In this document: piece after piece, positions 1-64,000 of the stretch
Position numbering within the stretch: position 1 is the stretch's first letter
How the letters are laid out: every line of letters begins with the position of its first letter
Origin: an uncultured Bacillota bacterium
GTDB lineage: Bacteria; Bacillota_I; Bacilli_A; RF39; UBA660
DNA length: 64,000 nt
Reading direction: 5' to 3'
Assembly: GCA_902492995.1 (NCBI GenBank)
Contig: CABUNR010000002.1
Span: 22,561 to 86,560 of the forward strand
The notes under the pieces: model-generated
Told to the model about the DNA's origin: nothing
The model's input: only the letters and a program-made list of their open reading frames with translations
Database searches by the model: none
Position numbers and translations under genes: made by a program

Positions 1-470
1 AAAAAGCATTAGATGCATATAATATTTTAAAAACACCTTGTTTTGTAGCCGATACAGGATTTTATATAGATAACTATCCTAATAATCCGGGATATCCTGG
101 AGCATTTGTTAAAAGAAGTGGAATTAGTTCAGATATAGATGGATTACTTGAAACGATGAAAAATCAAAGTAATAGAACATGTAAATTTGTTGATTGCCTA
201 ACCTTTTACGATGGTAATGAATTTTATACATTTTATGGAATAAGCAGTGGGACATTAGCGTTTAGTAAAAAAGGTGATTCAATTAAAAGAGCAAAATCAA
301 ATCTCTGGTATGTATTTATACCAAACAATTGTGATAAAACTCTAGCAGAAATGTCTGATGAAGAAAGAAAAAGTAGAAATGATGGTCATACATCAGCAAC
401 TGTGCTATTTGCTGAATGGTACAAAAATACTTATTTAAAACAAAATATAAAAAAATTAGCATTATCATAA
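1..470 (+). CDS. Ham1/ITPase-family (non-canonical purine NTP pyrophosphatase-like) protein, 5' end outside the window
   Basis: The frame of the 156..470 ORF stays open back to base 3 (KALDAYNILKTPCFVADTGFYIDNYPNNPGYPGAFVKR...). The pattern around DTGFYID..PGYPGAF and the C-terminal TLAEMSDEERKSRNDGHTSAT resemble the Ham1/RdgB DSGL..GAPG and AEL..EEKN.ISHR motifs. Confidence 0.4.
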   Translation, partial: KALDAYNILKTPCFVADTGFYIDNYPNNPGYPGAFVKRSGISSDIDGLLETMKNQSNRTCKFVDCLTFYDGNEFYTFYGISSGTLAFSKKGDSIKRAKSNLWYVFIPNNCDKTLAEMSDEERKSRNDGHTSATVLFAEWYKNTYLKQNIKKLALS

Positions 471-844
471 TATTGTTAATAAATTTAAATAATTAAATTT
501 GATTCGACATTAAGTAGAAATTAAATATCTAGATTATTTAAAGATAATCTTAGTATACACATTATTTATATATAATATATTATTATAAAAGCTGTACAAC
601 TGGATGGTATAACATACTGATTATTATCTAATAGCATAAGTAAATTAGAACAATTATTTATCCAATGGAAATATTAATGACATTCATCAAATTTCAATAA
701 CTTGTGGTAGTTTATTAAGAATTATATAAAAAAGGTAAACAAAAAGGTTTATCTTTTTCTTATAGCAGTATTAATAAAGAAAAAATAACAAACTGGAATT
801 ATTGTACATAAATATGTTATAATGCCTTATAAGGAAGTGATTAT

Positions 845-2599
845 ATGAAATATAACTGGGATCTTTCTTTATTGTGTAATGATGAAATTTGGAAAGAAAA
901 ATATACTGAATTAAATAAAAATATTAATAAAGTTAATAATAAAATTGAAAGTTTTCTAGACAATGTTGATTCATTTTTGAAATTTATAAATGAATACATT
1001 AAAGTCAATGAAGAAATAGAAGTTATTTATTGTTATCCTAGAAGAAACTTAGATATAGATTTGAATAATGAAAAATATAAAGAAATGTTTAATGAAGCAC
1101 TAGAATTATATCAAAAAATATTAAAATTAATAAATGATTTTGAAAATAAATTAATGGATAATTATGAAATAGTTAATGAATATTTAGAAGATGAAAAATG
1201 TTTATTTCATAAAAGATATATATCTTTAATATTACGTAGAAAAAAACATATATTAAAAGATGAAAATTATAAATTAAATTATGAAAATAAGCGACAAGAT
1301 ATTAAAAATAAATATCAATCTTTATTTAATAATGAATTTGAACTAGAACAATTATCCCTTGGAGACAAAGTCGTTAATGTAAATAGATTTAATTACAATG
1401 ATTTAATGCTGGATAAGAATCAAAATCATCGTAAAATTATATTTGATGCTTATACTAAGGAATATGAAAAATATAATAAGATAATAGCTGATTTATATAT
1501 AAGTAAATTAAGAAACGATATAGATTTATCAAAAGCAGAAAAATATGATTGTTTATTATCCAAAAAATTATTTGAATTAGAATTGGATAATGATATAGTT
1601 GAAAAACTTATCGAAAAAGTAAATAAAAATTTATACATTATGCATAATTCTGTAAAACTTAAAAAAGAAATTTTAGGATTAGATAAAATACATTTTTATG
1701 ATTCTTCATTATCTTTATGCTCTATTCCTAAAATAGAATATAATATAGAAGATGCAATTCAATTAATAAAAAATAGCTTAAATATTTTAGGAGAAGAACG
1801 CATTCAAATTATTGATAAAATGTTTAATGAAGGTTGGGTAGATGTTTTCCCTAAAAAAGATAAAAAAAGTAGTTCATGTACAAGTATATCTTATTTTGGT
1901 GCTCCATATATACTAAGTAATTTTAATGGCTCAATTAATTCTATTAGAACATTAATACATGAAATTGGACATGCATTTAATGTTTATTATTCAAAACAAC
2001 AAAATGATTTTGAATATTTTGAATTTAGTTACTTTTTAACAGAAATAGCCTCTAAAGTAAATGAGTTATTATTTAACGAATATATGATAAATAATTGTAA
2101 ATCACAAGAAGAAAAAATATATATTTTGAGTAATATTGTTGGAAGTTTAATAAATTCTTTATTTGGTCAAGTTATGCTTACTGAATTTGAAGATAAAATT
2201 GTAAAAAAAATAGAAAATAATGAAACCATAAATAATGAAGATTTAAATGATATATATCTAAATATCAGTAAAAAATATAATGGTGATGAAATGGTTTATG
2301 AAGATAACATTAAATATGGTTGGAGTAAAATTCAACATTATGTTATGCAAGATAGCTATTATTTATATCAATATTCAATAGGAGCAGCAATAGCATGTAA
2401 TATTTCTAGAAGAATTTTAAATAATGAACCTGGTATTTTAAATAAATATATTAAGTTTTTATCAGCAGGTAATAGTGTTACTATAAAAGAAACATTAGCT
2501 TATGTTGATATTGATTTGAATAATGAAAAATATATTGACGATGCTTTTATGATGCTTAATAAAAGTATAGAAGAATTAAGAAAATTAAAAGTTAAATAA
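845..2599 (+). CDS. pepF: Oligoendopeptidase F (M3B metallopeptidase)
   Basis: 584 aa with an HEIGHAF zinc-binding HExxH motif; size and overall pattern typical of PepF. RBS aggaag upstream. Confidence 0.8.
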   Translation: MKYNWDLSLLCNDEIWKEKYTELNKNINKVNNKIESFLDNVDSFLKFINEYIKVNEEIEVIYCYPRRNLDIDLNNEKYKEMFNEALELYQKILKLINDFENKLMDNYEIVNEYLEDEKCLFHKRYISLILRRKKHILKDENYKLNYENKRQDIKNKYQSLFNNEFELEQLSLGDKVVNVNRFNYNDLMLDKNQNHRKIIFDAYTKEYEKYNKIIADLYISKLRNDIDLSKAEKYDCLLSKKLFELELDNDIVEKLIEKVNKNLYIMHNSVKLKKEILGLDKIHFYDSSLSLCSIPKIEYNIEDAIQLIKNSLNILGEERIQIIDKMFNEGWVDVFPKKDKKSSSCTSISYFGAPYILSNFNGSINSIRTLIHEIGHAFNVYYSKQQNDFEYFEFSYFLTEIASKVNELLFNEYMINNCKSQEEKIYILSNIVGSLINSLFGQVMLTEFEDKIVKKIENNETINNEDLNDIYLNISKKYNGDEMVYEDNIKYGWSKIQHYVMQDSYYLYQYSIGAAIACNISRRILNNEPGILNKYIKFLSAGNSVTIKETLAYVDIDLNNEKYIDDAFMMLNKSIEELRKLKVK

Positions 2600-2713
2600 A
2601 ATATTATTATTAGAAAATTACAATTAGAAAATAAATATTTAATACTGTTATATACTAAAAATAGTTTCTTAAAAAAAATAAATATGATATACTAAATACA
2701 TCGGAGGTTTTAT

Positions 2714-3148
2714 ATGAGTATAGTGTATGAAAAAGCAAAGCAATTCAAAAAAAAATATCCACTTACAATTGCATGGAGATTAAAAAAACATTCTAAAATA
2801 ATAGATCTGCATTTAAATCCTGGAGAAGAAGTAAAGTATGTATTTGCATGTCAAAAAAATGATAATCCTATTGATATAATTACAACATATGTAGTTGCTC
2901 TTACTAATAAAAGAATTTTACTTGGTCAAAAAAGATTATTGTTTGGATATTTCTTTACAGCAATTACCCCAGATATGTTTAATGATTTAGAAGTTAAAAT
3001 GGGAATAGTATGGGGAAAAATAATAATTGATACAGTAAAAGAAACAGTTTATTTATCAAATATAGAACGTGATGCTTTAGATGAAATAGAAACAAACATA
3101 ACTGAATATATGATGAAAGAAAAACAAAAATATGTTAATAATCATTAA
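2714..3148 (+). CDS. Hypothetical small protein, possibly bacterial PH-domain-like
   Basis: 144-aa ORF with RBS ggaggt; no recognisable catalytic motif. Confidence 0.3.
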   Translation: MSIVYEKAKQFKKKYPLTIAWRLKKHSKIIDLHLNPGEEVKYVFACQKNDNPIDIITTYVVALTNKRILLGQKRLLFGYFFTAITPDMFNDLEVKMGIVWGKIIIDTVKETVYLSNIERDALDEIETNITEYMMKEKQKYVNNH

Positions 3149-3163
3149 TATATTTTATATCCA

Positions 3164-3190
3164 AAAAATGGCATTTAATGCCATTTTTAA
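3164..3190. terminator. Bidirectional rho-independent terminator between convergent genes
   Basis: Perfect hairpin aaaatggcatt-taat-gccatttt flanked by A and T runs. Confidence 0.6.
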
Positions 3191-3212
3191 TTTAATATTG
3201 AAAAAATAATAT

Positions 3213-3848
3213 TTATTTAACTTCTTTTACTTTACAATTATCAAATTCAAAGATTTTGTTAGAAAGTTCATTTATATCTTCTTTTATATGTGATGAAATA
3301 ATAATTATTTTTCCCTTTTCTTTTTCTTCAAGTAATAATTTTTTAATCTTATTAACAGATTCATAATCAATACCATTAAATGGTTCATCTAAAATAATTA
3401 TTTTGGGATTTTCCATTAATACTTGTGCTATACCAAGTTTTTGTTTCATTCCTAAAGAATATTTATAATATTTTTTATCTTTTTCCTCATATAAACCAAC
3501 ATTTTTTAAAGATCTTTCAATTTCTTCTTTAGTAATAATTTTTTTAATATTAGCTATTAATTCTAAATTCTTATATCCGCTTAATGTTGGAATAAATTGG
3601 GGTCTTTCTATTAGACATCTTGTTGAAGGCGGAACAACTATATCTTTATTTAAAATTTTATCATCATATATAATTTGACCTGCTGTTGGAACTATAAATC
3701 CACAAATTAGCTTTAATAAAAGTGATTTACCACTACCATTTCTACCAATAAACCCATAAATGTTACCATCTTCAAATTCTATATTTACATCCTCTAAAAT
3801 AATATTTTTTTTATATTCTTTTTTTATATTTTTTAAAACTATTTTCAT
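3213..3848 (-). CDS. ABC transporter ATP-binding protein (short, single NBD)
   Basis: Walker A GRNGSGKS, signature-like YSLGMKQKL, Walker B IIILDEPFNGID. Confidence 0.8.
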   Translation of the reverse strand: MKIVLKNIKKEYKKNIILEDVNIEFEDGNIYGFIGRNGSGKSLLLKLICGFIVPTAGQIIYDDKILNKDIVVPPSTRCLIERPQFIPTLSGYKNLELIANIKKIITKEEIERSLKNVGLYEEKDKKYYKYSLGMKQKLGIAQVLMENPKIIILDEPFNGIDYESVNKIKKLLLEEKEKGKIIIISSHIKEDINELSNKIFEFDNCKVKEVK

Positions 3849-3852
3849 ATTA

Positions 3853-4512
3853 TCAACCTTTCAAATCTCCAAATTTAATTTTTTTAGAATATAAATTTAA
3901 TGCATAATTAGCAATTATATTAACTATTAATAACAATCTAATATCAATATTATATAAATTGATATTAAAACTAAAACTACAAAGTACAGTTATTGCAATT
4001 ATAAGGCAAATAAACCAATTTTTTTTATACATAATTATAACAGCATATATACAAGTAATCAAAAGTTCTAACAATATTATTCTTTTTATTATAATAATAT
4101 AAAATGATAAATTTATATCTCTAAAGAAAAATATAAAACTAAAAATTAAAGAATTAAAAATAAATATATATATATAATTAAAAATTAATTTATAAAAAAT
4201 CCATTTTTGAAAATTAATTCTAGTAAATAAATTTTCAAAATTTACATAATCTTTATAAAACAATGAGATAGAAAAATAAATATATATTCCATTATTAAAA
4301 ATTAAAAAACTCATATATAAAATATCTCTAAAATTTTGTGGTATGTTTATATTATAGCAAAAAATATTATTTAAAAAATAATCAAATGTTTCTAATGTAT
4401 AAATATTTCTACCAAATAAAAAATATAAAAACAGGAACAAAAAATATATACAAACCAATTTACATTTTTTTGTTATAATATAGTTTAAATCGTTTAAAAT
4501 AAAATATTTCAT
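3853..4512 (-). CDS. ABC-2-type transporter permease (multi-TM)
   Basis: Highly hydrophobic 219-aa protein immediately downstream of the ATPase; a 4-bp overlap with the next gene (start 4509..4512) indicates an operon. Confidence 0.5.
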   Translation of the reverse strand: MKYFILNDLNYIITKKCKLVCIYFLFLFLYFLFGRNIYTLETFDYFLNNIFCYNINIPQNFRDILYMSFLIFNNGIYIYFSISLFYKDYVNFENLFTRINFQKWIFYKLIFNYIYIFIFNSLIFSFIFFFRDINLSFYIIIIKRIILLELLITCIYAVIIMYKKNWFICLIIAITVLCSFSFNINLYNIDIRLLLIVNIIANYALNLYSKKIKFGDLKG

Positions 4513-5414
4513 TTTTCTAACTCATTTAATATTTTTTCTTTATTTTTGTATGTTAAGTAAACAATAAAAGTTGATCCCATACTTAATAATAATGAAATTA
4601 AAACCATACCACTTAAGGATACATCCGTATACGCCCATATATTAGTTAAATTAAAATATAACATGTATTTTGTATTTGCAAATATAATTCCAACAAATAC
4701 TAATTCAAATATTAAAAAAATCATAATATATTCAATGTATGAAATTATAATATTAATGATAATATTTTTATTATGACTACAATTTAATATAGAAATATTA
4801 ATCCAAAAAATACTATGTAATGCAAAATTTAATAAATAAATTGGAATGAATATATACCATATTTGATAATTATTTACCCCATAAGCATCAAATCCATATT
4901 TTGCAATACCATAAGTATAATCAAAATTTCTTGATAAAATTAAAGAAATAATAAAAATTATAAATAAAAAGCCTGGAATAATTAATGCTCCTTTTATAGC
5001 ATTTAAATATAAGTTTTTTATACTTTTTTTATAACCAATTCTTGAAATTGAATTAACTAAATAACCTTTTCTTAAATATTTATGAAAATTCCATGTTGAT
5101 GCAATTATTACTAATAATGGTGCAAGTAGCTGTAAGCAATAAATTGTATCATAAACTATAGTAATATAGCCAAATGTTGATAGAGTATCTCTATTTTTTA
5201 ATGTGTCATAGTGATTATTACATAATATTTTATTATCATCATTTTCTTTACATTTTTCATATATTTCATTATAATTGTTTTTAAATTGAATATCATCTTT
5301 TATGTAGTTTTTTATGGAGATTATTCCTAAAATTAAAAGAATTATACAAACAATGAAAAACGCTTTATTATTTTTAAGTCTATCTATCATTATATTACCT
5401 CCATTTATACTCAC
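4509..5414 (-). CDS. ABC-2-type transporter permease (multi-TM)
   Basis: 301 aa with several predicted TM helices; first gene of the three-gene operon. The architecture resembles lantibiotic-immunity FEG-type exporters. Confidence 0.5.
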   Translation of the reverse strand: MSINGGNIMIDRLKNNKAFFIVCIILLILGIISIKNYIKDDIQFKNNYNEIYEKCKENDDNKILCNNHYDTLKNRDTLSTFGYITIVYDTIYCLQLLAPLLVIIASTWNFHKYLRKGYLVNSISRIGYKKSIKNLYLNAIKGALIIPGFLFIIFIISLILSRNFDYTYGIAKYGFDAYGVNNYQIWYIFIPIYLLNFALHSIFWINISILNCSHNKNIIINIIISYIEYIMIFLIFELVFVGIIFANTKYMLYFNLTNIWAYTDVSLSGMVLISLLLSMGSTFIVYLTYKNKEKILNELEK

Positions 5415-5620
5415 TTCTATTTAATAGTATCATAGCATTTTTAATTTTTCAATTATTTAATGTTTTTTTCTTTCACTATTTATACAATATAAATGATAAA
5501 ATAAAAAAATTTATTCATTATATTTCAAACTGTATTTTTTTCATGTATTAAGTCGCATTTTTTATCTTTTCATTTAGTAAAAAAAATGATATAATTATTA
5601 AAATAAGAAGGGTGATAATT

Positions 5621-6286
5621 ATGGAAATTGATGTAATAACAGCAAGCGAAAATCTAAAAGGGGAAAAAATAAGATATATTAATTATAATAATCAAAATTA
5701 TTTAATTTTTTCATTAAAAGAAGTAGATATAGAAGGATATGAAAAATTATATATTAATAAAATAGTAAATGAAAATGAGGAATTAATTGATGATGTTGAA
5801 TGGGAAGAAATAAAAAAAATGATTCCTGTTATGGTAAAAGAAATTAAAACAAATGAAATAATAAGTTTTAACGATTTAGAAATAAATAAAATTAAAAGTG
5901 TAAATTTAGATTATTCAAGACCTTTTAAAATAAAGGCTAGTATAGTTGATGAAATAAAAAAAGAAGAAATTATACCAAATAATATGGAAGAAATAAAAGA
6001 AGAAGACAAAGAAGAATATTTAGAAGCTTTAGATATAGATGATTTTTTAAATAATTATGATGAAGAAATAAGGAAAAATGAAGAAGAACTAAATAAAGTT
6101 GAAGTTCCAATTAGACCAGATTTTGATAATAATATAATTAATACTGAAAAAAATGATATAAATGAAGAATTAGAAAGAGAAAAAAATAAAATAATTGAAC
6201 TACAAAAAGAAATAGAAGAATTAAAAGCAGAAAATAGTAATTATAAAGATAAATTAGAAAGAATAAAAATTATGTTAGAAGCATAA
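5621..6286 (+). CDS. Hypothetical acidic coiled-coil protein
   Basis: The ORF track starts at GTG 5612; ATG 5621 with an upstream RBS aagggtg is the more plausible start. E/K-rich with a C-terminal heptad-like region. Confidence 0.4.
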   Translation: MEIDVITASENLKGEKIRYINYNNQNYLIFSLKEVDIEGYEKLYINKIVNENEELIDDVEWEEIKKMIPVMVKEIKTNEIISFNDLEINKIKSVNLDYSRPFKIKASIVDEIKKEEIIPNNMEEIKEEDKEEYLEALDIDDFLNNYDEEIRKNEEELNKVEVPIRPDFDNNIINTEKNDINEELEREKNKIIELQKEIEELKAENSNYKDKLERIKIMLEA

Positions 6287-6312
6287 TTTTTTTATTATAT
6301 AAATATAATTAG

Positions 6313-7233
6313 ATGAGGCTGATATATATGAAAAATGCCCTTAGTTATTATTATAATTTAAATCCTGATGATATATATCAAAAAGATAACACATATAAAT
6401 TTATTTATGAAAATAATTATTATACTTTAATAGAACTAGAAATGGATATTAAATATTTATTAGATATATATAATATGAGTATAGAACTAAATAGAAATGG
6501 AATATATACGCATCAAATAGTAATAAACAATCAAAATAGTATAGAAACTTATATAAATGATAATATATATGTTTTATTAAAAACATATGGAAAAATGGAT
6601 GAAATAGTAAAATTAGAAGATATAATAAATTTTTCTCAAATGACAAGTAACTTAGATTTAAATATAAAAATTAAAAGAGATAATTGGTATCAATTATGGA
6701 TGAATAAAATGGACTATTTTGAATATCAAATAAGTCAGTTTGGAAAAAAATATCCCTTACTTAGGGAAAGTTTTAGTTATTTTGAAGGAATAGTAGAAAC
6801 AGGAATATCATTATTAGCAATTACCAAAATAGATAAAAATCTTTCTTGTATAAGTCATAATAGAATTAAAAAGAAAGATACATTGTTTGATTTTTATAAT
6901 CCATTTAACTTTATAATAGATGTTAAGGTAAGAGATATAGTAGAATATATAAAAGAAATGATGATGAGTGATGATTCAATTTTTTTAATAGAACAATATT
7001 TAAAAAACGTAAAGCTTAGTGAGACTGAATATAGATTATTTTTTATAAGATTATTATATCCATCTTTTTATTTTGATATATATGAAAAAATATTAGATGG
7101 TAAAGTAGAAGAAGAAGAAATAACAAAAGCAATAAAACAAATACCACAATACGAAAAAGTAATTAAATTAACATATACATATATTAGAAATATTGGTGCA
7201 ATAGATGAAATTGAGTGGATAAAAAAAATGTAA
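6313..7233 (+). CDS. Hypothetical protein, possibly a degenerate CotS/YutH-like kinase-fold spore coat protein
   Basis: 306 aa; weak resemblance to the CotS family and no intact HGD catalytic motif. Alternative start at ATG 6328 has a better RBS. Confidence 0.3.
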   Translation: MRLIYMKNALSYYYNLNPDDIYQKDNTYKFIYENNYYTLIELEMDIKYLLDIYNMSIELNRNGIYTHQIVINNQNSIETYINDNIYVLLKTYGKMDEIVKLEDIINFSQMTSNLDLNIKIKRDNWYQLWMNKMDYFEYQISQFGKKYPLLRESFSYFEGIVETGISLLAITKIDKNLSCISHNRIKKKDTLFDFYNPFNFIIDVKVRDIVEYIKEMMMSDDSIFLIEQYLKNVKLSETEYRLFFIRLLYPSFYFDIYEKILDGKVEEEEITKAIKQIPQYEKVIKLTYTYIRNIGAIDEIEWIKKM

Positions 7234-7464
7234 TTATATTACATTTATTACTTCTTTAATAGTAGGTATTTCTTCTTTTAATGCTTCTTCAATACCATCT
7301 TTAAGGGTTAAATCAAGCATTTCACAATTTGAACAAGCCCCCATCATTTTTATATAAACAATATCATTTTCGTATTTAACAAATTCAATATTACCGCCAT
7401 CATTAATAAGAAATGGTCTTAAATTATCAATAATATCAATTATTTTTTCTTCTGTCTCTTTCAT
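7234..7464 (-). CDS. NifU-like (Nfu-type) Fe-S cluster assembly domain protein
   Basis: 76 aa; NDGGNIEFV...GACSNCEMLDLTLKDGIE matches the NifU C-terminal domain CxxC pattern. Confidence 0.8.
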   Translation of the reverse strand: MKETEEKIIDIIDNLRPFLINDGGNIEFVKYENDIVYIKMMGACSNCEMLDLTLKDGIEEALKEEIPTIKEVINVI

Positions 7465-7559
7465 AAAATCACCGATTATTATTATAATATATTTGCTAAA
7501 ATTAGTAAACCCTTTTTATTTATAAAATTTTGTGATATAATTTAAAAAGAGGTGTTTCT

Positions 7560-7913
7560 ATGAAAGATGAAAATTTGCTAAAAGGAATAGTAACAGGAAT
7601 AGAAAAATATGGTATTTTTGTTAAGATAGATGAAGAAAGAAGTGGACTTGTACATATATCTGAAATTTCAAATAAATATGTAAGAAATCCAGCTGATTTT
7701 GCAAATGTAGGAGAAGAAATAACCGTTCAAGTTATTGGAAACAATAATGATGGCAATTTAAAACTAAGTATAAAAAATATAAATAGAAAAAAAAGAAAAA
7801 GAAAAATAATAGAAACATCACTAGGTTTTAAGACTTTAAACTACAAATTACCAATATGGATAGAAGAAAATTTAAAAAATCATAAAAATAATTCAATTTC
7901 TATTGACAAATGA
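7560..7913 (+). CDS. S1 RNA-binding domain protein (general stress protein 13/YabR-like)
   Basis: GIVTGIEKYGIFVKIDEERSGLVHISEIS...GEEITVQVIG is a typical S1 fold signature, followed by a K/R-rich tail. Confidence 0.7.
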   Translation: MKDENLLKGIVTGIEKYGIFVKIDEERSGLVHISEISNKYVRNPADFANVGEEITVQVIGNNNDGNLKLSIKNINRKKRKRKIIETSLGFKTLNYKLPIWIEENLKNHKNNSISIDK

Positions 7914-7945
7914 TCTTTTAACTGGTATATTTAATTATGTCGAAT

Positions 7946-8022
7946 GGGCGATTAGCTCAGTTGGTTAGAGCACCTGCCTTACAAGCAGGGGGTCATAGGT
8001 TCGAGTCCTATATCGCCCACCA
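7946..8022 (+). tRNA. tRNA-Val (anticodon TAC), CCA encoded
   Basis: Cloverleaf read by eye: acceptor gggcgat/atcgccc, anticodon loop cTTACAa, T-loop GGTTCGAGTCC. Confidence 0.8.
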
Positions 8023-8023
8023 T

Positions 8024-8099
8024 GCCGAAATGGCGCAACTGGTAGCGCAACTGACTTGTAATCAGTAGGTTGCGGGTTCGATTCCTGCTTTCGGCACCA
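8024..8099 (+). tRNA. tRNA-Thr (anticodon TGT), CCA encoded
   Basis: Acceptor gccgaaa/tttcggc, anticodon stem actga/tcagt with loop cTTGTAa, T-loop GGTTCGATTCC. Confidence 0.75.
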
Positions 8100-8104
8100 T
8101 TTTT

Positions 8105-8188
8105 GGAGGGGTAGCGAAGTGGTCAAACGCGGCAGACTGTAAATCTGTTCCTTCGGGTTCGATGGTTCAAATCCATCTCCCTCCACCA
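8105..8188 (+). tRNA. tRNA-Tyr (anticodon GTA), long variable arm, CCA encoded
   Basis: Acceptor ggagggg/tccctcc, anticodon loop cTGTAAa, variable arm and T-loop GGTTCAAATCC. Confidence 0.75.
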
Positions 8189-8200
8189 CTTTAGTTTTAT

Positions 8201-8276
8201 TGCCTCGTAGCCAAGCGGTAAGGCACCACACTTTGACTGTGGCATTTCGCTAGTTCGAATCTAGCCGAGGCAGCCA
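8201..8276 (+). tRNA. tRNA-Gln (anticodon TTG), CCA encoded
   Basis: U1:A72 acceptor tgcctcg/cgaggca, anticodon stem ccaca/tgtgg with loop cTTTGAc; same architecture as bacterial tRNA-Gln. Confidence 0.75.
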
Positions 8277-8293
8277 TTTTACTTTAACTATAT

Positions 8294-8369
8294 GTCCTGT
8301 TAGCTCAGTAGGTAGAGCATCTGACTTTTAATCAGAGGGTCACAGATTCGAGTTCTGTACAGGACACCA
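8294..8369 (+). tRNA. tRNA-Lys (anticodon TTT), CCA encoded
   Basis: Acceptor gtcctgt/acaggac, anticodon loop cTTTTAa, T-loop GATTCGAGTTC. Confidence 0.8.
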
Positions 8370-8380
8370 TTTAGAAATTA

Positions 8381-8407
8381 AAACCTTTGTAAAAAGGTTT
8401 TTTTTAT
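8381..8407 (+). terminator. Rho-independent terminator of the tRNA cluster
   Basis: Hairpin aaaccttt-gtaa-aaaggttt followed by a run of 8 T. Confidence 0.7.
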
Positions 8408-8446
8408 ACAAAAATATACAAAAAAATAAAGCATATAGCTTTATTT
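8408..8446 (-). terminator. Rho-independent terminator for minus-strand gene 8441..9544
   Basis: Hairpin aaataaagc-atata-gctttattt overlapping the stop codon; T-rich tract on the minus strand downstream. Confidence 0.5.
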
Positions 8447-9544
8447 TATAATATATGGATTATCTTCAGTACCATCACCGCTATTATATAATGCATCAGC
8501 AGATATCGTAATAACAAATTGTGGTTGTGCATCATACTCTGCGTTACTAGAATATACATAATTTGAAATTTTATATACTTCATATGTATTTTTAGAATTT
8601 GCAGTTAGTGTCCAAGTGTTTGGTAAATTAGCTAAATAATTATAATTAGTACATTGATTATCAAATATGTTTTTACAAGTTGGTTCTAGACTTGAAAGAA
8701 CATATTCGTTAACTTGTAATAAACCAAGTGGCTCATTATCAAGTTTTTTAGAACATTCAATTGAACCATCATTAATATTTGTTTTTTCACTTCTTGCACC
8801 AATACAAAGTGATTGTGGAACAATTAAAGCTTTTTCTTCTTTTTTAAATGTTTTATCATCTTCAAAATATTCTTTTAAAGTTTCTCTTACTCTACTTATT
8901 GAATAATCATTTTTACCAGAAGTGTTTTCAGTTTCATTATTATATCTATTATCCCATACAGTCATATCAATATTATCAACTAAAATCATTCTAATTGTAT
9001 TATCATTATTAATCTTAATAATTTGATATTTTTTTCCTGCAAAACTTGCATAATTTTTTAAAGTTTCACCTCTATATAAGTAATAGTCATTAACTTTATA
9101 TAATCCATCACCAGAAGTAGTAACAGGATTATCACTTAATATTTTTTTGTATAAAAGATTAGTTTCATATGAATCACTACATTTTATAATTGGTTGATAT
9201 AAGTAGTAACCATTGTTATTACTAACATTAACATTACCCTCGCAAGTTAAACCTTTATCAAGTAATTTATCAAGACTTTTTAAATTACCATTTTTAACTA
9301 ATTCGTCAATAGAAATTGAAACTTTATTACCACTTGTTTTAGGCAATTTGTCAGGATATTTTTCATAGTACTTTATTGCAGCGTTTTTTAACCTATTTTC
9401 AAATTGATGAGATCCAATTCTACTTCCAACCATTATTTTTAAAATAATTAATAAAAGGATTAATAAGATAATAGATCCACCACCAACTCCTAGATATAAT
9501 TTGGTTTTTTTATCCATATTCTTAAAATTAAAATTTTTAAACAT
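8441..9544 (-). CDS. Membrane-anchored exported protein of unknown function (paralog of 34903..36096)
   Basis: N-terminal TM (GGGSIILLILLLIIL) followed by a 330-aa extracytoplasmic region ending ...SGDGTEDNPYIIK. It shares this C-terminal SG(D/N)G..NPY(I/V) motif and overall architecture with ORF 34903..36096. Confidence 0.5.
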   Translation of the reverse strand: MFKNFNFKNMDKKTKLYLGVGGGSIILLILLLIILKIMVGSRIGSHQFENRLKNAAIKYYEKYPDKLPKTSGNKVSISIDELVKNGNLKSLDKLLDKGLTCEGNVNVSNNNGYYLYQPIIKCSDSYETNLLYKKILSDNPVTTSGDGLYKVNDYYLYRGETLKNYASFAGKKYQIIKINNDNTIRMILVDNIDMTVWDNRYNNETENTSGKNDYSISRVRETLKEYFEDDKTFKKEEKALIVPQSLCIGARSEKTNINDGSIECSKKLDNEPLGLLQVNEYVLSSLEPTCKNIFDNQCTNYNYLANLPNTWTLTANSKNTYEVYKISNYVYSSNAEYDAQPQFVITISADALYNSGDGTEDNPYIIK

Positions 9545-9642
9545 AATATTCCTCCAATTAAATTAATTATAACAAAAAAAATATATTAATTCAATTATTT
9601 TCATATTAATGATAAATTTACATAATATTTATTGGTGATTAA

Positions 9643-10464
9643 ATGTATAAAATAATCATATTGATATTAAAAGGATTTCTAATTGGAATAGGAAAAATAA
9701 TACCAGGTGTGAGTGGTAGTTTAATCGCACTTAATTTAGGTTTATATGAAAGAGGAATTTATGCTATAAGTAATTTTTTTAAAGATGTTAAAAATAATTT
9801 AATTTTTTTAGGGACAATTGGTATAGGAATTTTATCTGCTATAATTATTGGAAGTAAAGTTATTGATTATGCTTTATTTAAATATTATGAATTTACAATG
9901 TTTTTATTTTTAGGATTAATAGTAGCAACGGTCCCTCAAACATTAAAAAACGTAAATTTTAAAAATAAAAGTGAAAAATACATTTTTTTATTATTTTTTA
10001 TTATAGTATTTGGATTATATTTTTTAAAGAACAATAATAATTATATATATAGTAATACACTAAAAGATAATTTATATGTTATTTTAGTAGGATTTATAGA
10101 TGCACTTACAATGATTATTCCAGGAATAAGTGGAACTGTAACGTTTATGCTTATGGGATGTTATGAGTTTTTTTTATCAATTTTTTCATCATTAACGGAT
10201 ATAAATAATATATTAAAAAATTTAAAAATAATAATTTTATTTATATTAGGATTATTAGTAGGTATTATATTAATTACAAAATTAATGCATTATCTTTTAA
10301 ATAAAAAAGGAAAAATAATATATCCAATAATAACAGCATTTTCCATATCATCAATATTTATTTTATTTATAGATGTAATTAAAAGTTGTCAAAATATAAA
10401 AGATATAATAATTGGTATATTTACATTTTTAATTAGTTTTAAAATAGTAAAAAATTATAATTAA
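9643..10464 (+). CDS. DUF368-family polytopic membrane protein (candidate undecaprenyl-phosphate translocase-type)
   Basis: Duplicated PGVSGS / PGISGT motifs in a 273-aa multi-TM protein, characteristic of DUF368. Confidence 0.55.
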   Translation: MYKIIILILKGFLIGIGKIIPGVSGSLIALNLGLYERGIYAISNFFKDVKNNLIFLGTIGIGILSAIIIGSKVIDYALFKYYEFTMFLFLGLIVATVPQTLKNVNFKNKSEKYIFLLFFIIVFGLYFLKNNNNYIYSNTLKDNLYVILVGFIDALTMIIPGISGTVTFMLMGCYEFFLSIFSSLTDINNILKNLKIIILFILGLLVGIILITKLMHYLLNKKGKIIYPIITAFSISSIFILFIDVIKSCQNIKDIIIGIFTFLISFKIVKNYN

Positions 10465-10510
10465 AGTAATAAAAATAAAAAAAATATATATAATTAATTG
10501 AGGTGGTATA

Positions 10511-10825
10511 ATGAGGGAATTACCAAAAGTATTTGCAAATAAAATAGATAAAAAAATAGAAAACAATGAAGTATATTGTATTTCTAAAAATGAAGAAAAA
10601 ATAGAAAAAAAAGAAAATAAATTTAAAATAGAAAAAAATATAAATGAAAAAATAAATGAGATATTTTCATCTCCAAGATATGTATATAAAGCAGATGTTT
10701 TAATAACAACAAATGATGCAATTTTAAAAAAAAGAATAATAGGAAAAAATGGAAATAATTTAATTACTATGGAAAATGAACTTATAAATATTGAAAGTAT
10801 AAAAGATATAAAATTTGATGAATAA
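10511..10825 (+). CDS. Hypothetical K/E-rich small protein
   Basis: 104-aa ORF with RBS ggtggt; ends at a bidirectional terminator. Confidence 0.35.
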   Translation: MRELPKVFANKIDKKIENNEVYCISKNEEKIEKKENKFKIEKNINEKINEIFSSPRYVYKADVLITTNDAILKKRIIGKNGNNLITMENELINIESIKDIKFDE

Positions 10826-10856
10826 AAAAACTTCAAAAATTGAAGCTTTTTTATTT
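10825..10856. terminator. Bidirectional terminator between convergent genes
   Basis: Hairpin cttcaa-aaa-ttgaag flanked by an A-run and a T-run. Confidence 0.6.
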
Positions 10857-11307
10857 ATATGCATTCAACACAAGTATCATTTAAACATCTAAGTGCACAT
10901 ACACATTGTAAATTCATTGTGAAGAAAGAATTTGTAGCTATATAAGGTATAGTATCAACCTCAGTTTGATCAGTATTAGGTGCTAAAACTCTAAAAGTAG
11001 CACAATTACCATCAATTTTTTCTACTCTAAATACATTTGATGTAGTAGTTTCATTAGGAATTTTACTTATAGGCATACTCCAAGCAACACCATTACCAGA
11101 ACATGTATATAACATAATTGGTCTTGTGTTACAACTTAAACATGTTGTTGAATTTCCTAAAAATCCTTTATCACAAGTGTCAAGACATGTGTCACCACAG
11201 CAACTTGCATTATGTTGTAGTATATTTATTACTGTTAATATTTCAGCTATGCATTTACAATCATTATTTTCATTACACATATAATCCACCCCTTCTTTTA
11301 TATTCAA
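10855..11307 (-). CDS. Cysteine-rich spore coat/exosporium protein of the CotY/CotZ (ExsY) family
   Basis: 150 aa with about 20 Cys. NVFRVEKIDGNCATFRVL and QCVCALRCLND closely parallel the B. subtilis CotZ stretches FFRVERVHGSCATL and CFCAINCLNP. Confidence 0.65.
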   Translation of the reverse strand: MNIKEGVDYMCNENNDCKCIAEILTVINILQHNASCCGDTCLDTCDKGFLGNSTTCLSCNTRPIMLYTCSGNGVAWSMPISKIPNETTTSNVFRVEKIDGNCATFRVLAPNTDQTEVDTIPYIATNSFFTMNLQCVCALRCLNDTCVECI

Positions 11308-11449
11308 TATAACATATTCAAAAATGACAAAAGGGTGTGAATAAAAAACCTATAAATTAATTAAGTTATATAAATTATAATTATTTAAATTAATAAATAA
11401 AAATACAAAAAATTAAATAAATAATGTATAATATATATAGGGTGATTAT

Positions 11450-14594
<3,145 letters not shown>

Positions 14595-14711
14595 AATTAG
14601 ATTATAAATATATATATTTTACAAATATTTACACAAAAATACCTTAAAAAACAACAAAAAGCTTGGAAAATAAGAAAAATATGATAAAATGATAATAGGA
14701 GGAATATTTTT

Positions 14712-16319
14712 ATGATGGAAATAGAAGAAATGTTAAATGAAAATGGAGAATTTAATTTAGACAAAATACAGATCCTTTTAGATGAATTGGTTTACTCTTT
14801 TGATATTAATGAAGAAAATAAAGAAGATTTAAAACAATATAAAGAAGATACAAATATGTATGTAAAACTATATAATGAATATAATAGAAAAATGCCAGAA
14901 ATTGCTTTATTAATTAAGGGTACGGAAGATAAAATAGATGCTTTAAATCAAAAACAACAAAGATTAAATGGTAGAATATCAAAAAGAGATTTTGAAGAAA
15001 AAGCAAGCTTAGAAAAACAATTAAACGATTTAAAGAAAGAATATCAAGAAACAAGAGATAATAAAAAGGAAGCAAAAAGAGGCTATAATGAAACAAAAGC
15101 AAAATATGAAGAATTAGTAGTGGTTAATAAAGAAGGTCAAGCAAAAAAAGAACATGAAAAATATGCTTCAATGTTAGAAAATATTTGTAAATATTGTTTA
15201 TCTGAAAAGCAAAAATTAGAAAATGAAATTACAAAAATAAGAGAAAATATTAATTATTACAATGAAAAGTTGAACCAAATAGATATTGGTGATCGTGGTC
15301 AATTATTAGAAATAAATAATAATATTAAAAAAGAAAATGAAGAATTACAACAAGCAATAGAAAAATTAGTAACATTAAGTCCTCATTATGATAAAGTTAT
15401 AGAAATGATTGCAAAATCAGATGAATATCAAGGTACAGTTTCAAAAGATATTGTAACAGAATTAAAACAACAATTAGAAGAAGAAGCAAAAGAAATAAAA
15501 GAACCAACAGTGGAAGAGCCAACAGTAGAAGAACCAACAAAAGAAGAACCAACAGTGGAAGAAACAACAGTAGAAGAACCAACAGTGGAAGAAACAACAG
15601 TAGAAGAACCAACAGTAGAAGAACCAAAAGTGGAAGAACCAACAGTAGAAGAACCAACAGTGGAAGAACCAACAGTGGAAGAACCAACAGTAGAAGAACC
15701 AACAGTAGAAGAACCAACAGTAGAAGAGCCAACAGTAGAAGAACCAACAGTAGAAGAACCAACAGTAGAAGAACCAACAGTGGAAGAGCCAACAGTAGAA
15801 GAACCAACAGTGGAAGAACCAACAGTGGAAGAACCAAAAGTGGAAGAACCAAAAGTAGAAGAACCAAAATCATATAGTGAACGTTTAGAAGCACTAGCTA
15901 AAGAAGCACCTTTATTTAAAGATGAATCAAGAATTGACCCAAATCATAGTTATATGTCATATCAAAATGCAAGTAACTTAGGGTATGTAAATAATGGAAC
16001 CATAGAAATGCCACAACCAGAACCACAAAAAAATGAAGAAAAAGTCGGATTTTTTGAAAGAATAAAAGAAAAATTTACAAAAGAAGATAAAAAAGAAGAC
16101 ACTAACGTAAGAGAAGATGAAAATATTTCAAATGAAATTTATGGAACAGAACAACCACAAAATATTGAAGATCCAAATGAAATAGTAAATATTGATTATG
16201 TTCCAGAAACACTAAAAGAAAAAATAGAATATAAAGTTTGTAAATTTATGCTTCCACCAGAAAAATTTGATGAATGGTTAGCAACAAAAAGTAATCAAAC
16301 AGAATCAATGGTAAGATAA
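14712..16319 (+). CDS. Coiled-coil protein with an internal EEPTV pentapeptide tandem-repeat region
   Basis: N-terminal 250 aa K/E-rich coiled-coil, about 24 EEPTV repeats, then a C-terminal 150 aa. Confidence 0.6.
   Translation: MMEIEEMLNENGEFNLDKIQILLDELVYSFDINEENKEDLKQYKEDTNMYVKLYNEYNRKMPEIALLIKGTEDKIDALNQKQQRLNGRISKRDFEEKASLEKQLNDLKKEYQETRDNKKEAKRGYNETKAKYEELVVVNKEGQAKKEHEKYASMLENICKYCLSEKQKLENEITKIRENINYYNEKLNQIDIGDRGQLLEINNNIKKENEELQQAIEKLVTLSPHYDKVIEMIAKSDEYQGTVSKDIVTELKQQLEEEAKEIKEPTVEEPTVEEPTKEEPTVEETTVEEPTVEETTVEEPTVEEPKVEEPTVEEPTVEEPTVEEPTVEEPTVEEPTVEEPTVEEPTVEEPTVEEPTVEEPTVEEPTVEEPTVEEPKVEEPKVEEPKSYSERLEALAKEAPLFKDESRIDPNHSYMSYQNASNLGYVNNGTIEMPQPEPQKNEEKVGFFERIKEKFTKEDKKEDTNVREDENISNEIYGTEQPQNIEDPNEIVNIDYVPETLKEKIEYKVCKFMLPPEKFDEWLATKSNQTESMVR
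15501..15866 (+). repeat. Tandem 15-bp repeat array (gaaccaacagtRgaa, about 24 copies) encoding EEPTV
   Basis: Directly visible in the sequence; copies differ at synonymous sites (gtggaa/gtagaa, gaagaa/gaagag) plus T-to-K and P-to-T variants. Confidence 0.9.
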
Positions 16320-16332
16320 AAGGGGAAATAAT

Positions 16333-16563
16333 ATGGATATAAAGAATAAAATAGTGGAATTAAAAAACGGTGAAAAATATGTTGTTGCAGATAGTATAAC
16401 ATATTCAAATAGAACATTCTTACTTGTAGGTAAACTATTAGGTGAGGAAATAGATACATTAGAAATATGCGAATTAGTAGGTAAAAAAATTGAAAAAATA
16501 TTAGATGAAGAATTATCAGAAAATTTAAAACAAATATTCGCAATGAATTTAGAAATAAACTAG
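16333..16563 (+). CDS. DUF1292-like small acidic protein
   Basis: 76 aa; N-terminal pattern I.EL.NGEKYVV...R.FLLVG.L resembles the DUF1292 family. Confidence 0.4.
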   Translation: MDIKNKIVELKNGEKYVVADSITYSNRTFLLVGKLLGEEIDTLEICELVGKKIEKILDEELSENLKQIFAMNLEIN

Positions 16564-16580
16564 AAATAGTTTATTTTTTT
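16550..16580 (+). terminator. Rho-independent terminator
   Basis: Hairpin aaataaacta-gaa-atagtttattt followed by a T-run. Confidence 0.55.
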
Positions 16581-16666
16581 GTAATTTACTTGTAAAGAAG
16601 TGTAAAAAAATATATAAATTATTGACTCAGATATTTTAAAATGAAATAATTATAATAGGTGATAAT

Positions 16667-18886
16667 ATGGAAGAATGGATAAATTTTAAAGAAGGAAAAT
16701 GGTGCAATGAAATAAATGTAAAAAATTTTATTGATTTAAATTATACATATTATATGGAAGATGAATCATTTTTAGTCAAACCAACTGATAAAACAAAAAA
16801 GGTATGGAATAAATGTACAGAATTATTAAAAGAAGAACTAAAAAAAGGTGTATTAGATATTGATGTTGACCATGTGTCAGGAATAAATAATTTTGAACCT
16901 GGATATATAGATAAAGAAAATGAAGTAATAGTAGGATTGCAAACAGATAAGCCTCTTAAAAGAATGATTAATCCATTTGGTGGAATAAGAATGGTTTATA
17001 ATTCCCTTAATGCATATAATTATAAATTAAATCCAAATATAGAAAAATATTTTAGTATGTTTAGAAAAACACATAATGACGGAGTTTTTGATGCATATAC
17101 AAGCGAAATGCGCTTAGCACGTAAAGTAGGATTATTAACAGGACTTCCAGATGCATATGGAAGAGGAAGAATAATAGGAGACTATAGAAGAGTAGCTTTA
17201 TACGGAATAGATTATTTAATTAAAGAAAAACAAAAAGATAAAGACAAAATAGTAGAAATGACAGAAGATAATATCAGACTTAGAGAAGAAGTAGCATCAC
17301 AAATAAAAGCTTTAGAAGATATGAAGTTAATGGCGTTAAAATATGGTTATGATATATCAAAACCAGCTAAAGATGCAAAAGAAGCGATTCAGTGGTTATA
17401 TTTTGGTTATCTAGCTGCAGTAAAAGAAAATAATGGCGCAGCAATGAGTTTAGGAAGAGTAGATTCATTTATAGATATATATATTAAAAGAGATTTAGAT
17501 AATAAAACTTTAACAGAAGAACAAGCTCAAGAACTAATAGATCAATTTATAATAAAATTAAGATTAGTAAGACATTTAAGAACACCAGAATATGATAGTT
17601 TATTTTCAGGAGATCCAACTTGGGTAACATGTTCTATAGGTGGAATAGGCGAAAATAATATGCCACTAGTTACTAAAACAAGTTATAGAATTATAAATAC
17701 ATTATCTAATTTAGATACAGCCCCAGAGCCAAATATGACCATATTATGGAGTGATAAACTACCAGATACATTTAAAAAATATTGTGCTAAAATGAGCATT
17801 TTAACAGATGCAATTCAATATGAAAATGATGAGCTAATGAGACCAATTCATGGAACTGATTATGCAATTGCATGCTGTGTATCAGCAATGACTTTAGGAA
17901 AACAAATGCAATATTTTGGAGCAAGATGTAATTTAGCAAAAGCACTTTTATATTCTATAAATGGCGGTATAGATGAAGTAAAAAGAATAAAAGTACTAGA
18001 TATAGAAAAAATAGATGATGAAATCCTTAATTATGAAAAGGTAAAAAAATCATATTTTAAAGTACTAGAATATGTTGCTAAATTATATAGTGATACTATG
18101 AATATAATACATTTCATGCATGATAAATATGCATATGAAGCAGGCCAAATGGCACTACATGATACAAATGTAGAAAGATTAATGGCATATGGAGTAGCAG
18201 GACTTTCAGTAGTAGCTGACTCTTTATCAGCAATAAAATATGCAAAAGTAAAGCCAATAAGGGATAATGATGGAATAACAACTGATTTTATAATAGAGGG
18301 TAATTTTCCAAAATATGGAAATGATGATGATAAAGTAGATAATATAGCAAAAGAAGTCCTAGAAAAATTTTATAGTGAACTTTCAAAGCATAAGCCAATA
18401 AGAAATGCATATCCAACACTTTCAGTACTAACAATAACATCAAATGTTGTATATGGAGAAAAAACAGGAGCAACACCAGATGGAAGAAAAGAAAAAATGC
18501 CATTCGCACCAGGAGCAAATCCAATGCACAATAGGGATTTAAATGGAGCAATCGCATCACTAAACTCTGTTGCTAAACTTGATTATATAAAATGCTGTAG
18601 AGATGGAATATCAAATACATTTTCAATCATTCCTAGTGCACTAGGGAAAGAAATAAATGAACAAAAAGATAACTTAGTATCTTTATTAGATGGATATTTT
18701 AGTCAAAAAGCACATCATATAAATGTTAATGTTTTAAATAGAGAAATGCTTATAGATGCTATGAATAATCCAGAAAAATATCCTCTTTTAACAATAAGAG
18801 TATCTGGTTATGCTGTAAGATTTAATAGATTAACAAAAATACAACAACAAGAAGTAATTAGTAGGACATTCCATGAAAAATTATAG
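16667..18886 (+). CDS. pflB: Formate C-acetyltransferase (pyruvate formate-lyase)
   Basis: 739 aa; glycyl-radical motif RVSGYAVRF near the C-terminus, active-site Cys pair in IACCVSAM. Confidence 0.95.
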
Positions 18887-19583
18887 TGCAAGTATAGATT
18901 CGGTAGAATCATTTTCAACTAAAGATGGACCAGGAATTAGAAGTGTTATATTTTTTAATGGTTGTAAATTAAGATGCTTATTTTGTCATAATCCAGAAAC
19001 TTGGTTAAAAAAAGAAAATAATATTACAGTAGAAGAATTATATAAAAAAATACTGAGATTTAAACCATATTATAATAAAAATGGTGGAGTAACATTTTCT
19101 GGAGGAGAACCATTGTTACATAAAGATTTTATAATAGAGTTATCCAAATTATTAAAAAAAGAAAATATAAATATAGCTCTTGATACAGCTGGTGTTGGAA
19201 TAGGAAACTATGAAGAAATTTTAAATTATATAGATCTAGTAATATTAGATATAAAAGATTATAGAAACTTAGAATATGAAAAAATAACCAATTATAAAAT
19301 AGATGAATTTAATAAATTTAAAAAAATATTAAATGAATCAAATAAAAATGTTTGGATTAGACAAGTTATAGTACCAGGAATAAATGATAATATAGAATAT
19401 ATATTAGGTTTAAAAGAATACCTTAAAACAATAAAAAATATAAAAAAAACAGAATTACTTCCATATCATAATATGGCAATAGAAAAATATAAAAAATTAA
19501 ATATTGAATATAAATTAAAAGATGTAGAACAAATGGATATAGAAAAATGTAAAAAATTAGAAGAAATTTTAAATCAAATGTAG
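18873..19583 (+). CDS. pflA: Pyruvate formate-lyase activating enzyme (radical SAM)
   Basis: N-terminal [33 protein letters not shown], i.e. the CxxxCxxC radical-SAM motif plus the glycine-rich PflA signature; overlaps the pflB end by 14 nt. Confidence 0.9.
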
Positions 19584-19597
19584 ATTGGAGGATATAA

Positions 19598-20287
19598 ATG
19601 GATGAAGTAAAAATAGTAAAACAATACTTAGAAAATTTAGATGAAATAGAAAAAAAAGCCATAATTAATGGTTCAGAAAGAATAAAAGATGAAATAATAA
19701 AAAATATATCAAAAAAAATAGTAGAAAAATCATATGATATAAAAAATTGTGCTCAATTAAATGAAAAAGAAATAGAAGAAAAAATTTCTTCATCAGTAGA
19801 TAAAATAGTTAAAAGTTACCATGATGAAATACATTCATATATAGTAATAGAAAACCAAAAAATAAATGAATCAATGAAAAATAATGGACAAGAACTAACT
19901 GTAAATACTGATAAATTAAAAGAAGATTTATCATCAGCAGTAAAATATAAAAATATAAAAAGTGATCCAGATATTTTAAAAGAAATGGTAACAAGAGTAA
20001 ATTCACACATAGCTTTTAAAAATAAAAATAATAATATGTATTATATAACAAAAGATCAAATAGAATCATTTGTTAGACAAGAGTTAACGACAAAAACAAC
20101 TATATTAGAAACAGAGTTAACAAGTTTATATGATTTAGTTTTAAAACAACTTAACAATGAAAGACTTAATTTATTAGAAAATATTGCAAAACAAAAAAAT
20201 CAACAAAATATACAAAACGTTGTTTCAGGAAGTTTAGAAGCAATACTAGATGAACCATATGAAGATGAAAATGTAAAAAGATTTTAA
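19598..20287 (+). CDS. Hypothetical K/E-rich coiled-coil protein
   Basis: 229-aa ORF with RBS ggagga directly after pflA. Confidence 0.35.
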   Translation: MDEVKIVKQYLENLDEIEKKAIINGSERIKDEIIKNISKKIVEKSYDIKNCAQLNEKEIEEKISSSVDKIVKSYHDEIHSYIVIENQKINESMKNNGQELTVNTDKLKEDLSSAVKYKNIKSDPDILKEMVTRVNSHIAFKNKNNNMYYITKDQIESFVRQELTTKTTILETELTSLYDLVLKQLNNERLNLLENIAKQKNQQNIQNVVSGSLEAILDEPYEDENVKRF

Positions 20288-20303
20288 TGAATCTTTTTTT
20301 TAT

Positions 20304-20330
20304 AAAAAAAACTACTATAAGTAGTTTCTA
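20304..20330. terminator. Bidirectional terminator between convergent genes
   Basis: Hairpin aaactact-ataa-agtagttt with flanking A and T runs; overlaps the uppP stop codon. Confidence 0.55.
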
Positions 20331-21143
20331 TAAAAATATAAGTACAAGTAATCCAACTATTAAGCAATAATATACAAAGTAAATTAACTTTCCTTCTTTA
20401 ACAACATTTTTAAACCATTTTGTACCAATATAAGTAAATATAAATGCAACAATCATACTAACTAAATATAAACAAATCATATTTATTGATAAATTTGCAT
20501 CAAATAAATCTTTAAAACCTAGTAATGTAGTAGCAACACTAATTGGAATATATAAAAGAAATGAAAAGTTAAAAGCTGTTTCTCTTTTAAAATTTCTAAA
20601 CATTCCTCCAACTATTGTAGAACCACTTCTACTAATACCAGGAAGTAGTGCTACTACTTGAAATAAACCAACAAATAAGGCATCAAATATAGTTATATCT
20701 TTTTTCTCTTTTTTACCTTTAAAATCTTTAATTAAAAATAAGAATAAAGCGGTTACAAGTAATGTAGCACCAACAAATTTAACATTTTCTTCTAAAGCAT
20801 CAAATAACCCTAATTTTGTAACTACAAGTCCCATAATACCGGCAGGTATTGTAGCTAAAACAATATACCAAGAATATTTATAATTTGTATAATATTTCTT
20901 ATCTTTAGTTTTTAAATATCCAAAGAAACTTTTAAATAAATTAATAATTTCATCTTTAAAAATTAAACAAATAGCTAAAAAACTTCCAAAATTAGTAATA
21001 GTTGCTAAAATACTATAATCAACACTATCAGAACTTCCAATTAATTTTTGAAATATAAGAAGATGCCCACTTGAAGATACAGGAATTGGTTCAGTTATAC
21101 CTTGTATAAACCCTAAAAATATAAATTTAATTAAATCTATCAT
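20328..21143 (-). CDS. uppP: Undecaprenyl-diphosphatase (BacA/UppP)
   Basis: 271-aa polytopic membrane protein with the conserved PGISRSGSTI motif and the N-terminal SSSGHL motif. Confidence 0.85.
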   Translation of the reverse strand: MIDLIKFIFLGFIQGITEPIPVSSSGHLLIFQKLIGSSDSVDYSILATITNFGSFLAICLIFKDEIINLFKSFFGYLKTKDKKYYTNYKYSWYIVLATIPAGIMGLVVTKLGLFDALEENVKFVGATLLVTALFLFLIKDFKGKKEKKDITIFDALFVGLFQVVALLPGISRSGSTIVGGMFRNFKRETAFNFSFLLYIPISVATTLLGFKDLFDANLSINMICLYLVSMIVAFIFTYIGTKWFKNVVKEGKLIYFVYYCLIVGLLVLIFL

Positions 21144-21224
21144 ATAATCACCTTAATACATTATACACTAAAAAAAATTTTTAATAAATAAAAAAATAAT
21201 AAATAATATTAAATAGGTGATAAA

Positions 21225-21449
21225 ATGTATCAAAAAATATTTCTTTTTTTGGTAGGATTTGGTTTAACCATAATAGGATTATTATATATTATAAGTTATT
21301 TAAATTTATTAACAATTGGGTATAATTTTTTATATTATGTTAATTTTATAATTAGAAGAATTGAATGTTTATATGCACCATTAGGGTTAATATTAATATT
21401 TATTTCAATAAATTTAGATAAGGGAGAGGATTATGATCTACATATATGA
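21225..21449 (+). CDS. Small two-TM membrane protein
   Basis: 74-aa hydrophobic ORF. Confidence 0.3.
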   Translation: MYQKIFLFLVGFGLTIIGLLYIISYLNLLTIGYNFLYYVNFIIRRIECLYAPLGLILIFISINLDKGEDYDLHI

Positions 21450-22059
21450 TATATTATTAAACTTTAAGGATGAATTATATGATTTTTATGATTGGAATAA
21501 AAATGATAATATAATACATATTAGAAAAATTCCATTAATAAAAATAAAAGAAAAAGATTTAGTTAATATTAAAAATAATAATGTTAAATTTGATGAGGAA
21601 ACATTAAATCAAATAAAAGATAAAACAGAAATATTTACACCAAAAATATCAAAAAAAATAGAGTATATAACATTATTAAGTGATGGAAATTATGTAATAG
21701 GATTACAAATAGAGGGTAAAAAAATAAAAAAATCCAGTCTTCTAATAGATGAAGAATTAGATATATTAGAAGATGTAAATAATTTGGACTTTATGAATAT
21801 AAATTACAAAATAATAAATAAAGGTATTAATAATGAATTAAAAACAAGAAAGCAAAGAGAAACAGAAAAATTTATAAAAAAGGGAATAAATAAAATAAAA
21901 AATGATGAAGAAAAATTAAAATATCTTTATTATGAATGCTTTGATAAAAAGGAAGAAAACAAAGAAAAAATACTTCATAAAATGCTAAATAATATTAATA
22001 ATTTAGATGTAAATAAAAAAATATATAATTTTTTAAAATTGATAGAAGTATACAAATAA
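21433..22059 (+). CDS. Hypothetical protein
   Basis: 208-aa ORF overlapping the previous one by 17 nt. Confidence 0.35.
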   Translation: MIYIYDILLNFKDELYDFYDWNKNDNIIHIRKIPLIKIKEKDLVNIKNNNVKFDEETLNQIKDKTEIFTPKISKKIEYITLLSDGNYVIGLQIEGKKIKKSSLLIDEELDILEDVNNLDFMNINYKIINKGINNELKTRKQRETEKFIKKGINKIKNDEEKLKYLYYECFDKKEENKEKILHKMLNNINNLDVNKKIYNFLKLIEVYK

Positions 22060-22105
22060 TGTATAAAAATTAGGGTAATGATAATAATAATAACAAGGAG
22101 GTTAT

Positions 22106-22660
22106 ATGAAAAAGGTAATAGTATTTATGTTAGGATTAATTTTAGTAACAGGATGTTCATGTGGTAATACTAATTTAGTGAAAAAAACACCAACTAAAAC
22201 TGTAGAAAACTTCTTTAAAAATTATCAAACATTAGATAGTAGTGTCATAAAACAACTAGATGAAGTAGTTGATAAAAAAACAGAATTTACAGAAGAACAA
22301 AAAAAAGAATATAAAGAACTTATGAAAAAGCATTATAAAGAATTAACATATGAAGTAAAGGATGAAGTAATAGATGGTGATAATGCAACTGTTACAGTTG
22401 AAATAGAAGTAACAGATTATTCAAAAATAATGACAGATGCTGATACTTACTTATCACAAAATCCTAATGAATTTAATAATAGTGAAGGAGTATATGATGT
22501 GACTTTATTTACTAATTATAGATTAGAAAAACTTAAAGAAGCAAAAGATAAAGTAAAATATACTCTTAATTTAACTCTAACAAAAGTTAATGATGAATGG
22601 ATGCTAGATACATTAAGTGATACTGATGAGAGCAAAATTCATGGAACATATGTATATTAA
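22106..22660 (+). CDS. Lipoprotein of unknown function
   Basis: Signal peptide plus lipobox LVTGC; acidic mature domain. Confidence 0.5.
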   Translation: MKKVIVFMLGLILVTGCSCGNTNLVKKTPTKTVENFFKNYQTLDSSVIKQLDEVVDKKTEFTEEQKKEYKELMKKHYKELTYEVKDEVIDGDNATVTVEIEVTDYSKIMTDADTYLSQNPNEFNNSEGVYDVTLFTNYRLEKLKEAKDKVKYTLNLTLTKVNDEWMLDTLSDTDESKIHGTYVY

Positions 22661-22686
22661 AAGATTTTAAAATCTTTTTTTTATTG
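22660..22686 (+). terminator. Rho-independent terminator
   Basis: Hairpin aaagatttt-aaaatcttt followed by a T-run. Confidence 0.6.
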
Positions 22687-22726
22687 AAAATTTATAGTAT
22701 AATTAATAAAGATAGTAGGTGGTTAT

Positions 22727-24016
22727 ATGAAAAAAGCTTTATTTATAGTAATATTAATTCTTTTTATCATGATAATACCATTTACACTATCAAAAAACGA
22801 AATATCAAAAACAATTATTAAAACAGAAAAATTAACAACAAATAATAATCAAAAAATTTTAGAAAATTATGGATATATAAGTGGATATAGTTGTAAAAAA
22901 ATAACAGTTATAAATGAAGATGGTACTTTAAATGGTAGATATAATTTAGAGGATTATGTTGTTGGTGTTGTATCCGGTGAAGCACACGTATTAGATGATG
23001 AAGAAACATTTAAAGCTATGTCGGTTCTAGCAAGAACATATGCATTATATGTAACTAAAAATTGTAAATATTCAATTGTAAATAGTGAAGCAAACCAAGT
23101 AATGGATAATCCTAAAATTGTATCTAAAAAAATAAAAGATGCTGTATCTAAAACCGAAGGAGAAGTATTAACTTTAAATGGAAATTTAGTAAAATCTGAA
23201 TATGATTCATTTTATATGGGAACTGGATTTTATTGTGATTATAAGTATTGTTATAGTACTTACTTAAAAGTAGGTGATAAAAATCCCAAAAAACAAAAAA
23301 TTAAAGTTCCAGCAAGTTGGCGTAATGACTTATCTGGAGGTCATGGAAAAGGATTAAGTCAATATGGCTCAAAATATTTATCTATGCAAGGTTATGATTA
23401 CAAAAAAATATTAAAATATTTTTATGCAGATGGAGTTAAAATAAGTACCATAATTAAGCCAAATGTAGATGGACTTGAAATAGAAAATAATTTTATAACA
23501 AGAAAAACAAGGCCACTTAGAAATAATAAATTTTATTATATAAATGACGTGGTAAACAAAATAACTAAAGAAGGAGATTCAACTTGGTATGCAACATCTA
23601 GAGCTAATGAAATATTAAAATCAAAAAATATAGAAAAAAATTTTCCATATTTAAAAGACTCTGAAAATTATTGTAATGTAAGTAATTTTAATAAGTCATA
23701 TAATTATGAAGAACCACATATTGGATCTATTATAAGTTATGGTAAACATCTAGCAATTATAGAAAATGTTCATGATGATATGGTTGATATAACTGAAGCA
23801 TATATAGGCCTAGGATATTATAAAATAGAATTTGCTAATGAATATTTAAATGAAACAGGTATGTATTATAATGCTAAAACAAATAGCAAGGATAGAAAAT
23901 ATAATTGTGAAAAAAATGGTAGTGGATGTTTTAAAAGAACAAATAATATAAAAATATCTGAATTAAAAAGTAGATGGGGATATGATTTTAAATGTTACAT
24001 ATATCTAGTAAATTAA
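22727..24016 (+). CDS. SpoIID/LytB-domain protein (sporulation amidase-enhancer type) with a C-terminal extension
   Basis: N-terminal TM; DYVVGVVSGEAHVLDDEETFKAMSVLARTYALY matches the SpoIID core motif. The C-terminal 130 aa carries a Cys/His pattern reminiscent of a CHAP-like fold. Confidence 0.55.
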   Translation: MKKALFIVILILFIMIIPFTLSKNEISKTIIKTEKLTTNNNQKILENYGYISGYSCKKITVINEDGTLNGRYNLEDYVVGVVSGEAHVLDDEETFKAMSVLARTYALYVTKNCKYSIVNSEANQVMDNPKIVSKKIKDAVSKTEGEVLTLNGNLVKSEYDSFYMGTGFYCDYKYCYSTYLKVGDKNPKKQKIKVPASWRNDLSGGHGKGLSQYGSKYLSMQGYDYKKILKYFYADGVKISTIIKPNVDGLEIENNFITRKTRPLRNNKFYYINDVVNKITKEGDSTWYATSRANEILKSKNIEKNFPYLKDSENYCNVSNFNKSYNYEEPHIGSIISYGKHLAIIENVHDDMVDITEAYIGLGYYKIEFANEYLNETGMYYNAKTNSKDRKYNCEKNGSGCFKRTNNIKISELKSRWGYDFKCYIYLVN

Positions 24017-24735
24017 AAATAATAGTATTTTTATCATTTATTTTATTATTAAGTGGTTGTGAGGCTGAATACAATATTGATATAAATAATAATAACTTAA
24101 AAGAAACAATAAATATAAAAGAATTAAACATAGAAAAATTTAATGAAAAAAATTCATTATTATATAATCTTACTCCACAAGATTATTTAGATACAAATTT
24201 AAAGTGGCCAACACCTGTATACAAAAATAGTGAATTAAATCCATATGAACCAATTAAACTTAATAATATAAAATACTATACGAAAACAAATATAAGTAAT
24301 TATAAAGTTTTAGGACTCAGTTTAAGCTATAATCATAATCAAAATTATTATATAAATTCTGATATTTTAAACAAATGTTATGATGTAAGTTATAGCAAAA
24401 CAAATGATAAAATACATTTTGAGACAATAAGTGAGTTCAAATGTTTTGATGAATATAAAGTTTTAGAAAATGTAACTGTTAATTTAAATACAAAATGTAA
24501 TGTAGAAAATGAAAATTCAGATAATAAAACTATAAATAAATATACTTGGTATATAACAAAAGACAATTATAAAAGTAAAAAAATAAATTTTGATGTAGAA
24601 TGTATACAAAAAACTGAAAAAAAAGAAGTAAATGAAAAAGATACACTAATTATGTTTATAATATTATATATTTTAGTAATATCTTTAATAATCTTAATAG
24701 TAAAAATATTACATTATAAAAACAATAAAATATAA
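23992..24735 (+). CDS. Lipoprotein with C-terminal TM anchor
   Basis: Lipobox LLLSGC, Cys-containing mature domain and a C-terminal hydrophobic helix. Same topology and size class as the T4SS-associated lipoprotein at 62078..62746. Confidence 0.45.
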   Translation: MLHISSKLKIIVFLSFILLLSGCEAEYNIDINNNNLKETINIKELNIEKFNEKNSLLYNLTPQDYLDTNLKWPTPVYKNSELNPYEPIKLNNIKYYTKTNISNYKVLGLSLSYNHNQNYYINSDILNKCYDVSYSKTNDKIHFETISEFKCFDEYKVLENVTVNLNTKCNVENENSDNKTINKYTWYITKDNYKSKKINFDVECIQKTEKKEVNEKDTLIMFIILYILVISLIILIVKILHYKNNKI

Positions 24736-24760
24736 AGCTTGAAAAAGCTTTTTTTTTTTA
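24734..24760 (+). terminator. Rho-independent terminator (hairpin core identical to the one at 32569..32594)
   Basis: aaagcttgaaaaagcttt followed by a T-run of more than 10. Confidence 0.7.
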
Positions 24761-24785
24761 AAATAAAAAAATTTTAAAAAAAGTA

Positions 24786-24814
24786 TTGACAAAATAAAAT
24801 GTTTTTAATAAAAT
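24786..24814 (+). promoter_or_regulatory. Candidate sigma-A promoter (TTGACA, 17 bp spacer, TAAAAT), followed by inverted repeat ACAAGTgaaaaACTTGT at 24822..24838
   Basis: Consensus -35 with ideal spacing; the palindrome immediately downstream could be an operator or 5' hairpin. Confidence 0.5.
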
Positions 24815-24892
24815 GTTAATAACAAGTGAAAAACTTGTCAAATATTTATCTTATGTTATTAACAAAATATTAAAAAGAAAGAAGGAAATAAA

Positions 24893-25249
24893 ATGATATT
24901 AGAAATGACAAAGGAACAAACAATTAAATTAATTAAAGGTTATTATAAAATAAATGAAAAAATGGATGTTGATGTAAAATTTGATACATTCACAAGTTAC
25001 TATGGAGATTTTAATAGACAAAGTTTAATTAATACAAACATTATTGTAGAAGCAAAAAAGGAAATATTAAATGAAGTATTTGAATTTAACTATAAATTAG
25101 ATATGGAAGATACAAAAAAAATCTTAAAAACATTATTGCTAGAACAAATAGATTTTGATGAAATGGATATTAGATACAATATAAATAGATCAGAGCAATT
25201 TGAAGGTCTAACAGTAAATGTAAAATCAAAACAAAAAGTAAAAAATTAA
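24893..25249 (+). CDS. Stand-alone paralog of the N-terminal domain of the nicotinamidase fusion protein
   Basis: 118 aa; MILEMTKEQTIKLIKGYYK...DVKFDTFT...ILKTLLLEQIDFDEMDIRYNINRSEQFEGL aligns along its whole length with residues 1-118 of ORF 25304..26227. Confidence 0.6.
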   Translation: MILEMTKEQTIKLIKGYYKINEKMDVDVKFDTFTSYYGDFNRQSLINTNIIVEAKKEILNEVFEFNYKLDMEDTKKILKTLLLEQIDFDEMDIRYNINRSEQFEGLTVNVKSKQKVKN

Positions 25250-25303
25250 TTTATTATATTTTATGTTATTAACAAAATATTAAAAAGAAAGAAGGAGATA
25301 AAA

Positions 25304-26227
25304 ATGACATTACAGATGACAAAAGATCAAATAATTAAATTAATAAAAACGTATTATAAAAAATATCAAAACATGAATGTTGATGTAAAATTTAATACAT
25401 TTACAAATTGTTCTTTAGATTTTAATAAAGAAAGATCTATTAAAATAAATATTATCGTAGATGAAATAAAAGATACGTACAAATTTAGAAATGAATTAGA
25501 TATAGAAGACATAAAAAATATTCTAAAAACATTATTACTAGAAGAAATGAATTTAGATGAAATGGATATTAACTATAATGTAAATGAGTTAGAACAATTT
25601 GAAGGACTAAGAATAAACATAAAATCAAAACAAAATATAAAAAATTTAAAATATTATGAAGGAATTCTTATCGTAGTAGATATGATAAATGGATTTGTAA
25701 AGGAAGGTGCATTACATGATAAAAAAATTATAGATGTAGTTCCAAGACAAATCGAGTTAATAAAAGAAGCTAAACAAAGAAATGATTTAGTTGTATTTAT
25801 TAGAGATGTTCATACAGAAAAATCGGTAGAACACAAAAGATTTAATGGAGCACTTCATTGCATTAAAGGAAGTGGTGAAGAAAATTTAATAGATGAATTA
25901 AAACCATATCAAAAAGACTCGATTTCGTTTGAAAAAAATTCAACTTCATTTATGTTTGCAAAAGGATTTATTCAAATGTTAGAACAATTAAAAAATTTAA
26001 AAAGAGTTGATGTAATTGGATGTTGTACAGACATTTGTATTGCAAATGGAGTAATTCCAATGATGAATTATTTTGATGAAAATAATAGAGATATTATAGT
26101 AAATGTTCATGAGGATGCGATAGAAACATATGATGCACCATTTCATGATAGAAATAAGTATAAAGAAGCAGCACTATTATTAATGAATCAACAAGGTGCA
26201 AAAATAAAATCAAAAAAAATAAGATAG
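25304..26227 (+). CDS. pncA: Nicotinamidase/isochorismatase-family hydrolase with a 118-aa N-terminal domain of unknown function
   Basis: C-terminal 190 aa carry an isochorismatase-fold D/K/C triad (VVDMINGF ... VIGCCTDICIANGV). NAD-salvage neighbours support a nicotinamidase assignment. Confidence 0.7.
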   Translation: MTLQMTKDQIIKLIKTYYKKYQNMNVDVKFNTFTNCSLDFNKERSIKINIIVDEIKDTYKFRNELDIEDIKNILKTLLLEEMNLDEMDINYNVNELEQFEGLRINIKSKQNIKNLKYYEGILIVVDMINGFVKEGALHDKKIIDVVPRQIELIKEAKQRNDLVVFIRDVHTEKSVEHKRFNGALHCIKGSGEENLIDELKPYQKDSISFEKNSTSFMFAKGFIQMLEQLKNLKRVDVIGCCTDICIANGVIPMMNYFDENNRDIIVNVHEDAIETYDAPFHDRNKYKEAALLLMNQQGAKIKSKKIR

Positions 26228-26237
26228 GAGAGATAAT

Positions 26238-27710
26238 ATGAAAATATATAATGGATATAAAAGATTAGCACGTAACTATACTTTAATGACGGATGAATAT
26301 GAGTATACAATGGCTAATGGATATTTAATTAACAATAAAGAAAAGAATGAAGCTGTATTTGATATCTTTTTTAGAAAAATACCAAATGGTGGTGGATATG
26401 CAATAATGGCTGGTATTGATAAAGTAATAGAGTATATTAAGAAACTAAAATTTGAAGGAAAGGATTTAGATTATTTTAGAAGAAAAAACTATCCTAAAGA
26501 ATTTATAGAATACTTAAGAAATTTTAAATTTACAGGAGATATATATGCAATTGTAGATGGAACACCAGTATTCCCAAATGAACCTATTCTAACAGTAAAA
26601 GCACCACTTATTGAAGCTCAAATAGTAGAAACAGCACTTTTATCAATTATTAATGGAGCAATGGAACATGCAACAGGTGCAAGAAGAATTGTAGAAGCAA
26701 CACCTAAAAATGTTGGAATTATGGAATTTGGAGCAAGAAGAGCTGATGGATTAGAAGCAGCAATAGATGCGTCAATTTATGGAATTATGGCTGGATGTGT
26801 TGGAACAAGTAATGTAATTGCAGCAGATATGTTAAATATGAAAGCAATGGGAACACAAGCCCATAGTTGGATTGAATCATATCCAACAGAATATGATGCC
26901 TTCTTAAGCTATGCTAAAGTATACCCTGATAATTGTATTTTATTAGTTGATACTATTGATACATTAAAAAGTGGAATACCAAATGCAATAAAAGTATTTA
27001 ATTATATGAAAGAAAGCAATATGAATATTGATAATATAGGAATACGTATAGATTCAGGAGATTTAGCTTATCTTTCAAAAGAAGCAAGAAAAATGTTAGA
27101 TGAGGCAGGATTTAAAAATGCCAAAATATGTTTAAGCAATGGCTTAACAGCAGAAACAATTGAATCATTAGTAAATCAAGGTGCAAAATTTGACAGTTTA
27201 GGAGTAGGAGATAACATTTCAAAACCAGAAGGAAGAATGGGGTGTGTTTATAAAGAAGTAGCACTAAAAGAAAACAATGAGTTTATTCCAAAAATTAAAT
27301 TAAGTAATGATACTATTAAAATAGTAAATCCTGACTATAAAAAATTATATAGAGCTTATGATAAAAAAACAGGATATGCTATAGCAGATATTATGACAAG
27401 AAAAAATGAAAAAATAGAACCTAAAGATTTAATAATTGTAAGTACGACAGATTATTTAAAAAGAAGTACAATTAATAATTTTGAATTAGTAGAACTTCAA
27501 AAACCAATATTTAAAAATGGTAAATTAGTTTATAATGATCCAGATATAAAAGAAAAACAAAAATATTGTGATGAACAAATGAGTACAATTTATCCAGAGA
27601 TTAAAAGAACTAAAATGCCACATGAGTATTATGTTGATGGAACAGAAGATTATATTAATTTTAAAAATAATATGATTATAGAAGCAAAGAAGAAAGTGAA
27701 AACAAAATAA
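26238..27710 (+). CDS. pncB: Nicotinate phosphoribosyltransferase
   Basis: 490 aa; NAPRTase family pattern (YEYTMANGY..., GTQAHSWIESY, IRIDSGDLAY). Confidence 0.9.
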   Translation: MKIYNGYKRLARNYTLMTDEYEYTMANGYLINNKEKNEAVFDIFFRKIPNGGGYAIMAGIDKVIEYIKKLKFEGKDLDYFRRKNYPKEFIEYLRNFKFTGDIYAIVDGTPVFPNEPILTVKAPLIEAQIVETALLSIINGAMEHATGARRIVEATPKNVGIMEFGARRADGLEAAIDASIYGIMAGCVGTSNVIAADMLNMKAMGTQAHSWIESYPTEYDAFLSYAKVYPDNCILLVDTIDTLKSGIPNAIKVFNYMKESNMNIDNIGIRIDSGDLAYLSKEARKMLDEAGFKNAKICLSNGLTAETIESLVNQGAKFDSLGVGDNISKPEGRMGCVYKEVALKENNEFIPKIKLSNDTIKIVNPDYKKLYRAYDKKTGYAIADIMTRKNEKIEPKDLIIVSTTDYLKRSTINNFELVELQKPIFKNGKLVYNDPDIKEKQKYCDEQMSTIYPEIKRTKMPHEYYVDGTEDYINFKNNMIIEAKKKVKTK

Positions 27711-28306
27711 TGTATAAAATAAAAGAAATAGAAAAATACTATGATGAATTAAAAACAATTGATATGAAAAAAACTTCATCAATTAAAAGCAGTTTTTTAT
27801 CAATAGAAAACTACAATTGTAAATTAAATAATGGTCATATTATAAAAAGAGAAAAAATATTAAAAAATAATAAACCAGGTAGTGCAGCAATTATTTTACC
27901 AATAACAGAAGATGGTAAGATAATACTTGCAATAGAACCAAGAGTATTTACCAAAAAAACAGTAGATATAGGATTGCCAGCTGGATATATAGAAAACAAA
28001 GAATATCCATATATGGCAGCAATAAGAGAATTAGAAGAAGAAACAGGTTATACATCAGATCAACTAGAACTTTTAGGATCATATTATCAAGATCAAGGAT
28101 GTTCAGAAGCTATTAATTATTATTATATAGCTTATAACTGTAAGAGAGTAAACCAACAAAATTTAGATGAAGGAGAATTTATAAAATATATATTAGTAAC
28201 ATTAGAAGAATTAGAAGAATTAGTAGAAAAAAATTATATAAAAGGATTAAATTCAGCATTTATAATAGAAAAAGGTAAAAAACAATTAAAAAAAATAAGG
28301 AGGTAA
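27710..28306 (+). CDS. Nudix hydrolase (ADP-ribose pyrophosphatase-like)
   Basis: Nudix box GLPAGYIENKEYPYMAAIRELEEETGY. Confidence 0.75.
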   Translation: MYKIKEIEKYYDELKTIDMKKTSSIKSSFLSIENYNCKLNNGHIIKREKILKNNKPGSAAIILPITEDGKIILAIEPRVFTKKTVDIGLPAGYIENKEYPYMAAIRELEEETGYTSDQLELLGSYYQDQGCSEAINYYYIAYNCKRVNQQNLDEGEFIKYILVTLEELEELVEKNYIKGLNSAFIIEKGKKQLKKIRR

Positions 28307-28310
28307 TAAT

Positions 28311-29069
28311 ATGTTTGATGCAAATAAACAAGCAAAGGAAATAATAAAATATATAAGAAATTATTATAAAAAAAATAATTTAAAAGGAGCCGTAATAGGT
28401 ATAAGTGGAGGAAAAGATTCAGCTGTTGTAGCAGGGCTTTTTACAAAAGCATTAAAAAGTGAAAATGTTGTAGGATTGTGGCTTCCATGTAATTCTAGTG
28501 AAGAGGATAAAAATAATGCTAAACAATTAGCTAATCACTTCAATTTTGAATTAAAAGAATTTGATTTAACAAATATATATAATAATTATGAAAAACAATT
28601 TAAAAAAATAAATAACTCAAGTGATGAAGAATTAATAGATGCCAATATAAATATAAAACCAAGACTTAGAATGGCAACCTTATATTATCATGCAGCCTAT
28701 TTAAGCAAAAAAAATAAAGGAGTTTACATTGTCCCTGGAACTAGTAATAAATGTGAAATATATGTTGGCTATTTCACTAAAGGTGGAGATAATGTATGTG
28801 ATATTCAAGTATTATCAGATCTTACAGTAGATCAAGTAATAAAAGTAGGCGAAGTAATTAAAATACCTAAAAATATATTATATAAAGCACCAGATGATGG
28901 AATTAGTGGAAAAACAGATGAAGAAAAACTTGGAGTTAAAAATAAAGAAATAGCCGATGTTATAGAAAATGAAGGAAAAAATGTAACAAAAGAGGTAAAA
29001 GAAAAAATAGAAAAATTACATAAAAATAATATGCATAAATTTAATATACCAACTTATAAAAGAAAGTAG
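28311..29069 (+). CDS. nadE: NH3-dependent NAD+ synthetase
   Basis: PP-loop GISGGKDSAV; 252 aa typical of single-domain NadE. Confidence 0.85.
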   Translation: MFDANKQAKEIIKYIRNYYKKNNLKGAVIGISGGKDSAVVAGLFTKALKSENVVGLWLPCNSSEEDKNNAKQLANHFNFELKEFDLTNIYNNYEKQFKKINNSSDEELIDANINIKPRLRMATLYYHAAYLSKKNKGVYIVPGTSNKCEIYVGYFTKGGDNVCDIQVLSDLTVDQVIKVGEVIKIPKNILYKAPDDGISGKTDEEKLGVKNKEIADVIENEGKNVTKEVKEKIEKLHKNNMHKFNIPTYKRK

Positions 29070-29076
29070 GGATAAA

Positions 29077-30147
29077 ATGGAAGATTTAAAATTAATAGTA
29101 CTTGATAATATAGAAGAATTTGGTAAAAAAACAGATGAATATTTAAAAAAAATAAATAAAACAAATAAATCATATATTATACCTATTACAAGAGATAGAT
29201 TTAGTAATGGTGAAGGAAAAATAAAAATAAATGGAACAGTTAGAGATAAAGATATATATATATTAAGTGATGTTGGTAATTATAATGCAACATATAATAT
29301 GCACGGATTAACACATCATATGGCACCAGATGAACATTTCCAAGATATAAAAAGAGTAATATCTGCCTTATCAGGTTATGCATCTAAAATAACACTTGTA
29401 ATGCCACTTTTATATGAGTCAAGACAACATAAAAGAAAAGGAAGAGAATCATTAGATTGTGCTATTGCATTACAAGAATTAGAAAGACTTGGAGTAAATC
29501 ATATTGTTACATTTGATGCACATGATCCAAATGTATCAAATGCTATACCGAATCTTCCATTTGAAAACTTTTATGTAGCCCATGATATATTAAATAGATT
29601 AGTAGAAAAAGAAAATATAGATAATATTTTAGTTGTAAGCCCAGATATGGGAGCTATGGAAAGAGCAAGATATTATGCTGAAATATTAGATAGTGATGTT
29701 GGTGTATTTTATAAAAGAAGAGATTTAAGCAAAGTTGTAAATGGAAAAAATCCAATTGTTGAACATGTATATTTAGGTGCAAATGTTAAAGAAAAAGATA
29801 TAATCGTTGTAGATGACATGATAGCTAGTGGTACATCTATGATAGAAGTATCAAAATATTTAAAAGAAAATGGTGCAAATAAAGTATATTTAGTATCGAC
29901 ATTTGCCCTATTAACAGAAGGTCCAGATAGATTTATAAAAGCATATAAAGAAGGATTATTTGATAAGTTATACTCAACAAATTTATCATATGTTTCAGAA
30001 ACAATAAAAAAAGAACCATGGTATGAAGATACAGATTGTTCTAAAAGACTAGCTAATATAATAAATAAATTACATAATAAAGAATCTTTAAAAACAATAT
30101 TTGATGATACAAAAGAAGTATTAAAAAAAATAGAAAGAAAAAAGTAA
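29077..30147 (+). CDS. prs: Ribose-phosphate pyrophosphokinase (PRPP synthetase) family protein
   Basis: PRPP-binding loop VVDDMIASGTSM and the Prs N-terminal domain pattern; 356 aa with a 40-aa C-terminal extension. Confidence 0.7.
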   Translation: MEDLKLIVLDNIEEFGKKTDEYLKKINKTNKSYIIPITRDRFSNGEGKIKINGTVRDKDIYILSDVGNYNATYNMHGLTHHMAPDEHFQDIKRVISALSGYASKITLVMPLLYESRQHKRKGRESLDCAIALQELERLGVNHIVTFDAHDPNVSNAIPNLPFENFYVAHDILNRLVEKENIDNILVVSPDMGAMERARYYAEILDSDVGVFYKRRDLSKVVNGKNPIVEHVYLGANVKEKDIIVVDDMIASGTSMIEVSKYLKENGANKVYLVSTFALLTEGPDRFIKAYKEGLFDKLYSTNLSYVSETIKKEPWYEDTDCSKRLANIINKLHNKESLKTIFDDTKEVLKKIERKK

Positions 30148-30148
30148 T

Positions 30149-30736
30149 ATGAAAATAGGTATATTTGGAGGCTCATTTAATCCACCACATAAAATGCATA
30201 AAAATATAGCGCTTAATCTCATAAAGAATAAATATTTAGATAAAGTTATATATGTTCCAACTGGCAATAAATATAATAAAAAAGATTTAATAGATGCTAT
30301 GGATAGATATAATATGCTTAAAATAATGATAGAAGGATATAAAAATTTAGAATTATCTAATTATGAAATTAAAAATACTTTAACATACACTTATCAAACA
30401 TTAAATTATTTTAAAAGAATATACAAAAATGATGAAATATATTTTATATGTGGTTTAGATAATTTAAAAGAAATAACAACATGGAAAAATTATGAATATA
30501 TTTTAAATAATTTTAAAATATTAGTTATTAAAAGAAATGATATTGATATAAATAATATATTAAATAAAATTAATAGTAAAGATATAATAGTTACTAACAT
30601 AAAATTAAATAATATATCATCAACTAATATTAGAAAAAATCTACAAAATAAAAAAGCAAGAGAAATATATAATGATATAGAAAAGAATGTATTAAAATAC
30701 ATAGAAAAAAACAATTTATATGAAATAAAAAAGTGA
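30149..30736 (+). CDS. nadD: Nicotinate-nucleotide adenylyltransferase
   Basis: N-terminal GIFGGSFNPPHKMH, the (H/T)xGH nucleotidyltransferase motif; 195 aa. Confidence 0.85.
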   Translation: MKIGIFGGSFNPPHKMHKNIALNLIKNKYLDKVIYVPTGNKYNKKDLIDAMDRYNMLKIMIEGYKNLELSNYEIKNTLTYTYQTLNYFKRIYKNDEIYFICGLDNLKEITTWKNYEYILNNFKILVIKRNDIDINNILNKINSKDIIVTNIKLNNISSTNIRKNLQNKKAREIYNDIEKNVLKYIEKNNLYEIKK

Positions 30737-30756
30737 TAAATAATCACTTTTTTACA
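30729..30756. terminator. Terminator hairpin overlapping the nadD stop, probably bidirectional
   Basis: aagtgat-aaataa-atcactt followed by a T-run. Confidence 0.55.
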
Positions 30757-31073
30757 GTTTTTAAGCATCTTTATAATGATCATAATATCTATAAAAACTA
30801 TGAACAGAATCATCTTTTTCTTTACTACCATCATAAAAAACATATGAACTAATTAAATTACCACCATTATTTGTAATATAATCTTTAATTTTATTTCTTG
30901 TTCCTCCTAAATAATAACTATCATTAATAAAAATTAAATTTTTATTATTTATATCATAAAGTTCGTTAAATGGTTCTATTTCTTAATCTTTCATCAATAG
31001 CATCAAAAAATTTTTCTCCACCTTCATGTTGAATTAGACATTCATTTATTAAACTCTCCATCTTTGTAACCAT
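30745..31073 (-). pseudogene. Disrupted small ORF: 35-aa N-terminal frame (MVTKMESLINECLIQHEGGEKFFDAIDERLRNRTI) continues in the +1 frame for a further 79 aa
   Basis: Minus-strand translation shows two consecutive open frames joined near 30960..30985 with no start codon for the second; one indel would fuse them. May be a sequencing frameshift. Confidence 0.3.
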
Positions 31074-31167
31074 AAAATCCCCCTTTAATCAGTAGTGAGT
31101 CTTCTATAATAAATGTTTGATTTTGTCAAATTTTATGTTATAATCAATTTGTGAAAAAGAGGTAATT

Positions 31168-31668
31168 ATGAGAATAGGATTAGATATAGATAATGTAATA
31201 TTAAATACAGATAGTTTAATATTAGAAGAAATGATAAAAGAAGATAAACGTAAAAGAAACAAAGGTATAATTAATGAAAATGCTCCGTATATATTTTCAG
31301 GTATGTTTGATTGGCCTAAAGAAGAAATAGAAGAATTTTTAATTAATAATATGGAAAAAATCGCAACAAAATTAAAAAAAGTAGACATGTCAAAAGAATA
31401 CATAGATAAATTATTAGAAGAAGGAAACCAGGTATATTTGATATCTAATAGAGCTTATTCATACTATAAAAATCCATTAAAAACAACAAAAGAAAATTTA
31501 AAGAAAAATAAAATAAATTATACAGAATTAATATTAACCAATACAAATGATAAAAGTAAGGAATGTAAAGATTTAAAGATAGATATAATGTTTGACGATA
31601 GAGCAAGTAATTGTATGAAGTTAAAAAAAACAAAATATCAATTGCTACTTAGTAAAAACAAAATATGA
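31168..31668 (+). CDS. HAD-superfamily 5'(3')-deoxyribonucleotidase-like nucleotidase
   Basis: N-terminal MRIGLDIDNVI (DxD HAD motif I) and C-terminal IMFDDRASN (motif IV-like). Confidence 0.5.
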   Translation: MRIGLDIDNVILNTDSLILEEMIKEDKRKRNKGIINENAPYIFSGMFDWPKEEIEEFLINNMEKIATKLKKVDMSKEYIDKLLEEGNQVYLISNRAYSYYKNPLKTTKENLKKNKINYTELILTNTNDKSKECKDLKIDIMFDDRASNCMKLKKTKYQLLLSKNKI

Positions 31669-31744
31669 AACAAGAACATTTGACGATTTAGAAATATCAA
31701 TAATTTTGAAGAAATATATTTAAAAATAAAAGAGGTGGAAAATA

Positions 31745-32566
31745 ATGGAATATAAATCAGAAGAAGAATTTTTACGTGATTATGACCCTAATCAATTTGA
31801 TAGATTATCACTTACAACAGATATTTTAATATTCAGTGTATCTGATGAAATAGAAAAAAATTATAGAAAATTAAGTAAAAAATATTTTAGTATTTTACTT
31901 GTTAAAAGAGATACATATCCCTTTAAAGATAAATGGTGCTTACCGGGTGGATTTATAAAAATAGATGAAGATATAGAAGATGCTGCAACAAGAATATTAG
32001 AAGAAGAAGCAAATATTAAAGACATATATCTAGAACAGCTCTATACATATGGTAGTCCAAATAGAGATCCAAGAATGAGAGTTGTATCAACATCATATAT
32101 GGCCTTAATTGATAAAAATAGATTGCAAAATCATATTTCTAAAAATGCTTCATGGTTTAATGTATTTGCATTAGAAGATAAAGAAATAATAAATATAACA
32201 CTAGATAATGGAAACGAAACAATTAAATTAAAAGTAAAAAAAATAAAAGAAGAAAAAACAATAGATAGATATAAATATGAAATATTAGAAAATGATAAAT
32301 TAGCATTTGATCATGCCTTAGTAATAACAACCGGTATTTCAAGATTAAAAAACAAGATAGAATATACGGACATTGTATTTAATATGATGCCAGAATATTT
32401 TACATTAGGTGAATTACAACAGGTATATGAAGCTATATTAGGCAAAAAATTATTAGATCCAGCATTTAGAAGAATAATAGCAAAAAAAACGGAAAAAACT
32501 GATAAAATGAAAACAGGCGGAGGGCATCGACCATCAGTATTGTTTAAATATAAAAATAATAATTAA
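31745..32566 (+). CDS. NrtR-like Nudix-related transcriptional regulator (Nudix fold plus C-terminal winged-helix)
   Basis: Nudix-like box LPGGFIKIDEDIEDAATRILEEEANI followed by a 110-aa C-terminal region consistent with the NrtR wHTH domain; sits at the end of the NAD cluster. Confidence 0.5.
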   Translation: MEYKSEEEFLRDYDPNQFDRLSLTTDILIFSVSDEIEKNYRKLSKKYFSILLVKRDTYPFKDKWCLPGGFIKIDEDIEDAATRILEEEANIKDIYLEQLYTYGSPNRDPRMRVVSTSYMALIDKNRLQNHISKNASWFNVFALEDKEIINITLDNGNETIKLKVKKIKEEKTIDRYKYEILENDKLAFDHALVITTGISRLKNKIEYTDIVFNMMPEYFTLGELQQVYEAILGKKLLDPAFRRIIAKKTEKTDKMKTGGGHRPSVLFKYKNNN

Positions 32567-32568
32567 TG

Positions 32569-32594
32569 TAAAGCTTGAAAAAGCTTTTTTTGTT
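32569..32594 (+). terminator. Rho-independent terminator (same hairpin core as 24734..24760)
   Basis: aaagcttgaaaaagcttt followed by a T-run. Confidence 0.7.
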
Positions 32595-32635
32595 ATAAAA
32601 CAAAATATTTTACATAGTATTATATAGGTGATAAT

Positions 32636-33718
32636 GTGAAAAAAATAATTATTTTAATTGTCGGTATAATACTAGTTATTCCAATAAATACAAAAGCAAT
32701 TAAAACAAGTGCAACAAGTTCTATTTTAATGGATGTAAATAGTAACAGAGTTTTATATAGTAATAATATTCATAATAGAAGGTCAGTTGCAAGTATATCA
32801 AAAATAATGACGGCAATTCTTGCAATAGAATCTGGAAAATTAGATAAAAAAGTTATAATTGATGATTCAATTGATAAGGCATACGGTTCTGGAATATATA
32901 TAAAAAAGGGTGAAGAATTAACATTAAGAGATTTAGTTTATGGTCTTATGTTAAGAAGTGGTAATGATGCAGCACTTGCAATTGCAAATTATGTTAGTAA
33001 AGATACAGAAGAATTTGTAAAATTAATGAATAAAAAAGCTATAGAATTAAAAATGATTAATACAGAATTTAATAATCCAAGTGGTTTAGATGAAGAAAAG
33101 GGAAATTATTCAACAGCATATGATATGGCTCTTTTAATGAGTTACGCATCCAAAAATAAAGAATTTCAAAAAATAACAAAAATAAAAAAATACACATTAA
33201 AAACCAATAAAAATACCTATATTTGGTATAACAAAAATAAATTATTAAATTTATATAAATATACAACTGGAGGAAAAACAGGATATACTAAAATAGCAAA
33301 AAGGACTTTAGTAACAACTGCAAGCAAAAATAATATGGATTTAGTTGTTGTAACTTTAAATGATGGAAATGATTGGAATGATCATAAAAATTTATTTGAA
33401 TATGGATTTAATAAATATAAAAGTTACAAAATATTAGATAAAAATAATTTTAAAGTAAAAAATGACACATATTATAAAGAAAATAAATTATATATCAAAA
33501 AAGATTATTGTTATGTAATTGAACCTGGTGAAGAACAAAACATTTTAATAAAAATAGAATTAAAGAAAAAAAGAAGTATCAAGAATAATATGAATGTTGG
33601 TAAAGCTATAATATATTTAGGGGATAAAAAAATACATGAAGAAAATATATATGTAAAATTAAAGGAAGAAAGAAAAGAAAAAAACTGGTTTAAAAAAATA
33701 ATAGGTAATTTATGGTAA
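32636..33718 (+). CDS. dacB: D-alanyl-D-alanine carboxypeptidase (S11 peptidase), sporulation-type
   Basis: Signal peptide; active-site motifs SISKIMT (SxxK), SGN and KTG; conserved dacB-spmA-spmB gene order. Confidence 0.8.
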   Translation: MKKIIILIVGIILVIPINTKAIKTSATSSILMDVNSNRVLYSNNIHNRRSVASISKIMTAILAIESGKLDKKVIIDDSIDKAYGSGIYIKKGEELTLRDLVYGLMLRSGNDAALAIANYVSKDTEEFVKLMNKKAIELKMINTEFNNPSGLDEEKGNYSTAYDMALLMSYASKNKEFQKITKIKKYTLKTNKNTYIWYNKNKLLNLYKYTTGGKTGYTKIAKRTLVTTASKNNMDLVVVTLNDGNDWNDHKNLFEYGFNKYKSYKILDKNNFKVKNDTYYKENKLYIKKDYCYVIEPGEEQNILIKIELKKKRSIKNNMNVGKAIIYLGDKKIHEENIYVKLKEERKEKNWFKKIIGNLW

Positions 33719-34293
33719 ATAAAATATGGGCATTTTTTATTATAGTTGGAATAATTACTTGTATAATAAATGGTGATATAGAACTATTAAATAAAGAAAT
33801 TTTAAACTCATCAACAGATGCCTTAGATATGATTATAAAAATTTTTCCTGTAATTGCGTTATGGCTTGGTATAATGAATATTGCAAAAGAATCAAAATTA
33901 CTAGATAAATTATCCCATCTAATGCAACCACTTTTAAGAAAAATATTTAATGAAATACCTGAAAATCATGAATCATTAGGATATATATCATCAAATATAA
34001 TAGCTAATATGGCAGGCCTTGGTAATGCCGCAACTCCATTTGGACTAAAAGCCATGAAGTCATTACAAACATTAAATAAAAATTCTAAAGTAGCAACAAA
34101 TAGTATGGTAACATTTTTAGTTATAAATACAAGTGGAGTTACTATAATACCAACAACTATAATATCACTTAGAATGATGCATAAAAGTGTTTCTCCAACC
34201 AGTATAGTATTACCATGTATTTTAGCAACCTTTTTATCTTTAATAGGCGGTATTATTGTAGATAGAATATTAAGAAGGTGTAAATATAAATAA
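33712..34293 (+). CDS. spmA: Spore maturation protein A (nucleoside-transporter/Gate domain membrane protein)
   Basis: 193-aa polytopic membrane protein overlapping the dacB end by 7 nt; family resemblance to SpmA. Confidence 0.7.
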   Translation: MVNKIWAFFIIVGIITCIINGDIELLNKEILNSSTDALDMIIKIFPVIALWLGIMNIAKESKLLDKLSHLMQPLLRKIFNEIPENHESLGYISSNIIANMAGLGNAATPFGLKAMKSLQTLNKNSKVATNSMVTFLVINTSGVTIIPTTIISLRMMHKSVSPTSIVLPCILATFLSLIGGIIVDRILRRCKYK

Positions 34294-34417
34294 TATATCA
34301 AATTATATCTTACCAATTATAGTACTCATAGTAATTATTCATGGTACTTTAAAAAAAATAAATATTTATGATACATTTATAGATGGAGCAAAAGAAAGCT
34401 TTGATTTAATTTTTTCA

Positions 34418-34804
34418 ATGTTTCCTTGTATGCTTGCAATGATATTTTCTCTTAATATATTTATAAAAAGTGGAATTTTAAATAATCTGTTTGATTTATT
34501 AAAACCTATTTTATCATTAATAAATGTACCAAAAGAAACATTCCCTATGATGATATTAAGACCAATTTCTGGAAGTACTTCCCTAGCTTACTTAAATGAT
34601 ATTATGAAAAACTATGGCCCTGATTCAAAAGCAGGAATTTTAGGAAGTGTTATACAAGGATCGACAGATACAACCTTTTATGTAATAACATTGTATTTTG
34701 GAAGTATAGGTATAACAAAAATAAAACATGCCCTTTGGGCAGGATTGATAGCTGATTTAATAGGTATAGTATCGGCTATTATAATTGTTAATATAATGTT
34801 TTAA
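34418..34804 (+). CDS. spmB: Spore maturation protein B; true start probably about 80-100 nt upstream at a non-ATG codon
   Basis: The in-frame sequence upstream of the first ATG encodes LPIIVLIVIIHGTLKKINIYDTFIDGAKESFDLIF, which matches the conserved SpmB N-terminus (KKVxVYEAFVEGAKEGF). The ORF as called is N-terminally truncated. Confidence 0.65.
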   Translation: MFPCMLAMIFSLNIFIKSGILNNLFDLLKPILSLINVPKETFPMMILRPISGSTSLAYLNDIMKNYGPDSKAGILGSVIQGSTDTTFYVITLYFGSIGITKIKHALWAGLIADLIGIVSAIIIVNIMF

Positions 34805-34902
34805 AAAATATATAAATAAAATATATTTTTTTTATACGAACTAATTTATCAGGTTGAAATAATTAAATAATTATATTATAATTAACTAGCCAAGGTGATA
34901 AT

Positions 34903-36096
34903 ATGAAGTTTGATTTAAGAAGTTTTTTTATCTCAATAAGTATATTATTTTTAAGCTTTATGATTGGTTTATATGGTGCTAGATTTATATATTATTATAA
35001 AAGTGAAAACAAACAAGAAAGTACAAATTATAATATATATGAGTATTATATAGAAAAAGAAAGTATAGCTAAAAATAATTTAATAGAAGAAAATAAAAAT
35101 TATTATTTTTATAAAAATAATCAAAATAATTATTTATACTATAGTGGACTTTTATATAGAATACTATATATAAATGAAAACTTTCTTTATGTAATAACAG
35201 ATGAAAGTATTACTAATTTAAAATATGGAGAAAATGAGTCTTATAATACTTCAAATGTAAAAAAATGGTTAGGAGAAGTATACTTAAAAAATATAAATGA
35301 TAAATACTTAAAAAATAAAGAAGTAAGTTTATTAGATATTGAAACATTTAATAAAATAGGAAAAGAAAAAAGTAATATTTTAAATAATGATTTTTGGGCG
35401 TTAAAAGATAATAAAGCATTAGTAATAACAGAGGATGGAAAAATAACAAAAACAAATAACTATAGTGATTTTTTATCAGTTAGACCAGTTATAAAGTTAG
35501 ATTCTAATAGTATTATAGTTAGTGGAACAGGTACAAAAACAAACCCAATTATAATAGAAAAAAGAACCAAAAAAACATTAAATGATTTATATGTTGGTGA
35601 ATATATAAACTATAAGAATAATAAATATAGGATAATAGAAAAAAATAATGATTATGTAAAGGTATTAAGTTTAAATAAATTAAAAGAGCAAAAAATATTT
35701 TCAAATTATACAAATGACTATAATTTAAAATATAAAAATAATTTAGCAACTTACTTAAATAAAACGTATATAAAAAACTTTAATGAAAAAGATTTAGTAA
35801 AAATAAATTATTATATAGGTGAATATAATTTAGATTATGAAGAAACATTAAAAGAAAAAGTAAATACATATATTGGTTTATTAAAAATAGGAGATTATTT
35901 TATAAATAATATCAAAAATAGTTATACGCTAACTAAAAATAAAAATGGTATTTATATGATAAATGAAAAAGGATTACTTTATATAGAAGATATAGATAAA
36001 AAATTAGATGTATATCCAGTACTTGCTTTTAATAAAAATAAAAATATTATAAGTGGTAATGGATTAATAAATAATCCTTATGTAGTAGGTGAATAA
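34903..36096 (+). CDS. Membrane-anchored exported protein of unknown function (paralog of 8441..9544)
   Basis: N-terminal TM then a 360-aa extracytoplasmic region with internal VSGTGTKTNPIIIEK and terminal IISGNGLINNPYVVGE motifs. Confidence 0.5.
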   Translation: MKFDLRSFFISISILFLSFMIGLYGARFIYYYKSENKQESTNYNIYEYYIEKESIAKNNLIEENKNYYFYKNNQNNYLYYSGLLYRILYINENFLYVITDESITNLKYGENESYNTSNVKKWLGEVYLKNINDKYLKNKEVSLLDIETFNKIGKEKSNILNNDFWALKDNKALVITEDGKITKTNNYSDFLSVRPVIKLDSNSIIVSGTGTKTNPIIIEKRTKKTLNDLYVGEYINYKNNKYRIIEKNNDYVKVLSLNKLKEQKIFSNYTNDYNLKYKNNLATYLNKTYIKNFNEKDLVKINYYIGEYNLDYEETLKEKVNTYIGLLKIGDYFINNIKNSYTLTKNKNGIYMINEKGLLYIEDIDKKLDVYPVLAFNKNKNIISGNGLINNPYVVGE

Positions 36097-37122
36097 ATGA
36101 AAAGACGAAGAATAAAAAAATGGATAATAATATTGTTTATAATTCTTGATATTGGAGCTATTTCATGTCTATTACTAGCATATGGCCCAAATAAGAAATT
36201 TAAAAACTTTTTAATAACAACAGCCATGTCTACAATGAATCACAAATATTTAGCGCGTACTATATATACAGAAAAAACAATAAATAACGTACTAAAAGAA
36301 AATAAATTGGAAGAAATAGATGAAGAAATAGATGTAGATGCAATAGAAATAGGAACATATAAAACAAAAAATTATGAATCAAAAGAAGAAGAGCAAATAT
36401 TAAAAAAAGATAAAAATAATGAATTATATAAAATAATAAAAGAAGAAAAAAAAGATAAAACATATTATATTGCTGTTATATATGATCCATCAAGAATAAG
36501 CCTTGAAGAGGCAGAAAATAAAGGAGTAGTTGGACAAACTATAAAAGAGATAGCTAACTCAAATAATGCATATCTAGCTATAAATGCAAGTGGATTTGTA
36601 GATACTGGTGGAAATGGAAATGGTGCATCTGCAACAGGAGTTGTAATAAAAGATTCAAAAGTAGTATGGAATGGTAAACCAAATAGATGGGGTGGAGGCC
36701 TAATTGGCTTTAATAAAGATCATAAATTAGTTTTAACAAAAGAAAGCGCTAGTAAAGCAATAGAAAAAGGATTAGTAGATGCTGTTACCTTTGGTCCATT
36801 TTTAATGATAAATGGTGAAGAAGCAAAAGTGTTTGGAAATGGAGGATCTGGTGTTCATCCAAGAACTATAATTGCTCAAAGACAAGATGGAATAGTTTTA
36901 TTTATAGTAATAGATGGAAATGGTAATAAAACAGGATATCGTGGTGGTGCAGATTATAAAGAAATGATCGAACTTTTAAAAAAATACAAAGCATATAATG
37001 CGGCAAATTTAGATGGAGGAGCATCTAGTATACTAATAGAAAAAAATAAAATTGTTAATAATCCAGTTGGTTATGGAGCAACAGGAGAAAGAAGGCATCC
37101 TAATGCATGGGTATTAAAATGA
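36097..37122 (+). CDS. Phosphodiester-glycosidase family (DUF2233/NAGPA-like) exported protein
   Basis: N-terminal TM; AINASGFVDTGGNG ... PRTIIAQRQDGIVLFIVIDG ... NLDGGASS are characteristic of the phosphodiester glycosidase fold. Confidence 0.5.
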   Translation: MKRRRIKKWIIILFIILDIGAISCLLLAYGPNKKFKNFLITTAMSTMNHKYLARTIYTEKTINNVLKENKLEEIDEEIDVDAIEIGTYKTKNYESKEEEQILKKDKNNELYKIIKEEKKDKTYYIAVIYDPSRISLEEAENKGVVGQTIKEIANSNNAYLAINASGFVDTGGNGNGASATGVVIKDSKVVWNGKPNRWGGGLIGFNKDHKLVLTKESASKAIEKGLVDAVTFGPFLMINGEEAKVFGNGGSGVHPRTIIAQRQDGIVLFIVIDGNGNKTGYRGGADYKEMIELLKKYKAYNAANLDGGASSILIEKNKIVNNPVGYGATGERRHPNAWVLK

Positions 37123-37194
37123 TAAAAATAAAAGAAAAATCTTTTATTTTTTTTAAAATTATTATATACTAGAATAAAATAGGAGGGGATTAAA

Positions 37195-38787
37195 GTGGTA
37201 CTTAGAAAACCATATAAATTTCTTATAAAGCATTTTAGAATGATACATTTAATTCTTGCAATATTAAGTGGTTATTTACTTACTAAAACAAATAGAACAC
37301 TAAGTTTTTTTAATGATTATTTAAATAATAATGAAACATTAATAGGAAATGGTACAGCTAGTGAATATTTTAGCGGTTTAATGACTTTATTTATAGTAAT
37401 AATTTTAATTGGTATAATTATAATTACGGTTATTATGAAAATGAAAGATAAACCTATAACTTTCTATATTATAACTTTAGTTGCATATATTTTTATTGGA
37501 GTAATATATGCATATGATAGTTCATTAATAAAACAACTTGAATTAAAAGTACTTGATATAAGAACAATTAAATTAGCTAGTGATTTAACACTGATTTGTT
37601 TTTTGGTTCAAACGTTTTCAACTATTATTTTATCTGTAAGAGCAGTAGGATTTGATTTAAAGAAATTTAATTTTGATAAAGATTTTGAATTAGAAATAGA
37701 TGAAAAAGATAATGAAGAATTTGAATTTGATGTTTCTATAGATAAAAATAAAATAAAAAGAAATACAAAAAAAAGTATAAGAAATTTAAAATATGCTTAT
37801 CATGAAAATAAATTTATTGTTAATATAGCTATAGTAGTTTTTATAGTTTTAATAGGTGGTATTATTTATTTGAATAAAGAAGTATATAATAAAATTTATA
37901 AAAAAGGTGAAATAGTTACTACAACACAATTTTCATATTTATTAAAAGATAGTTTTTTAGTAAATACTGATTATAGAAATAATAAGATAACAGATAATTA
38001 TATTGTTGTTGTAAGATTAAAAATCAAAAATAACTTAAAAGATACTATTAACTTAGAAACTGCAAGAGTTTTACTTCATATTGGTAAAGTTACATATAAT
38101 CCAACAACAAAATATAAAGATAATTTAATTGATTTAGGAACAGATATATCAAATAAAAAGTTAAAAAAAGATTTTGAAGAATATATAATAGCATTTGAAA
38201 TACCAAAAAAAGATATTAATAAAAAAATGACAATCAGTTATACAGATTTATCAAATAAAGTTTATACAACTAAACTAGATAATATTAAATTTGAAAATGG
38301 AACAAATGTGTCATCAAAACTAAATGAATATATAACTTTAAATAATGATATAATTAAAAATGTCAAATTTGAAATAACAGATTATAAAATAGATGACAAA
38401 GTAAAATCTACATACACATTTTGTGAAACAAAAGATAATTGTTATGAGTCATATGAGTATATTGTTCCAAGTTTAACAGATAATTATGAAAAAGCAATAT
38501 TAAGACTAGATGGTGATATAGATTTTAATAAACAAACTATTAAAAACTTTAATGATTTATCCGATTTTATAGAAAACTATGGTAGTATAACATATAAAAT
38601 AACAGATTCAAAAACAAAAAAACAAGAAGTTAAACAAATGAATACCAAGATAAAAGAAGTACTACCACAAAAAAGTGATGAATTAGGTACATATTATTTT
38701 GAAGTCTATAAAGAGATTAAAAATGCTGATGAAATAACTCTAGTTTTAAATATTAGAGGAAACATATATGAATACAAATTAAAATGA
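37195..38787 (+). CDS. Polytopic membrane protein with a large C-terminal extracytoplasmic domain, function unknown
   Basis: GTG start with RBS ggaggg; 4-5 TM helices in the first 220 aa, then a 300-aa K/N-rich soluble domain; monocistronic (own terminator). Confidence 0.4.
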   Translation: MVLRKPYKFLIKHFRMIHLILAILSGYLLTKTNRTLSFFNDYLNNNETLIGNGTASEYFSGLMTLFIVIILIGIIIITVIMKMKDKPITFYIITLVAYIFIGVIYAYDSSLIKQLELKVLDIRTIKLASDLTLICFLVQTFSTIILSVRAVGFDLKKFNFDKDFELEIDEKDNEEFEFDVSIDKNKIKRNTKKSIRNLKYAYHENKFIVNIAIVVFIVLIGGIIYLNKEVYNKIYKKGEIVTTTQFSYLLKDSFLVNTDYRNNKITDNYIVVVRLKIKNNLKDTINLETARVLLHIGKVTYNPTTKYKDNLIDLGTDISNKKLKKDFEEYIIAFEIPKKDINKKMTISYTDLSNKVYTTKLDNIKFENGTNVSSKLNEYITLNNDIIKNVKFEITDYKIDDKVKSTYTFCETKDNCYESYEYIVPSLTDNYEKAILRLDGDIDFNKQTIKNFNDLSDFIENYGSITYKITDSKTKKQEVKQMNTKIKEVLPQKSDELGTYYFEVYKEIKNADEITLVLNIRGNIYEYKLK

Positions 38788-38810
38788 CAAAAATTTGTCG
38801 TTTTTTTGTT
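38785..38810 (+). terminator. Rho-independent terminator
   Basis: gacaaa-aa-tttgtc followed by a T-run of 7. Confidence 0.6.
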
Positions 38811-38873
38811 TTAATTTGATTATTAGTAATTTTTTATGATATACTTTATGTAGCGATATTAGGAGGAATTAGT

Positions 38874-41800
38874 ATGAAAAAAATGAAATCAATAATATTA
38901 ATATTACTAATTTCTTTTATTTTTATAGATAAAGAGAAAGCCTTTTATACTGCACAAGCAGGTACATCATGGAATAATGGTGGAGCAGGGTGCTCTGGAT
39001 ATAACTGTTATTCAAATATCAATAATGAAAAATTAATATTACAAGCAAGATTATATTACATAGATAATGCATCATTCACCCAAGTTGGAGAGACTTATTA
39101 TTTTGCTAATAGTGCTGCAAGTAATTATTTAAAAGAAAATAGAATAAATAATATATATATTTCTTCATTTGACAGTTCTTCAGATTATGAGAAAGCATAT
39201 AATAATTTAAAAAATTACTTTAATAATAGCGAAAATGCAAAAAATTATTTAAAAAAAGTAACTGGTACTCAAAATTATGAAGAAGTATTAACTAAAATTA
39301 GTGATAATAATAAAGGTTATAGAATTATGGTTGAACCAGCTCAGATCTATGGTAATCCAAGTTTTATGAATGGAAATATTGCACTTATGACACCAAAAGG
39401 ACTTGCAGCAGAACAAATAAAAACTGGAACAAATTGTAGTGAATGTAATAAAAAAGCTCAACAATTATATATGAGTACAAGTGAACTAGGAATAAGAGTA
39501 AATAATGACAAAAAACAAAATCCTAAGGATTACTGTGCATATATAGATACAGCTAAAATAGCAGATATAAAAATAGGATGTGGATATAACTTAATAAATA
39601 TAAGTAAATATATAAATGTCAAATGCTATAAAACGAGCGTTAATGGAACAGATGTAAAATGCACAAATTATGATGAAAATAATGGCGGAACATATGAAGA
39701 AGTGTATACTGAAAATTCCAGTTGTACAAATCAAGCAGATGCAGATAGATATAAATCATATGGAAAAAAATATAGTGAAAATGGAACATGCAAAATATAT
39801 TGTAAAGAAACAGGAAGTATAAGTTTACCAGGAAATGTATTAGCACCAGTAAAAAGAGGTTCTTATTTTGCGTGGCCAACAAAAAATTCAGATAAAGCAG
39901 GGCTTTATAAATTAACAATGACAACAAATTTAAAATGTAAAATAGTAGATACAGGAGGATCTACAACTCAAACAGCATCAGCATTTACAAGACAATGCCA
40001 AAGCAAATATACATCATATAATGATGATTGTAGGGCAACTGCAGTAACATCTAAAGTATGTCCAGAAGGAACTAAGCTTTGGAATGATGGAAAATGCTAT
40101 GTTATGAAAAATTCTAGTAATAGAACGCCAAGAACTAAAGAAGATCAATATGCTAATAAAATTTGTGATAGTACTAAAGGTTATGTGGAATATAGTGGTG
40201 GCTGTAGAAAAATAACATCATATAGCTATTCGTGCGGTAGGAATCAAACATTTCAAGGAAGGTATACTGGTACAATACCTGAGGGAGAACAAGTTTGCTG
40301 TCCAAGTGGATATGAACTAAATATTTATGAAACAACAAGGGCACACGCATGTAGAAAAAAGGCAAGTGTTGTTACAGGACATTCGTGCCCAGCAGGTGGA
40401 AATCTAAGCCCCGATAAGTCATATTGCGAAAAAAGTAAAACCTATTATTGCCCAAATGGTGGTACTTTAAATGGTACAACTTGTGTAAAAACTAATCAAA
40501 ATCAAAAAATTAAAGGTTGGACTTGTAAAATAGCACTTAGAAAATATAAATGTACTCAAGCAGCAAAATATGGATGTGAAAGTGGATGGGATTCAGTTGG
40601 TTCGTCATGCAGAAGAGAATCAACAACAGATACAAAACTTGATTGGGTTTATTCTCCACCAACTACAGCAAAAGCGACACCAAATTATGCGTATAGTGGT
40701 AAAACAGCATGTCCAACTGGATATTATGATAATGGCTCAAATTGTAAAAAAACAATTGATATAGCTCCTACATGTGATGGAAATGGAACACTTGATTGGG
40801 TAGGTGGAAAAAAAGTATGTGCAACATGCCCATCAGGTTATACATATATTGGTAATGGAATATGTAGAGAAAATAATTCTAAATCAGAAGTATGTCCATG
40901 GGATGATAAAAAAGAATATGTTTTAATAAATGGTGAATGCCATCATAGAACATCACAAACAAATTATACTTATTCTTGTAAAAATGATGAATATACAATA
41001 AGTTCTAATGAAAGAAGTTGTACTAAAAATTGTAATATAACTCCATTAAAAAATAGTGTTAATGAAATTTTAAAAAAAGAAGAAACCGGTATTACATTAA
41101 CTGGTGGAACAAATCAAAAAATAACAAATGAAACTTTAGATTCTGAGATTATTGATAAAAACTATAATGAAAATGATTTAACTTATAATAAAAAAACTTC
41201 ATTTTATATAAAAAGCAATAGAAACAGATATTATAATAAATTAACAGAACAAGTATTAAGTGAAAAAGTGAATTCAATTAATATTTTTGATAGACAACAA
41301 GGCGTTATATCAACATGGAAAAAAGATATAATAACAGAAAATAATTTAATAAAACATTATAATTTAGAATTAAAAATAACTAATTTTGGACTAAATAACC
41401 AATTTGGCTCTAAAATAACAAATTATGTATGTCATTATACATTAACAGATACACCAGATTGTATTTGTCCAGAGGATACATTAAATGGTGGCGCAGATGT
41501 TAAATATTTAGTAGAAAATGTATATAAAGATAAAATTACAAGAGAAAAAACATGCGCCTATTGGAAAGAAAAAATATGTGATAAACCAATAGGAAGAGTA
41601 TATTGTAAAGATACAACAAAAGATATAACTGATTGTGTGAAAGAACAAAACAAAACAGTTAATTTAGAAGATGCAATAAAAATATGTAAAATAGAGAATG
41701 GATGTGTAGATAATACATGCAAAGGTTCATGTACTGAACAACAGAAAAAATTAGATAATATTGCTTATAAAGTAACAAAATGTGATGGAAAATATTGTAA

Positions 41801-42416
41801 TTATTATGCGTACTGTGATGTAGAAAATAGAAAAACATCAGAAAGCTCAGAAGATTGTGTAAAAAAGGCTTTAGGAGTGGATGATATCATAGAAGCATTA
41901 AATAATGGAACATCAATAGACAAATTAGAAGCAGCAATAAGAAGCTGTAAAAATAAAATTTGTGCTTCAGATGAAAGAATTGTGTTTAGAATAATAGATT
42001 TAAAAAATCCATTTCCAGGAAAAGAACATAATAATACATTAAGTGGCTTTTCAAAAGAAGGAAAAAGTAGAACGCCAGGATATAATTGGAATTCAAAATT
42101 ACTAGTAAATAATAAAATAATAAATAATAGAGGAGTAAGCGATTATAAGCTTTATAGTAAAGAACCACTATATAAAATAACATTAACTCCAAGTAATATA
42201 AAGGCAATAAGAAATTATAATAAAAACAATAAATATGATAATCAAGGATTAAAATGTAGTAATAACAATACATCAAATTGTATAAGTTATTTCTTACATG
42301 ATAAAGTAGCAGGATTAGATACAGATATAAAAATAGAAGGTGTATCATCTTGCAAAAGTTTAAATGCATCATCAACAAAAGAGGATTTTGATGCATGTTA
42401 TAATTCAAATAATTAA
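38874..42416 (+). CDS. Giant cysteine-rich secreted protein 1 (1180 aa), paralog of 43879..46794
   Basis: Signal peptide; about 90 Cys in EGF-like spacing. Shares with the paralog a conserved N-terminal domain (LRLYY.D...GGTYY, KGYRI..EPA, GCGYN), an internal LTGGTN.KI...YVCHY..TD..C.CPE.T module and a C-terminal 150-aa domain (NDPFPGKEH...TPGYNWNSK...CY.SNN). Confidence 0.7.
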   Translation: MKKMKSIILILLISFIFIDKEKAFYTAQAGTSWNNGGAGCSGYNCYSNINNEKLILQARLYYIDNASFTQVGETYYFANSAASNYLKENRINNIYISSFDSSSDYEKAYNNLKNYFNNSENAKNYLKKVTGTQNYEEVLTKISDNNKGYRIMVEPAQIYGNPSFMNGNIALMTPKGLAAEQIKTGTNCSECNKKAQQLYMSTSELGIRVNNDKKQNPKDYCAYIDTAKIADIKIGCGYNLINISKYINVKCYKTSVNGTDVKCTNYDENNGGTYEEVYTENSSCTNQADADRYKSYGKKYSENGTCKIYCKETGSISLPGNVLAPVKRGSYFAWPTKNSDKAGLYKLTMTTNLKCKIVDTGGSTTQTASAFTRQCQSKYTSYNDDCRATAVTSKVCPEGTKLWNDGKCYVMKNSSNRTPRTKEDQYANKICDSTKGYVEYSGGCRKITSYSYSCGRNQTFQGRYTGTIPEGEQVCCPSGYELNIYETTRAHACRKKASVVTGHSCPAGGNLSPDKSYCEKSKTYYCPNGGTLNGTTCVKTNQNQKIKGWTCKIALRKYKCTQAAKYGCESGWDSVGSSCRRESTTDTKLDWVYSPPTTAKATPNYAYSGKTACPTGYYDNGSNCKKTIDIAPTCDGNGTLDWVGGKKVCATCPSGYTYIGNGICRENNSKSEVCPWDDKKEYVLINGECHHRTSQTNYTYSCKNDEYTISSNERSCTKNCNITPLKNSVNEILKKEETGITLTGGTNQKITNETLDSEIIDKNYNENDLTYNKKTSFYIKSNRNRYYNKLTEQVLSEKVNSINIFDRQQGVISTWKKDIITENNLIKHYNLELKITNFGLNNQFGSKITNYVCHYTLTDTPDCICPEDTLNGGADVKYLVENVYKDKITREKTCAYWKEKICDKPIGRVYCKDTTKDITDCVKEQNKTVNLEDAIKICKIENGCVDNTCKGSCTEQQKKLDNIAYKVTKCDGKYCNYYAYCDVENRKTSESSEDCVKKALGVDDIIEALNNGTSIDKLEAAIRSCKNKICASDERIVFRIIDLKNPFPGKEHNNTLSGFSKEGKSRTPGYNWNSKLLVNNKIINNRGVSDYKLYSKEPLYKITLTPSNIKAIRNYNKNNKYDNQGLKCSNNNTSNCISYFLHDKVAGLDTDIKIEGVSSCKSLNASSTKEDFDACYNSNN

Positions 42417-42501
42417 GTGTAAACATCTAGTTTATACTTTTTTATTGATTTACAAGCTAATTTATCCATGATATAATTTACTAAGAATAAAGGGTGATAT
42501 A

Positions 42502-43137
42502 ATGAAAAAGATAATCTTTTTAGTAACTCTGTTTTTAATTTCACTAGAAAGTGTACAAGCGTCATGTAGTGATGATGAAATAACTAGATTATCAAAACTT
42601 GCAAATAATGTAACAGCAAGTTATACATATAATGAAAAAACAAATAAATTTATGATCACATTTACAAATGTTACAGATGATTTATCAATAAATGATCTTA
42701 CTCATAATAAGTACTATAGTAATTACCCAGAAGTAACAATAAAAAATTTTAGTTCTGGTAAGCATAAATTTTATATTTATGCTAGTGATAAAAATTGCTA
42801 TGAAAGTGCATTATCATCAAAATATATAGAATTACCTTACTATAATAAATATTATGCATATAATGAATGCAAAAATTTTGAAGAGTATTCTTATTGTAAT
42901 AAATGGCTAAATTCTAATCTTTCATATGATATATGGAAACAAAAAGTAGATGAATATAATAAAGAAGTAAAAAAAGTAGAAGAAAAAGAAGTAAAAAATA
43001 CAAAAAGTATTTTATATATATTAAAAGACATAATTATTCAATTTTATGTAAGTTATTATTATATAATTTTGCCAACAATAATATCATCTTTATGCCTAAT
43101 AATATATCTTAAGAATAAAAGTGAAGAAATTATTTAA
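42502..43137 (+). CDS. Small secreted Cys-containing protein with C-terminal TM anchor (paralog of 43227..43865)
   Basis: Signal peptide ending VQAS-C, six conserved Cys, C-terminal hydrophobic helix plus KNKSEE tail; about 40 percent identical to the neighbouring ORF by eye. Confidence 0.6.
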   Translation: MKKIIFLVTLFLISLESVQASCSDDEITRLSKLANNVTASYTYNEKTNKFMITFTNVTDDLSINDLTHNKYYSNYPEVTIKNFSSGKHKFYIYASDKNCYESALSSKYIELPYYNKYYAYNECKNFEEYSYCNKWLNSNLSYDIWKQKVDEYNKEVKKVEEKEVKNTKSILYILKDIIIQFYVSYYYIILPTIISSLCLIIYLKNKSEEII

Positions 43138-43168
43138 AAGTATAAAATTATTTATACTTTTTTTATTT
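43137..43168 (+). terminator. Rho-independent terminator
   Basis: aaagtataaa-attatt-tatacttt followed by a T-run. Confidence 0.6.
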
Positions 43169-43226
43169 GCAATTAAAAAAAAGTATGCTATAATTGATAA
43201 TGAGAATAAAAGACTAAGGAGGATAT

Positions 43227-43865
43227 GTGATGAAAAAAAATATTTGTTTTTGTCTATTATTAATCCTTATTGTTTTGAGTCCCAAACATACAAAAGCTAG
43301 TTGCAACGATAGTGAAATAATAAGATTACAGAAATTAGCAAGTAATGTTAATATAACATATACAGCAAATGAAAATACACAAAAGTTTGATATTATAATT
43401 ACAAATTTAAAAAATGATTTGGTTTTAAAGGATGTTTATTCAAATAAAACTTATAATACTAATAGAGAAGTTACAATAAAAAATGCTTCTTCAGGTGCTC
43501 ATAGATTCTTGATATATGCAAAAGATAAAGAATGTACGAGTGATATATTAAAAGAAAAATATATAAAATTACCATTTTATAATTCTTATTATAAAAGAAG
43601 TGAATGTAAAGGCATAGAAAATTATGTATATTGTAGCAAATGGATGGATGTAAATTTAGATCAATCCGTTTATGAACAAAAAATAAATGAACATTTAAAC
43701 AATATGAAAAAAAATGAAGTTACGATAAAAGAAAATAATGGTAGTGGACTTTTAAAAAAAATAGTCGAGATATATACTAAATATTATTACATAATTATTC
43801 CAACGGCAATATTGATTATGTGCATAGCAATATATAAAATAAATAAAAAAGAAAAGTTAGTTTAG
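43227..43865 (+). CDS. Small secreted Cys-containing protein with C-terminal TM anchor (paralog of 42502..43137)
   Basis: Signal peptide ending TKAS-C, same Cys spacing and C-terminal anchor as the paralog. Confidence 0.6.
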   Translation: MMKKNICFCLLLILIVLSPKHTKASCNDSEIIRLQKLASNVNITYTANENTQKFDIIITNLKNDLVLKDVYSNKTYNTNREVTIKNASSGAHRFLIYAKDKECTSDILKEKYIKLPFYNSYYKRSECKGIENYVYCSKWMDVNLDQSVYEQKINEHLNNMKKNEVTIKENNGSGLLKKIVEIYTKYYYIIIPTAILIMCIAIYKINKKEKLV

Positions 43866-43878
43866 AGGTGACTATTAT

Positions 43879-46794
43879 ATGAAAAAGAAATATTTATCTG
43901 TCTTGATTATACTTCTTTTATGTTTTACAGTAAAAGTAAAAGGTTGGTATAACGGTAATGGTGGATCCTTCCCTTCACCAAGTGGTTCAGCAACGTATTG
44001 CGAGTCATTTTTAAAACCTTGCCAATATGAAAATTATTCTTATTTTTCTTTGCAACTTAGATTATATTATTTTGATGGAAATGGTAATGCAGAACAAATA
44101 GGTGGTACATATTATGCAACAAATGAAAATGGATATAGTAAACTTTCAAAATTAGTGGATGCGAATAATATCATTAAAGTCGAAGGAATGAAAAATATTG
44201 GGCCAAAAGATCCTGATAGATATGATAAAGCAAGCGAGGAACTAAAAAAATTTTTGGGAGACACTGATGAGAATAAATTCACAAATGTAATAAACAATAA
44301 TTTAAGAGATTTTTTTAAAAAAGCTGCTGGAAATAATTTCGAATCAACATTAAATAAAGAAACAGAAAATGCAGATCCAAGCAACAAAAAACCAGCAAAA
44401 AAAGGTTATAGAATAATAATTGAACCAGCAATTTTATATATTAAAGCTCCATGGACTGGTGGTAATGGTGCTATCATTTCAGTAAAAGGTGCAGCAGTTA
44501 AAAGGCTTAACAATAAATATGTTTGGGGAATAGATAGCTTACCTATGGTAAAAGGTGACTCAACACAAGCCGAAAAAAATCAAACACCACAATCACAATT
44601 TTTATATACAACGTTTGATGATGTTGGAATAGCAAGAGCAGGAACAAATAAAGAAGAAGCAAAAAGACATTGCTCTAACATAAATCTTAATGAATTAGCT
44701 GACACAAAAAAAGGTTGTGGATATAACATTATAGATGTCGGAAAATTTATAAGTCACCCAGAATGTTATGATAAAAAAGTTTCTGGAGGAATAAAATGTA
44801 CAAATACAGATGAAAATAATATAGGAGATTTTAGTGAAACATATACAAAAAGGGAATGCACAAAAGAAGAAAAAGATACTAATACTAACACACAATATGG
44901 AAAAGAAATAAAATCAAATGAAAATTGTACATTATATTGTAAGGAATATTCTAAAGCAAGTTTTCCAGGCAGCCTAGATAAAATATTTGATATAAATAAT
45001 GTTACAGAAGGAACATATTTTACATGGATTGGACAACCTGGTAAAAAAGGCACTTTAATGAATATGTACATGACAACAAAATTAAGCTGTACTATTGTAG
45101 AAAAAGAAAATAAAAAATGTACTAGTGATGATATAAATAATCTAAAAAAAAGTGCTATAGATACAGTAAAAAATAAAAAGCTATCAGCATCATTAACTGG
45201 TGGTACAAACAAGAAAATAAAAGGAAAAAAATTAGATATTGTATCAACAACTACAACGGAGATAAATGAAATAAAAAAAGTTGAATTAAATAATGATGGT
45301 GTTAGTAATTTATTTGAAGTATCTAAAAAGTCATACTTTAAAATACCAGATGATGTTAATAGATTATATAATAGGGAAAGTGGAAATGTATTTGATGGCA
45401 CGGTAGCCATAGATGAAAGCATTTTTGATAGAAAAATGGGAGTTATATCATTAAGCAAAAATGATGATACCTCTAAAACATATGATTTGGAAATTTCAAA
45501 TGTAGATATTGGAAATGAAGAATTTAATAAATTAATTAGTACTTATGTATGTCATTATAGAATAACAGATTCATCGTGTGTTTGCCCTGAGGGAACAATT
45601 AAAGCTGGTGAACCTTTATATGATAAGTTGACTAATGGTAAAACATGCCCTGAATTACAAGCAACAGAATGTAATATATGCGAATGTGAAGAAGATTCAG
45701 ATTATCCTGGACAAGAAATATTACTAGGAGACGATGCTACAGCAGCAGCGTGTGAAAAGAAGAAAAATGAAATATGTTATGATAAAAATACATGCGATTA
45801 TAATGGAAAGAAAATTGATACATCAACCTGTGTAAAAGAACAAATGACTAAAGGATTAACTAAATCAGAGGCAAACATATATTGTAAACAACAATTATGC
45901 CCTGAATGTACTGATAAAAATGGAGATAAAGTTGACTTATCAGAATGTATATCAAAAGGAAATACATATAAAATTTGTGAATATAAATATTGTCCAAATA
46001 GTTTATGCCCAAATGGAATTTGTAATAGTTGTAGTAAAAATTGTTCTTGGAAATTGACAAAAAAATCAAAGACATCAATTGAATATTCAAAATCATGTTC
46101 AGATGGGAAAGATTGTGGAACTATTAAATTGTCATGCCCAGGTGGAAATAATAAAATGAATAATGCAGAAGATTGTGTGAAAAAACAATTAAATAGTAAA
46201 ATAAAAGGAAATACAATATCCACTGCATTAACTAGTGGATTAATAACAAATAATGATGTTCAAACTGCATTTAATGCATGTAGAAGTGAGGTATGCCCTT
46301 ATTCTGGAAGCAAAATAATATATAGACAAATAGATTTAAATGATCCATTTCCAGGAAAAGAACATAAAGGTACTAATACAAATGATGCTTTAAAATTATC
46401 AAACAATAATCAAAGCATTAGAACAAGAACACCAGGGTATAATTGGAATTCAAAAACAGTTATAGAATCAAAAATATTAAATGCAAGAGGTGCTAAAGGA
46501 TATGAACTATACAATAAAGATCCTTTATACATCATCAAATTGACACCAAGTACGATGAAAAAAATTAGAGCATATAATAAAAATAATAGTTATAATGATT
46601 TTAATTTAAAATGTACAAATAAAAATCAAAGTGCAGCATGTATAAGTAGATTTTTACATGAAAATACAGTTAATAATTTAAATGTAAAAGACTTTATTGT
46701 TTCATCATATGATGGAAAAAATAGTGTTAATGTATGTAACAATATGAACTATAATGAAGGCTCATTTAAATCATGCTATGAAAGTAATAATTAA
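43879..46794 (+). CDS. Giant cysteine-rich secreted protein 2 (971 aa), paralog of 38874..42416
   Basis: Signal peptide; same three conserved domains as protein 1 but with the LTGGTNKKI...YVCHY module placed before the single Cys-rich block. Confidence 0.7.
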   Translation: MKKKYLSVLIILLLCFTVKVKGWYNGNGGSFPSPSGSATYCESFLKPCQYENYSYFSLQLRLYYFDGNGNAEQIGGTYYATNENGYSKLSKLVDANNIIKVEGMKNIGPKDPDRYDKASEELKKFLGDTDENKFTNVINNNLRDFFKKAAGNNFESTLNKETENADPSNKKPAKKGYRIIIEPAILYIKAPWTGGNGAIISVKGAAVKRLNNKYVWGIDSLPMVKGDSTQAEKNQTPQSQFLYTTFDDVGIARAGTNKEEAKRHCSNINLNELADTKKGCGYNIIDVGKFISHPECYDKKVSGGIKCTNTDENNIGDFSETYTKRECTKEEKDTNTNTQYGKEIKSNENCTLYCKEYSKASFPGSLDKIFDINNVTEGTYFTWIGQPGKKGTLMNMYMTTKLSCTIVEKENKKCTSDDINNLKKSAIDTVKNKKLSASLTGGTNKKIKGKKLDIVSTTTTEINEIKKVELNNDGVSNLFEVSKKSYFKIPDDVNRLYNRESGNVFDGTVAIDESIFDRKMGVISLSKNDDTSKTYDLEISNVDIGNEEFNKLISTYVCHYRITDSSCVCPEGTIKAGEPLYDKLTNGKTCPELQATECNICECEEDSDYPGQEILLGDDATAAACEKKKNEICYDKNTCDYNGKKIDTSTCVKEQMTKGLTKSEANIYCKQQLCPECTDKNGDKVDLSECISKGNTYKICEYKYCPNSLCPNGICNSCSKNCSWKLTKKSKTSIEYSKSCSDGKDCGTIKLSCPGGNNKMNNAEDCVKKQLNSKIKGNTISTALTSGLITNNDVQTAFNACRSEVCPYSGSKIIYRQIDLNDPFPGKEHKGTNTNDALKLSNNNQSIRTRTPGYNWNSKTVIESKILNARGAKGYELYNKDPLYIIKLTPSTMKKIRAYNKNNSYNDFNLKCTNKNQSAACISRFLHENTVNNLNVKDFIVSSYDGKNSVNVCNNMNYNEGSFKSCYESNN

Positions 46795-46807
46795 AGGAGG
46801 TATATAA

Positions 46808-47209
46808 GTGAAAGAATCGTTTTGGGGAGCAATGATAATATCATTTGGAGTTATAGCAATACTTTTTATATACTTCTTTCAAAATATTACAAATACTGAT
46901 CAACAAAATTATAACTTGCTTAAAGAAACAACAGAAGCAGCAATGTATGATTCAATTGATCAAGTTGAATATCAAAAGAATGGAAATATAAAAATTAATG
47001 CAGAAAAATTTATAGAAAATTTTATAAGAAGATATGCAGAAAATGCAAGCTTATCTAATACATATGTTATTGAAATATATCATATAAGTGAGTACCCTCC
47101 AAAGGTTAGCTTATTAGTTAAATCATCAGAACAAACAACAGCAACAGGAGAAGTAATGGATTTTCAAATAACAAATAGAATAGATGCAATATTAGAAACA
47201 CCATATTAA
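46808..47209 (+). CDS. TadE/pseudopilin-like membrane protein
   Basis: GTG start with RBS aggagg; N-terminal hydrophobic helix then a 100-aa soluble domain; first gene of the Tad-like operon. Confidence 0.35.
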   Translation: MKESFWGAMIISFGVIAILFIYFFQNITNTDQQNYNLLKETTEAAMYDSIDQVEYQKNGNIKINAEKFIENFIRRYAENASLSNTYVIEIYHISEYPPKVSLLVKSSEQTTATGEVMDFQITNRIDAILETPY

Positions 47210-47265
47210 TTTTGAAATTCAAAATTATATATAGATGCGAAATTAAGAAAGAAAGGGAGAAAGAT

Positions 47266-48108
47266 ATGAATAATTTTATGATTTCGTTACAAAAGTTTTT
47301 TAAAAACAAAAACACAGTTACTATAATAGGAGTAGTAGCAATAATATTAATCTTGTTCTTTGGATATCGTTATCAAATAAAGAAACAAGTAAGCCCTGTA
47401 ACTGGTATACCTGTTGCAGCACAAACAATTCAACCAAGAACTAAAATAACAGCAGATATGTTAGAGTATATCGATGTAGCACCTATTGTTTTACAAAAAG
47501 GTGAAGTAATAACAAATAAAAACCTTATAATTGGAAAATATAGTAATTATAATACTATAATTCCAAAGGGAAGTATGTTTTATAACGCTACAGTTATAAA
47601 TGAAGAAGAATTACCAGATTCAGCATTTATTGAAGTTGCTGATGGTGAAGTACCATATAACTTTCCAGTTACAATGGATTCAACATATGGAAATTCAATT
47701 TATCCAGGAAATTATATAGATATTTATATGAAAGCCGAAGGTAAAGATGGAAAATTAATGGTAGGAAAATTACTTGAGAATGTAAAAGTACTAGCAGTTA
47801 AAGATTCCGCAGGAAGACATGTTTTTGAAAATAGTGAAGAATCAAGAACACCAGCATACTTAATTTTTGGAGTAAAACCAGAAATAAATATACTACTTAG
47901 AAAAGCAAGTTATATGGGTAACTACTCAGTTGTTTTATTCCCAGTACCACATGGAGCAACAGTTGATGAAGATGGAACAACAACAGTTACATCAGAAACA
48001 TTAAAGAATTTCATAAATGTTAACACAGTAGCTAATGATGAAATTGAAGATAAAAAAGATACAACAACAAATACAACAACAACTACAAACACAAATAAAC
48101 AAGGATAA
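47266..48108 (+). CDS. CpaB/RcpC-like Flp pilus assembly protein (SAF domain)
   Basis: Start refined to ATG 47266 (RBS aagggag). N-terminal TM, then a SAF-like segment (TKITADMLEYIDVAPIVLQKGEV) and an RcpC-like segment (YPGNYIDIYM...LLENVKVLAVKD); Thr-rich C-terminal tail. Confidence 0.55.
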   Translation: MNNFMISLQKFFKNKNTVTIIGVVAIILILFFGYRYQIKKQVSPVTGIPVAAQTIQPRTKITADMLEYIDVAPIVLQKGEVITNKNLIIGKYSNYNTIIPKGSMFYNATVINEEELPDSAFIEVADGEVPYNFPVTMDSTYGNSIYPGNYIDIYMKAEGKDGKLMVGKLLENVKVLAVKDSAGRHVFENSEESRTPAYLIFGVKPEINILLRKASYMGNYSVVLFPVPHGATVDEDGTTTVTSETLKNFINVNTVANDEIEDKKDTTTNTTTTTNTNKQG

Positions 48109-48114
48109 TAATTA

Positions 48115-49539
48115 ATGAATGATTCAATGTTTTCCCAAATTGATTTTGGGGAACTAAAAAAGTATTTGGATGATGATGATATAACCGATATTTCATATAG
48201 TAATAATGGACAACTATTTGTAAAAACTTTATCAAAAGGTATTTACAGAGTTGAAAATGAAACTGTTAACAATGCATTTATGGAAAAATTAGCATTTCAA
48301 TGTGCTAATGTTATGGGTAAAACATTTAATATGGCTCATCCATTTCTAGATGCTGAAGGAGCAGAGTTACGTTTGAACTTTGTTCACGATTCGATAGCTA
48401 AAAATGGTATAGCTGTATTAATTCGTAAAACTCCAGCTAAGATAAGACTGGAAAAAGACAAATTATTAAAAGAGGATTATATCGAATTAGATATACATGA
48501 TTTTTTAATGAAATGTGTTTGGGGGCATTGTAATATAATTGTGTGTGGAGAAACTGGTTCAGGTAAAACCGAATTTGTTAAATATTTAGCAGCACATACA
48601 AAAGAAGATGAAAAATTAATTACAATAGAGGATACACTTGAATTACATTTGGATCGTATATTCCCACATAGGGATATAGTAGCAATGAAAACAAATAATA
48701 TTGCTTCATATAGCGATGTATTAGTAACTTGTATGAGACAGAATCCTAAATGGATTTTGCTTTCAGAGGTTCGTAGTGCAGAAGCAGTTCTTGCAATAAG
48801 AAACTCCATCTCATCAGGACACTATATTTTATCAACAATACATGCTGATAAAGCATCAAGTATACCTAACCGTATGTATAGTTTGCTTGAAACAAATCAA
48901 GATATTGATCAATTTTTAAAATCTGTTTATAGATATATTCAACTTGGAATATATATTAGAGGGTATCAAGATAAAAGAACAAAAAGATTTCATCGTGAAA
49001 TAGGAGAAGTTACAGAATTTTATGTAACCGAAGATAATAAGGCAGAATATAATACGATTTATAGAAAAACAACGACAGGAAAAATAGTAAGAAAAAATCC
49101 ATCTAAATATCTGATAGATTACTTAGATGCACAAGGAGTTACAATTTCAAAAGATGAAATAAAAGAAGGAGAAACAGACGGACCTAGGAAAAATATAGAA
49201 GATCAACCTTTAGATTCAAATACTTCACAAAATATTCAAAAAGGAAATATTCAAAATAATGTACAAGGTAATATTCCTAATAACATGATTAATAATCAAA
49301 CAAATATTAGACCTAATACAATAATTAATAATCAACAAAATAGACCAAATGTAGGAAGTAATCAAATGCCTGGTATGCCAAATAATATAAATAGTAATCA
49401 GCCAATGTATAATCAAGCAAATTATCAAAATAGACAAGTAATTAATAATTCACAAAATCAAGGTTATAATCAAATAAATTATAATACGAATAGACAAGTT
49501 GTTAATCCATATGGGGTTAACATGAATAATTCAGAATAA
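48115..49539 (+). CDS. CpaF/TadA-type (VirB11 superfamily) secretion ATPase with a 115-aa C-terminal N/Q-rich tail
   Basis: Walker A GETGSGKT, Asp box ITIEDTLEL, Walker B/His box KWILLSEVRSAEA...STIHA. The tail from residue 360 is more than half N plus Q. Confidence 0.85.
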   Translation: MNDSMFSQIDFGELKKYLDDDDITDISYSNNGQLFVKTLSKGIYRVENETVNNAFMEKLAFQCANVMGKTFNMAHPFLDAEGAELRLNFVHDSIAKNGIAVLIRKTPAKIRLEKDKLLKEDYIELDIHDFLMKCVWGHCNIIVCGETGSGKTEFVKYLAAHTKEDEKLITIEDTLELHLDRIFPHRDIVAMKTNNIASYSDVLVTCMRQNPKWILLSEVRSAEAVLAIRNSISSGHYILSTIHADKASSIPNRMYSLLETNQDIDQFLKSVYRYIQLGIYIRGYQDKRTKRFHREIGEVTEFYVTEDNKAEYNTIYRKTTTGKIVRKNPSKYLIDYLDAQGVTISKDEIKEGETDGPRKNIEDQPLDSNTSQNIQKGNIQNNVQGNIPNNMINNQTNIRPNTIINNQQNRPNVGSNQMPGMPNNINSNQPMYNQANYQNRQVINNSQNQGYNQINYNTNRQVVNPYGVNMNNSE

Positions 49540-49552
49540 AGGAGGTAAATTA

Positions 49553-50458
49553 ATGGAATATGTAGTTTTTCTAATTATTGCATTAGTAGCAGTATTTGTT
49601 ATTTCTTATCGAAATAGTAGCGGGGAAAAAGTATATAAATATATTTCAAATAATGCTGGAAATATTTATGAAAAATACTCTCCTTATTCATTTAAAGAAG
49701 TAAGAAGAAAAGTAAAAGAATTAGGACAAGATTATACAAAAAAACAATATTTAATACAAATTACAATATTTGCAGCAGGAGCATCAGTCATTACATATCT
49801 TTACTTTTATAGTTTAATTATTTCGATATTTTATGCAATAGTTGCTATAATGGTAATACCATATCTTCAATATCTTAGATGTAAAAGAATATATAGTGAA
49901 TTTATTTTTGAACAAATACAAGTTTATACAACAAACGTAATAATGGAATTCGCAACTACTCAAGCTTTTGTTAAAGCACTTGAAGGAGTATATGAATCAG
50001 GAGTTTTAGAAGATCCTGTAAGAAGCGATGTAAAATTAATGATTGATATGGCTTATGATAATGGTACAATTGATGAATCTATAAAATTTTTTAATAAAAA
50101 ATATGATTATTACATAGTAAAAAATACTCATCAATTGTTCTTACAAATAACAAATGAAGGTTCTAAAAACTCAAGCGATGCACTTGAAAATATGAGCCAA
50201 GATATAGATATGCTTGTTGAATCAGTGTATAGAGATAGAATAGATAGAGCCAATTTCCATAAAAAGTTTGTAAGATTTGGTATAGTTTTATATCTTATGG
50301 TTATGCTTGTTCAATTCTTATTAAGCCCAGAAAGCTATATTGAATTATTAAATAGTAATTTTACTGTTAAATTATTATTGCATTTAATAATAATAATTAA
50401 TAGTTATTTCTTACTAAATGGAGAAAAATTTTATAATGAGAATGTAGGTGCTGAATAA
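49553..50458 (+). CDS. TadB-like (GspF-domain) pilus assembly membrane protein
   Basis: 301 aa with N-terminal TM, a central pair of TMs and a C-terminal TM; position directly after the ATPase. Confidence 0.45.
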   Translation: MEYVVFLIIALVAVFVISYRNSSGEKVYKYISNNAGNIYEKYSPYSFKEVRRKVKELGQDYTKKQYLIQITIFAAGASVITYLYFYSLIISIFYAIVAIMVIPYLQYLRCKRIYSEFIFEQIQVYTTNVIMEFATTQAFVKALEGVYESGVLEDPVRSDVKLMIDMAYDNGTIDESIKFFNKKYDYYIVKNTHQLFLQITNEGSKNSSDALENMSQDIDMLVESVYRDRIDRANFHKKFVRFGIVLYLMVMLVQFLLSPESYIELLNSNFTVKLLLHLIIIINSYFLLNGEKFYNENVGAE

Positions 50459-51246
50459 TGGAATTTGTAGCAATAGCAGTAATAATGATTTTTGTTCTTA
50501 TCTATACAAATAGAATAGATGCAAAAAGATTTTTAGGTGATGTAGAACCATACTTTAAAATGTTAATGGAAGATGATTATGTATTTTTGCTTAATTTAAG
50601 ATATGGTAGTAAAGATTTAGATGTAACAAAATTATTTAATGCAAGAATAAAAAATGCAGCATTAGTATTTGTAGCAGCAATAATATATTTCTTATTTACA
50701 AATATATCATTTATAAATGTTTTAATTGCTTTTATATTAGCCATTGTAACATTTAAAATGCCTTATACAAAATTACAAAATTATTATAGAGCAAATCTTG
50801 CAAAAATTAATCAAATGTTACCTTATTATTTAAAAAGTTTGGAAATATTAATACAACATTATACAGTTCCAGTAGCACTTGCAAGAAGTATTGAAACAGC
50901 ACCAGATATATTTAAACCAGGATTAAAAAAATTAGTAGAAAAAATTGAAAGCGGTGATTCTAGTATTGATCCTTATATGGATTTTGCAAAAGAATATCCA
51001 GTTAAAGATTCAATGAGAATGATGAGACTTTTATATCGTTTAAGTTTAGGAGCTCAAGAAAACAAACAAGAACAATTAGTAATGTTTGCAAAAAACGTTT
51101 CAACATTACAAAATAAAATGCGTGAAGATAAATATAAAGATCGTCTTGATGCAATGGAAAAGAAAACAATGATGATGTTATTTGCAACAGGTGGTGGAAT
51201 TTTAGCGCTTTTAATGTTTGCAATGATGAATATGATGAGTATTTAA
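50458..51246 (+). CDS. TadC-like (GspF-domain) pilus assembly membrane protein
   Basis: 262 aa with the same topology class; start overlaps the TadB-like stop (taATG), indicating translational coupling. Confidence 0.45.
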   Translation: MEFVAIAVIMIFVLIYTNRIDAKRFLGDVEPYFKMLMEDDYVFLLNLRYGSKDLDVTKLFNARIKNAALVFVAAIIYFLFTNISFINVLIAFILAIVTFKMPYTKLQNYYRANLAKINQMLPYYLKSLEILIQHYTVPVALARSIETAPDIFKPGLKKLVEKIESGDSSIDPYMDFAKEYPVKDSMRMMRLLYRLSLGAQENKQEQLVMFAKNVSTLQNKMREDKYKDRLDAMEKKTMMMLFATGGGILALLMFAMMNMMSI

Positions 51247-51332
51247 CGACTACTTGACAAAAGATATTGATAAAAATACTAAAAAGAGTTATAATAAAAA
51301 TGTATATATATTAAAATAAGGGTGGTGAGATA

Positions 51333-51557
51333 ATGAAAGAAGCAGCAGGAGAAGCAAATATGACAGTAATAACAATTGTTTTAATAGCAGTAGTTTTAGC
51401 AGTTGGTACAGTAATTGTTAATGGTATGATGAGTAATACAAAAAATAGTTCTGCATGTTCTGCCTGTGGTGGTGTATGGAAAGGTGGAAAATGTGTAACA
51501 TCAAGTACAGATAATACCGTTATAGATTATAGTAGCTGTAAAGGTGAAATGAAGTAA
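51333..51557 (+). CDS. Flp/type-IV-pilin-like small protein with Cys-rich C-terminus
   Basis: 74 aa; charged leader MKEAAGEA then a hydrophobic helix NMTVITIVLIAVVLAVGTVIV, followed by a 35-aa tail with 4 Cys. Confidence 0.4.
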   Translation: MKEAAGEANMTVITIVLIAVVLAVGTVIVNGMMSNTKNSSACSACGGVWKGGKCVTSSTDNTVIDYSSCKGEMK

Positions 51558-51572
51558 TATGGAGGTGTCTAA

Positions 51573-51983
51573 ATGAAGCAAGGGATAGGATTTTCGGTTA
51601 CAATCAATATAATTGCTATATTTATAGTGGTTACCTTTGCTTTTTTAGTGACCACTTTAAATTATTATAAAACTTATAAAATTAATAATGCTATAACAAG
51701 CAGTATAGAAAAATATGAAGGTTATAATGATTTAGCCAAAACAGAAATAGAAGAAAAATTAACAAGTTTAGGTTACGTTAATGGAAGTGTTAAATGTAAG
51801 GATAATAATTTAAATAATAGTAAATTTAGTTATTGTATATACGAACTTGATTTAAATCAAAATACAGGAAAATTTAAATATAAAATTGTAACATATCTAA
51901 ATTTTAATATTCCAATTATTAATACAACTTTAAATCTTCCAGTAACAACAACTACAGAACCAATTTATTATTTTAGTGATTAG
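51573..51983 (+). CDS. TadE/pseudopilin-like protein
   Basis: 136 aa; short leader MKQGIG then a hydrophobic helix and a soluble domain with 2 Cys; paralogous architecture to the next ORF. Confidence 0.35.
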   Translation: MKQGIGFSVTINIIAIFIVVTFAFLVTTLNYYKTYKINNAITSSIEKYEGYNDLAKTEIEEKLTSLGYVNGSVKCKDNNLNNSKFSYCIYELDLNQNTGKFKYKIVTYLNFNIPIINTTLNLPVTTTTEPIYYFSD

Positions 51984-51994
51984 GGAGGTAATAT

Positions 51995-52423
51995 ATGAGA
52001 GAAGCTACAGGTAATGCGCTTTTAACTATGATGATGACCTCAATTATTGCTATAATAATGATTTTTTTTGTAGGATCACTTAGTTATTCAAAAGCATACA
52101 GATTGAAAAATTATATTATTAATGAAATAGAAGAAAATAAAACTTGGAATAAAAGTTTAAGCGATAATCTTGACTCTTATTTTAAGGAAGTAGGGTATAG
52201 TGTTAAAAGAAATAATAGTACATGCCCAACTTTAGATAATAATAACTGTGATTCAAGAAATTTGTATGATGGTGGATATGAGGCATGCATATATAGATGC
52301 GGTAATGGAAATAATGAGTATTATAAGGTTATTACATTTATGAAATTTGATTTTCCAGTAATTGGAAGTGCATTAAAATTTAAAGTACAGGGTGAAACAA
52401 AACCTTTTAATGATTTTAATTAA
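51995..52423 (+). CDS. TadE/pseudopilin-like protein
   Basis: 142 aa; MREATGNALLTMMMTSIIAIIMIFFVG leader/helix, soluble domain with 5 Cys. Confidence 0.35.
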   Translation: MREATGNALLTMMMTSIIAIIMIFFVGSLSYSKAYRLKNYIINEIEENKTWNKSLSDNLDSYFKEVGYSVKRNNSTCPTLDNNNCDSRNLYDGGYEACIYRCGNGNNEYYKVITFMKFDFPVIGSALKFKVQGETKPFNDFN

Positions 52424-52440
52424 AAGATTGGGGTGATAGT

Positions 52441-53421
52441 GTGAACGTAATTGTTTCAAATAAAAAACAAAAAATGCTTGAAAATTTAAATATTGAAATA
52501 ATAAAAGAATTAAATGGAGAATTTGATGTTGATGAAATAATTGATACATTTAAAAATTTCTTTTTTCAAAGAATGATATTAGATATAACAGCATTAAAAG
52601 ATTATAAAGATATCAGAACAATACAAAAGTTATCTTTATCTTTAGATATGAATAAAGTGATTTTGATTCTTGATGAAGATTCAAATACAACATCACCTGA
52701 ATTTATGTCTAAATTAATTTCAATTGGAATATATAATTTTACAACAAATATAGAAGGCGTTATGTACTTGTACAATAGTCCAAATACATATAGAGATGTA
52801 GCACACCTACATATTATAGACAACCCAACAGTAGTTACACAAACTGATACAAAAACAAATACTGTTTACGTAGACAGATATGTAGAAGCTCCACCTGTTA
52901 AAACAAATAGAGTAATTGGAATAAAAAATGTTACTAAGCAAACTGGTGCAACAACATTAACTTATATGATGAAAAAAATGCTTAAAAATTTATATTCAGT
53001 TGTTGCGATTGAAGTTGAAAAATCTGACTTTAGATTTTTTAATGATAGAGAACTTTTATCATCAACAAATAGTAGTATAGGAAATATGGTTAGTAAATAT
53101 AAAGATAAAGATGTAATTTTACTTGATGTAAATAATAGCGAAAATGCTTTGGGATTATGCGATGAGGTAATTTATTTAATAGAACCATCAATGGTAAAAT
53201 TAAATAGACTTATGATCATAAATCCAAAAATATTAAATGATATTAAAGGAAAAAAAGTAATATTAAATCAAAGTTTACTAAAACAAAAAGATGTAACTGA
53301 TTTTGAATATGAATCAGGATTGAAAATATTTTATAATATGCCACCTTTAGATGAAAGAGCAGATTATAGCAAAGAATTGGCAGAATTTTTAAATAAATTA
53401 GGTTTTACAAAAGTAAATTAG
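52441..53421 (+). CDS. TadZ/CpaE-like protein with a degenerate ParA/MinD-type nucleotide-binding loop
   Basis: GTG start; N-terminal 130-aa receiver-like domain, then VIGIKNVTKQTGATTLTYMM where a MinD/ParA P-loop (KGGVGKTT) would lie but without the signature Lys-Gly; D-rich segment LLDVNNSE. Confidence 0.4.
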   Translation: MNVIVSNKKQKMLENLNIEIIKELNGEFDVDEIIDTFKNFFFQRMILDITALKDYKDIRTIQKLSLSLDMNKVILILDEDSNTTSPEFMSKLISIGIYNFTTNIEGVMYLYNSPNTYRDVAHLHIIDNPTVVTQTDTKTNTVYVDRYVEAPPVKTNRVIGIKNVTKQTGATTLTYMMKKMLKNLYSVVAIEVEKSDFRFFNDRELLSSTNSSIGNMVSKYKDKDVILLDVNNSENALGLCDEVIYLIEPSMVKLNRLMIINPKILNDIKGKKVILNQSLLKQKDVTDFEYESGLKIFYNMPPLDERADYSKELAEFLNKLGFTKVN

Positions 53422-53442
53422 TGTCAAATAATAAGGCAAATA

Positions 53443-53471
53443 TTGACAAAAATATAAAAATAACGTATGAT
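53443..53471 (+). promoter_or_regulatory. Candidate sigma-A promoter (TTGACA, 17 bp spacer, TATGAT) followed by perfect palindrome AGATGTgaaACATCT at 53481..53495
   Basis: Consensus -35 with ideal spacing, immediately upstream of the first T4SS-module gene. The palindrome lies about 10 nt after the -10 element. Confidence 0.55.
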
Positions 53472-53519
53472 TAAATTGTTAGATGTGAAACATCTATTAA
53501 ACTATGAGGAGGGTTAAAT

Positions 53520-53882
53520 ATGATGAATATGGTAAACGTATTAGCTAACGTAAAATGTGGAACAATTGAAATAGATAGTATAATACCTGGAACAATTTCT
53601 ACATTTGTTACAATCTTAAAAATTGCAGTACCTTTAATTTTAATCGTTTTAGGAATGCTTGATTTAGCAAAAGCTGTAATGGCAAATGAAGAAAAAGAAA
53701 TGAAAGAAGCACAAAAGAAACTTATAAAAAGAATCATTTATGCAGTTGTTATTTTCTTCGTAGTAGCATTAGTACAATTTGTATTCTCACAATTATCTAA
53801 AGCCGATACTAATAATGCCAATGGTACATCAAATGCAACAGCTTGTATTTCATGTTTCATTAATGGAAATTGTGGTAGATAG
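53520..53882 (+). CDS. VirB2/TrbC-like conjugative pilin candidate
   Basis: 120 aa; two hydrophobic helices separated by a charged loop (LDLAKAVMANEEKEMKEAQKKLIKR). The pattern is nearly identical to the C-terminus of the next ORF; Cys-rich tail CISCFINGNCGR. Confidence 0.5.
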   Translation: MMNMVNVLANVKCGTIEIDSIIPGTISTFVTILKIAVPLILIVLGMLDLAKAVMANEEKEMKEAQKKLIKRIIYAVVIFFVVALVQFVFSQLSKADTNNANGTSNATACISCFINGNCGR

Positions 53883-53906
53883 TAAAAATACATTTAATAA
53901 AACAAT

Positions 53907-53936
53907 AAGAAAAATCTTTTCTATTGTTTTTTTTTA
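53907..53936 (+). terminator. Rho-independent terminator/attenuator
   Basis: agaaaa-atc-ttttct followed by a T-run; an extended -10 (tgttataat) follows at about 53934..53945. Confidence 0.45.
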
Positions 53937-53964
53937 TGTTATAATGTATTTGGTATAGTTTAAA

Positions 53965-55236
53965 ATGAGGTGTATTATGAAAAGACATTTAAATATAAAT
54001 AAATTTTTAATGGTAGGAGTAGCACTCTTTTGCCTATTTTTTACAGTGAATAATGTAGAAGCAAAAGAATTTATTTGTTATTATAGAGATCCAATGTATG
54101 ATAATGCGGCGAAATGGAAAATAAGCAGTCCATATATCAAAGTACATTATAAAAATGGCAAAGCTACAGTTCAATGGTATGATCATAGCACCAATAGCGA
54201 ATTAGGAAATAAACTTTATTACGCAGTAAATGATGCTTATGAAGAAATATCACCAAAAAGTGGTTCTCAATTGGCTGATAGCGATTTTTCTAATGGATGT
54301 CCGTCTAAAATCGATAGAATGACATTGCCTGGATATGATAATGGAAATGTTATTTTTGATGTATTTAAAAAAGGTACTGAAGAGTATAATTTATTTTATG
54401 ACCAAACATTATATGAAACAGGAAACAAATATAGTAAAGAATTAAAAAGTATATATAATAGTGGTAGCATGAAAACAAAAAAATGTTATCAAAGTGGTTT
54501 AAATTTTGATCCTTCTAATGAGTATTCACAAGCACATTTTTGCTGGAAACCAACATTTGTTCAAGAAGATGCGGTGTCAAATGGAACAACAAATGGTGGA
54601 ACATCAAATAATACAAATAAGGAATATATTACATGTCCTTATGCTAGTGATGGGCATGTTTCAACTGATGCTGGAAATGTAAAACCATATCTTATAATTA
54701 AATATAATAAAAGTACAAAAAAGACAGAGGCTACAAGTGAACTTGCAAATACTTCTGCAACAATAAATGTTCATATTGATTTTTCAAAATTGAATGGTAA
54801 ATGTCCGAATACTGTATATACCGATGCAAATTATGAAAATATATATTCAAATATATCAGAAGTTCCTGATAAAGGAGATGCACATATGTTTGGATTAATA
54901 AAAAAAGTAAGTTCAACTAAGAAACCTACTGATACAGGAAAAACTGGATGTGATTTAATCGGAGATAGAACACTTGGAATTGTAAAAAAATTATATGCGT
55001 TAATAAGATTTTTAGTTCCTGCAATAATAATTGTTTTATCAGTTCTAGATTTTACAGGTATTGTATTGTCAGGTGAAACAGAAAAAATGGAAAAAGCAAA
55101 AAAAAGATTCGTAATAAGAATTGTAAGTGGAATGCTTGTTCTATTTGTACCAGCTATACTAGAGATGTTATTAAGACTAGCTGGTATAATTGAATCAAAT
55201 GAGGATTTAGTTAATGCTGCGTGTAATCTTTTTTAA
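53965..55236 (+). CDS. Secreted protein carrying a C-terminal VirB2/TrbC-like pilin domain
   Basis: Signal peptide, 330-aa Cys-containing extracytoplasmic domain, then LIRFLVPAIIIVLSVLDFTGIVLSGETEKMEKAKKRFVIRIVSGMLVLFVPAILEML. This parallels residues 30-95 of ORF 53520..53882 (LKIAVPLILIVLGMLDLAKAVMANEEKEMKEAQKKLIKRIIYAVVIFFV). Confidence 0.5.
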   Translation: MRCIMKRHLNINKFLMVGVALFCLFFTVNNVEAKEFICYYRDPMYDNAAKWKISSPYIKVHYKNGKATVQWYDHSTNSELGNKLYYAVNDAYEEISPKSGSQLADSDFSNGCPSKIDRMTLPGYDNGNVIFDVFKKGTEEYNLFYDQTLYETGNKYSKELKSIYNSGSMKTKKCYQSGLNFDPSNEYSQAHFCWKPTFVQEDAVSNGTTNGGTSNNTNKEYITCPYASDGHVSTDAGNVKPYLIIKYNKSTKKTEATSELANTSATINVHIDFSKLNGKCPNTVYTDANYENIYSNISEVPDKGDAHMFGLIKKVSSTKKPTDTGKTGCDLIGDRTLGIVKKLYALIRFLVPAIIIVLSVLDFTGIVLSGETEKMEKAKKRFVIRIVSGMLVLFVPAILEMLLRLAGIIESNEDLVNAACNLF

Positions 55237-55253
55237 GGATGGAGGTGATATAA

Positions 55254-57662
55254 TTGGGTAATTTGATTTATTTTTTAGATGATAAAAATTCGTTCAAAAG
55301 TACTATACGAGCTTTTTTTGCCCAAATATTAAAATTTTTATATAGATGGATAAGCTCTGCAATAGAAGCAATGTATAATTTAGCTTCTAATGATTTTGGA
55401 CTTGGAAGTTATGTTGAAAATTTATCAGGAAAAATATTTGTTGTACTTATAATATTTATGATATTTAAAGTAACTATTTCAATAATGACATATGTAGTTA
55501 ATCCAGACGCTTTTACTGATAAAAGCAAGGGAATTCAAAATGTTTTTAAAAGAATAGTTATTTCAATTGTATTATTAGTGTCAATAAATCCAATATTTTC
55601 AGCTTTATCATATATTCAAGATGCCATAATTGAAGACGGAGTTATTGAAAATTTAATTATGGGGAGTAATAATGATACAGTTCATGAAACAAGTGACGGT
55701 GAATATGTTTATTTGATACAAATAAGCCCATATTGTGAAACGTGGGCACCAAATAATAAGGTAGTTGCATTTTCAAAAGGAGACATGATTTCTCTATTAA
55801 CCTTAAAACCATTTATACAACCATCTACTTCAACAACAGGAGCTGATTCAAGAAAAGATGAATTGCTGGATTTAGAATATTGTGGTGTTGATGTTAGTAA
55901 GGATATTGACTATATTGATAGTACAGAAATGGGCTTTTATCAAAGTATATCTGGTCCTAAAAGTACAGATGACTTTTTGAGATGGGAAATTTATAATGGA
56001 TATACTGGTACATGGTCTATTGAAAATAATGTTTATTATTTAGATTTTGACTATTTATGGGCACTTGTATTTGGAATAGTAGTGTTATTAATAGTGATAA
56101 GTTTCTGTTTTGACGTTGTAAAACGTGCATTAACATTATTAGTTTTACAAGTTATGGCACCAATTCCTATAATATCCTATATAAGCCCTGATAGTAAATC
56201 ATCAAATATGTTAAATTCATGGTTTAAAAAATTAGGTTCAACATGGGCAAGTTTATTCATAAAAATGTTATCATTAAGTCTTGCAATAAGTTTTATTGGA
56301 GCAATATCAGACTCTGCAATTATAAAAGATGGTAGTGGAGGACTTATTATACAATTAATTGCAATCGCAGGTACGTTAATGTTTGCAAAAGAATTACCTA
56401 AGTTATTAGAAGAGTTAATTCCAGGGTTAAAAATGGGTAATGGCTTCGAATTAAATCCATTTAAAAAAATAAGTAAAGAAGCATTAGGAGGAAATATGTT
56501 ACTTGGAGCAGGTGCTGGAATATTAGGAGCAGGGCTTGCTGGTGGAACTAATGCTATACATAGACTTGGAAGTGGAATATCTCAAGGTGTGAATAATGCA
56601 AGAAATGTAAGTGGCTTTAGAAATAAAGCAGGAGCAATTTTAAATAGCTCTTTAAGAGGTGCTGCAAGAGGTGTTGGAAGCGGATTAACAGGAGCAGCAC
56701 GAGCAGGAATTAATGCTTTTGGAAGAACATCAAAAGATGGTCGAATATTTAATGGTGCTTGGAATGGATACCAGACATCAATGTATTCTAAATTATTAAG
56801 AGAAGATAATTTAAGAAAAGCTGGATTAGAAAATGCATCACTAGGTGATAAAATGAAGTTTGCAGCTGGATCAGTACTTGCTGATGGAGCCAGATATGTT
56901 GGTGTTCTTAATAAAGGACAAAGTGAATATTTAGATGCTGCACGAATGGATAATCAGATTAAATCAATGGAATCTAAATTAAGTGAAGACAAATTGAATT
57001 TAACAATTGAAAAGCAAAATGCTTTAGCTCCATTCCAGGAATATGCAAAATATGCTCAAAAAATAAAAGAAAAGATAGATAATGAATCAAATGTTAAAAC
57101 AGCTCAACAACTTTTAGAGGATGCACAAGCAACTGGTAATGCATCAGATATTGCTGCTGCAAGAAATATATTAGAAGAAGCAAAAAAAACAGCTGGTCAA
57201 AAATTACTAAGTACAGATAGAGAAACTAGAGCATATGCTAGTAAGTTACAAGAAATAAGAAATAACAATAGTATATTAAAGGATAATAATTACGACTTCA
57301 TAGATGATAAAGGATTCTTTAAAGCAAGTTCAATTTATAATGCTAATTCTCAAGCTAATATTACTGAAATGAGTTATGCATCTAGAGAAAAAGAATTTGA
57401 AATTAGGCAACAACAAATTGATTCTATCAAAAATAGTAAAGAATATATGGAAGCACATGATGAAAATTCAAGAGCTAAATTACAAAACTCTAGTCGTATA
57501 AATAGAGATGTTCAACAACCTGGATATAAACCAAGTGCTGGTCCAGCTCAAGAAACTGCATTTGATCGATATGTAGGTGGACATCCTGGAGGACATAATT
57601 CTGATCATGGACCAGGTAGGCAATTTCTACCACCAGATAATGGTGGAAATCCTAGACCATAA
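55254..57662 (+). CDS. VirB6/TrbL-like polytopic conjugation channel protein with long C-terminal coiled-coil/Gly-rich region
   Basis: 802 aa; 6 or more TM helices in the first 420 aa, a Gly-rich segment (GGNMLLGAGAGILGAGLAGG), then a 350-aa hydrophilic tail ending Pro/Gly-rich. The architecture resembles ConG/TrbL-type proteins of Firmicutes ICEs. Confidence 0.55.
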   Translation: MGNLIYFLDDKNSFKSTIRAFFAQILKFLYRWISSAIEAMYNLASNDFGLGSYVENLSGKIFVVLIIFMIFKVTISIMTYVVNPDAFTDKSKGIQNVFKRIVISIVLLVSINPIFSALSYIQDAIIEDGVIENLIMGSNNDTVHETSDGEYVYLIQISPYCETWAPNNKVVAFSKGDMISLLTLKPFIQPSTSTTGADSRKDELLDLEYCGVDVSKDIDYIDSTEMGFYQSISGPKSTDDFLRWEIYNGYTGTWSIENNVYYLDFDYLWALVFGIVVLLIVISFCFDVVKRALTLLVLQVMAPIPIISYISPDSKSSNMLNSWFKKLGSTWASLFIKMLSLSLAISFIGAISDSAIIKDGSGGLIIQLIAIAGTLMFAKELPKLLEELIPGLKMGNGFELNPFKKISKEALGGNMLLGAGAGILGAGLAGGTNAIHRLGSGISQGVNNARNVSGFRNKAGAILNSSLRGAARGVGSGLTGAARAGINAFGRTSKDGRIFNGAWNGYQTSMYSKLLREDNLRKAGLENASLGDKMKFAAGSVLADGARYVGVLNKGQSEYLDAARMDNQIKSMESKLSEDKLNLTIEKQNALAPFQEYAKYAQKIKEKIDNESNVKTAQQLLEDAQATGNASDIAAARNILEEAKKTAGQKLLSTDRETRAYASKLQEIRNNNSILKDNNYDFIDDKGFFKASSIYNANSQANITEMSYASREKEFEIRQQQIDSIKNSKEYMEAHDENSRAKLQNSSRINRDVQQPGYKPSAGPAQETAFDRYVGGHPGGHNSDHGPGRQFLPPDNGGNPRP

Positions 57663-57686
57663 AAAATAAAAAGTGGGTGAATAAAA

Positions 57687-58013
57687 ATGAATAATAATTA
57701 TTTAATACCGGCCAATTCAAAAAAATCACAATTATATTTTGGATTATTTAATAAATTTGATTTAATATTATTTGGTAGTGGAGTAGGAACATCATTATTA
57801 TTAATGACAATAATTCCTGTTGGAAATTATATTCTTTCAATAATAATATGTTTACCTGCTGTAATAACTGGGTTTCTAGTATTCCCCGTTCCAAACTACC
57901 ATAATGTTTTATCTTTATTAAGGTCGATATGGCAATTTTATACAACAAGACAAAAATTCATTTGGAAAGGTTGGTGTGTAAAAGATGAGTTCAAAGAAGA
58001 CGATAAAAAGTAG
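57687..58013 (+). CDS. Small two-TM protein in VirB3/PrgI/TcpE-like position
   Basis: 108 aa with two hydrophobic helices, immediately upstream of VirB4. Confidence 0.4.
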   Translation: MNNNYLIPANSKKSQLYFGLFNKFDLILFGSGVGTSLLLMTIIPVGNYILSIIICLPAVITGFLVFPVPNYHNVLSLLRSIWQFYTTRQKFIWKGWCVKDEFKEDDKK

Positions 58014-58536
58014 ATATACAGAACAATATGTACCTATAAAAAGTATTACAAATGGTATGATTGTGCTTGAAAATAATGAAAAAGTAACAGGTCTTAAAAT
58101 TGTACCCAGAAATATATTTATTTCTGATACTAATACGCAATATGCAATAATTGATAATTTAAAAAATGTATATAACGTTATAGATTATGAATTCTGGGTA
58201 ATTGCTGCTGATAGACCAGTTGATGTAAATGTATTTTTATCACAACTTCAATTATTGTATGCAAAAACAAATGATCAAGTAACAAGAAAGCTAATAATGG
58301 AAGATATAGAAAAAGCAAATACATTTACAAATAACAATGTTGTAGATACAGAATACTTCTTATTATTTAGACATAAAGATCCAGAAGTAATAAATAAAAG
58401 ATTGAGACAATTAATAACAATGTTTGCTAATGCGGGATTAAATTCACATCAAGTAACTAATGATGATTTAAGAATTATCTTAGATAATTTCCTAAATGGT
58501 GGACAAACAACTAATTTTGGAGGTGTTTTTGTATGA
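57985..58536 (+). CDS. VirB4-family N-terminal domain encoded as a separate ORF
   Basis: 183 aa; its stop overlaps the start of the ATPase ORF (gtATGAatc). The two ORFs total 777 aa, matching VirB4/ConE/TcpF length. Confidence 0.5.
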   Translation: MSSKKTIKSRYTEQYVPIKSITNGMIVLENNEKVTGLKIVPRNIFISDTNTQYAIIDNLKNVYNVIDYEFWVIAADRPVDVNVFLSQLQLLYAKTNDQVTRKLIMEDIEKANTFTNNNVVDTEYFLLFRHKDPEVINKRLRQLITMFANAGLNSHQVTNDDLRIILDNFLNGGQTTNFGGVFV

Positions 58537-60317
58537 ATCTAAAAGCACAATTAGCACCTAAGGGCTTAGAATTTAAACCAAATGGCTTTATTATAAGCGA
58601 TAAATATGCAACAATATTAACAGTTATTTCTTATCCAAGAATGATAACACCAGGATATTTATCAAATTTAACAAGTATGTCAGGAATTAAAGTTGTTATA
58701 AAACATATTCCTGTAGATTTCTCAGTACTTAGAAAAATGTTAAATAAGGAAGTTGCAACATTAAAAGAAAGATATCAAAATGAAAAGGATATAACAATTC
58801 AAGAAAGAATAAGACAAGATTATGAATCATTAGAAGTATTCATAACACAACTTGCAGCATCACAGGCAAAAATCTTTGATTTTCAAATGCATATTATGAT
58901 AACAGCAAATTCAGAGGAAGAATTAAACAATAAAAAAATGCAAGTAAGAAACTATCTTGAAGCAATGCAATTAAGAGCATATCCATTACGCTTTGAACAA
59001 GAAAATGTCTTTAAATCAATGCTTCCAATATATGAAGATCAAGAAATTGAAAGTAGAATCGGAATACCAATTCCATCTCCAACAATTGCAGCTATGTATC
59101 CTTTTATATTTGATAGTATAAAAGATCCTGGCCTATCAACATTGTTAGGTGTAGATTTCTCAGGTGGAGTAATTTTATTTAATCAATTCTTATATAAAAT
59201 AAAAAAAGAACATAATAGAAATAATGCAAACTTAATTATTCTTGGTACATCAGGAAGTGGTAAGTCAACAGCAGAAAAAATTATGTTTAGAACACATATA
59301 AGAAATGGCTGTCAATTAATTGCAATAGATCCTGAAGGTGAATTAGAAGGAATGACAAGAAGATATAAAGGAGACTTTATAGATCTTGGTAAAGGTGGAG
59401 AATTTGGAATGATTAATCCACTAGAAGTTGTAATAGATGCGGATGAAGATGAAGTAAAAGGTGGACTTGGATATACAGTGCTTACTAGAACTCTTCAAAG
59501 TATAAAAGCATTTATGAAGTATTATGATCCTTCAATCACAGAAGATATATTAAATATGTTTACAGAAATTGTTACAGAAACATATAGAAGATTTGGAATG
59601 AATTTTGAAACAGATTTTACAAAATTTAAATCAATCGATTATCCAACATTTAAAGATGTATATGCAACAATAAGAGGAAGACTTGCATCAATGACTGAAA
59701 AAACACATGAAAAAGATGTAATGGAAATGCTTGAAATGAAAGTAAGACCACTTGTTAAAGAATTAAAATATTATTTTGATGGACATACAACAATAGAACC
59801 AAAAAGTAAATTTATAGTATTTAATATTAGAGAACTTATGAATGCTGATGCTAATATAAGAAATGCACTTTTCTTTAACATTCTTAAATATGCATGGGGA
59901 CTTACTTTAGATAAAAGAATAGATACTGTATTATCTGTAGATGAAGCACATGTATTATTATCTGGTAATAATACACTTGGGGCTGATTTCTTAGCACAAA
60001 TTCAAAGACGTGCTAGAAAATATAATACGGGTACAATTATAATAACTCAACAACCAAGTGATTTTAGCGATCCAAATGTTATAACACAAGGAAAAGCTAT
60101 ATTTGATAATGCATCATATTATTTGGTTATGGGATTAAAAAAACAAGCAGTTGAAGACTTAGCAAAATTAATAGATTTAAATGATAATGAAAAAGAAAAT
60201 ATTAAACATTATAATCAAGGAGAAGCATTATTTGTTTGTGGAAGTAGAAGAATGCAAATAGAAGTAATCGCAACTGAACAAGAATTAGATTCATTTGGAT
60301 CAGGTGGTGGATTATAA
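58533..60317 (+). CDS. VirB4/TraE/ConE-type conjugative transfer ATPase (C-terminal ATPase portion)
   Basis: Walker A LGTSGSGKST, IAIDPEGE, and Walker B/DEAH region VLSVDEAHVLL ... IITQQPSDF, characteristic of the VirB4 family. Confidence 0.85.
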   Translation: MNLKAQLAPKGLEFKPNGFIISDKYATILTVISYPRMITPGYLSNLTSMSGIKVVIKHIPVDFSVLRKMLNKEVATLKERYQNEKDITIQERIRQDYESLEVFITQLAASQAKIFDFQMHIMITANSEEELNNKKMQVRNYLEAMQLRAYPLRFEQENVFKSMLPIYEDQEIESRIGIPIPSPTIAAMYPFIFDSIKDPGLSTLLGVDFSGGVILFNQFLYKIKKEHNRNNANLIILGTSGSGKSTAEKIMFRTHIRNGCQLIAIDPEGELEGMTRRYKGDFIDLGKGGEFGMINPLEVVIDADEDEVKGGLGYTVLTRTLQSIKAFMKYYDPSITEDILNMFTEIVTETYRRFGMNFETDFTKFKSIDYPTFKDVYATIRGRLASMTEKTHEKDVMEMLEMKVRPLVKELKYYFDGHTTIEPKSKFIVFNIRELMNADANIRNALFFNILKYAWGLTLDKRIDTVLSVDEAHVLLSGNNTLGADFLAQIQRRARKYNTGTIIITQQPSDFSDPNVITQGKAIFDNASYYLVMGLKKQAVEDLAKLIDLNDNEKENIKHYNQGEALFVCGSRRMQIEVIATEQELDSFGSGGGL

Positions 60318-60337
60318 AATAGTCTGGTGGTGGTATT

Positions 60338-62068
60338 TTGGATAATAAAGATTTTGATGATGAAATAGATGAATTAGAAGATGAAACTCCTTCATATGAA
60401 GAAATGCCTGAAGAAGAAATAGAAAGTGAAAATCAAGATTTTTATACACAAAATATTAATAATCAAATAAGAAATATTAGAAGAGAAAATAAAGGAAGCC
60501 AAAATACCGTTAATAGACTTAGACAAAGAAATGCGAATACAATTGTAAAAAAAGCAACAATACCAAATCAAAATACTGATGAAGGAGAGCAACCAGAACA
60601 AAAACAAAATAAATTAGATAAATTAAATCCATTAAAACAAAATGGAGGATTATCTAATATTGGAAATAATTTTAAACAAAAAGGTAAAGAACTTGGTACT
60701 GCAGCAAAAGAAAAAACAAAAGAAGTTATAGCTAGTGGTGTAAAAAAATTATCTGCTTTTTTACTTAAAAATCCATATGTACTTATAATAATTGGAATTA
60801 TCATATTAATTATAGTTATTCCAGTTTTATGGAAAGCAAATGGTGACGAGGATGATAGCAGTGGCAATTTAGATAATTCTGAAATAATAAGTAATTCAGA
60901 TAGCATGATTTCACTTAAAAGGACAAAATTATCGAGGCAAGAATTTGTTGATGCATGTAATAATTATTCAAATGGTTCAAAACACAAAGCTTTTTATGAT
61001 AAATGTGGTAGAATATATGATATATCTAAAGAGAATAATTTTAACCCTGAAATGGTTGTAATTAGAGCAATAGTAGAAGGATTTTCACCAGGGGAATATA
61101 AAAATAATTACTGGGGTATTGGATGTTTTAATGGAGCAGGTTCAAGTGCCTGTAAAACATATGGCTCATTTGATGAAGGTGTAAAAGCATATATTAAAAA
61201 TGTTTCACAATATGAAACAGTAGAACAAATGGCTAGTAAATATGCATATATAGGTGATAACTGGTATAATCCAGGTAGTTCAGCAAGTGGAGGATGTTAT
61301 TATTTTCCTTATATAAAACAGTATATGAGTTCTGCGAGAATAATTACAGTTCAAAATGCATGTAGTGAAAGTAAAAAATGTTCAGGTACAATCTGTATTC
61401 CAACAAATGATGAAGATCAAATGGCATATGCTAAGTATCAAGTATCAAAAATGGTTGATGTAGGAAATAGTGTCTTTGGAAGTGTAACAAGTCAAGAAGC
61501 AACATCTAAAGCATCATCCTCAAAAATGCCAACCTCTGTTGAAGATTTAAAAATTAGATATTATTTTACATTTGATAAGGAAAAATATTTGAAATTAGAA
61601 GGAGCAGATAGTCATTTATTTGGACAATGTGTATGGTATGCATATCATAGAGCGATGGATATAGTAAATTCTTCAAATCTAAGTTCAGAAGAGAAACAAA
61701 AGAGAATTGAAAGTTTACAATCACATTCATCAGACGGAGGTGCATATGTAACTGCTATGGAGGGCTCAATATTTAAAAAGACTACAAATCCAAATGATAT
61801 AAAAGCACCAGCTGTTATATCTTGGAAAAATGGTTCATATGGACATGTTGCAATAATAGAAGAAGTACAAACAGACTCAAATGGTAATAAAACTTTTGTT
61901 GTATCAGAAGGATGGAGAAATAGAGATTGTCCGAATAGAAGCTGGTGTACACATAATTCAATAGAATCATTATGGGCTGTTACTAGATTTAATTCTTATA
62001 CAACTTCTTCAGTAAATACTTATAGTAGTGGTTATACCTTTGTAAATGCAGCTTCATTATTAGAATAG
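60338..62068 (+). CDS. CwlT/TcpG-like bifunctional cell-wall hydrolase (lysozyme-like domain plus C-terminal CHAP domain) with acidic N-terminus and TM anchor
   Basis: N-terminal 130 aa D/E-rich, TM YVLIIIGIILIIVIPVLW, central glycoside-hydrolase-like region, then C-terminal CHAP signature GQCVWYAYHRAM ... GHVAIIEEV (catalytic Cys/His). Confidence 0.65.
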   Translation: MDNKDFDDEIDELEDETPSYEEMPEEEIESENQDFYTQNINNQIRNIRRENKGSQNTVNRLRQRNANTIVKKATIPNQNTDEGEQPEQKQNKLDKLNPLKQNGGLSNIGNNFKQKGKELGTAAKEKTKEVIASGVKKLSAFLLKNPYVLIIIGIIILIIVIPVLWKANGDEDDSSGNLDNSEIISNSDSMISLKRTKLSRQEFVDACNNYSNGSKHKAFYDKCGRIYDISKENNFNPEMVVIRAIVEGFSPGEYKNNYWGIGCFNGAGSSACKTYGSFDEGVKAYIKNVSQYETVEQMASKYAYIGDNWYNPGSSASGGCYYFPYIKQYMSSARIITVQNACSESKKCSGTICIPTNDEDQMAYAKYQVSKMVDVGNSVFGSVTSQEATSKASSSKMPTSVEDLKIRYYFTFDKEKYLKLEGADSHLFGQCVWYAYHRAMDIVNSSNLSSEEKQKRIESLQSHSSDGGAYVTAMEGSIFKKTTNPNDIKAPAVISWKNGSYGHVAIIEEVQTDSNGNKTFVVSEGWRNRDCPNRSWCTHNSIESLWAVTRFNSYTTSSVNTYSSGYTFVNAASLLE

Positions 62069-62077
62069 AGTGATATA

Positions 62078-64000: not shown

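What the first reader, a model, noticed from the sequence alone, without database searches (positions are those of the whole stretch)
49192..49539. Prion-like N/Q-rich 115-aa tail fused to the CpaF/TadA secretion ATPase
The ATPase core ends near residue 360. The remaining sequence (NIQKGNIQNNVQGNIPNNMINNQTNIRPN...NQGYNQINYNTNRQVVNPYGVNMNNSE) is dominated by Asn and Gln, with scattered Pro, Gly and Tyr. This composition is typical of low-complexity, phase-separating or prion-like domains. Such tails are not a standard feature of VirB11-superfamily ATPases. It could mediate clustering of the motor at a pole or septum, or it could simply reflect AT-biased drift.
Basis: seen in the sequence. Interest (0 to 1): 0.55.

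Follow-up and report, generated by a model that had tools for sequence, protein, structure and literature searches.

The report
Fast-evolving N/Q-rich tail on secretion ATPase
The asparagine/glutamine-rich tail on this secretion-motor ATPase is real, but it is the AT-rich-genome version of a floppy, rapidly changing C-terminal extension that close relatives with the same operon carry at anything from about 9 to 140 residues (longer still in more distant members), so it is most likely a loosely constrained flexible tether rather than a dedicated prion domain.

Summary
ORF 48115-49539 (+, 474 aa) is a PilT/VirB11-superfamily (T2SSE) ATPase. Its last ~115 residues are 31% Asn and 15% Gln (41 N+Q in the best 80-aa window), the only such stretch in the 64-kb window.

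- Orthologs occur in at least 576 species-level genomes of small-genome gut Mycoplasmatota/Bacilli MAGs.
- In 79 complete orthologs (core 79-92% identical) the extension after the core runs from 9 to 140 aa.
- The operon is syntenic in the loci that reach far enough, whatever the tail length.
- Only 7 of 79 orthologs pass the Q/N-rich criterion.
- Asn content tracks local AT-richness (rho -0.61).
- Tail dN/dS is 0.3-0.7 against 0.03-0.07 for the core.
- Within-species amino-acid diversity is about 10-fold higher in the tail, and all indels fall there, one of them in a weak DNA tandem repeat.

The tail is still not junk. It stays open where a 115-codon open frame has P~1e-5. It is also depleted about 10-fold in Lys, Leu and Phe relative to mutational expectation.

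Most orthologs end in an acidic-hydrophobic tip (..VEVLFE). The window's clade has lost that tip and always keeps a tail of at least 40 aa.

Best reading: a composition-constrained disordered tether. Prion-like self-association is possible but unproven.

The parts
48115..49173 (+). Folded ATPase core (residues 1-353): N-terminal domain plus P-loop ATPase domain. Walker A is GETGSGKT (145-152), the Walker B-like motif is WILLSE (213-218), and the His box is STIHAD (240-245).
   Evidence: Pfam T2SSE E 6.5e-25. NCBIfam VirB11, TadA and TrbB hits are all below their cut-offs. PDB hits to 2oap, 8rkd, 4ii7 and 1g6o are all near E 1e-15. The core is 79-92% identical across 80 species-level loci. The last invariant column is E353. 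dN/dS is 0.03-0.07.
49174..49215 (+). Short acidic/Pro hinge (TDGPRKNIEDQPLD, residues 354-367) between the core and the N/Q-rich region.
   Evidence: Read from the sequence. Alignment with relatives loses conservation after E353. Short-tail orthologs consist of little more than an acidic hinge plus a tip.
49216..49536 (+).
   Evidence: 41 N+Q per 80 aa, unique in the window. Composition. Charge-hydropathy places it on the disordered side. AF2 shows coil only, pLDDT 31-47, but the whole model is poor. dN/dS 0.3-0.7. Amino-acid diversity about 10 times that of the core.
49228..49350 (+). Weak DNA tandem repeats inside the tail: a 24-bp unit x2.3 (QNIQKGNI/QNNVQGNI) and a 36-bp unit x2.2 (PNNMINNQTNIR/PNTIINNQQNR). 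They are probable sites of expansion and contraction.
   Evidence: TRF scores 63 and 95. A conspecific variant (P0126) lacks 5 aa (NIQKG) exactly in the first repeat.
49405..49506 (+). Distal Pro-free stretch MYNQANYQNRQVINNSQNQGYNQINYNTNRQVVN (residues 431-464). It is the best-conserved and most aggregation-prone part of the tail.
   Evidence: INNS, G[YF]NQ.N.N, NP and the terminal E are kept in the subclade P0001-P0007 plus P0125. dN/dS of the last 45 aa of the window protein (aligned to the last 50 of each relative) is 0.5-0.6, against 0.8-0.9 for the proximal tail versus P0002 and P0007. Highest approximate PAPA window score, 0.22.
49507..49539 (+). C-terminus PYGVNMNNSE plus the TAA stop. 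It lacks the acidic-hydrophobic tip (..VEVLFE / ..IENLESMFE) found at the end of most orthologs; only the terminal Glu remains.
   Evidence: C-termini of 79 orthologs and 120 homologs. NJ tree: the whole derived clade containing the window protein is tip-less.
47212..48108 (+). Upstream CpaB/RcpC-like protein, same operon.
   Evidence: Pfam RcpC E 2.5e-8. TIGR03177 E 9e-11, below its cut-off. Syntenic in 80/80 loci.
49553..51246 (+). Two downstream polytopic membrane proteins (301 and 262 aa). By position they are candidate platform proteins, but no T2SSF match was found.
   Evidence: ORFs. No significant Pfam hit even at E<=5. Found wherever the locus sequence reaches them: TM1 in 79/80 and TM2 in 77/80.

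Best explanation
The tail is the local, AT-rich-genome form of a clade-wide, intrinsically disordered C-terminal extension of a hexameric PilT/VirB11-superfamily ATPase. That ATPase belongs to an uncharacterised Tad-like/T4SS-like envelope machine of small-genome gut Mycoplasmatota. The extension behaves as a flexible tether. Its sequence and length drift almost freely, through point substitutions plus repeat slippage. Selection acts only on bulk properties: it must stay in frame, stay uncharged and polar, and stay poor in K, D, E, L and F. In most lineages selection also keeps a short terminal docking peptide (acidic-hydrophobic, ..[VI]E[VIT]L.FE). Asn-richness is what that constraint produces under strong AT mutation pressure; relatives with higher GC fill the same tether with P, A, G, T and V. 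In the window's lineage the canonical tip has been lost. What remains is a long N/Q/Y/V-rich tail whose distal 35-45 residues are the least free to vary. With six such tails per hexamer, the inferred role is weak, multivalent tethering of the motor to a partner or to other motors. That role is inferred, not shown. The N/Q-rich segment itself is not required for the machine to exist.
For: Shown: (1) All 120 closest homologs carry tails of 43-142 aa after residue 350, with conserved composition but not conserved sequence. (2) In 79 complete species-level orthologs the tail is 9-140 aa (median 51). Core identity is 79-92%, and gene order (big secreted protein, DUF5411, CpaB-like, ATPase, TM1, TM2, small TM proteins, 326-aa protein, T4SS-like genes) is kept in the loci that extend far enough, regardless of tail length. 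(3) Tail Asn fraction against locus GC gives rho -0.61 (p 1.4e-5). P+A+G gives rho +0.54. Gln shows no correlation. (4) NG86 dN/dS is 0.03-0.07 for the core and 0.3-0.7 for the tail. Core identity is 91-97% with no gaps, against 54-65% in the tail with 26-55 gap positions. (5) Within two species-level sets, tail amino-acid diversity is 10.1 and 10.8 times that of the core, and all indel columns lie in the tail. One 5-aa deletion falls in a TRF repeat. (6) The tail is not random. A mononucleotide model predicts K 16%, L 8.8% and F 3.3%, against 0.9%, 0.9% and 0% observed. It predicts N 10.7%, Q 4.2% and P 1.8%, against 31%, 14.8% and 7.0% observed. P(115 codons open) is about 1e-5, and 1 of 100,000 shuffles is open. 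There are 46 one-step nonsense paths; at dS 0.54-0.6 about 8-9 hits would be expected under neutrality, yet the C-terminus is homologous across the subclade. The same depletion of K, D, E, L and F holds across 30 tip-less clade members. (7) 104 of 165 unique tails end in the acidic-hydrophobic tip, at tail lengths from 9 to 142 aa. Other lineages end in KFFSG-type motifs. (8) Precedent: the flexible, acidic-aromatic C-terminal tail of the hexameric conjugation ATPase TraD binds TraM weakly and relies on avidity (PMC3159463).
Against: The window protein itself lacks the tip, so for this gene the 'tether presenting a peptide' model rests only on a weakly conserved distal segment. That segment's conservation could partly reflect recent common ancestry (core 91-97% identical). 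dN/dS in low-complexity sequence is unreliable, because alignment and codon bias (AAT and CAA almost exclusively) distort both dN and dS. The GC-composition correlation is not phylogenetically corrected. The AF2 model is poor throughout (mean pLDDT 50.4), so it gives no independent evidence of disorder. The 80 loci are the 80 best of at least 576, so tail statistics are biased towards near relatives.
Confidence: 0.66

Rival explanations
1. Functional prion-like or condensate-forming domain. The N/Q/Y-rich tail drives reversible self-association of ATPase hexamers (six tails each), clustering motors at assembly sites or switching the machine off epigenetically. In this clade it would have replaced the peptide-tip docking used by relatives.
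For: The tail passes the Q/N-rich criterion, with 41 per 80. The approximate PAPA score is above threshold, peaking at 0.22 in the distal 34-aa Pro-free N/Q/Y/V/I stretch, which is also the most conserved part of the tail. In the derived tip-less clade every one of the 30 tails examined is 40-121 aa and depleted in charge. No tip-less tail in the whole data set is shorter than 28 aa, whereas tip-bearing tails go down to 9 aa. Tip-less tails score higher than tip-bearing ones (median 0.152 vs 0.071, p 9e-5). Precedents exist for N/Q-rich or disordered inserts on the hexameric ATPase Rho that form prions or condensates (titles and abstracts of PMC6400439 and PMC13269538).
Against: There is no sequence conservation beyond the nearest relatives. 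dN/dS is 0.5-0.9. Length varies about 3-fold within the clade. The tail is 7% proline, spaced every ~14 residues in its proximal two-thirds; prolines are under-represented among prion-forming sequences (PMC3930707). Only 7 of 79 orthologs are Q/N-rich. Asn tracks AT bias. The PAPA parameters were recalled from memory, not verified. The comparisons are not phylogenetically independent.
Confidence: 0.14
2. Functionless by-product. The tail is a slippage-expanded low-complexity insertion that is merely tolerated, kept open only because truncation or frameshift would disturb expression of the closely following membrane-protein gene (start 14 nt after the stop) or remove a terminal residue.
For: Orthologs with 9-20 aa tails sit in the same operon. 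The proximal tail has dN/dS near 0.8-0.9. There are DNA tandem repeats and an indel polymorphism. Asn follows AT content. Tenericutes have the highest fractions of N/Q-rich disordered proteins among bacteria (PMC6400439).
Against: The strong and clade-wide depletion of K, L, F, D and E contrasts with the mutational expectation: N-to-K is a single AAT-to-AAA change, yet K stays at 0-6%. The open frame persists despite 46 one-step nonsense paths. The window holds no other N/Q-rich protein among 53 long ORFs, so this is not a genome-wide habit. The distal tail is more constrained than the proximal tail.
Confidence: 0.17
3. Annotation or sequence artefact: a frameshift, a fused downstream ORF, or read-through into a spacer.
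For: None found. It was considered only because AT-rich low-complexity DNA is error-prone.
Against: The same in-frame tail architecture is seen in 120 independent homolog clusters and 79 species genomes from many assemblies. The identical 474-aa protein or near-identical variants occur on many contigs. The other two forward frames carry 9 and 25 stops. The downstream gene starts normally at 49553.
Confidence: 0.01

Closest known systems
Bacterial N/Q-rich intrinsically disordered ('candidate prion-like') regions, e.g. the Clostridium botulinum Rho insert; catalogued by Harrison 2019 (PMC6400439)
   Same: N/Q-dominated, uncharged low-complexity region appended to a hexameric P-loop ATPase. It passes composition-based criteria. 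It occurs in a lineage (Tenericutes/Mycoplasmatota) noted for the highest fraction of such regions.
   Different: Prion or amyloid behaviour is untested here. The prion-like state is not conserved among orthologs (7 of 79). The tail is richer in Pro and aliphatic residues than classic yeast prion domains. It is C-terminal on a secretion ATPase, an association I did not find described.
F-family TraD coupling-protein C-terminal tail binding TraM (PMC3159463)
   Same: Hexameric membrane-associated transfer ATPase with a flexible C-terminal extension ending in an acidic-aromatic peptide. Each contact is weak and is strengthened by the avidity of several tails. Most orthologs of the window protein end in ..VEVLFE or ..ENLESMFE after a variable linker.
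   Different: A different ATPase family (FtsK/VirD4-like versus PilT/VirB11-like). No TraM-like partner was identified here. The window protein itself lacks the tip.
SSB intrinsically disordered linker plus acidic tip, and FtsZ C-terminal linker plus C-terminal peptide (established knowledge, not re-checked here)
   Same: The architecture is conserved core, then a hypervariable-length, composition-constrained disordered linker, then a short conserved terminal docking peptide. Linker sequence is free while length and composition are loosely constrained.
   Different: Unrelated proteins and partners. Analogy of design only.
CpaF/TadA Tad-pilus motor (PMC12019362, PMC11300603)
   Same: Same ATPase superfamily, with a CpaB/RcpC-like neighbour. 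A disordered region attached to the motor modulates pilus dynamics without being needed for ATPase activity.
   Different: The CpaF IDR is N-terminal, and the described classes I-III have only N-terminal additions. The window protein has only 6 residues before the point where its alignment enters CpaF, which begins at CpaF residue 144, so it has no room for the CpaF IDR and three-helix bundle. It fails the TadA NCBIfam cut-off. Its neighbours do not match T2SSF.

Membership tests
PilT/VirB11-like secretion ATPase superfamily (Pfam T2SSE, PF00437) | Profile match above the Pfam gathering score | tested here: met
   88 bits against a cut-off of 24.9, E 6.5e-25, residues 100-272.
PilT/VirB11-like secretion ATPase superfamily (Pfam T2SSE, PF00437) | Walker A P-loop and catalytic boxes present and conserved | tested here: met
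   G145-E-T-G-S-G-K-T152, E218 and H243 are all invariant in 40 aligned homologs.
CpaF/TadA (Tad pilus motor) | Score above the curated family cut-off | tested here: not met
   TIGR03819, the TadA-family model, scores 99 bits against a cut-off of 373.
CpaF/TadA (Tad pilus motor) | Minimum architecture of three-helix bundle + NTD + ATPase domain (PMC12019362) | tested here: not met
   Query residues 7-258 align to CpaF 144-397 (9e24). Only 6 residues precede the NTD, which leaves no room for the three-helix bundle that follows the 79-residue IDR in CpaF.
CpaF/TadA (Tad pilus motor) | Operon with TadB/TadC (T2SSF) platform proteins, Flp pilin, prepilin peptidase and CpaB/RcpC | tested here: inconclusive
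   A CpaB/RcpC-like gene is present. The two downstream membrane proteins give no T2SSF hit even at E<=5. The small N-terminal-TM proteins are unassigned. No peptidase was seen.
VirB11 (T4SS ATPase) | Score above the curated family cut-off | tested here: not met
   TIGR02788 scores 113 bits against a cut-off of 250. The PRK13851 and PRK13900 models are also far below their cut-offs, although T4SS-like genes lie 4-10 kb downstream.
Q/N-rich prion-like domain (compositional class) | At least 30 Q+N in 80 consecutive residues (Michelitsch-Weissman criterion, recalled from memory) | tested here: met
   41 per 80 at residues 379-458.
Q/N-rich prion-like domain (compositional class) | Predicted intrinsic disorder | tested here: inconclusive
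   Charge-hydropathy: H 0.345 is below the boundary of 0.416, the disordered side. AF2 gives coil only at pLDDT 31-47, but the core is also poorly modelled. No dedicated disorder predictor was available.
Q/N-rich prion-like domain (compositional class) | Positive PAPA/PLAAC-type score | tested here: inconclusive
   A home-made PAPA-like score gives a maximum of 0.115 (double-averaged) and 0.22 (single window) against a threshold of 0.05. Both the propensity table and the threshold were recalled from memory. PLAAC itself was not run.
Q/N-rich prion-like domain (compositional class) | Prion-like state conserved among orthologs (expected if the state is functional) | tested here: not met
   7 of 79 species-level orthologs reach 30 per 80, and 36 of 79 have tails under 40 aa.
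Q/N-rich prion-like domain (compositional class) | Self-propagating amyloid or heritable aggregation | not testable with these tools
   This needs in vitro or in vivo assays.
Disordered linker plus C-terminal docking peptide architecture (SSB, FtsZ, TraD type) | Hypervariable-length, composition-constrained linker after a conserved core | tested here: met
   Tails are 9-140 aa at 79-92% core identity. dN/dS and diversity contrasts are.
Disordered linker plus C-terminal docking peptide architecture (SSB, FtsZ, TraD type) | Conserved terminal peptide | tested here: not met
   It is present in 104 of 165 unique tails of relatives (..E-[VI]-L-F-E), but the window protein ends ..NPYGVNMNNSE and its whole subclade is tip-less.
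Disordered linker plus C-terminal docking peptide architecture (SSB, FtsZ, TraD type) | Identified binding partner of the tip | not testable with these tools
   Only single-chain structure prediction was available.

The most novel reading that the evidence does not exclude
In one clade of gut Mycoplasmatota the secretion-motor ATPase has exchanged a specific C-terminal docking peptide for a long N/Q/Y-rich, self-associating tail. Six tails per hexamer would then drive condensate-like or amyloid-like clustering, or heritable switching, of an envelope machine. This would be the first prion-like regulatory module on a PilT/VirB11-family motor.
Probability: 0.13. Interest if true: 0.75.

Novelty: new member of a known kind. 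Interest (0 to 1): 0.3.

Why it matters
Taken at face value, a prion-like domain on a secretion motor would suggest a new way of clustering or switching envelope machines. The comparative data show something more ordinary that is still useful. The ATPase family of an uncharacterised, very widespread machine of uncultured small-genome gut bacteria carries a C-terminal disordered tether, a position not described for CpaF-type motors. In most lineages the tether ends in a short acidic-hydrophobic peptide. That peptide is a concrete handle for finding the motor's partner. The case is also a clean natural example of how AT mutation pressure turns a composition-constrained linker into something that scores as 'prion-like'. 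That is a caution for proteome-wide prion-domain screens in AT-rich bacteria.

Tried and rejected
1. Megablast of the operon against the plasmid and phage collections found no match. The locus is chromosomal: DNA ligase, pyruvate formate-lyase, NAPRTase and a tRNA cluster lie in the same window.
2. An AF2 model of the full protein from a 40-sequence alignment was poor everywhere (mean pLDDT 50.4, pTM 0.43). It could not discriminate a disordered tail from a folded core, so no fold search was run and the second job was not spent.
3. I searched for a conserved motif across the whole tip-less clade with L-INS-i on the last 60 aa of 28 tails. Only composition and scattered V/I/M/Y positions are shared. 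The INNS..GYNQ.NYN..NPY motif is confined to the nearest subclade.
4. Tail length against GC shows no correlation (rho 0.11). Tail length against tip presence shows no difference in medians (p 0.97); only the minimum differs.
5. Pfam at E<=5 on the neighbours, intended to name the platform proteins, a TadZ-like protein and the pilins, gave nothing credible.
6. A literature search for this machine in RF39/Tenericutes found no description. A search for prion-like domains on secretion ATPases found none ('secretion ATPase' scored 0 in all listed papers).
7. I could not retrieve the exact PAPA or PLAAC parameter tables from the papers held, so the prion score is approximate.
8. The antisense ORF 49225-49437 (70 aa, I/L-rich) was dismissed as the usual mirror image of an A-rich coding strand.
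Full report
**1. What is there**

The ORF 48115-49539 (+) encodes a 474-aa protein.
- Residues 100-272 match Pfam T2SSE (PF00437) at 88 bits, E 6.5e-25.
- Walker A (GETGSGKT, 145-152), E218 and H243 are invariant among 40 aligned homologs.
- NCBIfam hits to VirB11 (113 bits, cut-off 250), the TadA family (99, cut-off 373) and TrbB (94, cut-off 305) are all far below their cut-offs.
- By sequence the core is equidistant (E about 1e-15) from archaeal GspE 2oap, CpaF 8rkd/9e24, FlaI 4ii7 and VirB11 1g6o.
- The alignment to CpaF starts at CpaF residue 144 and leaves only six query residues upstream. The protein therefore has no room for the IDR and three-helix bundle of bona fide CpaF.

The protein is a PilT/VirB11-superfamily motor. 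It is not demonstrably CpaF/TadA.

The window is about 24% GC and chromosomal. NAD-dependent DNA ligase, pyruvate formate-lyase, NAPRTase and a five-tRNA cluster lie in it. Nothing similar is in the plasmid or phage collections.

**2.

- Residues 360-474 are N 31.3%, Q 14.8%, P 7.0%, K 0.9%, L 0.9% and F 0. The core is N 5.6%, Q 2.5% and K 8.6%.
- The best 80-aa window has 41 N+Q. No other stop-to-stop segment of at least 100 aa in the window, in any frame, reaches 30. The runner-up has 28, and the median of 53 long plus-strand ORFs is 14.
- N/Q-richness is therefore specific to this tail and is not a proteome-wide habit here.
- The last invariant core column is E353. A short acidic/Pro hinge follows, and the N/Q-rich part starts near residue 368.
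- TRF finds weak 24-bp and 36-bp tandem repeats at 49228-49350.

**3. Comparative evidence**

The protein database holds 7,418 homologs at E<=1e-10 among the 8,000 candidates scored. All 120 best (70-100% identical) carry a tail of 43-142 aa after residue 350. Composition is conserved (N+Q 0.21-0.45) but sequence is not.

A scan of species-representative genomes found at least 576 genomes with a relative. The 80 best are gut and rumen MAGs labelled Bacilli, Tenericutes, Mollicutes or Mycoplasmatota. Some have closed ~1.2-Mb chromosomes: OZ006994.1 at 1.256 Mb and JBAMOY010000001.1 at 1.203 Mb.

In the 79 complete orthologs:
- Core identity is 79-92%.
- The extension after residue 350 ranges from 9 to 140 aa (median 51), and 36 are shorter than 40 aa.
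- Gene order is the same whatever the tail length, in the loci that extend far enough. The order is: large secreted protein, DUF5411, CpaB-like, ATPase, two membrane proteins, three small TM proteins, a 326-aa protein, then T4SS-pilin-like and TrbL-like genes.
- That includes L074 (9 aa), L041 and L050 (10 aa) and L038 (12 aa).

More distant clade members (52-81% identical cluster representatives) have tails up to 369 aa built from P/Q/V/A/E-rich repeats. Outgroups at 30-41% identity mostly have none.

**4. How the tail evolves**

- Among tails of at least 40 aa, Asn fraction falls with local GC (Spearman -0.61, p 1.4e-5). P+A+G rises (+0.54). Gln is independent of GC. This is not phylogenetically corrected.
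- In the nearest subclade (P0001-P0007, P0125) the core is 91-97% identical without a single gap. The tail is 54-65% identical with 26-55 gap positions.
- Nei-Gojobori dN/dS against three relatives is 0.03-0.07 for the core and 0.32-0.71 for the tail.
- Against P0002 and P0007 the proximal tail gives 0.81-0.90. The last 45 aa of the window protein, aligned to the last 50 of each relative, give 0.50-0.58.
- These numbers are rough, because alignment and extreme codon bias distort low-complexity estimates.
- Within two species-level sets, tail amino-acid diversity is 10.1 and 10.8 times that of the core. Every indel column is in the tail.
- One conspecific variant lacks NIQKG, inside the 24-bp repeat.

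**5. The tail is not junk**

With the tail's own base composition, a random 115-codon frame stays open with P about 1e-5, and 1 of 100,000 shuffles is open. That model compares with the observed composition as follows:

| Residue | Expected | Observed |
|---|---|---|
| K | 16% | 0.9% |
| L | 8.8% | 0.9% |
| F | 3.3% | 0% |
| N | 10.7% | 31% |
| Q | 4.2% | 14.8% |
| P | 1.8% | 7.0% |

- The tail contains 46 single-step routes to a stop codon, 16 of them CAA>TAA. At dS about 0.54-0.6, roughly 8-9 nonsense hits would be expected between the window gene and P0002 or P0007 under neutrality. Yet their C-termini are homologous.
- The same depletion holds over 30 members of the clade, as tail/core ratios: K 0.25, D 0.23, E 0.40, L 0.21, F 0.11.
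- N-to-K is a single AAT-to-AAA change favoured by AT pressure, so the scarcity of Lys indicates selection on charge.

In short, sequence and length are nearly free, while frame and bulk composition are constrained. This is the signature of a disordered linker.

**6. A terminal peptide in most relatives, lost here**

- 104 of 165 unique tails end in an acidic-hydrophobic tip. Examples are ..VEVLFE, ..AEILFE, ..EIIFE, ..VEELF, ..VESLF, ..VETLKFE and ..IENLESMFE.
- Among the tip class, position -1 is E in 80 of 104, -2 is F in 73, and -5 is E in 79.
- The tip occurs on tails from 9 to 142 aa. The shortest proteins are essentially core plus acidic hinge plus tip.
- Other lineages end in KFFSG-type motifs.
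- On an NJ tree of the core, the window protein falls in a derived clade where the tip is absent in every member. The 30 tails examined there are 40-121 aa after E353.
- Across all the data, tip-less tails are never shorter than 28 aa.
- The window protein ends ..NPYGVNMNNSE; only the terminal Glu is retained.
- The distal motif NYQNRQVINNS..GYNQ.NYN..NPY is conserved only in the immediate subclade.

**7. Prion-likeness**

In favour:
- The tail passes the 30-per-80 criterion.
- It lies on the disordered side of the charge-hydropathy boundary, H 0.345 against 0.416.
- A PAPA-like score computed with propensities recalled from memory is above the recalled 0.05 threshold. It peaks at 0.22 in the 34-aa Pro-free stretch at residues 431-464.

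Against:
- The tail has eight prolines. Prolines and charged residues are under-represented among prion-forming sequences (PMC3930707).
- Only 7 of 79 orthologs are Q/N-rich.
- Harrison (PMC6400439) reports that Tenericutes have the highest fractions of N/Q-rich disordered proteins and prion predictions among bacteria, and notes that mutational bias generates such regions in many fungal proteomes.

AF2 gave coil only at pLDDT 31-47 for the tail. The whole model is poor (mean 50.4), so this adds little.

**8. Mechanism**

Best supported, with confidence about 0.66: a composition-constrained, intrinsically disordered C-terminal tether on a hexameric motor. Its N-richness is the product of AT pressure.
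- In most lineages it presents a short docking peptide.
- In the window's lineage that peptide is gone, and a long N/Q/Y/V-rich tail remains.
- That tail may provide weak multivalent contacts, with six tails per hexamer. This last step is inferred.

The design parallels the TraD C-terminal tail that binds TraM weakly and relies on avidity (PMC3159463). From general knowledge it also parallels the SSB linker plus tip and the FtsZ linker plus C-terminal peptide.

Rivals:
- A genuinely functional prion-like or condensate module, about 0.14. The always-long, higher-scoring tails of the tip-less clade favour it.
- A merely tolerated slippage product, about 0.17.
- An artefact, about 0.01.

**9. Novelty and verdict**

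N/Q-rich disordered regions in AT-rich bacteria are a known kind. One on the C-terminus of a PilT/VirB11-family motor is not described in the CpaF literature I could read, where only N-terminal IDR and FHA classes are reported (PMC12019362). The clade-wide 'variable linker plus acidic-hydrophobic tip' is a useful, apparently unreported detail of an uncharacterised but very widespread machine.

The finding is real, and the strong interpretation (a prion-like functional domain) is not supported as the default. Interest 0.3.

Noticed in passing
window 38874-62746: A ~24-kb co-directional gene train. It holds two giant Cys-rich secreted proteins (1180 and 971 aa, no Pfam hit), DUF5411, a CpaB/RcpC-like protein, the T2SSE ATPase, two membrane proteins with no T2SSF match, three small N-terminal-TM proteins and a 326-aa protein. 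These are followed by T4SS_pilin-like, TrbL_4-like and VirB4/TraG-P-loop-like genes and a CHAP hydrolase. The part up to the TrbL-like gene is syntenic in the 80 loci examined wherever they extend far enough, from at least 576 species genomes of ~1.2-Mb gut Mycoplasmatota/Bacilli MAGs. It appears chromosomal, and I found no description of it. It is a hybrid Tad-like/Gram-positive-T4SS-like machine of unknown function.
   Followed up: partly
C-termini of orthologs, e.g. L074, L041, L023, L003; proteins P0043-P0116: Most orthologous ATPases end in a conserved acidic-hydrophobic peptide (..[VI]E[VIT]L.FE-COOH; ..IENLESMFE in an abundant 472-aa gut lineage). It occurs regardless of linker length (9-142 aa). 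It is a candidate docking motif whose partner is unknown. More distant members end in KFFSG(P/T)V instead.
   Followed up: partly
window 15499-15867 (inside ORF 14712-16319, +): 24.6 tandem copies of a 15-bp unit (91% match, TRF score 598) encode an (EEPTV)n array in a 535-aa coiled-coil-like protein. This is a second low-complexity linker in the window, but acidic/Pro-rich, which shows that low-complexity composition here is protein-specific.
   Followed up: partly
window 24843-25646: A 399-bp unit repeated twice in tandem (79% match, TRF score 1002). It spans an intergenic region and the start of ORF 25304-26227.
   Followed up: no
window about 60430-60670 (N-terminal part of the CHAP-domain protein 60338-62068): The second most N/Q-rich stretch in the window (28 N+Q per 80 aa), mixed with K/R/E. 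It is just under the Q/N-rich criterion and lies in the same gene cluster.
   Followed up: no
window 48050-48105 (C-terminus of the CpaB-like protein 47212-48108): A short Thr/Asn-rich low-complexity end, DKKDTTTNTTTTTNTNKQG, immediately upstream of the ATPase start.
   Followed up: no
window 7946-8369: A tight cluster of five tRNA genes (Val-tac, Thr-tgt, Tyr-gta, Gln-ttg, Lys-ttt) on the + strand.
   Followed up: no
proteins P0160-P0250 (outgroup ATPases, 30-40% identical): Outgroup relatives share a motif right after the core, [KR]-F-x-x-x-G-[IV]-x-[DN]-P-[FWY] (for example AGILDPYEY and AGIDNPFINE). It aligns roughly with LDAQGVTISKDEI of the window protein. A few also carry long acidic or N/D/Y-rich tails (P0193, P0196).
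   Followed up: no

Follow-up and report, generated by a model that had tools for sequence, protein, structure and literature searches.

Paralogous pilin-like hairpin proteins, one fused to a strain-variable, predicted exported domain, in a chromosomal type IV secretion locus of an uncultured Bacillota bacterium

The window (the whole stretch of DNA that was analysed, 64,000 nucleotides) contains a type IV secretion system (T4SS) operon in which two genes for membrane-hairpin proteins are placed immediately upstream of VirB6-like, VirB3-like, and VirB4 genes. Their open reading frames, both on the + strand, span 53520-53882 (120 aa) and 53965-55236 (423 aa). The region has the following features:

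46808..53421, + strand: Tad-like type IV filament cluster, adjoining the hairpin genes and syntenic with them across the lineage
53443..53471, + strand: sigma-70-like promoter match upstream of the small gene, TTGACA-17-TATGAT (11/12), a consensus match alone
53520..53882, + strand: small pilin-like hairpin protein, 120 aa (BLASTP, HMM, AlphaFold2, hydropathy)
53890..53939, + strand: AT-rich stem-loop followed by a U-run, between the hairpin genes (dG -11.5 kcal/mol)
53977..54063, + strand: Sec-type signal peptide of the large protein (MKRHLNINKFLMVGVALFCLFFTVNNVEA), with cleavage predicted after VEA
54064..54963, + strand: predicted exported ectodomain, ~300 aa, hypervariable on a conserved Cys framework
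54964..55236, + strand: C-terminal hairpin of the large protein (TM1, loop, TM2, tail), paralogous to the small protein
54085..57667, + strand: strain-variable cassette of 3.6 kb, covering the mature fusion and the whole VirB6-like gene (strain comparison)
55254..57662, + strand: extended VirB6/TrbL-like protein, 802 aa (PF19597 TrbL_4, 31.9 bits; MMCAP2_0566 family)
57687..58013, + strand: VirB3-like protein, 108 aa (weak TcpE/PrgI matches, with position and synteny)
57985..60317, + strand: split VirB4, two overlapping genes (NF045975 VirB4_plasma; PF26593 TraC-like)
60338..62746, + strand: CHAP-domain cell-wall hydrolase (576 aa), and a 222-aa lipoprotein whose C-terminus has a TM segment
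62840..64000, + strand: VirD4-type coupling protein, running past the window end (744 aa in related contigs)

The VirB6-like protein has ~6 TM segments, an acidic 138-aa loop (122-259, 2 Cys) that is predicted to be extracellular, and a Cys-free, hydrophilic tail of 421 aa; it is the fastest-evolving T4SS component, with a median identity across loci of 29% versus 81% for VirB4. The Pfam matches of the VirB3-like protein are weak (PF12648, E=0.0023; PF12666, E=0.053). VirB4 consists of a TrsD-like N-terminal piece (57985-58536, 183 aa), which corresponds to positions 96-276 of NF045975, and an ATPase (58533-60317, 594 aa), which matches positions 294-890 of the same model at 346.8 bits. The Tad-like cluster encodes DUF5411, RcpC/CpaB, a CpaF-type ATPase (PF00437 T2SSE match), a 74-aa Flp-like pilin, two pseudopilin-like proteins, and a 326-aa protein, together with two polytopic proteins that have no family match and that we infer from their position to be TadB/TadC. 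The small hairpin gene is preceded by a ribosome-binding site, GAGGAGGG, at 53506-53513. A promoter farther upstream of it is suggestive, promoter-like sites being no more numerous in the region than expected from shuffled sequence. The stem-loop between the two hairpin genes (z=-2.7; 2/200 shuffles fold equally well) may be a partial terminator that favours expression of the small subunit.

The large gene almost certainly starts at 53977 and not at 53965, because the ATG at 53977 follows a GAGGTG at 53967-53972 and all homologues begin MKKH/MKRH; the protein is then 419 aa long. In its signal peptide region, A33 is invariant among 66 homologues, and this stretch still keeps 98% identity between strains. 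The ectodomain that follows has a framework (423-aa ORF numbering) of C38-x-Y40, C112-P113, C224-x-Y226, C280(-P), and C329, and is only 22-33% identical across 7 strain alleles. Searches of Pfam, NCBIfam, and PDB with the ectodomain gave no match; its AlphaFold2 model is unreliable (pLDDT 47), and because the fold thus lacks a reliable model, an adhesin role is something that we purely infer. An HMM of the ectodomain on its own found matches in distant loci and in no other ORF of the window, which points to a domain in its own right. Among the Pfam matches of the fusion protein at E<=1 there was no VirB5 family; only PF18895 was matched. We also considered a tandem duplication of a "C-x-Y ... 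C-P" module within the ectodomain, which was not borne out: hhalign aligned just the 13-residue CP motif, with a probability of 38%. The earlier note had described a 330-aa secreted domain that would be displayed on the T4SS pilus or channel. Its Cys content is borne out, its export is borne out as a prediction, its size is revised to ~300 aa, and display outside is what the signal peptide, the Cys-containing ectodomain, and the C-terminal hairpin jointly predict.

The same helix-loop-helix had been proposed for the two proteins, and both comparisons confirmed it. In BLASTP, residues 24-86 of the small protein aligned without gaps to residues 338-400 of the large one, with 30% identity and 65% positives (E=3e-11 as a single comparison). 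A hairpin HMM built from the C-terminal 100 aa of fusion-family proteins alone, with the small proteins excluded, matched the 120-aa ORF at E=8.5e-23 (74 bits), whereas the runner-up among the 264 window ORFs reached only E=0.21. The shared hairpin is not an artefact of hydrophobic composition, because none of the many other multi-TM proteins of the window scores better than E=0.21 with this HMM. Two TM helices are predicted per hairpin: a hydropathy scan found two hydrophobic segments in each protein with a short K/E-rich loop between them, and AlphaFold2 placed helices at 21-55 and 58-97 in the small protein and at 334-369 and 372-406 in the large one. By these comparisons, the two proteins are true paralogues that share a two-TM hairpin of ~75 residues, which is C-terminal in the large one. 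To the eye, the N-terminus of the VirB6-like protein resembles a further copy of the hairpin, but the hairpin HMM did not match it at E<=10, and this possibility was rejected.

The small protein comprises an N-terminal tail with a conserved C13, TM1 (~21-57), the conserved loop NEEKEMKEAQKKLIKR, TM2 (~66-95), and a Cys-containing tail in which C109, C112, and C118 are invariant among 48 small homologues. No cleavable signal peptide is apparent in this protein, and export of its N-terminal tail is therefore an assumption. In the hairpin of the large protein the loop SGETEKMEKAKKRF is invariant, and C420 in the tail is conserved in at least 90% of 66 fusion homologues; the Cys-containing tails that the earlier note saw on both proteins are thus present and conserved. 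Invariant residues are concentrated at N56-R71 of the small protein and S369-R385 of the large one. Both paralogues have one conserved Cys ahead of TM1 and another after TM2, on the predicted outer side, and they have in common the loop motif and the spacing from the flanking Cys to a conserved Pro and Arg. The hairpin is C-terminal in 44 long relatives and N-terminal or in the middle of the protein in 7; in one relative (P0190), Cys-containing modules flank it on both sides. The loop is predicted to be cytoplasmic and both ends to be outside, from the positive-inside rule, from the large protein's signal peptide, and from the relatives with an ectodomain on either side.

Assigning this hairpin to a pilin family is less straightforward. 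It had been called typical of VirB2/TrbC, a description that did not hold: PF04956 (TrbC/VirB2) matched neither window protein at E<=1 and none of 114 homologues (48 small-family and 66 fusion-family members) at E<=0.01. Comparison by hhalign of the small-family profile with mature A. tumefaciens VirB2 (a query confirmed at 100% identity in Ti/Ri plasmids) was null as well, the probability of 0.1% being equal to that of an unrelated control. PF16943 (CagC/TraB) matched neither the window proteins nor the small or fusion family; pRE25 TraB itself matches PF16943 at 58 bits and PF04956 weakly, and hhalign gave it a probability of 0.5% against the small-family profile. On the other hand, both window proteins matched PF18895 "T4SS_pilin" over nearly the full 71-position model, at 21.0 and 25.8 bits versus a gathering score of 26.6, and precomputed PF18895 matches exist for the homologues P0001 (99% identical) and P0008. 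In the fusion family the match is specific by its frequency, as 42/66 members match the full model at E<=0.01 versus 2/66 for 7tm_1. In the small family 34/48 members match at E<=0.01 and 7tm_1 matches are equally frequent; by this measure, the match of the small protein is no better than spurious GPCR matches. The small protein also matched NF045849 (Mbov_0395 pilin-like) at 15.4 bits (E=0.011), versus a curated cut-off of 40 bits, and the fusion protein did not match it. Foldseek against PDB returned no pilin, just generic TM hairpins, all at E>3, and sequence-profile searches of PDB with the small and fusion families gave nothing meaningful. On these profile results, the hairpin is not a canonical TrbC/VirB2 protein and is placed at the edge of PF18895.

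The fusion architecture is, by homology searches, a large unannotated family and not a one-off. An exhaustive search found 4,644, 1,393, and 49 cluster representatives at E<=1e-3, E<=1e-10, and E<=1e-30, respectively; among the best 150 matches, 145 exceed 200 aa, and most of those align nearly end to end. We surveyed 80 loci. VirB4 was present in 29/35 loci, at least two hairpin genes in 46/58, a hairpin protein of at least 200 aa in 35/58, and CpaF in 27/29 loci with sufficient upstream sequence. Related loci have 1-8 hairpin genes beside VirB6/VirB3/TrsD/VirB4 and the Tad-like pilus cluster. One hairpin relative (locus L009) lies amid housekeeping genes, with no T4SS gene in the 15.8-kb locus that was retrieved. 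The closest annotated VirB4 relatives are those of pBMB67-type plasmids of B. thuringiensis, at 29% identity, and in these plasmids the small protein upstream of TrbL is not matched by the hairpin HMM. A blastn search of a plasmid collection gave no match, and scans of a viral collection and a first metagenome set found nothing. A genome-collection scan returned a single metagenome-assembled genome labelled "uncultured Firmicutes", a homologue of the small protein at 70% identity is labelled "Bacilli bacterium", and a profile search (66 sequences) of a word-indexed protein database returned only 12 proteins.

The T4SS locus is chromosomal and flanked on each side by housekeeping genes; the lineage conserves the cluster, on contigs of up to 820 kb. 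Pfam and NCBIfam detected no relaxase, integrase, or Rep family in the ORFs from 34.9 kb to VirD4, a scan that covered all of these except the short 43227-43865 paralogue; a relaxase may escape profiles or be encoded elsewhere in the genome. No tRNA was found at the cluster borders. The host is a peptidoglycan-bearing low-GC member of Bacillota with dacB-spmA-spmB, SpoIID, and PFL genes, and is apparently spore-forming. The earlier framing of the genes as conjugative and part of a Firmicutes ICE is doubtful, because the locus sits on the chromosome between housekeeping genes, relaxase and integrase were not found, and the cluster is conserved on large contigs. In these respects the locus resembles the T4SS of Patescibacteria and not an ICE.

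Comparison of strains revealed where this machine varies. Where the flanks agree at 98-99% identity between strains, the mature fusion has been exchanged together with the VirB6-like gene in a single block. Relative to locus L002, for example, the flanks of the cassette are 98.2% and 98.5% identical, whereas inside it just two patches align, at ~67%. Three alleles are found on a near-identical backbone, and in them a single replaced block covers the mature fusion and the N-terminal membrane/loop part of the VirB6-like protein. In locus L004, the C-terminal half of the VirB6-like protein has recombined separately, and the CHAP hydrolase and lipoprotein module is also swapped. There are no meaningful repeats flanking or within the cassette. 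A shufflon, an inversion, or a diversity-generating retroelement (DGR) was rejected as the source of variability; with no such repeats, and with alleles too divergent for a DGR, recombinational replacement through the conserved flanks is the simplest reading. Distances between ectodomain alleles and VirB6-like alleles are uncorrelated (rho 0.24, p=0.30; rho -0.20, p=0.48) in a test of 7 alleles that set the ectodomain beside the N-terminus of the VirB6-like protein and in which ectodomain identity is saturated at 22-33%, and the coupling of the two genes therefore rests solely on the shared replaced block. Because the exported domain and the next gene differ radically between near-identical strains, this domain is probably a surface-contact part of the machine.

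We propose that the two proteins are paralogous pilin-like subunits of a monoderm (MPF-FATA-like) T4SS, the large one displaying a strain-variable contact domain, and we consider it about equally probable that this reading holds and that it fails. The small protein would be the abundant subunit. VirB4 would extract it from the membrane via the conserved cytoplasmic loop, in the way proposed for VirB2, and the VirB6-like platform would be the site of its assembly into a distal channel or a short stalk. The large paralogue would join this assembly as a minor subunit, placing its variable ectodomain at the cell-distal face, where the ectodomain and the variable extracellular loop of the VirB6-like protein would contact the target cell in a VirB5-like role. 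The two external Cys may hold the hairpin together in a functional analogue of T-pilin cyclisation. Given its chromosomal location and the negative search for a relaxase, the system may be used in cell-cell interaction or non-classical transfer, as in Patescibacteria, and not in ICE conjugation.

The alternative that survives best, unlikely but deserving serious weight, is that the hairpin proteins are static translocon subunits that build no filament. The ectodomain would then be a wall-spanning scaffold in place of missing VirB8/VirB9/VirB10-type parts, and its variability would reflect pressure from phages, host antibodies, or competitors and not target recognition. TraB of pIP501 offers a precedent: it is an essential protein of identical topology that is co-purified with mating-pair-formation proteins, with no pilus (PMC9083827). 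It would also fit that neither Pfam nor NCBIfam recognised a VirB8-like protein in the window, that the adjoining Tad-like pilus could alone provide adhesion, and that solved pilins share neither sequence nor structural similarity with the hairpins. However, a polymer of major and minor subunits accounts better than a channel of fixed stoichiometry for arrays that reach 8 divergent hairpin genes and for a small paralogue with its own promoter (the promoter being a consensus match). Moreover, the hairpin family has no detectable kinship to TraB/CagC, and the ectodomain in its low-confidence AlphaFold2 model is beta-rich from the start, whereas NTF2-like VirB8 domains have helices and then a sheet.

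An improbable second alternative is exclusion or self-recognition, in which the ectodomain, anchored in the membrane of a cell with the system already in place, would recognise the cognate VirB6-like loop of an attacking or donor cell and block transfer; the fusion and VirB6-like genes would then need to be replaced together. They are indeed part of one replaced block in the three alleles described above, no other T4SS component is nearly as divergent as the VirB6-like protein, and VirB6 homologues are known exclusion targets with specificity in an extracellular loop (Davis and Grossman, bioRxiv 10.1101/2021.01.25.428195). Yet the exclusion proteins known so far, small lipoproteins or small proteins of the inner membrane, are not paralogues of machine subunits, many loci have several such proteins, and correlated divergence with the VirB6-like protein was not detected. 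The invariant cytoplasmic loop, too, argues for a role in the machine over that of a mere anchor.

We give little credence to the first reading in its strict form, in which the genes would make a true VirB2/TrbC conjugative pilus of an ICE and the fusion protein would be the adhesin at its tip. In the F-pilus and T-pilus structures, both termini of the conjugative pilins are surface-exposed, and a protein with a signal peptide and an N-terminal ectodomain would sit on the surface of a VirB2-type filament. Gene position and topology agree with VirB2, and PF18895 is a named T4SS pilin family that serves as a VirB2 proxy in Patescibacteria (PMC12102498). Against this stand the negative PF04956 and hhalign results, the missing relaxase and integrase signatures between housekeeping flanks, the lineage-wide conservation on large chromosomal contigs, and the plasmid and viral collections without a match. 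Such a pilus would also be unprecedented, since recent reviews describe Gram-positive T4SSs as lacking VirB2- and VirB5-like subunits, with Patescibacteria as the sole exception (PMC12857230, PMC12102498). Finally, a chance or compositional resemblance of two unrelated two-helix membrane proteins is hardly credible: TM-loop-TM profiles do cross-match easily, as the small family does with GPCR models, but the independent HMM match (E=8.5e-23, with other TM proteins of the window no better than E=0.21) refutes it, as do the shared loop motif and Cys-to-Pro/Arg spacing.

Taken further, the reading of pilin-like subunits with a displayed contact domain leads to a rather doubtful proposal: a vertically inherited chromosomal T4SS and Tad supercluster, with no relaxase detected, that would build a genuine VirB2-like filament or stalk in cell-walled, low-GC gut and rumen Bacillota, with a disulfide-stapled PF18895 subunit, interchangeable minor pilins bearing ectodomains, strain-specific partner recognition set by the cassette, and a use in cell-cell interaction and not in ICE conjugation. 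If true, no pilin-based T4SS would have been known before in a classical Gram-positive bacterium, and the system could plausibly be the evolutionary source or the sister of the one that is essential in Patescibacteria. On our reading, PF18895-type pilin-like genes, often arrayed, would be standard T4SS parts in ordinary cell-walled Bacillota, and the exported domain and the VirB6-like platform would form the strain-variable face of the machine. The cassette provides tangible candidates, exchangeable between strains, for what determines specificity in a monoderm T4SS, and the fusion family adds thousands of cluster representatives whose ectodomain has no domain model.

Among known systems, the T4SSs of R388 and Agrobacterium share the predicted hairpin topology and the location of the genes beside VirB3, VirB4, and VirB6, and extraction of the VirB2 pilin from the membrane by VirB4 has been proposed in Agrobacterium. 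Unlike in Gram-negative T4SSs, the window hairpin has no sequence similarity to VirB2, its loop is long and highly charged, and there is no outer membrane. In a model of Gram-negative T4SSs, a minor exported component on VirB6 at the distal end has the VirB5 role (PMC12857230), whereas the VirB5-like exported domain proposed here is covalently fused to a VirB2-like hairpin. TraB of pIP501 is, in its mature form, a two-TM hairpin with its ends outside and a cytoplasmic loop that is best conserved, and it is essential and binds VirB6-, VirB8-, and VirB1-like partners (PMC9083827). The window proteins are like it in hairpin topology and in the best-conserved cytoplasmic loop; however, TraB belongs to another sequence family (PF16943), has a cleavable signal peptide, and has no ectodomain fusion, paralogue array, or external Cys pair, all of which the window family has.

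The Mycoplasma ICE provides the best NCBIfam matches of the VirB6-like, TrsD-like, and VirB4 proteins (Mbov_0396/MMCAP2_0566 TrbL-like; Mbov_0397 VirB4), and the small protein weakly matches its "pilin-like" (Mbov_0395) and MMCAP2_0566 models, with all scores under the curated cut-offs. Unlike that element, the window has the standard genetic code with long ORFs, a cell-walled host, and VirB3, TrsD, and VirB4 as three genes instead of one. The exclusion pairs YddJ-ConG of ICEBs1 and Eex-TraG of SXT/R391 likewise combine a variable extracellular region of a VirB6 homologue with a variable partner, and in such pairs the partner protein defines specificity groups among closely related elements (bioRxiv 10.1101/2021.01.25.428195). 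In contrast, the putative partner in the window, whose gene lies upstream of the VirB6-like gene, is far larger and is itself paralogous to a machine subunit; at fine scale, the test for co-divergence gave a negative result.

The T4SS of Patescibacteria (Southlakia epibionticum, TM7x) is chromosomal and associated with type IV pili, usually lacks a relaxase, and has 2-11 tandem divergent pilin-like genes, these VirB2-like arrays having been detected with PF18895/PF04956 (PMC12102498, PMC12857230). The window differs in its peptidoglycan-bearing, apparently spore-forming Bacillota host and in having VirD4 and a cell-wall hydrolase, and many array members of the window family bear an ectodomain of ~230-500 aa, which the cited passages do not describe for Patescibacteria arrays. 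Both systems are monoderm and MPF-FATA-related with a core of PrgI/VirB3, TrsD, VirB4, and VirB6, and the window lineage is further alike in its 1-8 hairpin genes, TrsD-like split VirB4, Tad-like cluster, and the relaxase that was not found. The locus is a tractable comparison point for the Patescibacteria T4SS.

The genes of the type IV secretion system (T4SS) region all lie on the forward strand, in a window with a G+C content of about 24%. The region and its surroundings are organized as follows.

Left flank: LigA, PFL, a NAD-salvage operon and dacB-spmA-spmB
38874-42416, giant secreted Cys-rich protein (1180 aa)
42502-43865, two paralogous proteins of ~211 aa with a signal peptide and a C-terminal TM anchor
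43879-46794, giant secreted Cys-rich paralogue (971 aa)
46808-53421, cluster for a Tad-like type IV filament, immediately preceding the T4SS genes and encoding DUF5411, RcpC, CpaF-type ATPase (PF00437 T2SSE match), two polytopic proteins, 74-aa Flp-like pilin with four Cys (51333-51557), a pair of pseudopilin-like proteins and one protein of 326 aa
53520-53882 (+), small hairpin protein (120 aa)
53965-55236 (+), large (fusion) protein (423-aa ORF)
Downstream of the hairpin genes (+), extended VirB6/TrbL-like protein (802 aa)
57687-60317 (+), overlapping genes for VirB3-like, TrsD-like (183 aa) and VirB4 ATPase (594 aa) proteins
60338-62746 (+), CHAP hydrolase (576 aa) and lipoprotein (222 aa), after VirB4
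After the lipoprotein (+), VirD4
Right flank: rhodanese, DedA, RmuC and Lon

The giant paralogues resemble each other in their N- and C-terminal regions and match no Pfam or NCBIfam model; they and the ~211-aa proteins all have the appearance of surface proteins belonging to this island. The VirB3-like, TrsD-like and VirB4 proteins together tile one 894-aa Mycoplasma-ICE VirB4 model (TrsD-like at positions 96-276, VirB4 at 294-890), which suggests that these components were either split here or fused in Mycoplasma. Positions 25304-34804 hold the NAD-salvage block (isochorismatase/PncA-like, NAPRTase, PRPP-synthetase-like, NadD-like and the NrtR regulator) and, at 32636-34804, the dacB-spmA-spmB-like sporulation operon. 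Five tRNA genes are clustered at 7946-8369. The host is a cell-walled member of the Bacillota and apparently spore-forming. From position 1 to 64000 the forward strand carries almost every sizeable ORF, and GC and AT skews are positive nearly throughout, consistent with a long leading-strand stretch.

Both hairpin genes are as the earlier note described them, including Cys-containing tails on both products. The small protein starts with a 20-residue tail, in which C13 is kept in at least 90% of 48 homologues, and has no obvious cleavable leader. Its hydrophobic helices (about 21-57 and 66-95) are joined by the loop NEEKEMKEAQKKLIKR, with N56, M61, K62, A64, Q65 and R71 invariant, and are followed by a 25-residue tail with invariant C109, C112 and C118; AlphaFold2 models a helical hairpin (pLDDT 69). 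The gene has a sigma-70-like promoter (11/12 positions) and a GGAGG-type ribosome-binding site, both consensus matches only, and on its 3' side an AT-rich stem-loop and then a run of U residues (dG -11.5, z=-2.7); these signals would fit an abundant subunit. For the large gene, we moved the start to the ATG at 53977, giving 419 aa, because GAGGTG is found at 53967-53972 and all homologues start with MKKH or MKRH. The expected order of signal peptide, Cys-containing domain and C-terminal hairpin was recovered, with an ectodomain of ~300 rather than 330 residues. The signal peptide is of typical Sec type and ends in VEA, its -1 Ala being invariant in 66 homologues; the hydrophilic ectodomain has a conserved framework (C38-x-Y40, C112-P113, C224-x-Y226, C280 and C329), nearly every residue of the hairpin loop SGETEKMEKAKKRF is invariant in close relatives, and the short C-terminal tail carries C420.

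The two hairpins are paralogous, a conclusion that is solid on sequence comparison and bears out the similarity first noticed by eye. In a BLASTP alignment, residues 24-86 of the small protein pair with residues 338-400 of the large one (30% identity, 65% positives, gapless, E=3e-11). Because two-helix membrane segments readily cross-match, we made an independent test with an HMM whose sole input was the C-terminal 100 residues of 67 large-family proteins, searched against every window ORF of 50 aa or more (264 in all). The small protein is recovered with E=8.5e-23 (74 bits), and no other window ORF does better than E=0.21, despite the many polytopic membrane proteins there; chance resemblance is thereby ruled out. 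From sequence, the charged loop is predicted to be cytoplasmic and both hairpin ends external, on three grounds: the positive-inside rule, the signal peptide of the large protein, and relatives in which Cys-framed modules follow the hairpin, in place of or in addition to N-terminal ones (7 of 51 long relatives, and P0190). In P0190, a related 554-aa protein, repeated modules lie both before and after a mid-protein hairpin, which supports the outside location of both ends. The ectodomain should thus be displayed, as proposed earlier. Both paralogues have a conserved Cys 23-25 residues N-terminal to the conserved TM1 proline and a further one 35-38 residues past the conserved post-loop arginine, so that a putative external disulfide could plausibly staple the hairpin.

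Assignment to TrbC/VirB2 by sequence failed: PF04956 matches neither protein at E<=1 and none of 114 homologues at E<=0.01, and when hhalign compares the small-family profile with mature A. tumefaciens VirB2 (sequence verified by 100% identity in Ti/Ri plasmids) the probability is 0.1%, equal to the control. Foldseek against the PDB returned generic TM hairpins only, and PDB sequence-profile searches gave no result. The only pilin-type match is PF18895 'T4SS_pilin' (21.0 and 25.8 bits over nearly the full model; cut-off 26.6). In the small family this model is found in 34 of 48 members, as are GPCR models, which are spurious, and it scores no stronger than they do; in the fusion family it is specific, matching 42 of 66 members versus 2 of 66 for a GPCR model. 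Since the paralogy is robust, the two proteins can both be placed in the PF18895 neighbourhood. Patescibacteria 'VirB2-like pilins' were called with PF18895 together with PF04956 (PMC12102498). The eukaryotic match of the small family is to 7tm_1 (TM5-ICL3-TM6 region), and a precomputed PF00001 label already on some database entries is an annotation trap for this family.

The fusion is a large family by sequence, not a one-off. Searching a word-indexed database brought up only 9 relatives. When 1.84 billion cluster representatives were searched exhaustively by HMM, 4,644 passed E<=1e-3, of which 1,393 reached E<=1e-10 and 49 reached E<=1e-30. Among the best 150 matches, 145 exceed 200 aa, mostly with near full-length alignments and a C-terminal hairpin. 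We found no description of the family in searchable literature. The ectodomain is covered by no Pfam or NCBIfam model, and its AlphaFold2 model, built from 10 sequences, has a pLDDT of 47. An ectodomain-only HMM matches no other window ORF; it finds proteins in distant loci such as L009 (8e-17) and L010 (429 aa, 1.4e-5), which marks the ectodomain as a domain in its own right, travelling with the hairpin. L009 encodes a fusion member at 10001-11140 (+) and a 148-aa small hairpin protein at 4846-5292 (-) in housekeeping surroundings (Mur ligase, MraY, DnaE, Gmk and DinB), with no T4SS gene in the 15.8 kb retrieved; some family members may be detached from machine genes.

The best-supported reading, in which our confidence is about even, takes the two proteins as paired pilin-like subunits of the T4SS. 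The small subunit, which has a promoter match of its own, would make up most of a membrane-distal channel or stalk seated on the VirB6-like platform, and the large subunit would enter the same assembly through the same hairpin, thereby displaying its strain-variable ectodomain. The outer, partner-contacting face of the machine would consist of this domain and the acidic loop, likewise variable, of the VirB6-like protein, in a VirB5-like role. Extraction of the VirB2 pilin is proposed to depend on VirB4. By analogy with this and with TraB, the invariant cytoplasmic loop would be a likely ATPase handle. The cytoplasmic loop is likewise the best-conserved part of pIP501 TraB (PMC9083827). A less probable reading, to which we give about half as much credence, sees the hairpin proteins as static channel subunits of the TraB type, with a scaffold spanning the wall. 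TraB, the Gram-positive analogue that has been characterised (sequence taken from pRE25), falls in PF16943 T4SS_CagC (58 bits), and hhalign finds no detectable relationship between it and the small-family profile (probability 0.5%).

The strain variability comes from four human-gut metagenome contigs syntenic with the window (L001-L004). Their flanking proteins are each 95-100% identical to those of the window, the exceptions being the fusion protein (~36%, tblastn) and the VirB6-like protein (~43% over the first half). Against L002, DNA identity is 98.2% up to 54084, 21 nt beyond the signal-peptide cleavage site, then collapses, and is regained (98.5%) at 57668, 6 nt past the VirB6-like stop codon. 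L004 carries a third allele, with its break at 54066; its VirB6-like C-terminal tail is 60-98% identical to the window's, so the replaced block is mosaic. Across seven alleles, identity is 22-33% in the ectodomain, 48-64% in the hairpin and 38-68% in the VirB6-like N-terminal region. We found no shufflon-like repeat at the cassette, and the simplest mechanism is replacement by recombination in the conserved flanks. L004 has a second swapped module (16321-19553, against 60338-62746 in the window; flanks 99% identical), in which a SpoIID and M23-peptidase protein (831 aa) and a 241-aa protein replace the CHAP hydrolase and lipoprotein. Ectodomain and VirB6-like distances do not correlate among the seven alleles, so functional coupling rests on the two genes sharing one replaced block. 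That sharing would also suit an exclusion or self-recognition pair targeting the VirB6-like protein, by analogy with YddJ-ConG, a reading that we regard as improbable.

Pilin-like subunits would also accord with the arrays seen in 80 metagenome loci (largest contigs up to 820 kb) with a small-hairpin homologue. These have 1-8 hairpin genes each (two in 33 loci, three or more in 21). Where at least 2 kb is available downstream, 46 of 58 loci have at least two, and 35 of 58 encode a hairpin protein of at least 200 aa. Seven tandem hairpin genes precede the VirB6-like gene in L010 (5477-12145; 131, 536, 429, 170, 277, 301 and 256 aa), and eight of very unequal size do so in another locus (L083, 319-7780). 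VirB4 is present in 29 of 35 loci with at least 7 kb downstream and CpaF in 27 of 29 with at least 6 kb upstream. Median identity to the window protein is 81% for VirB4, 76% for CpaF, 71% for TrsD-like, 54% for VirB3-like, 53% for VirD4 and 29% for VirB6-like. The locus is a chromosomal supercluster conserved across the lineage, rather than an obvious ICE. Of the ORFs scanned with Pfam and NCBIfam (34.9 kb to VirD4), none matches a relaxase, an integrase or a replication family, and the tRNAs are 30 kb distant. With housekeeping flanks and lineage-wide conservation as well, the ICE framing of the earlier note is probably wrong, and a genuinely conjugative, ICE-encoded pilus tipped by an adhesin is the least probable of the readings still standing, marginally behind the exclusion pair. 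What survives of that interpretation is the pilin-like pair with an ectodomain that should be displayed.

The T4SS of Patescibacteria is a close parallel: it is chromosomal, with a TrsD/PrgI/VirB4/VirB6 core and pilin arrays, mostly without a relaxase, and dependent on type IV pili (PMC12102498, PMC12857230). Recent reviews present it as the sole Gram-positive T4SS with VirB2-like subunits (PMC12857230, PMC12102498).
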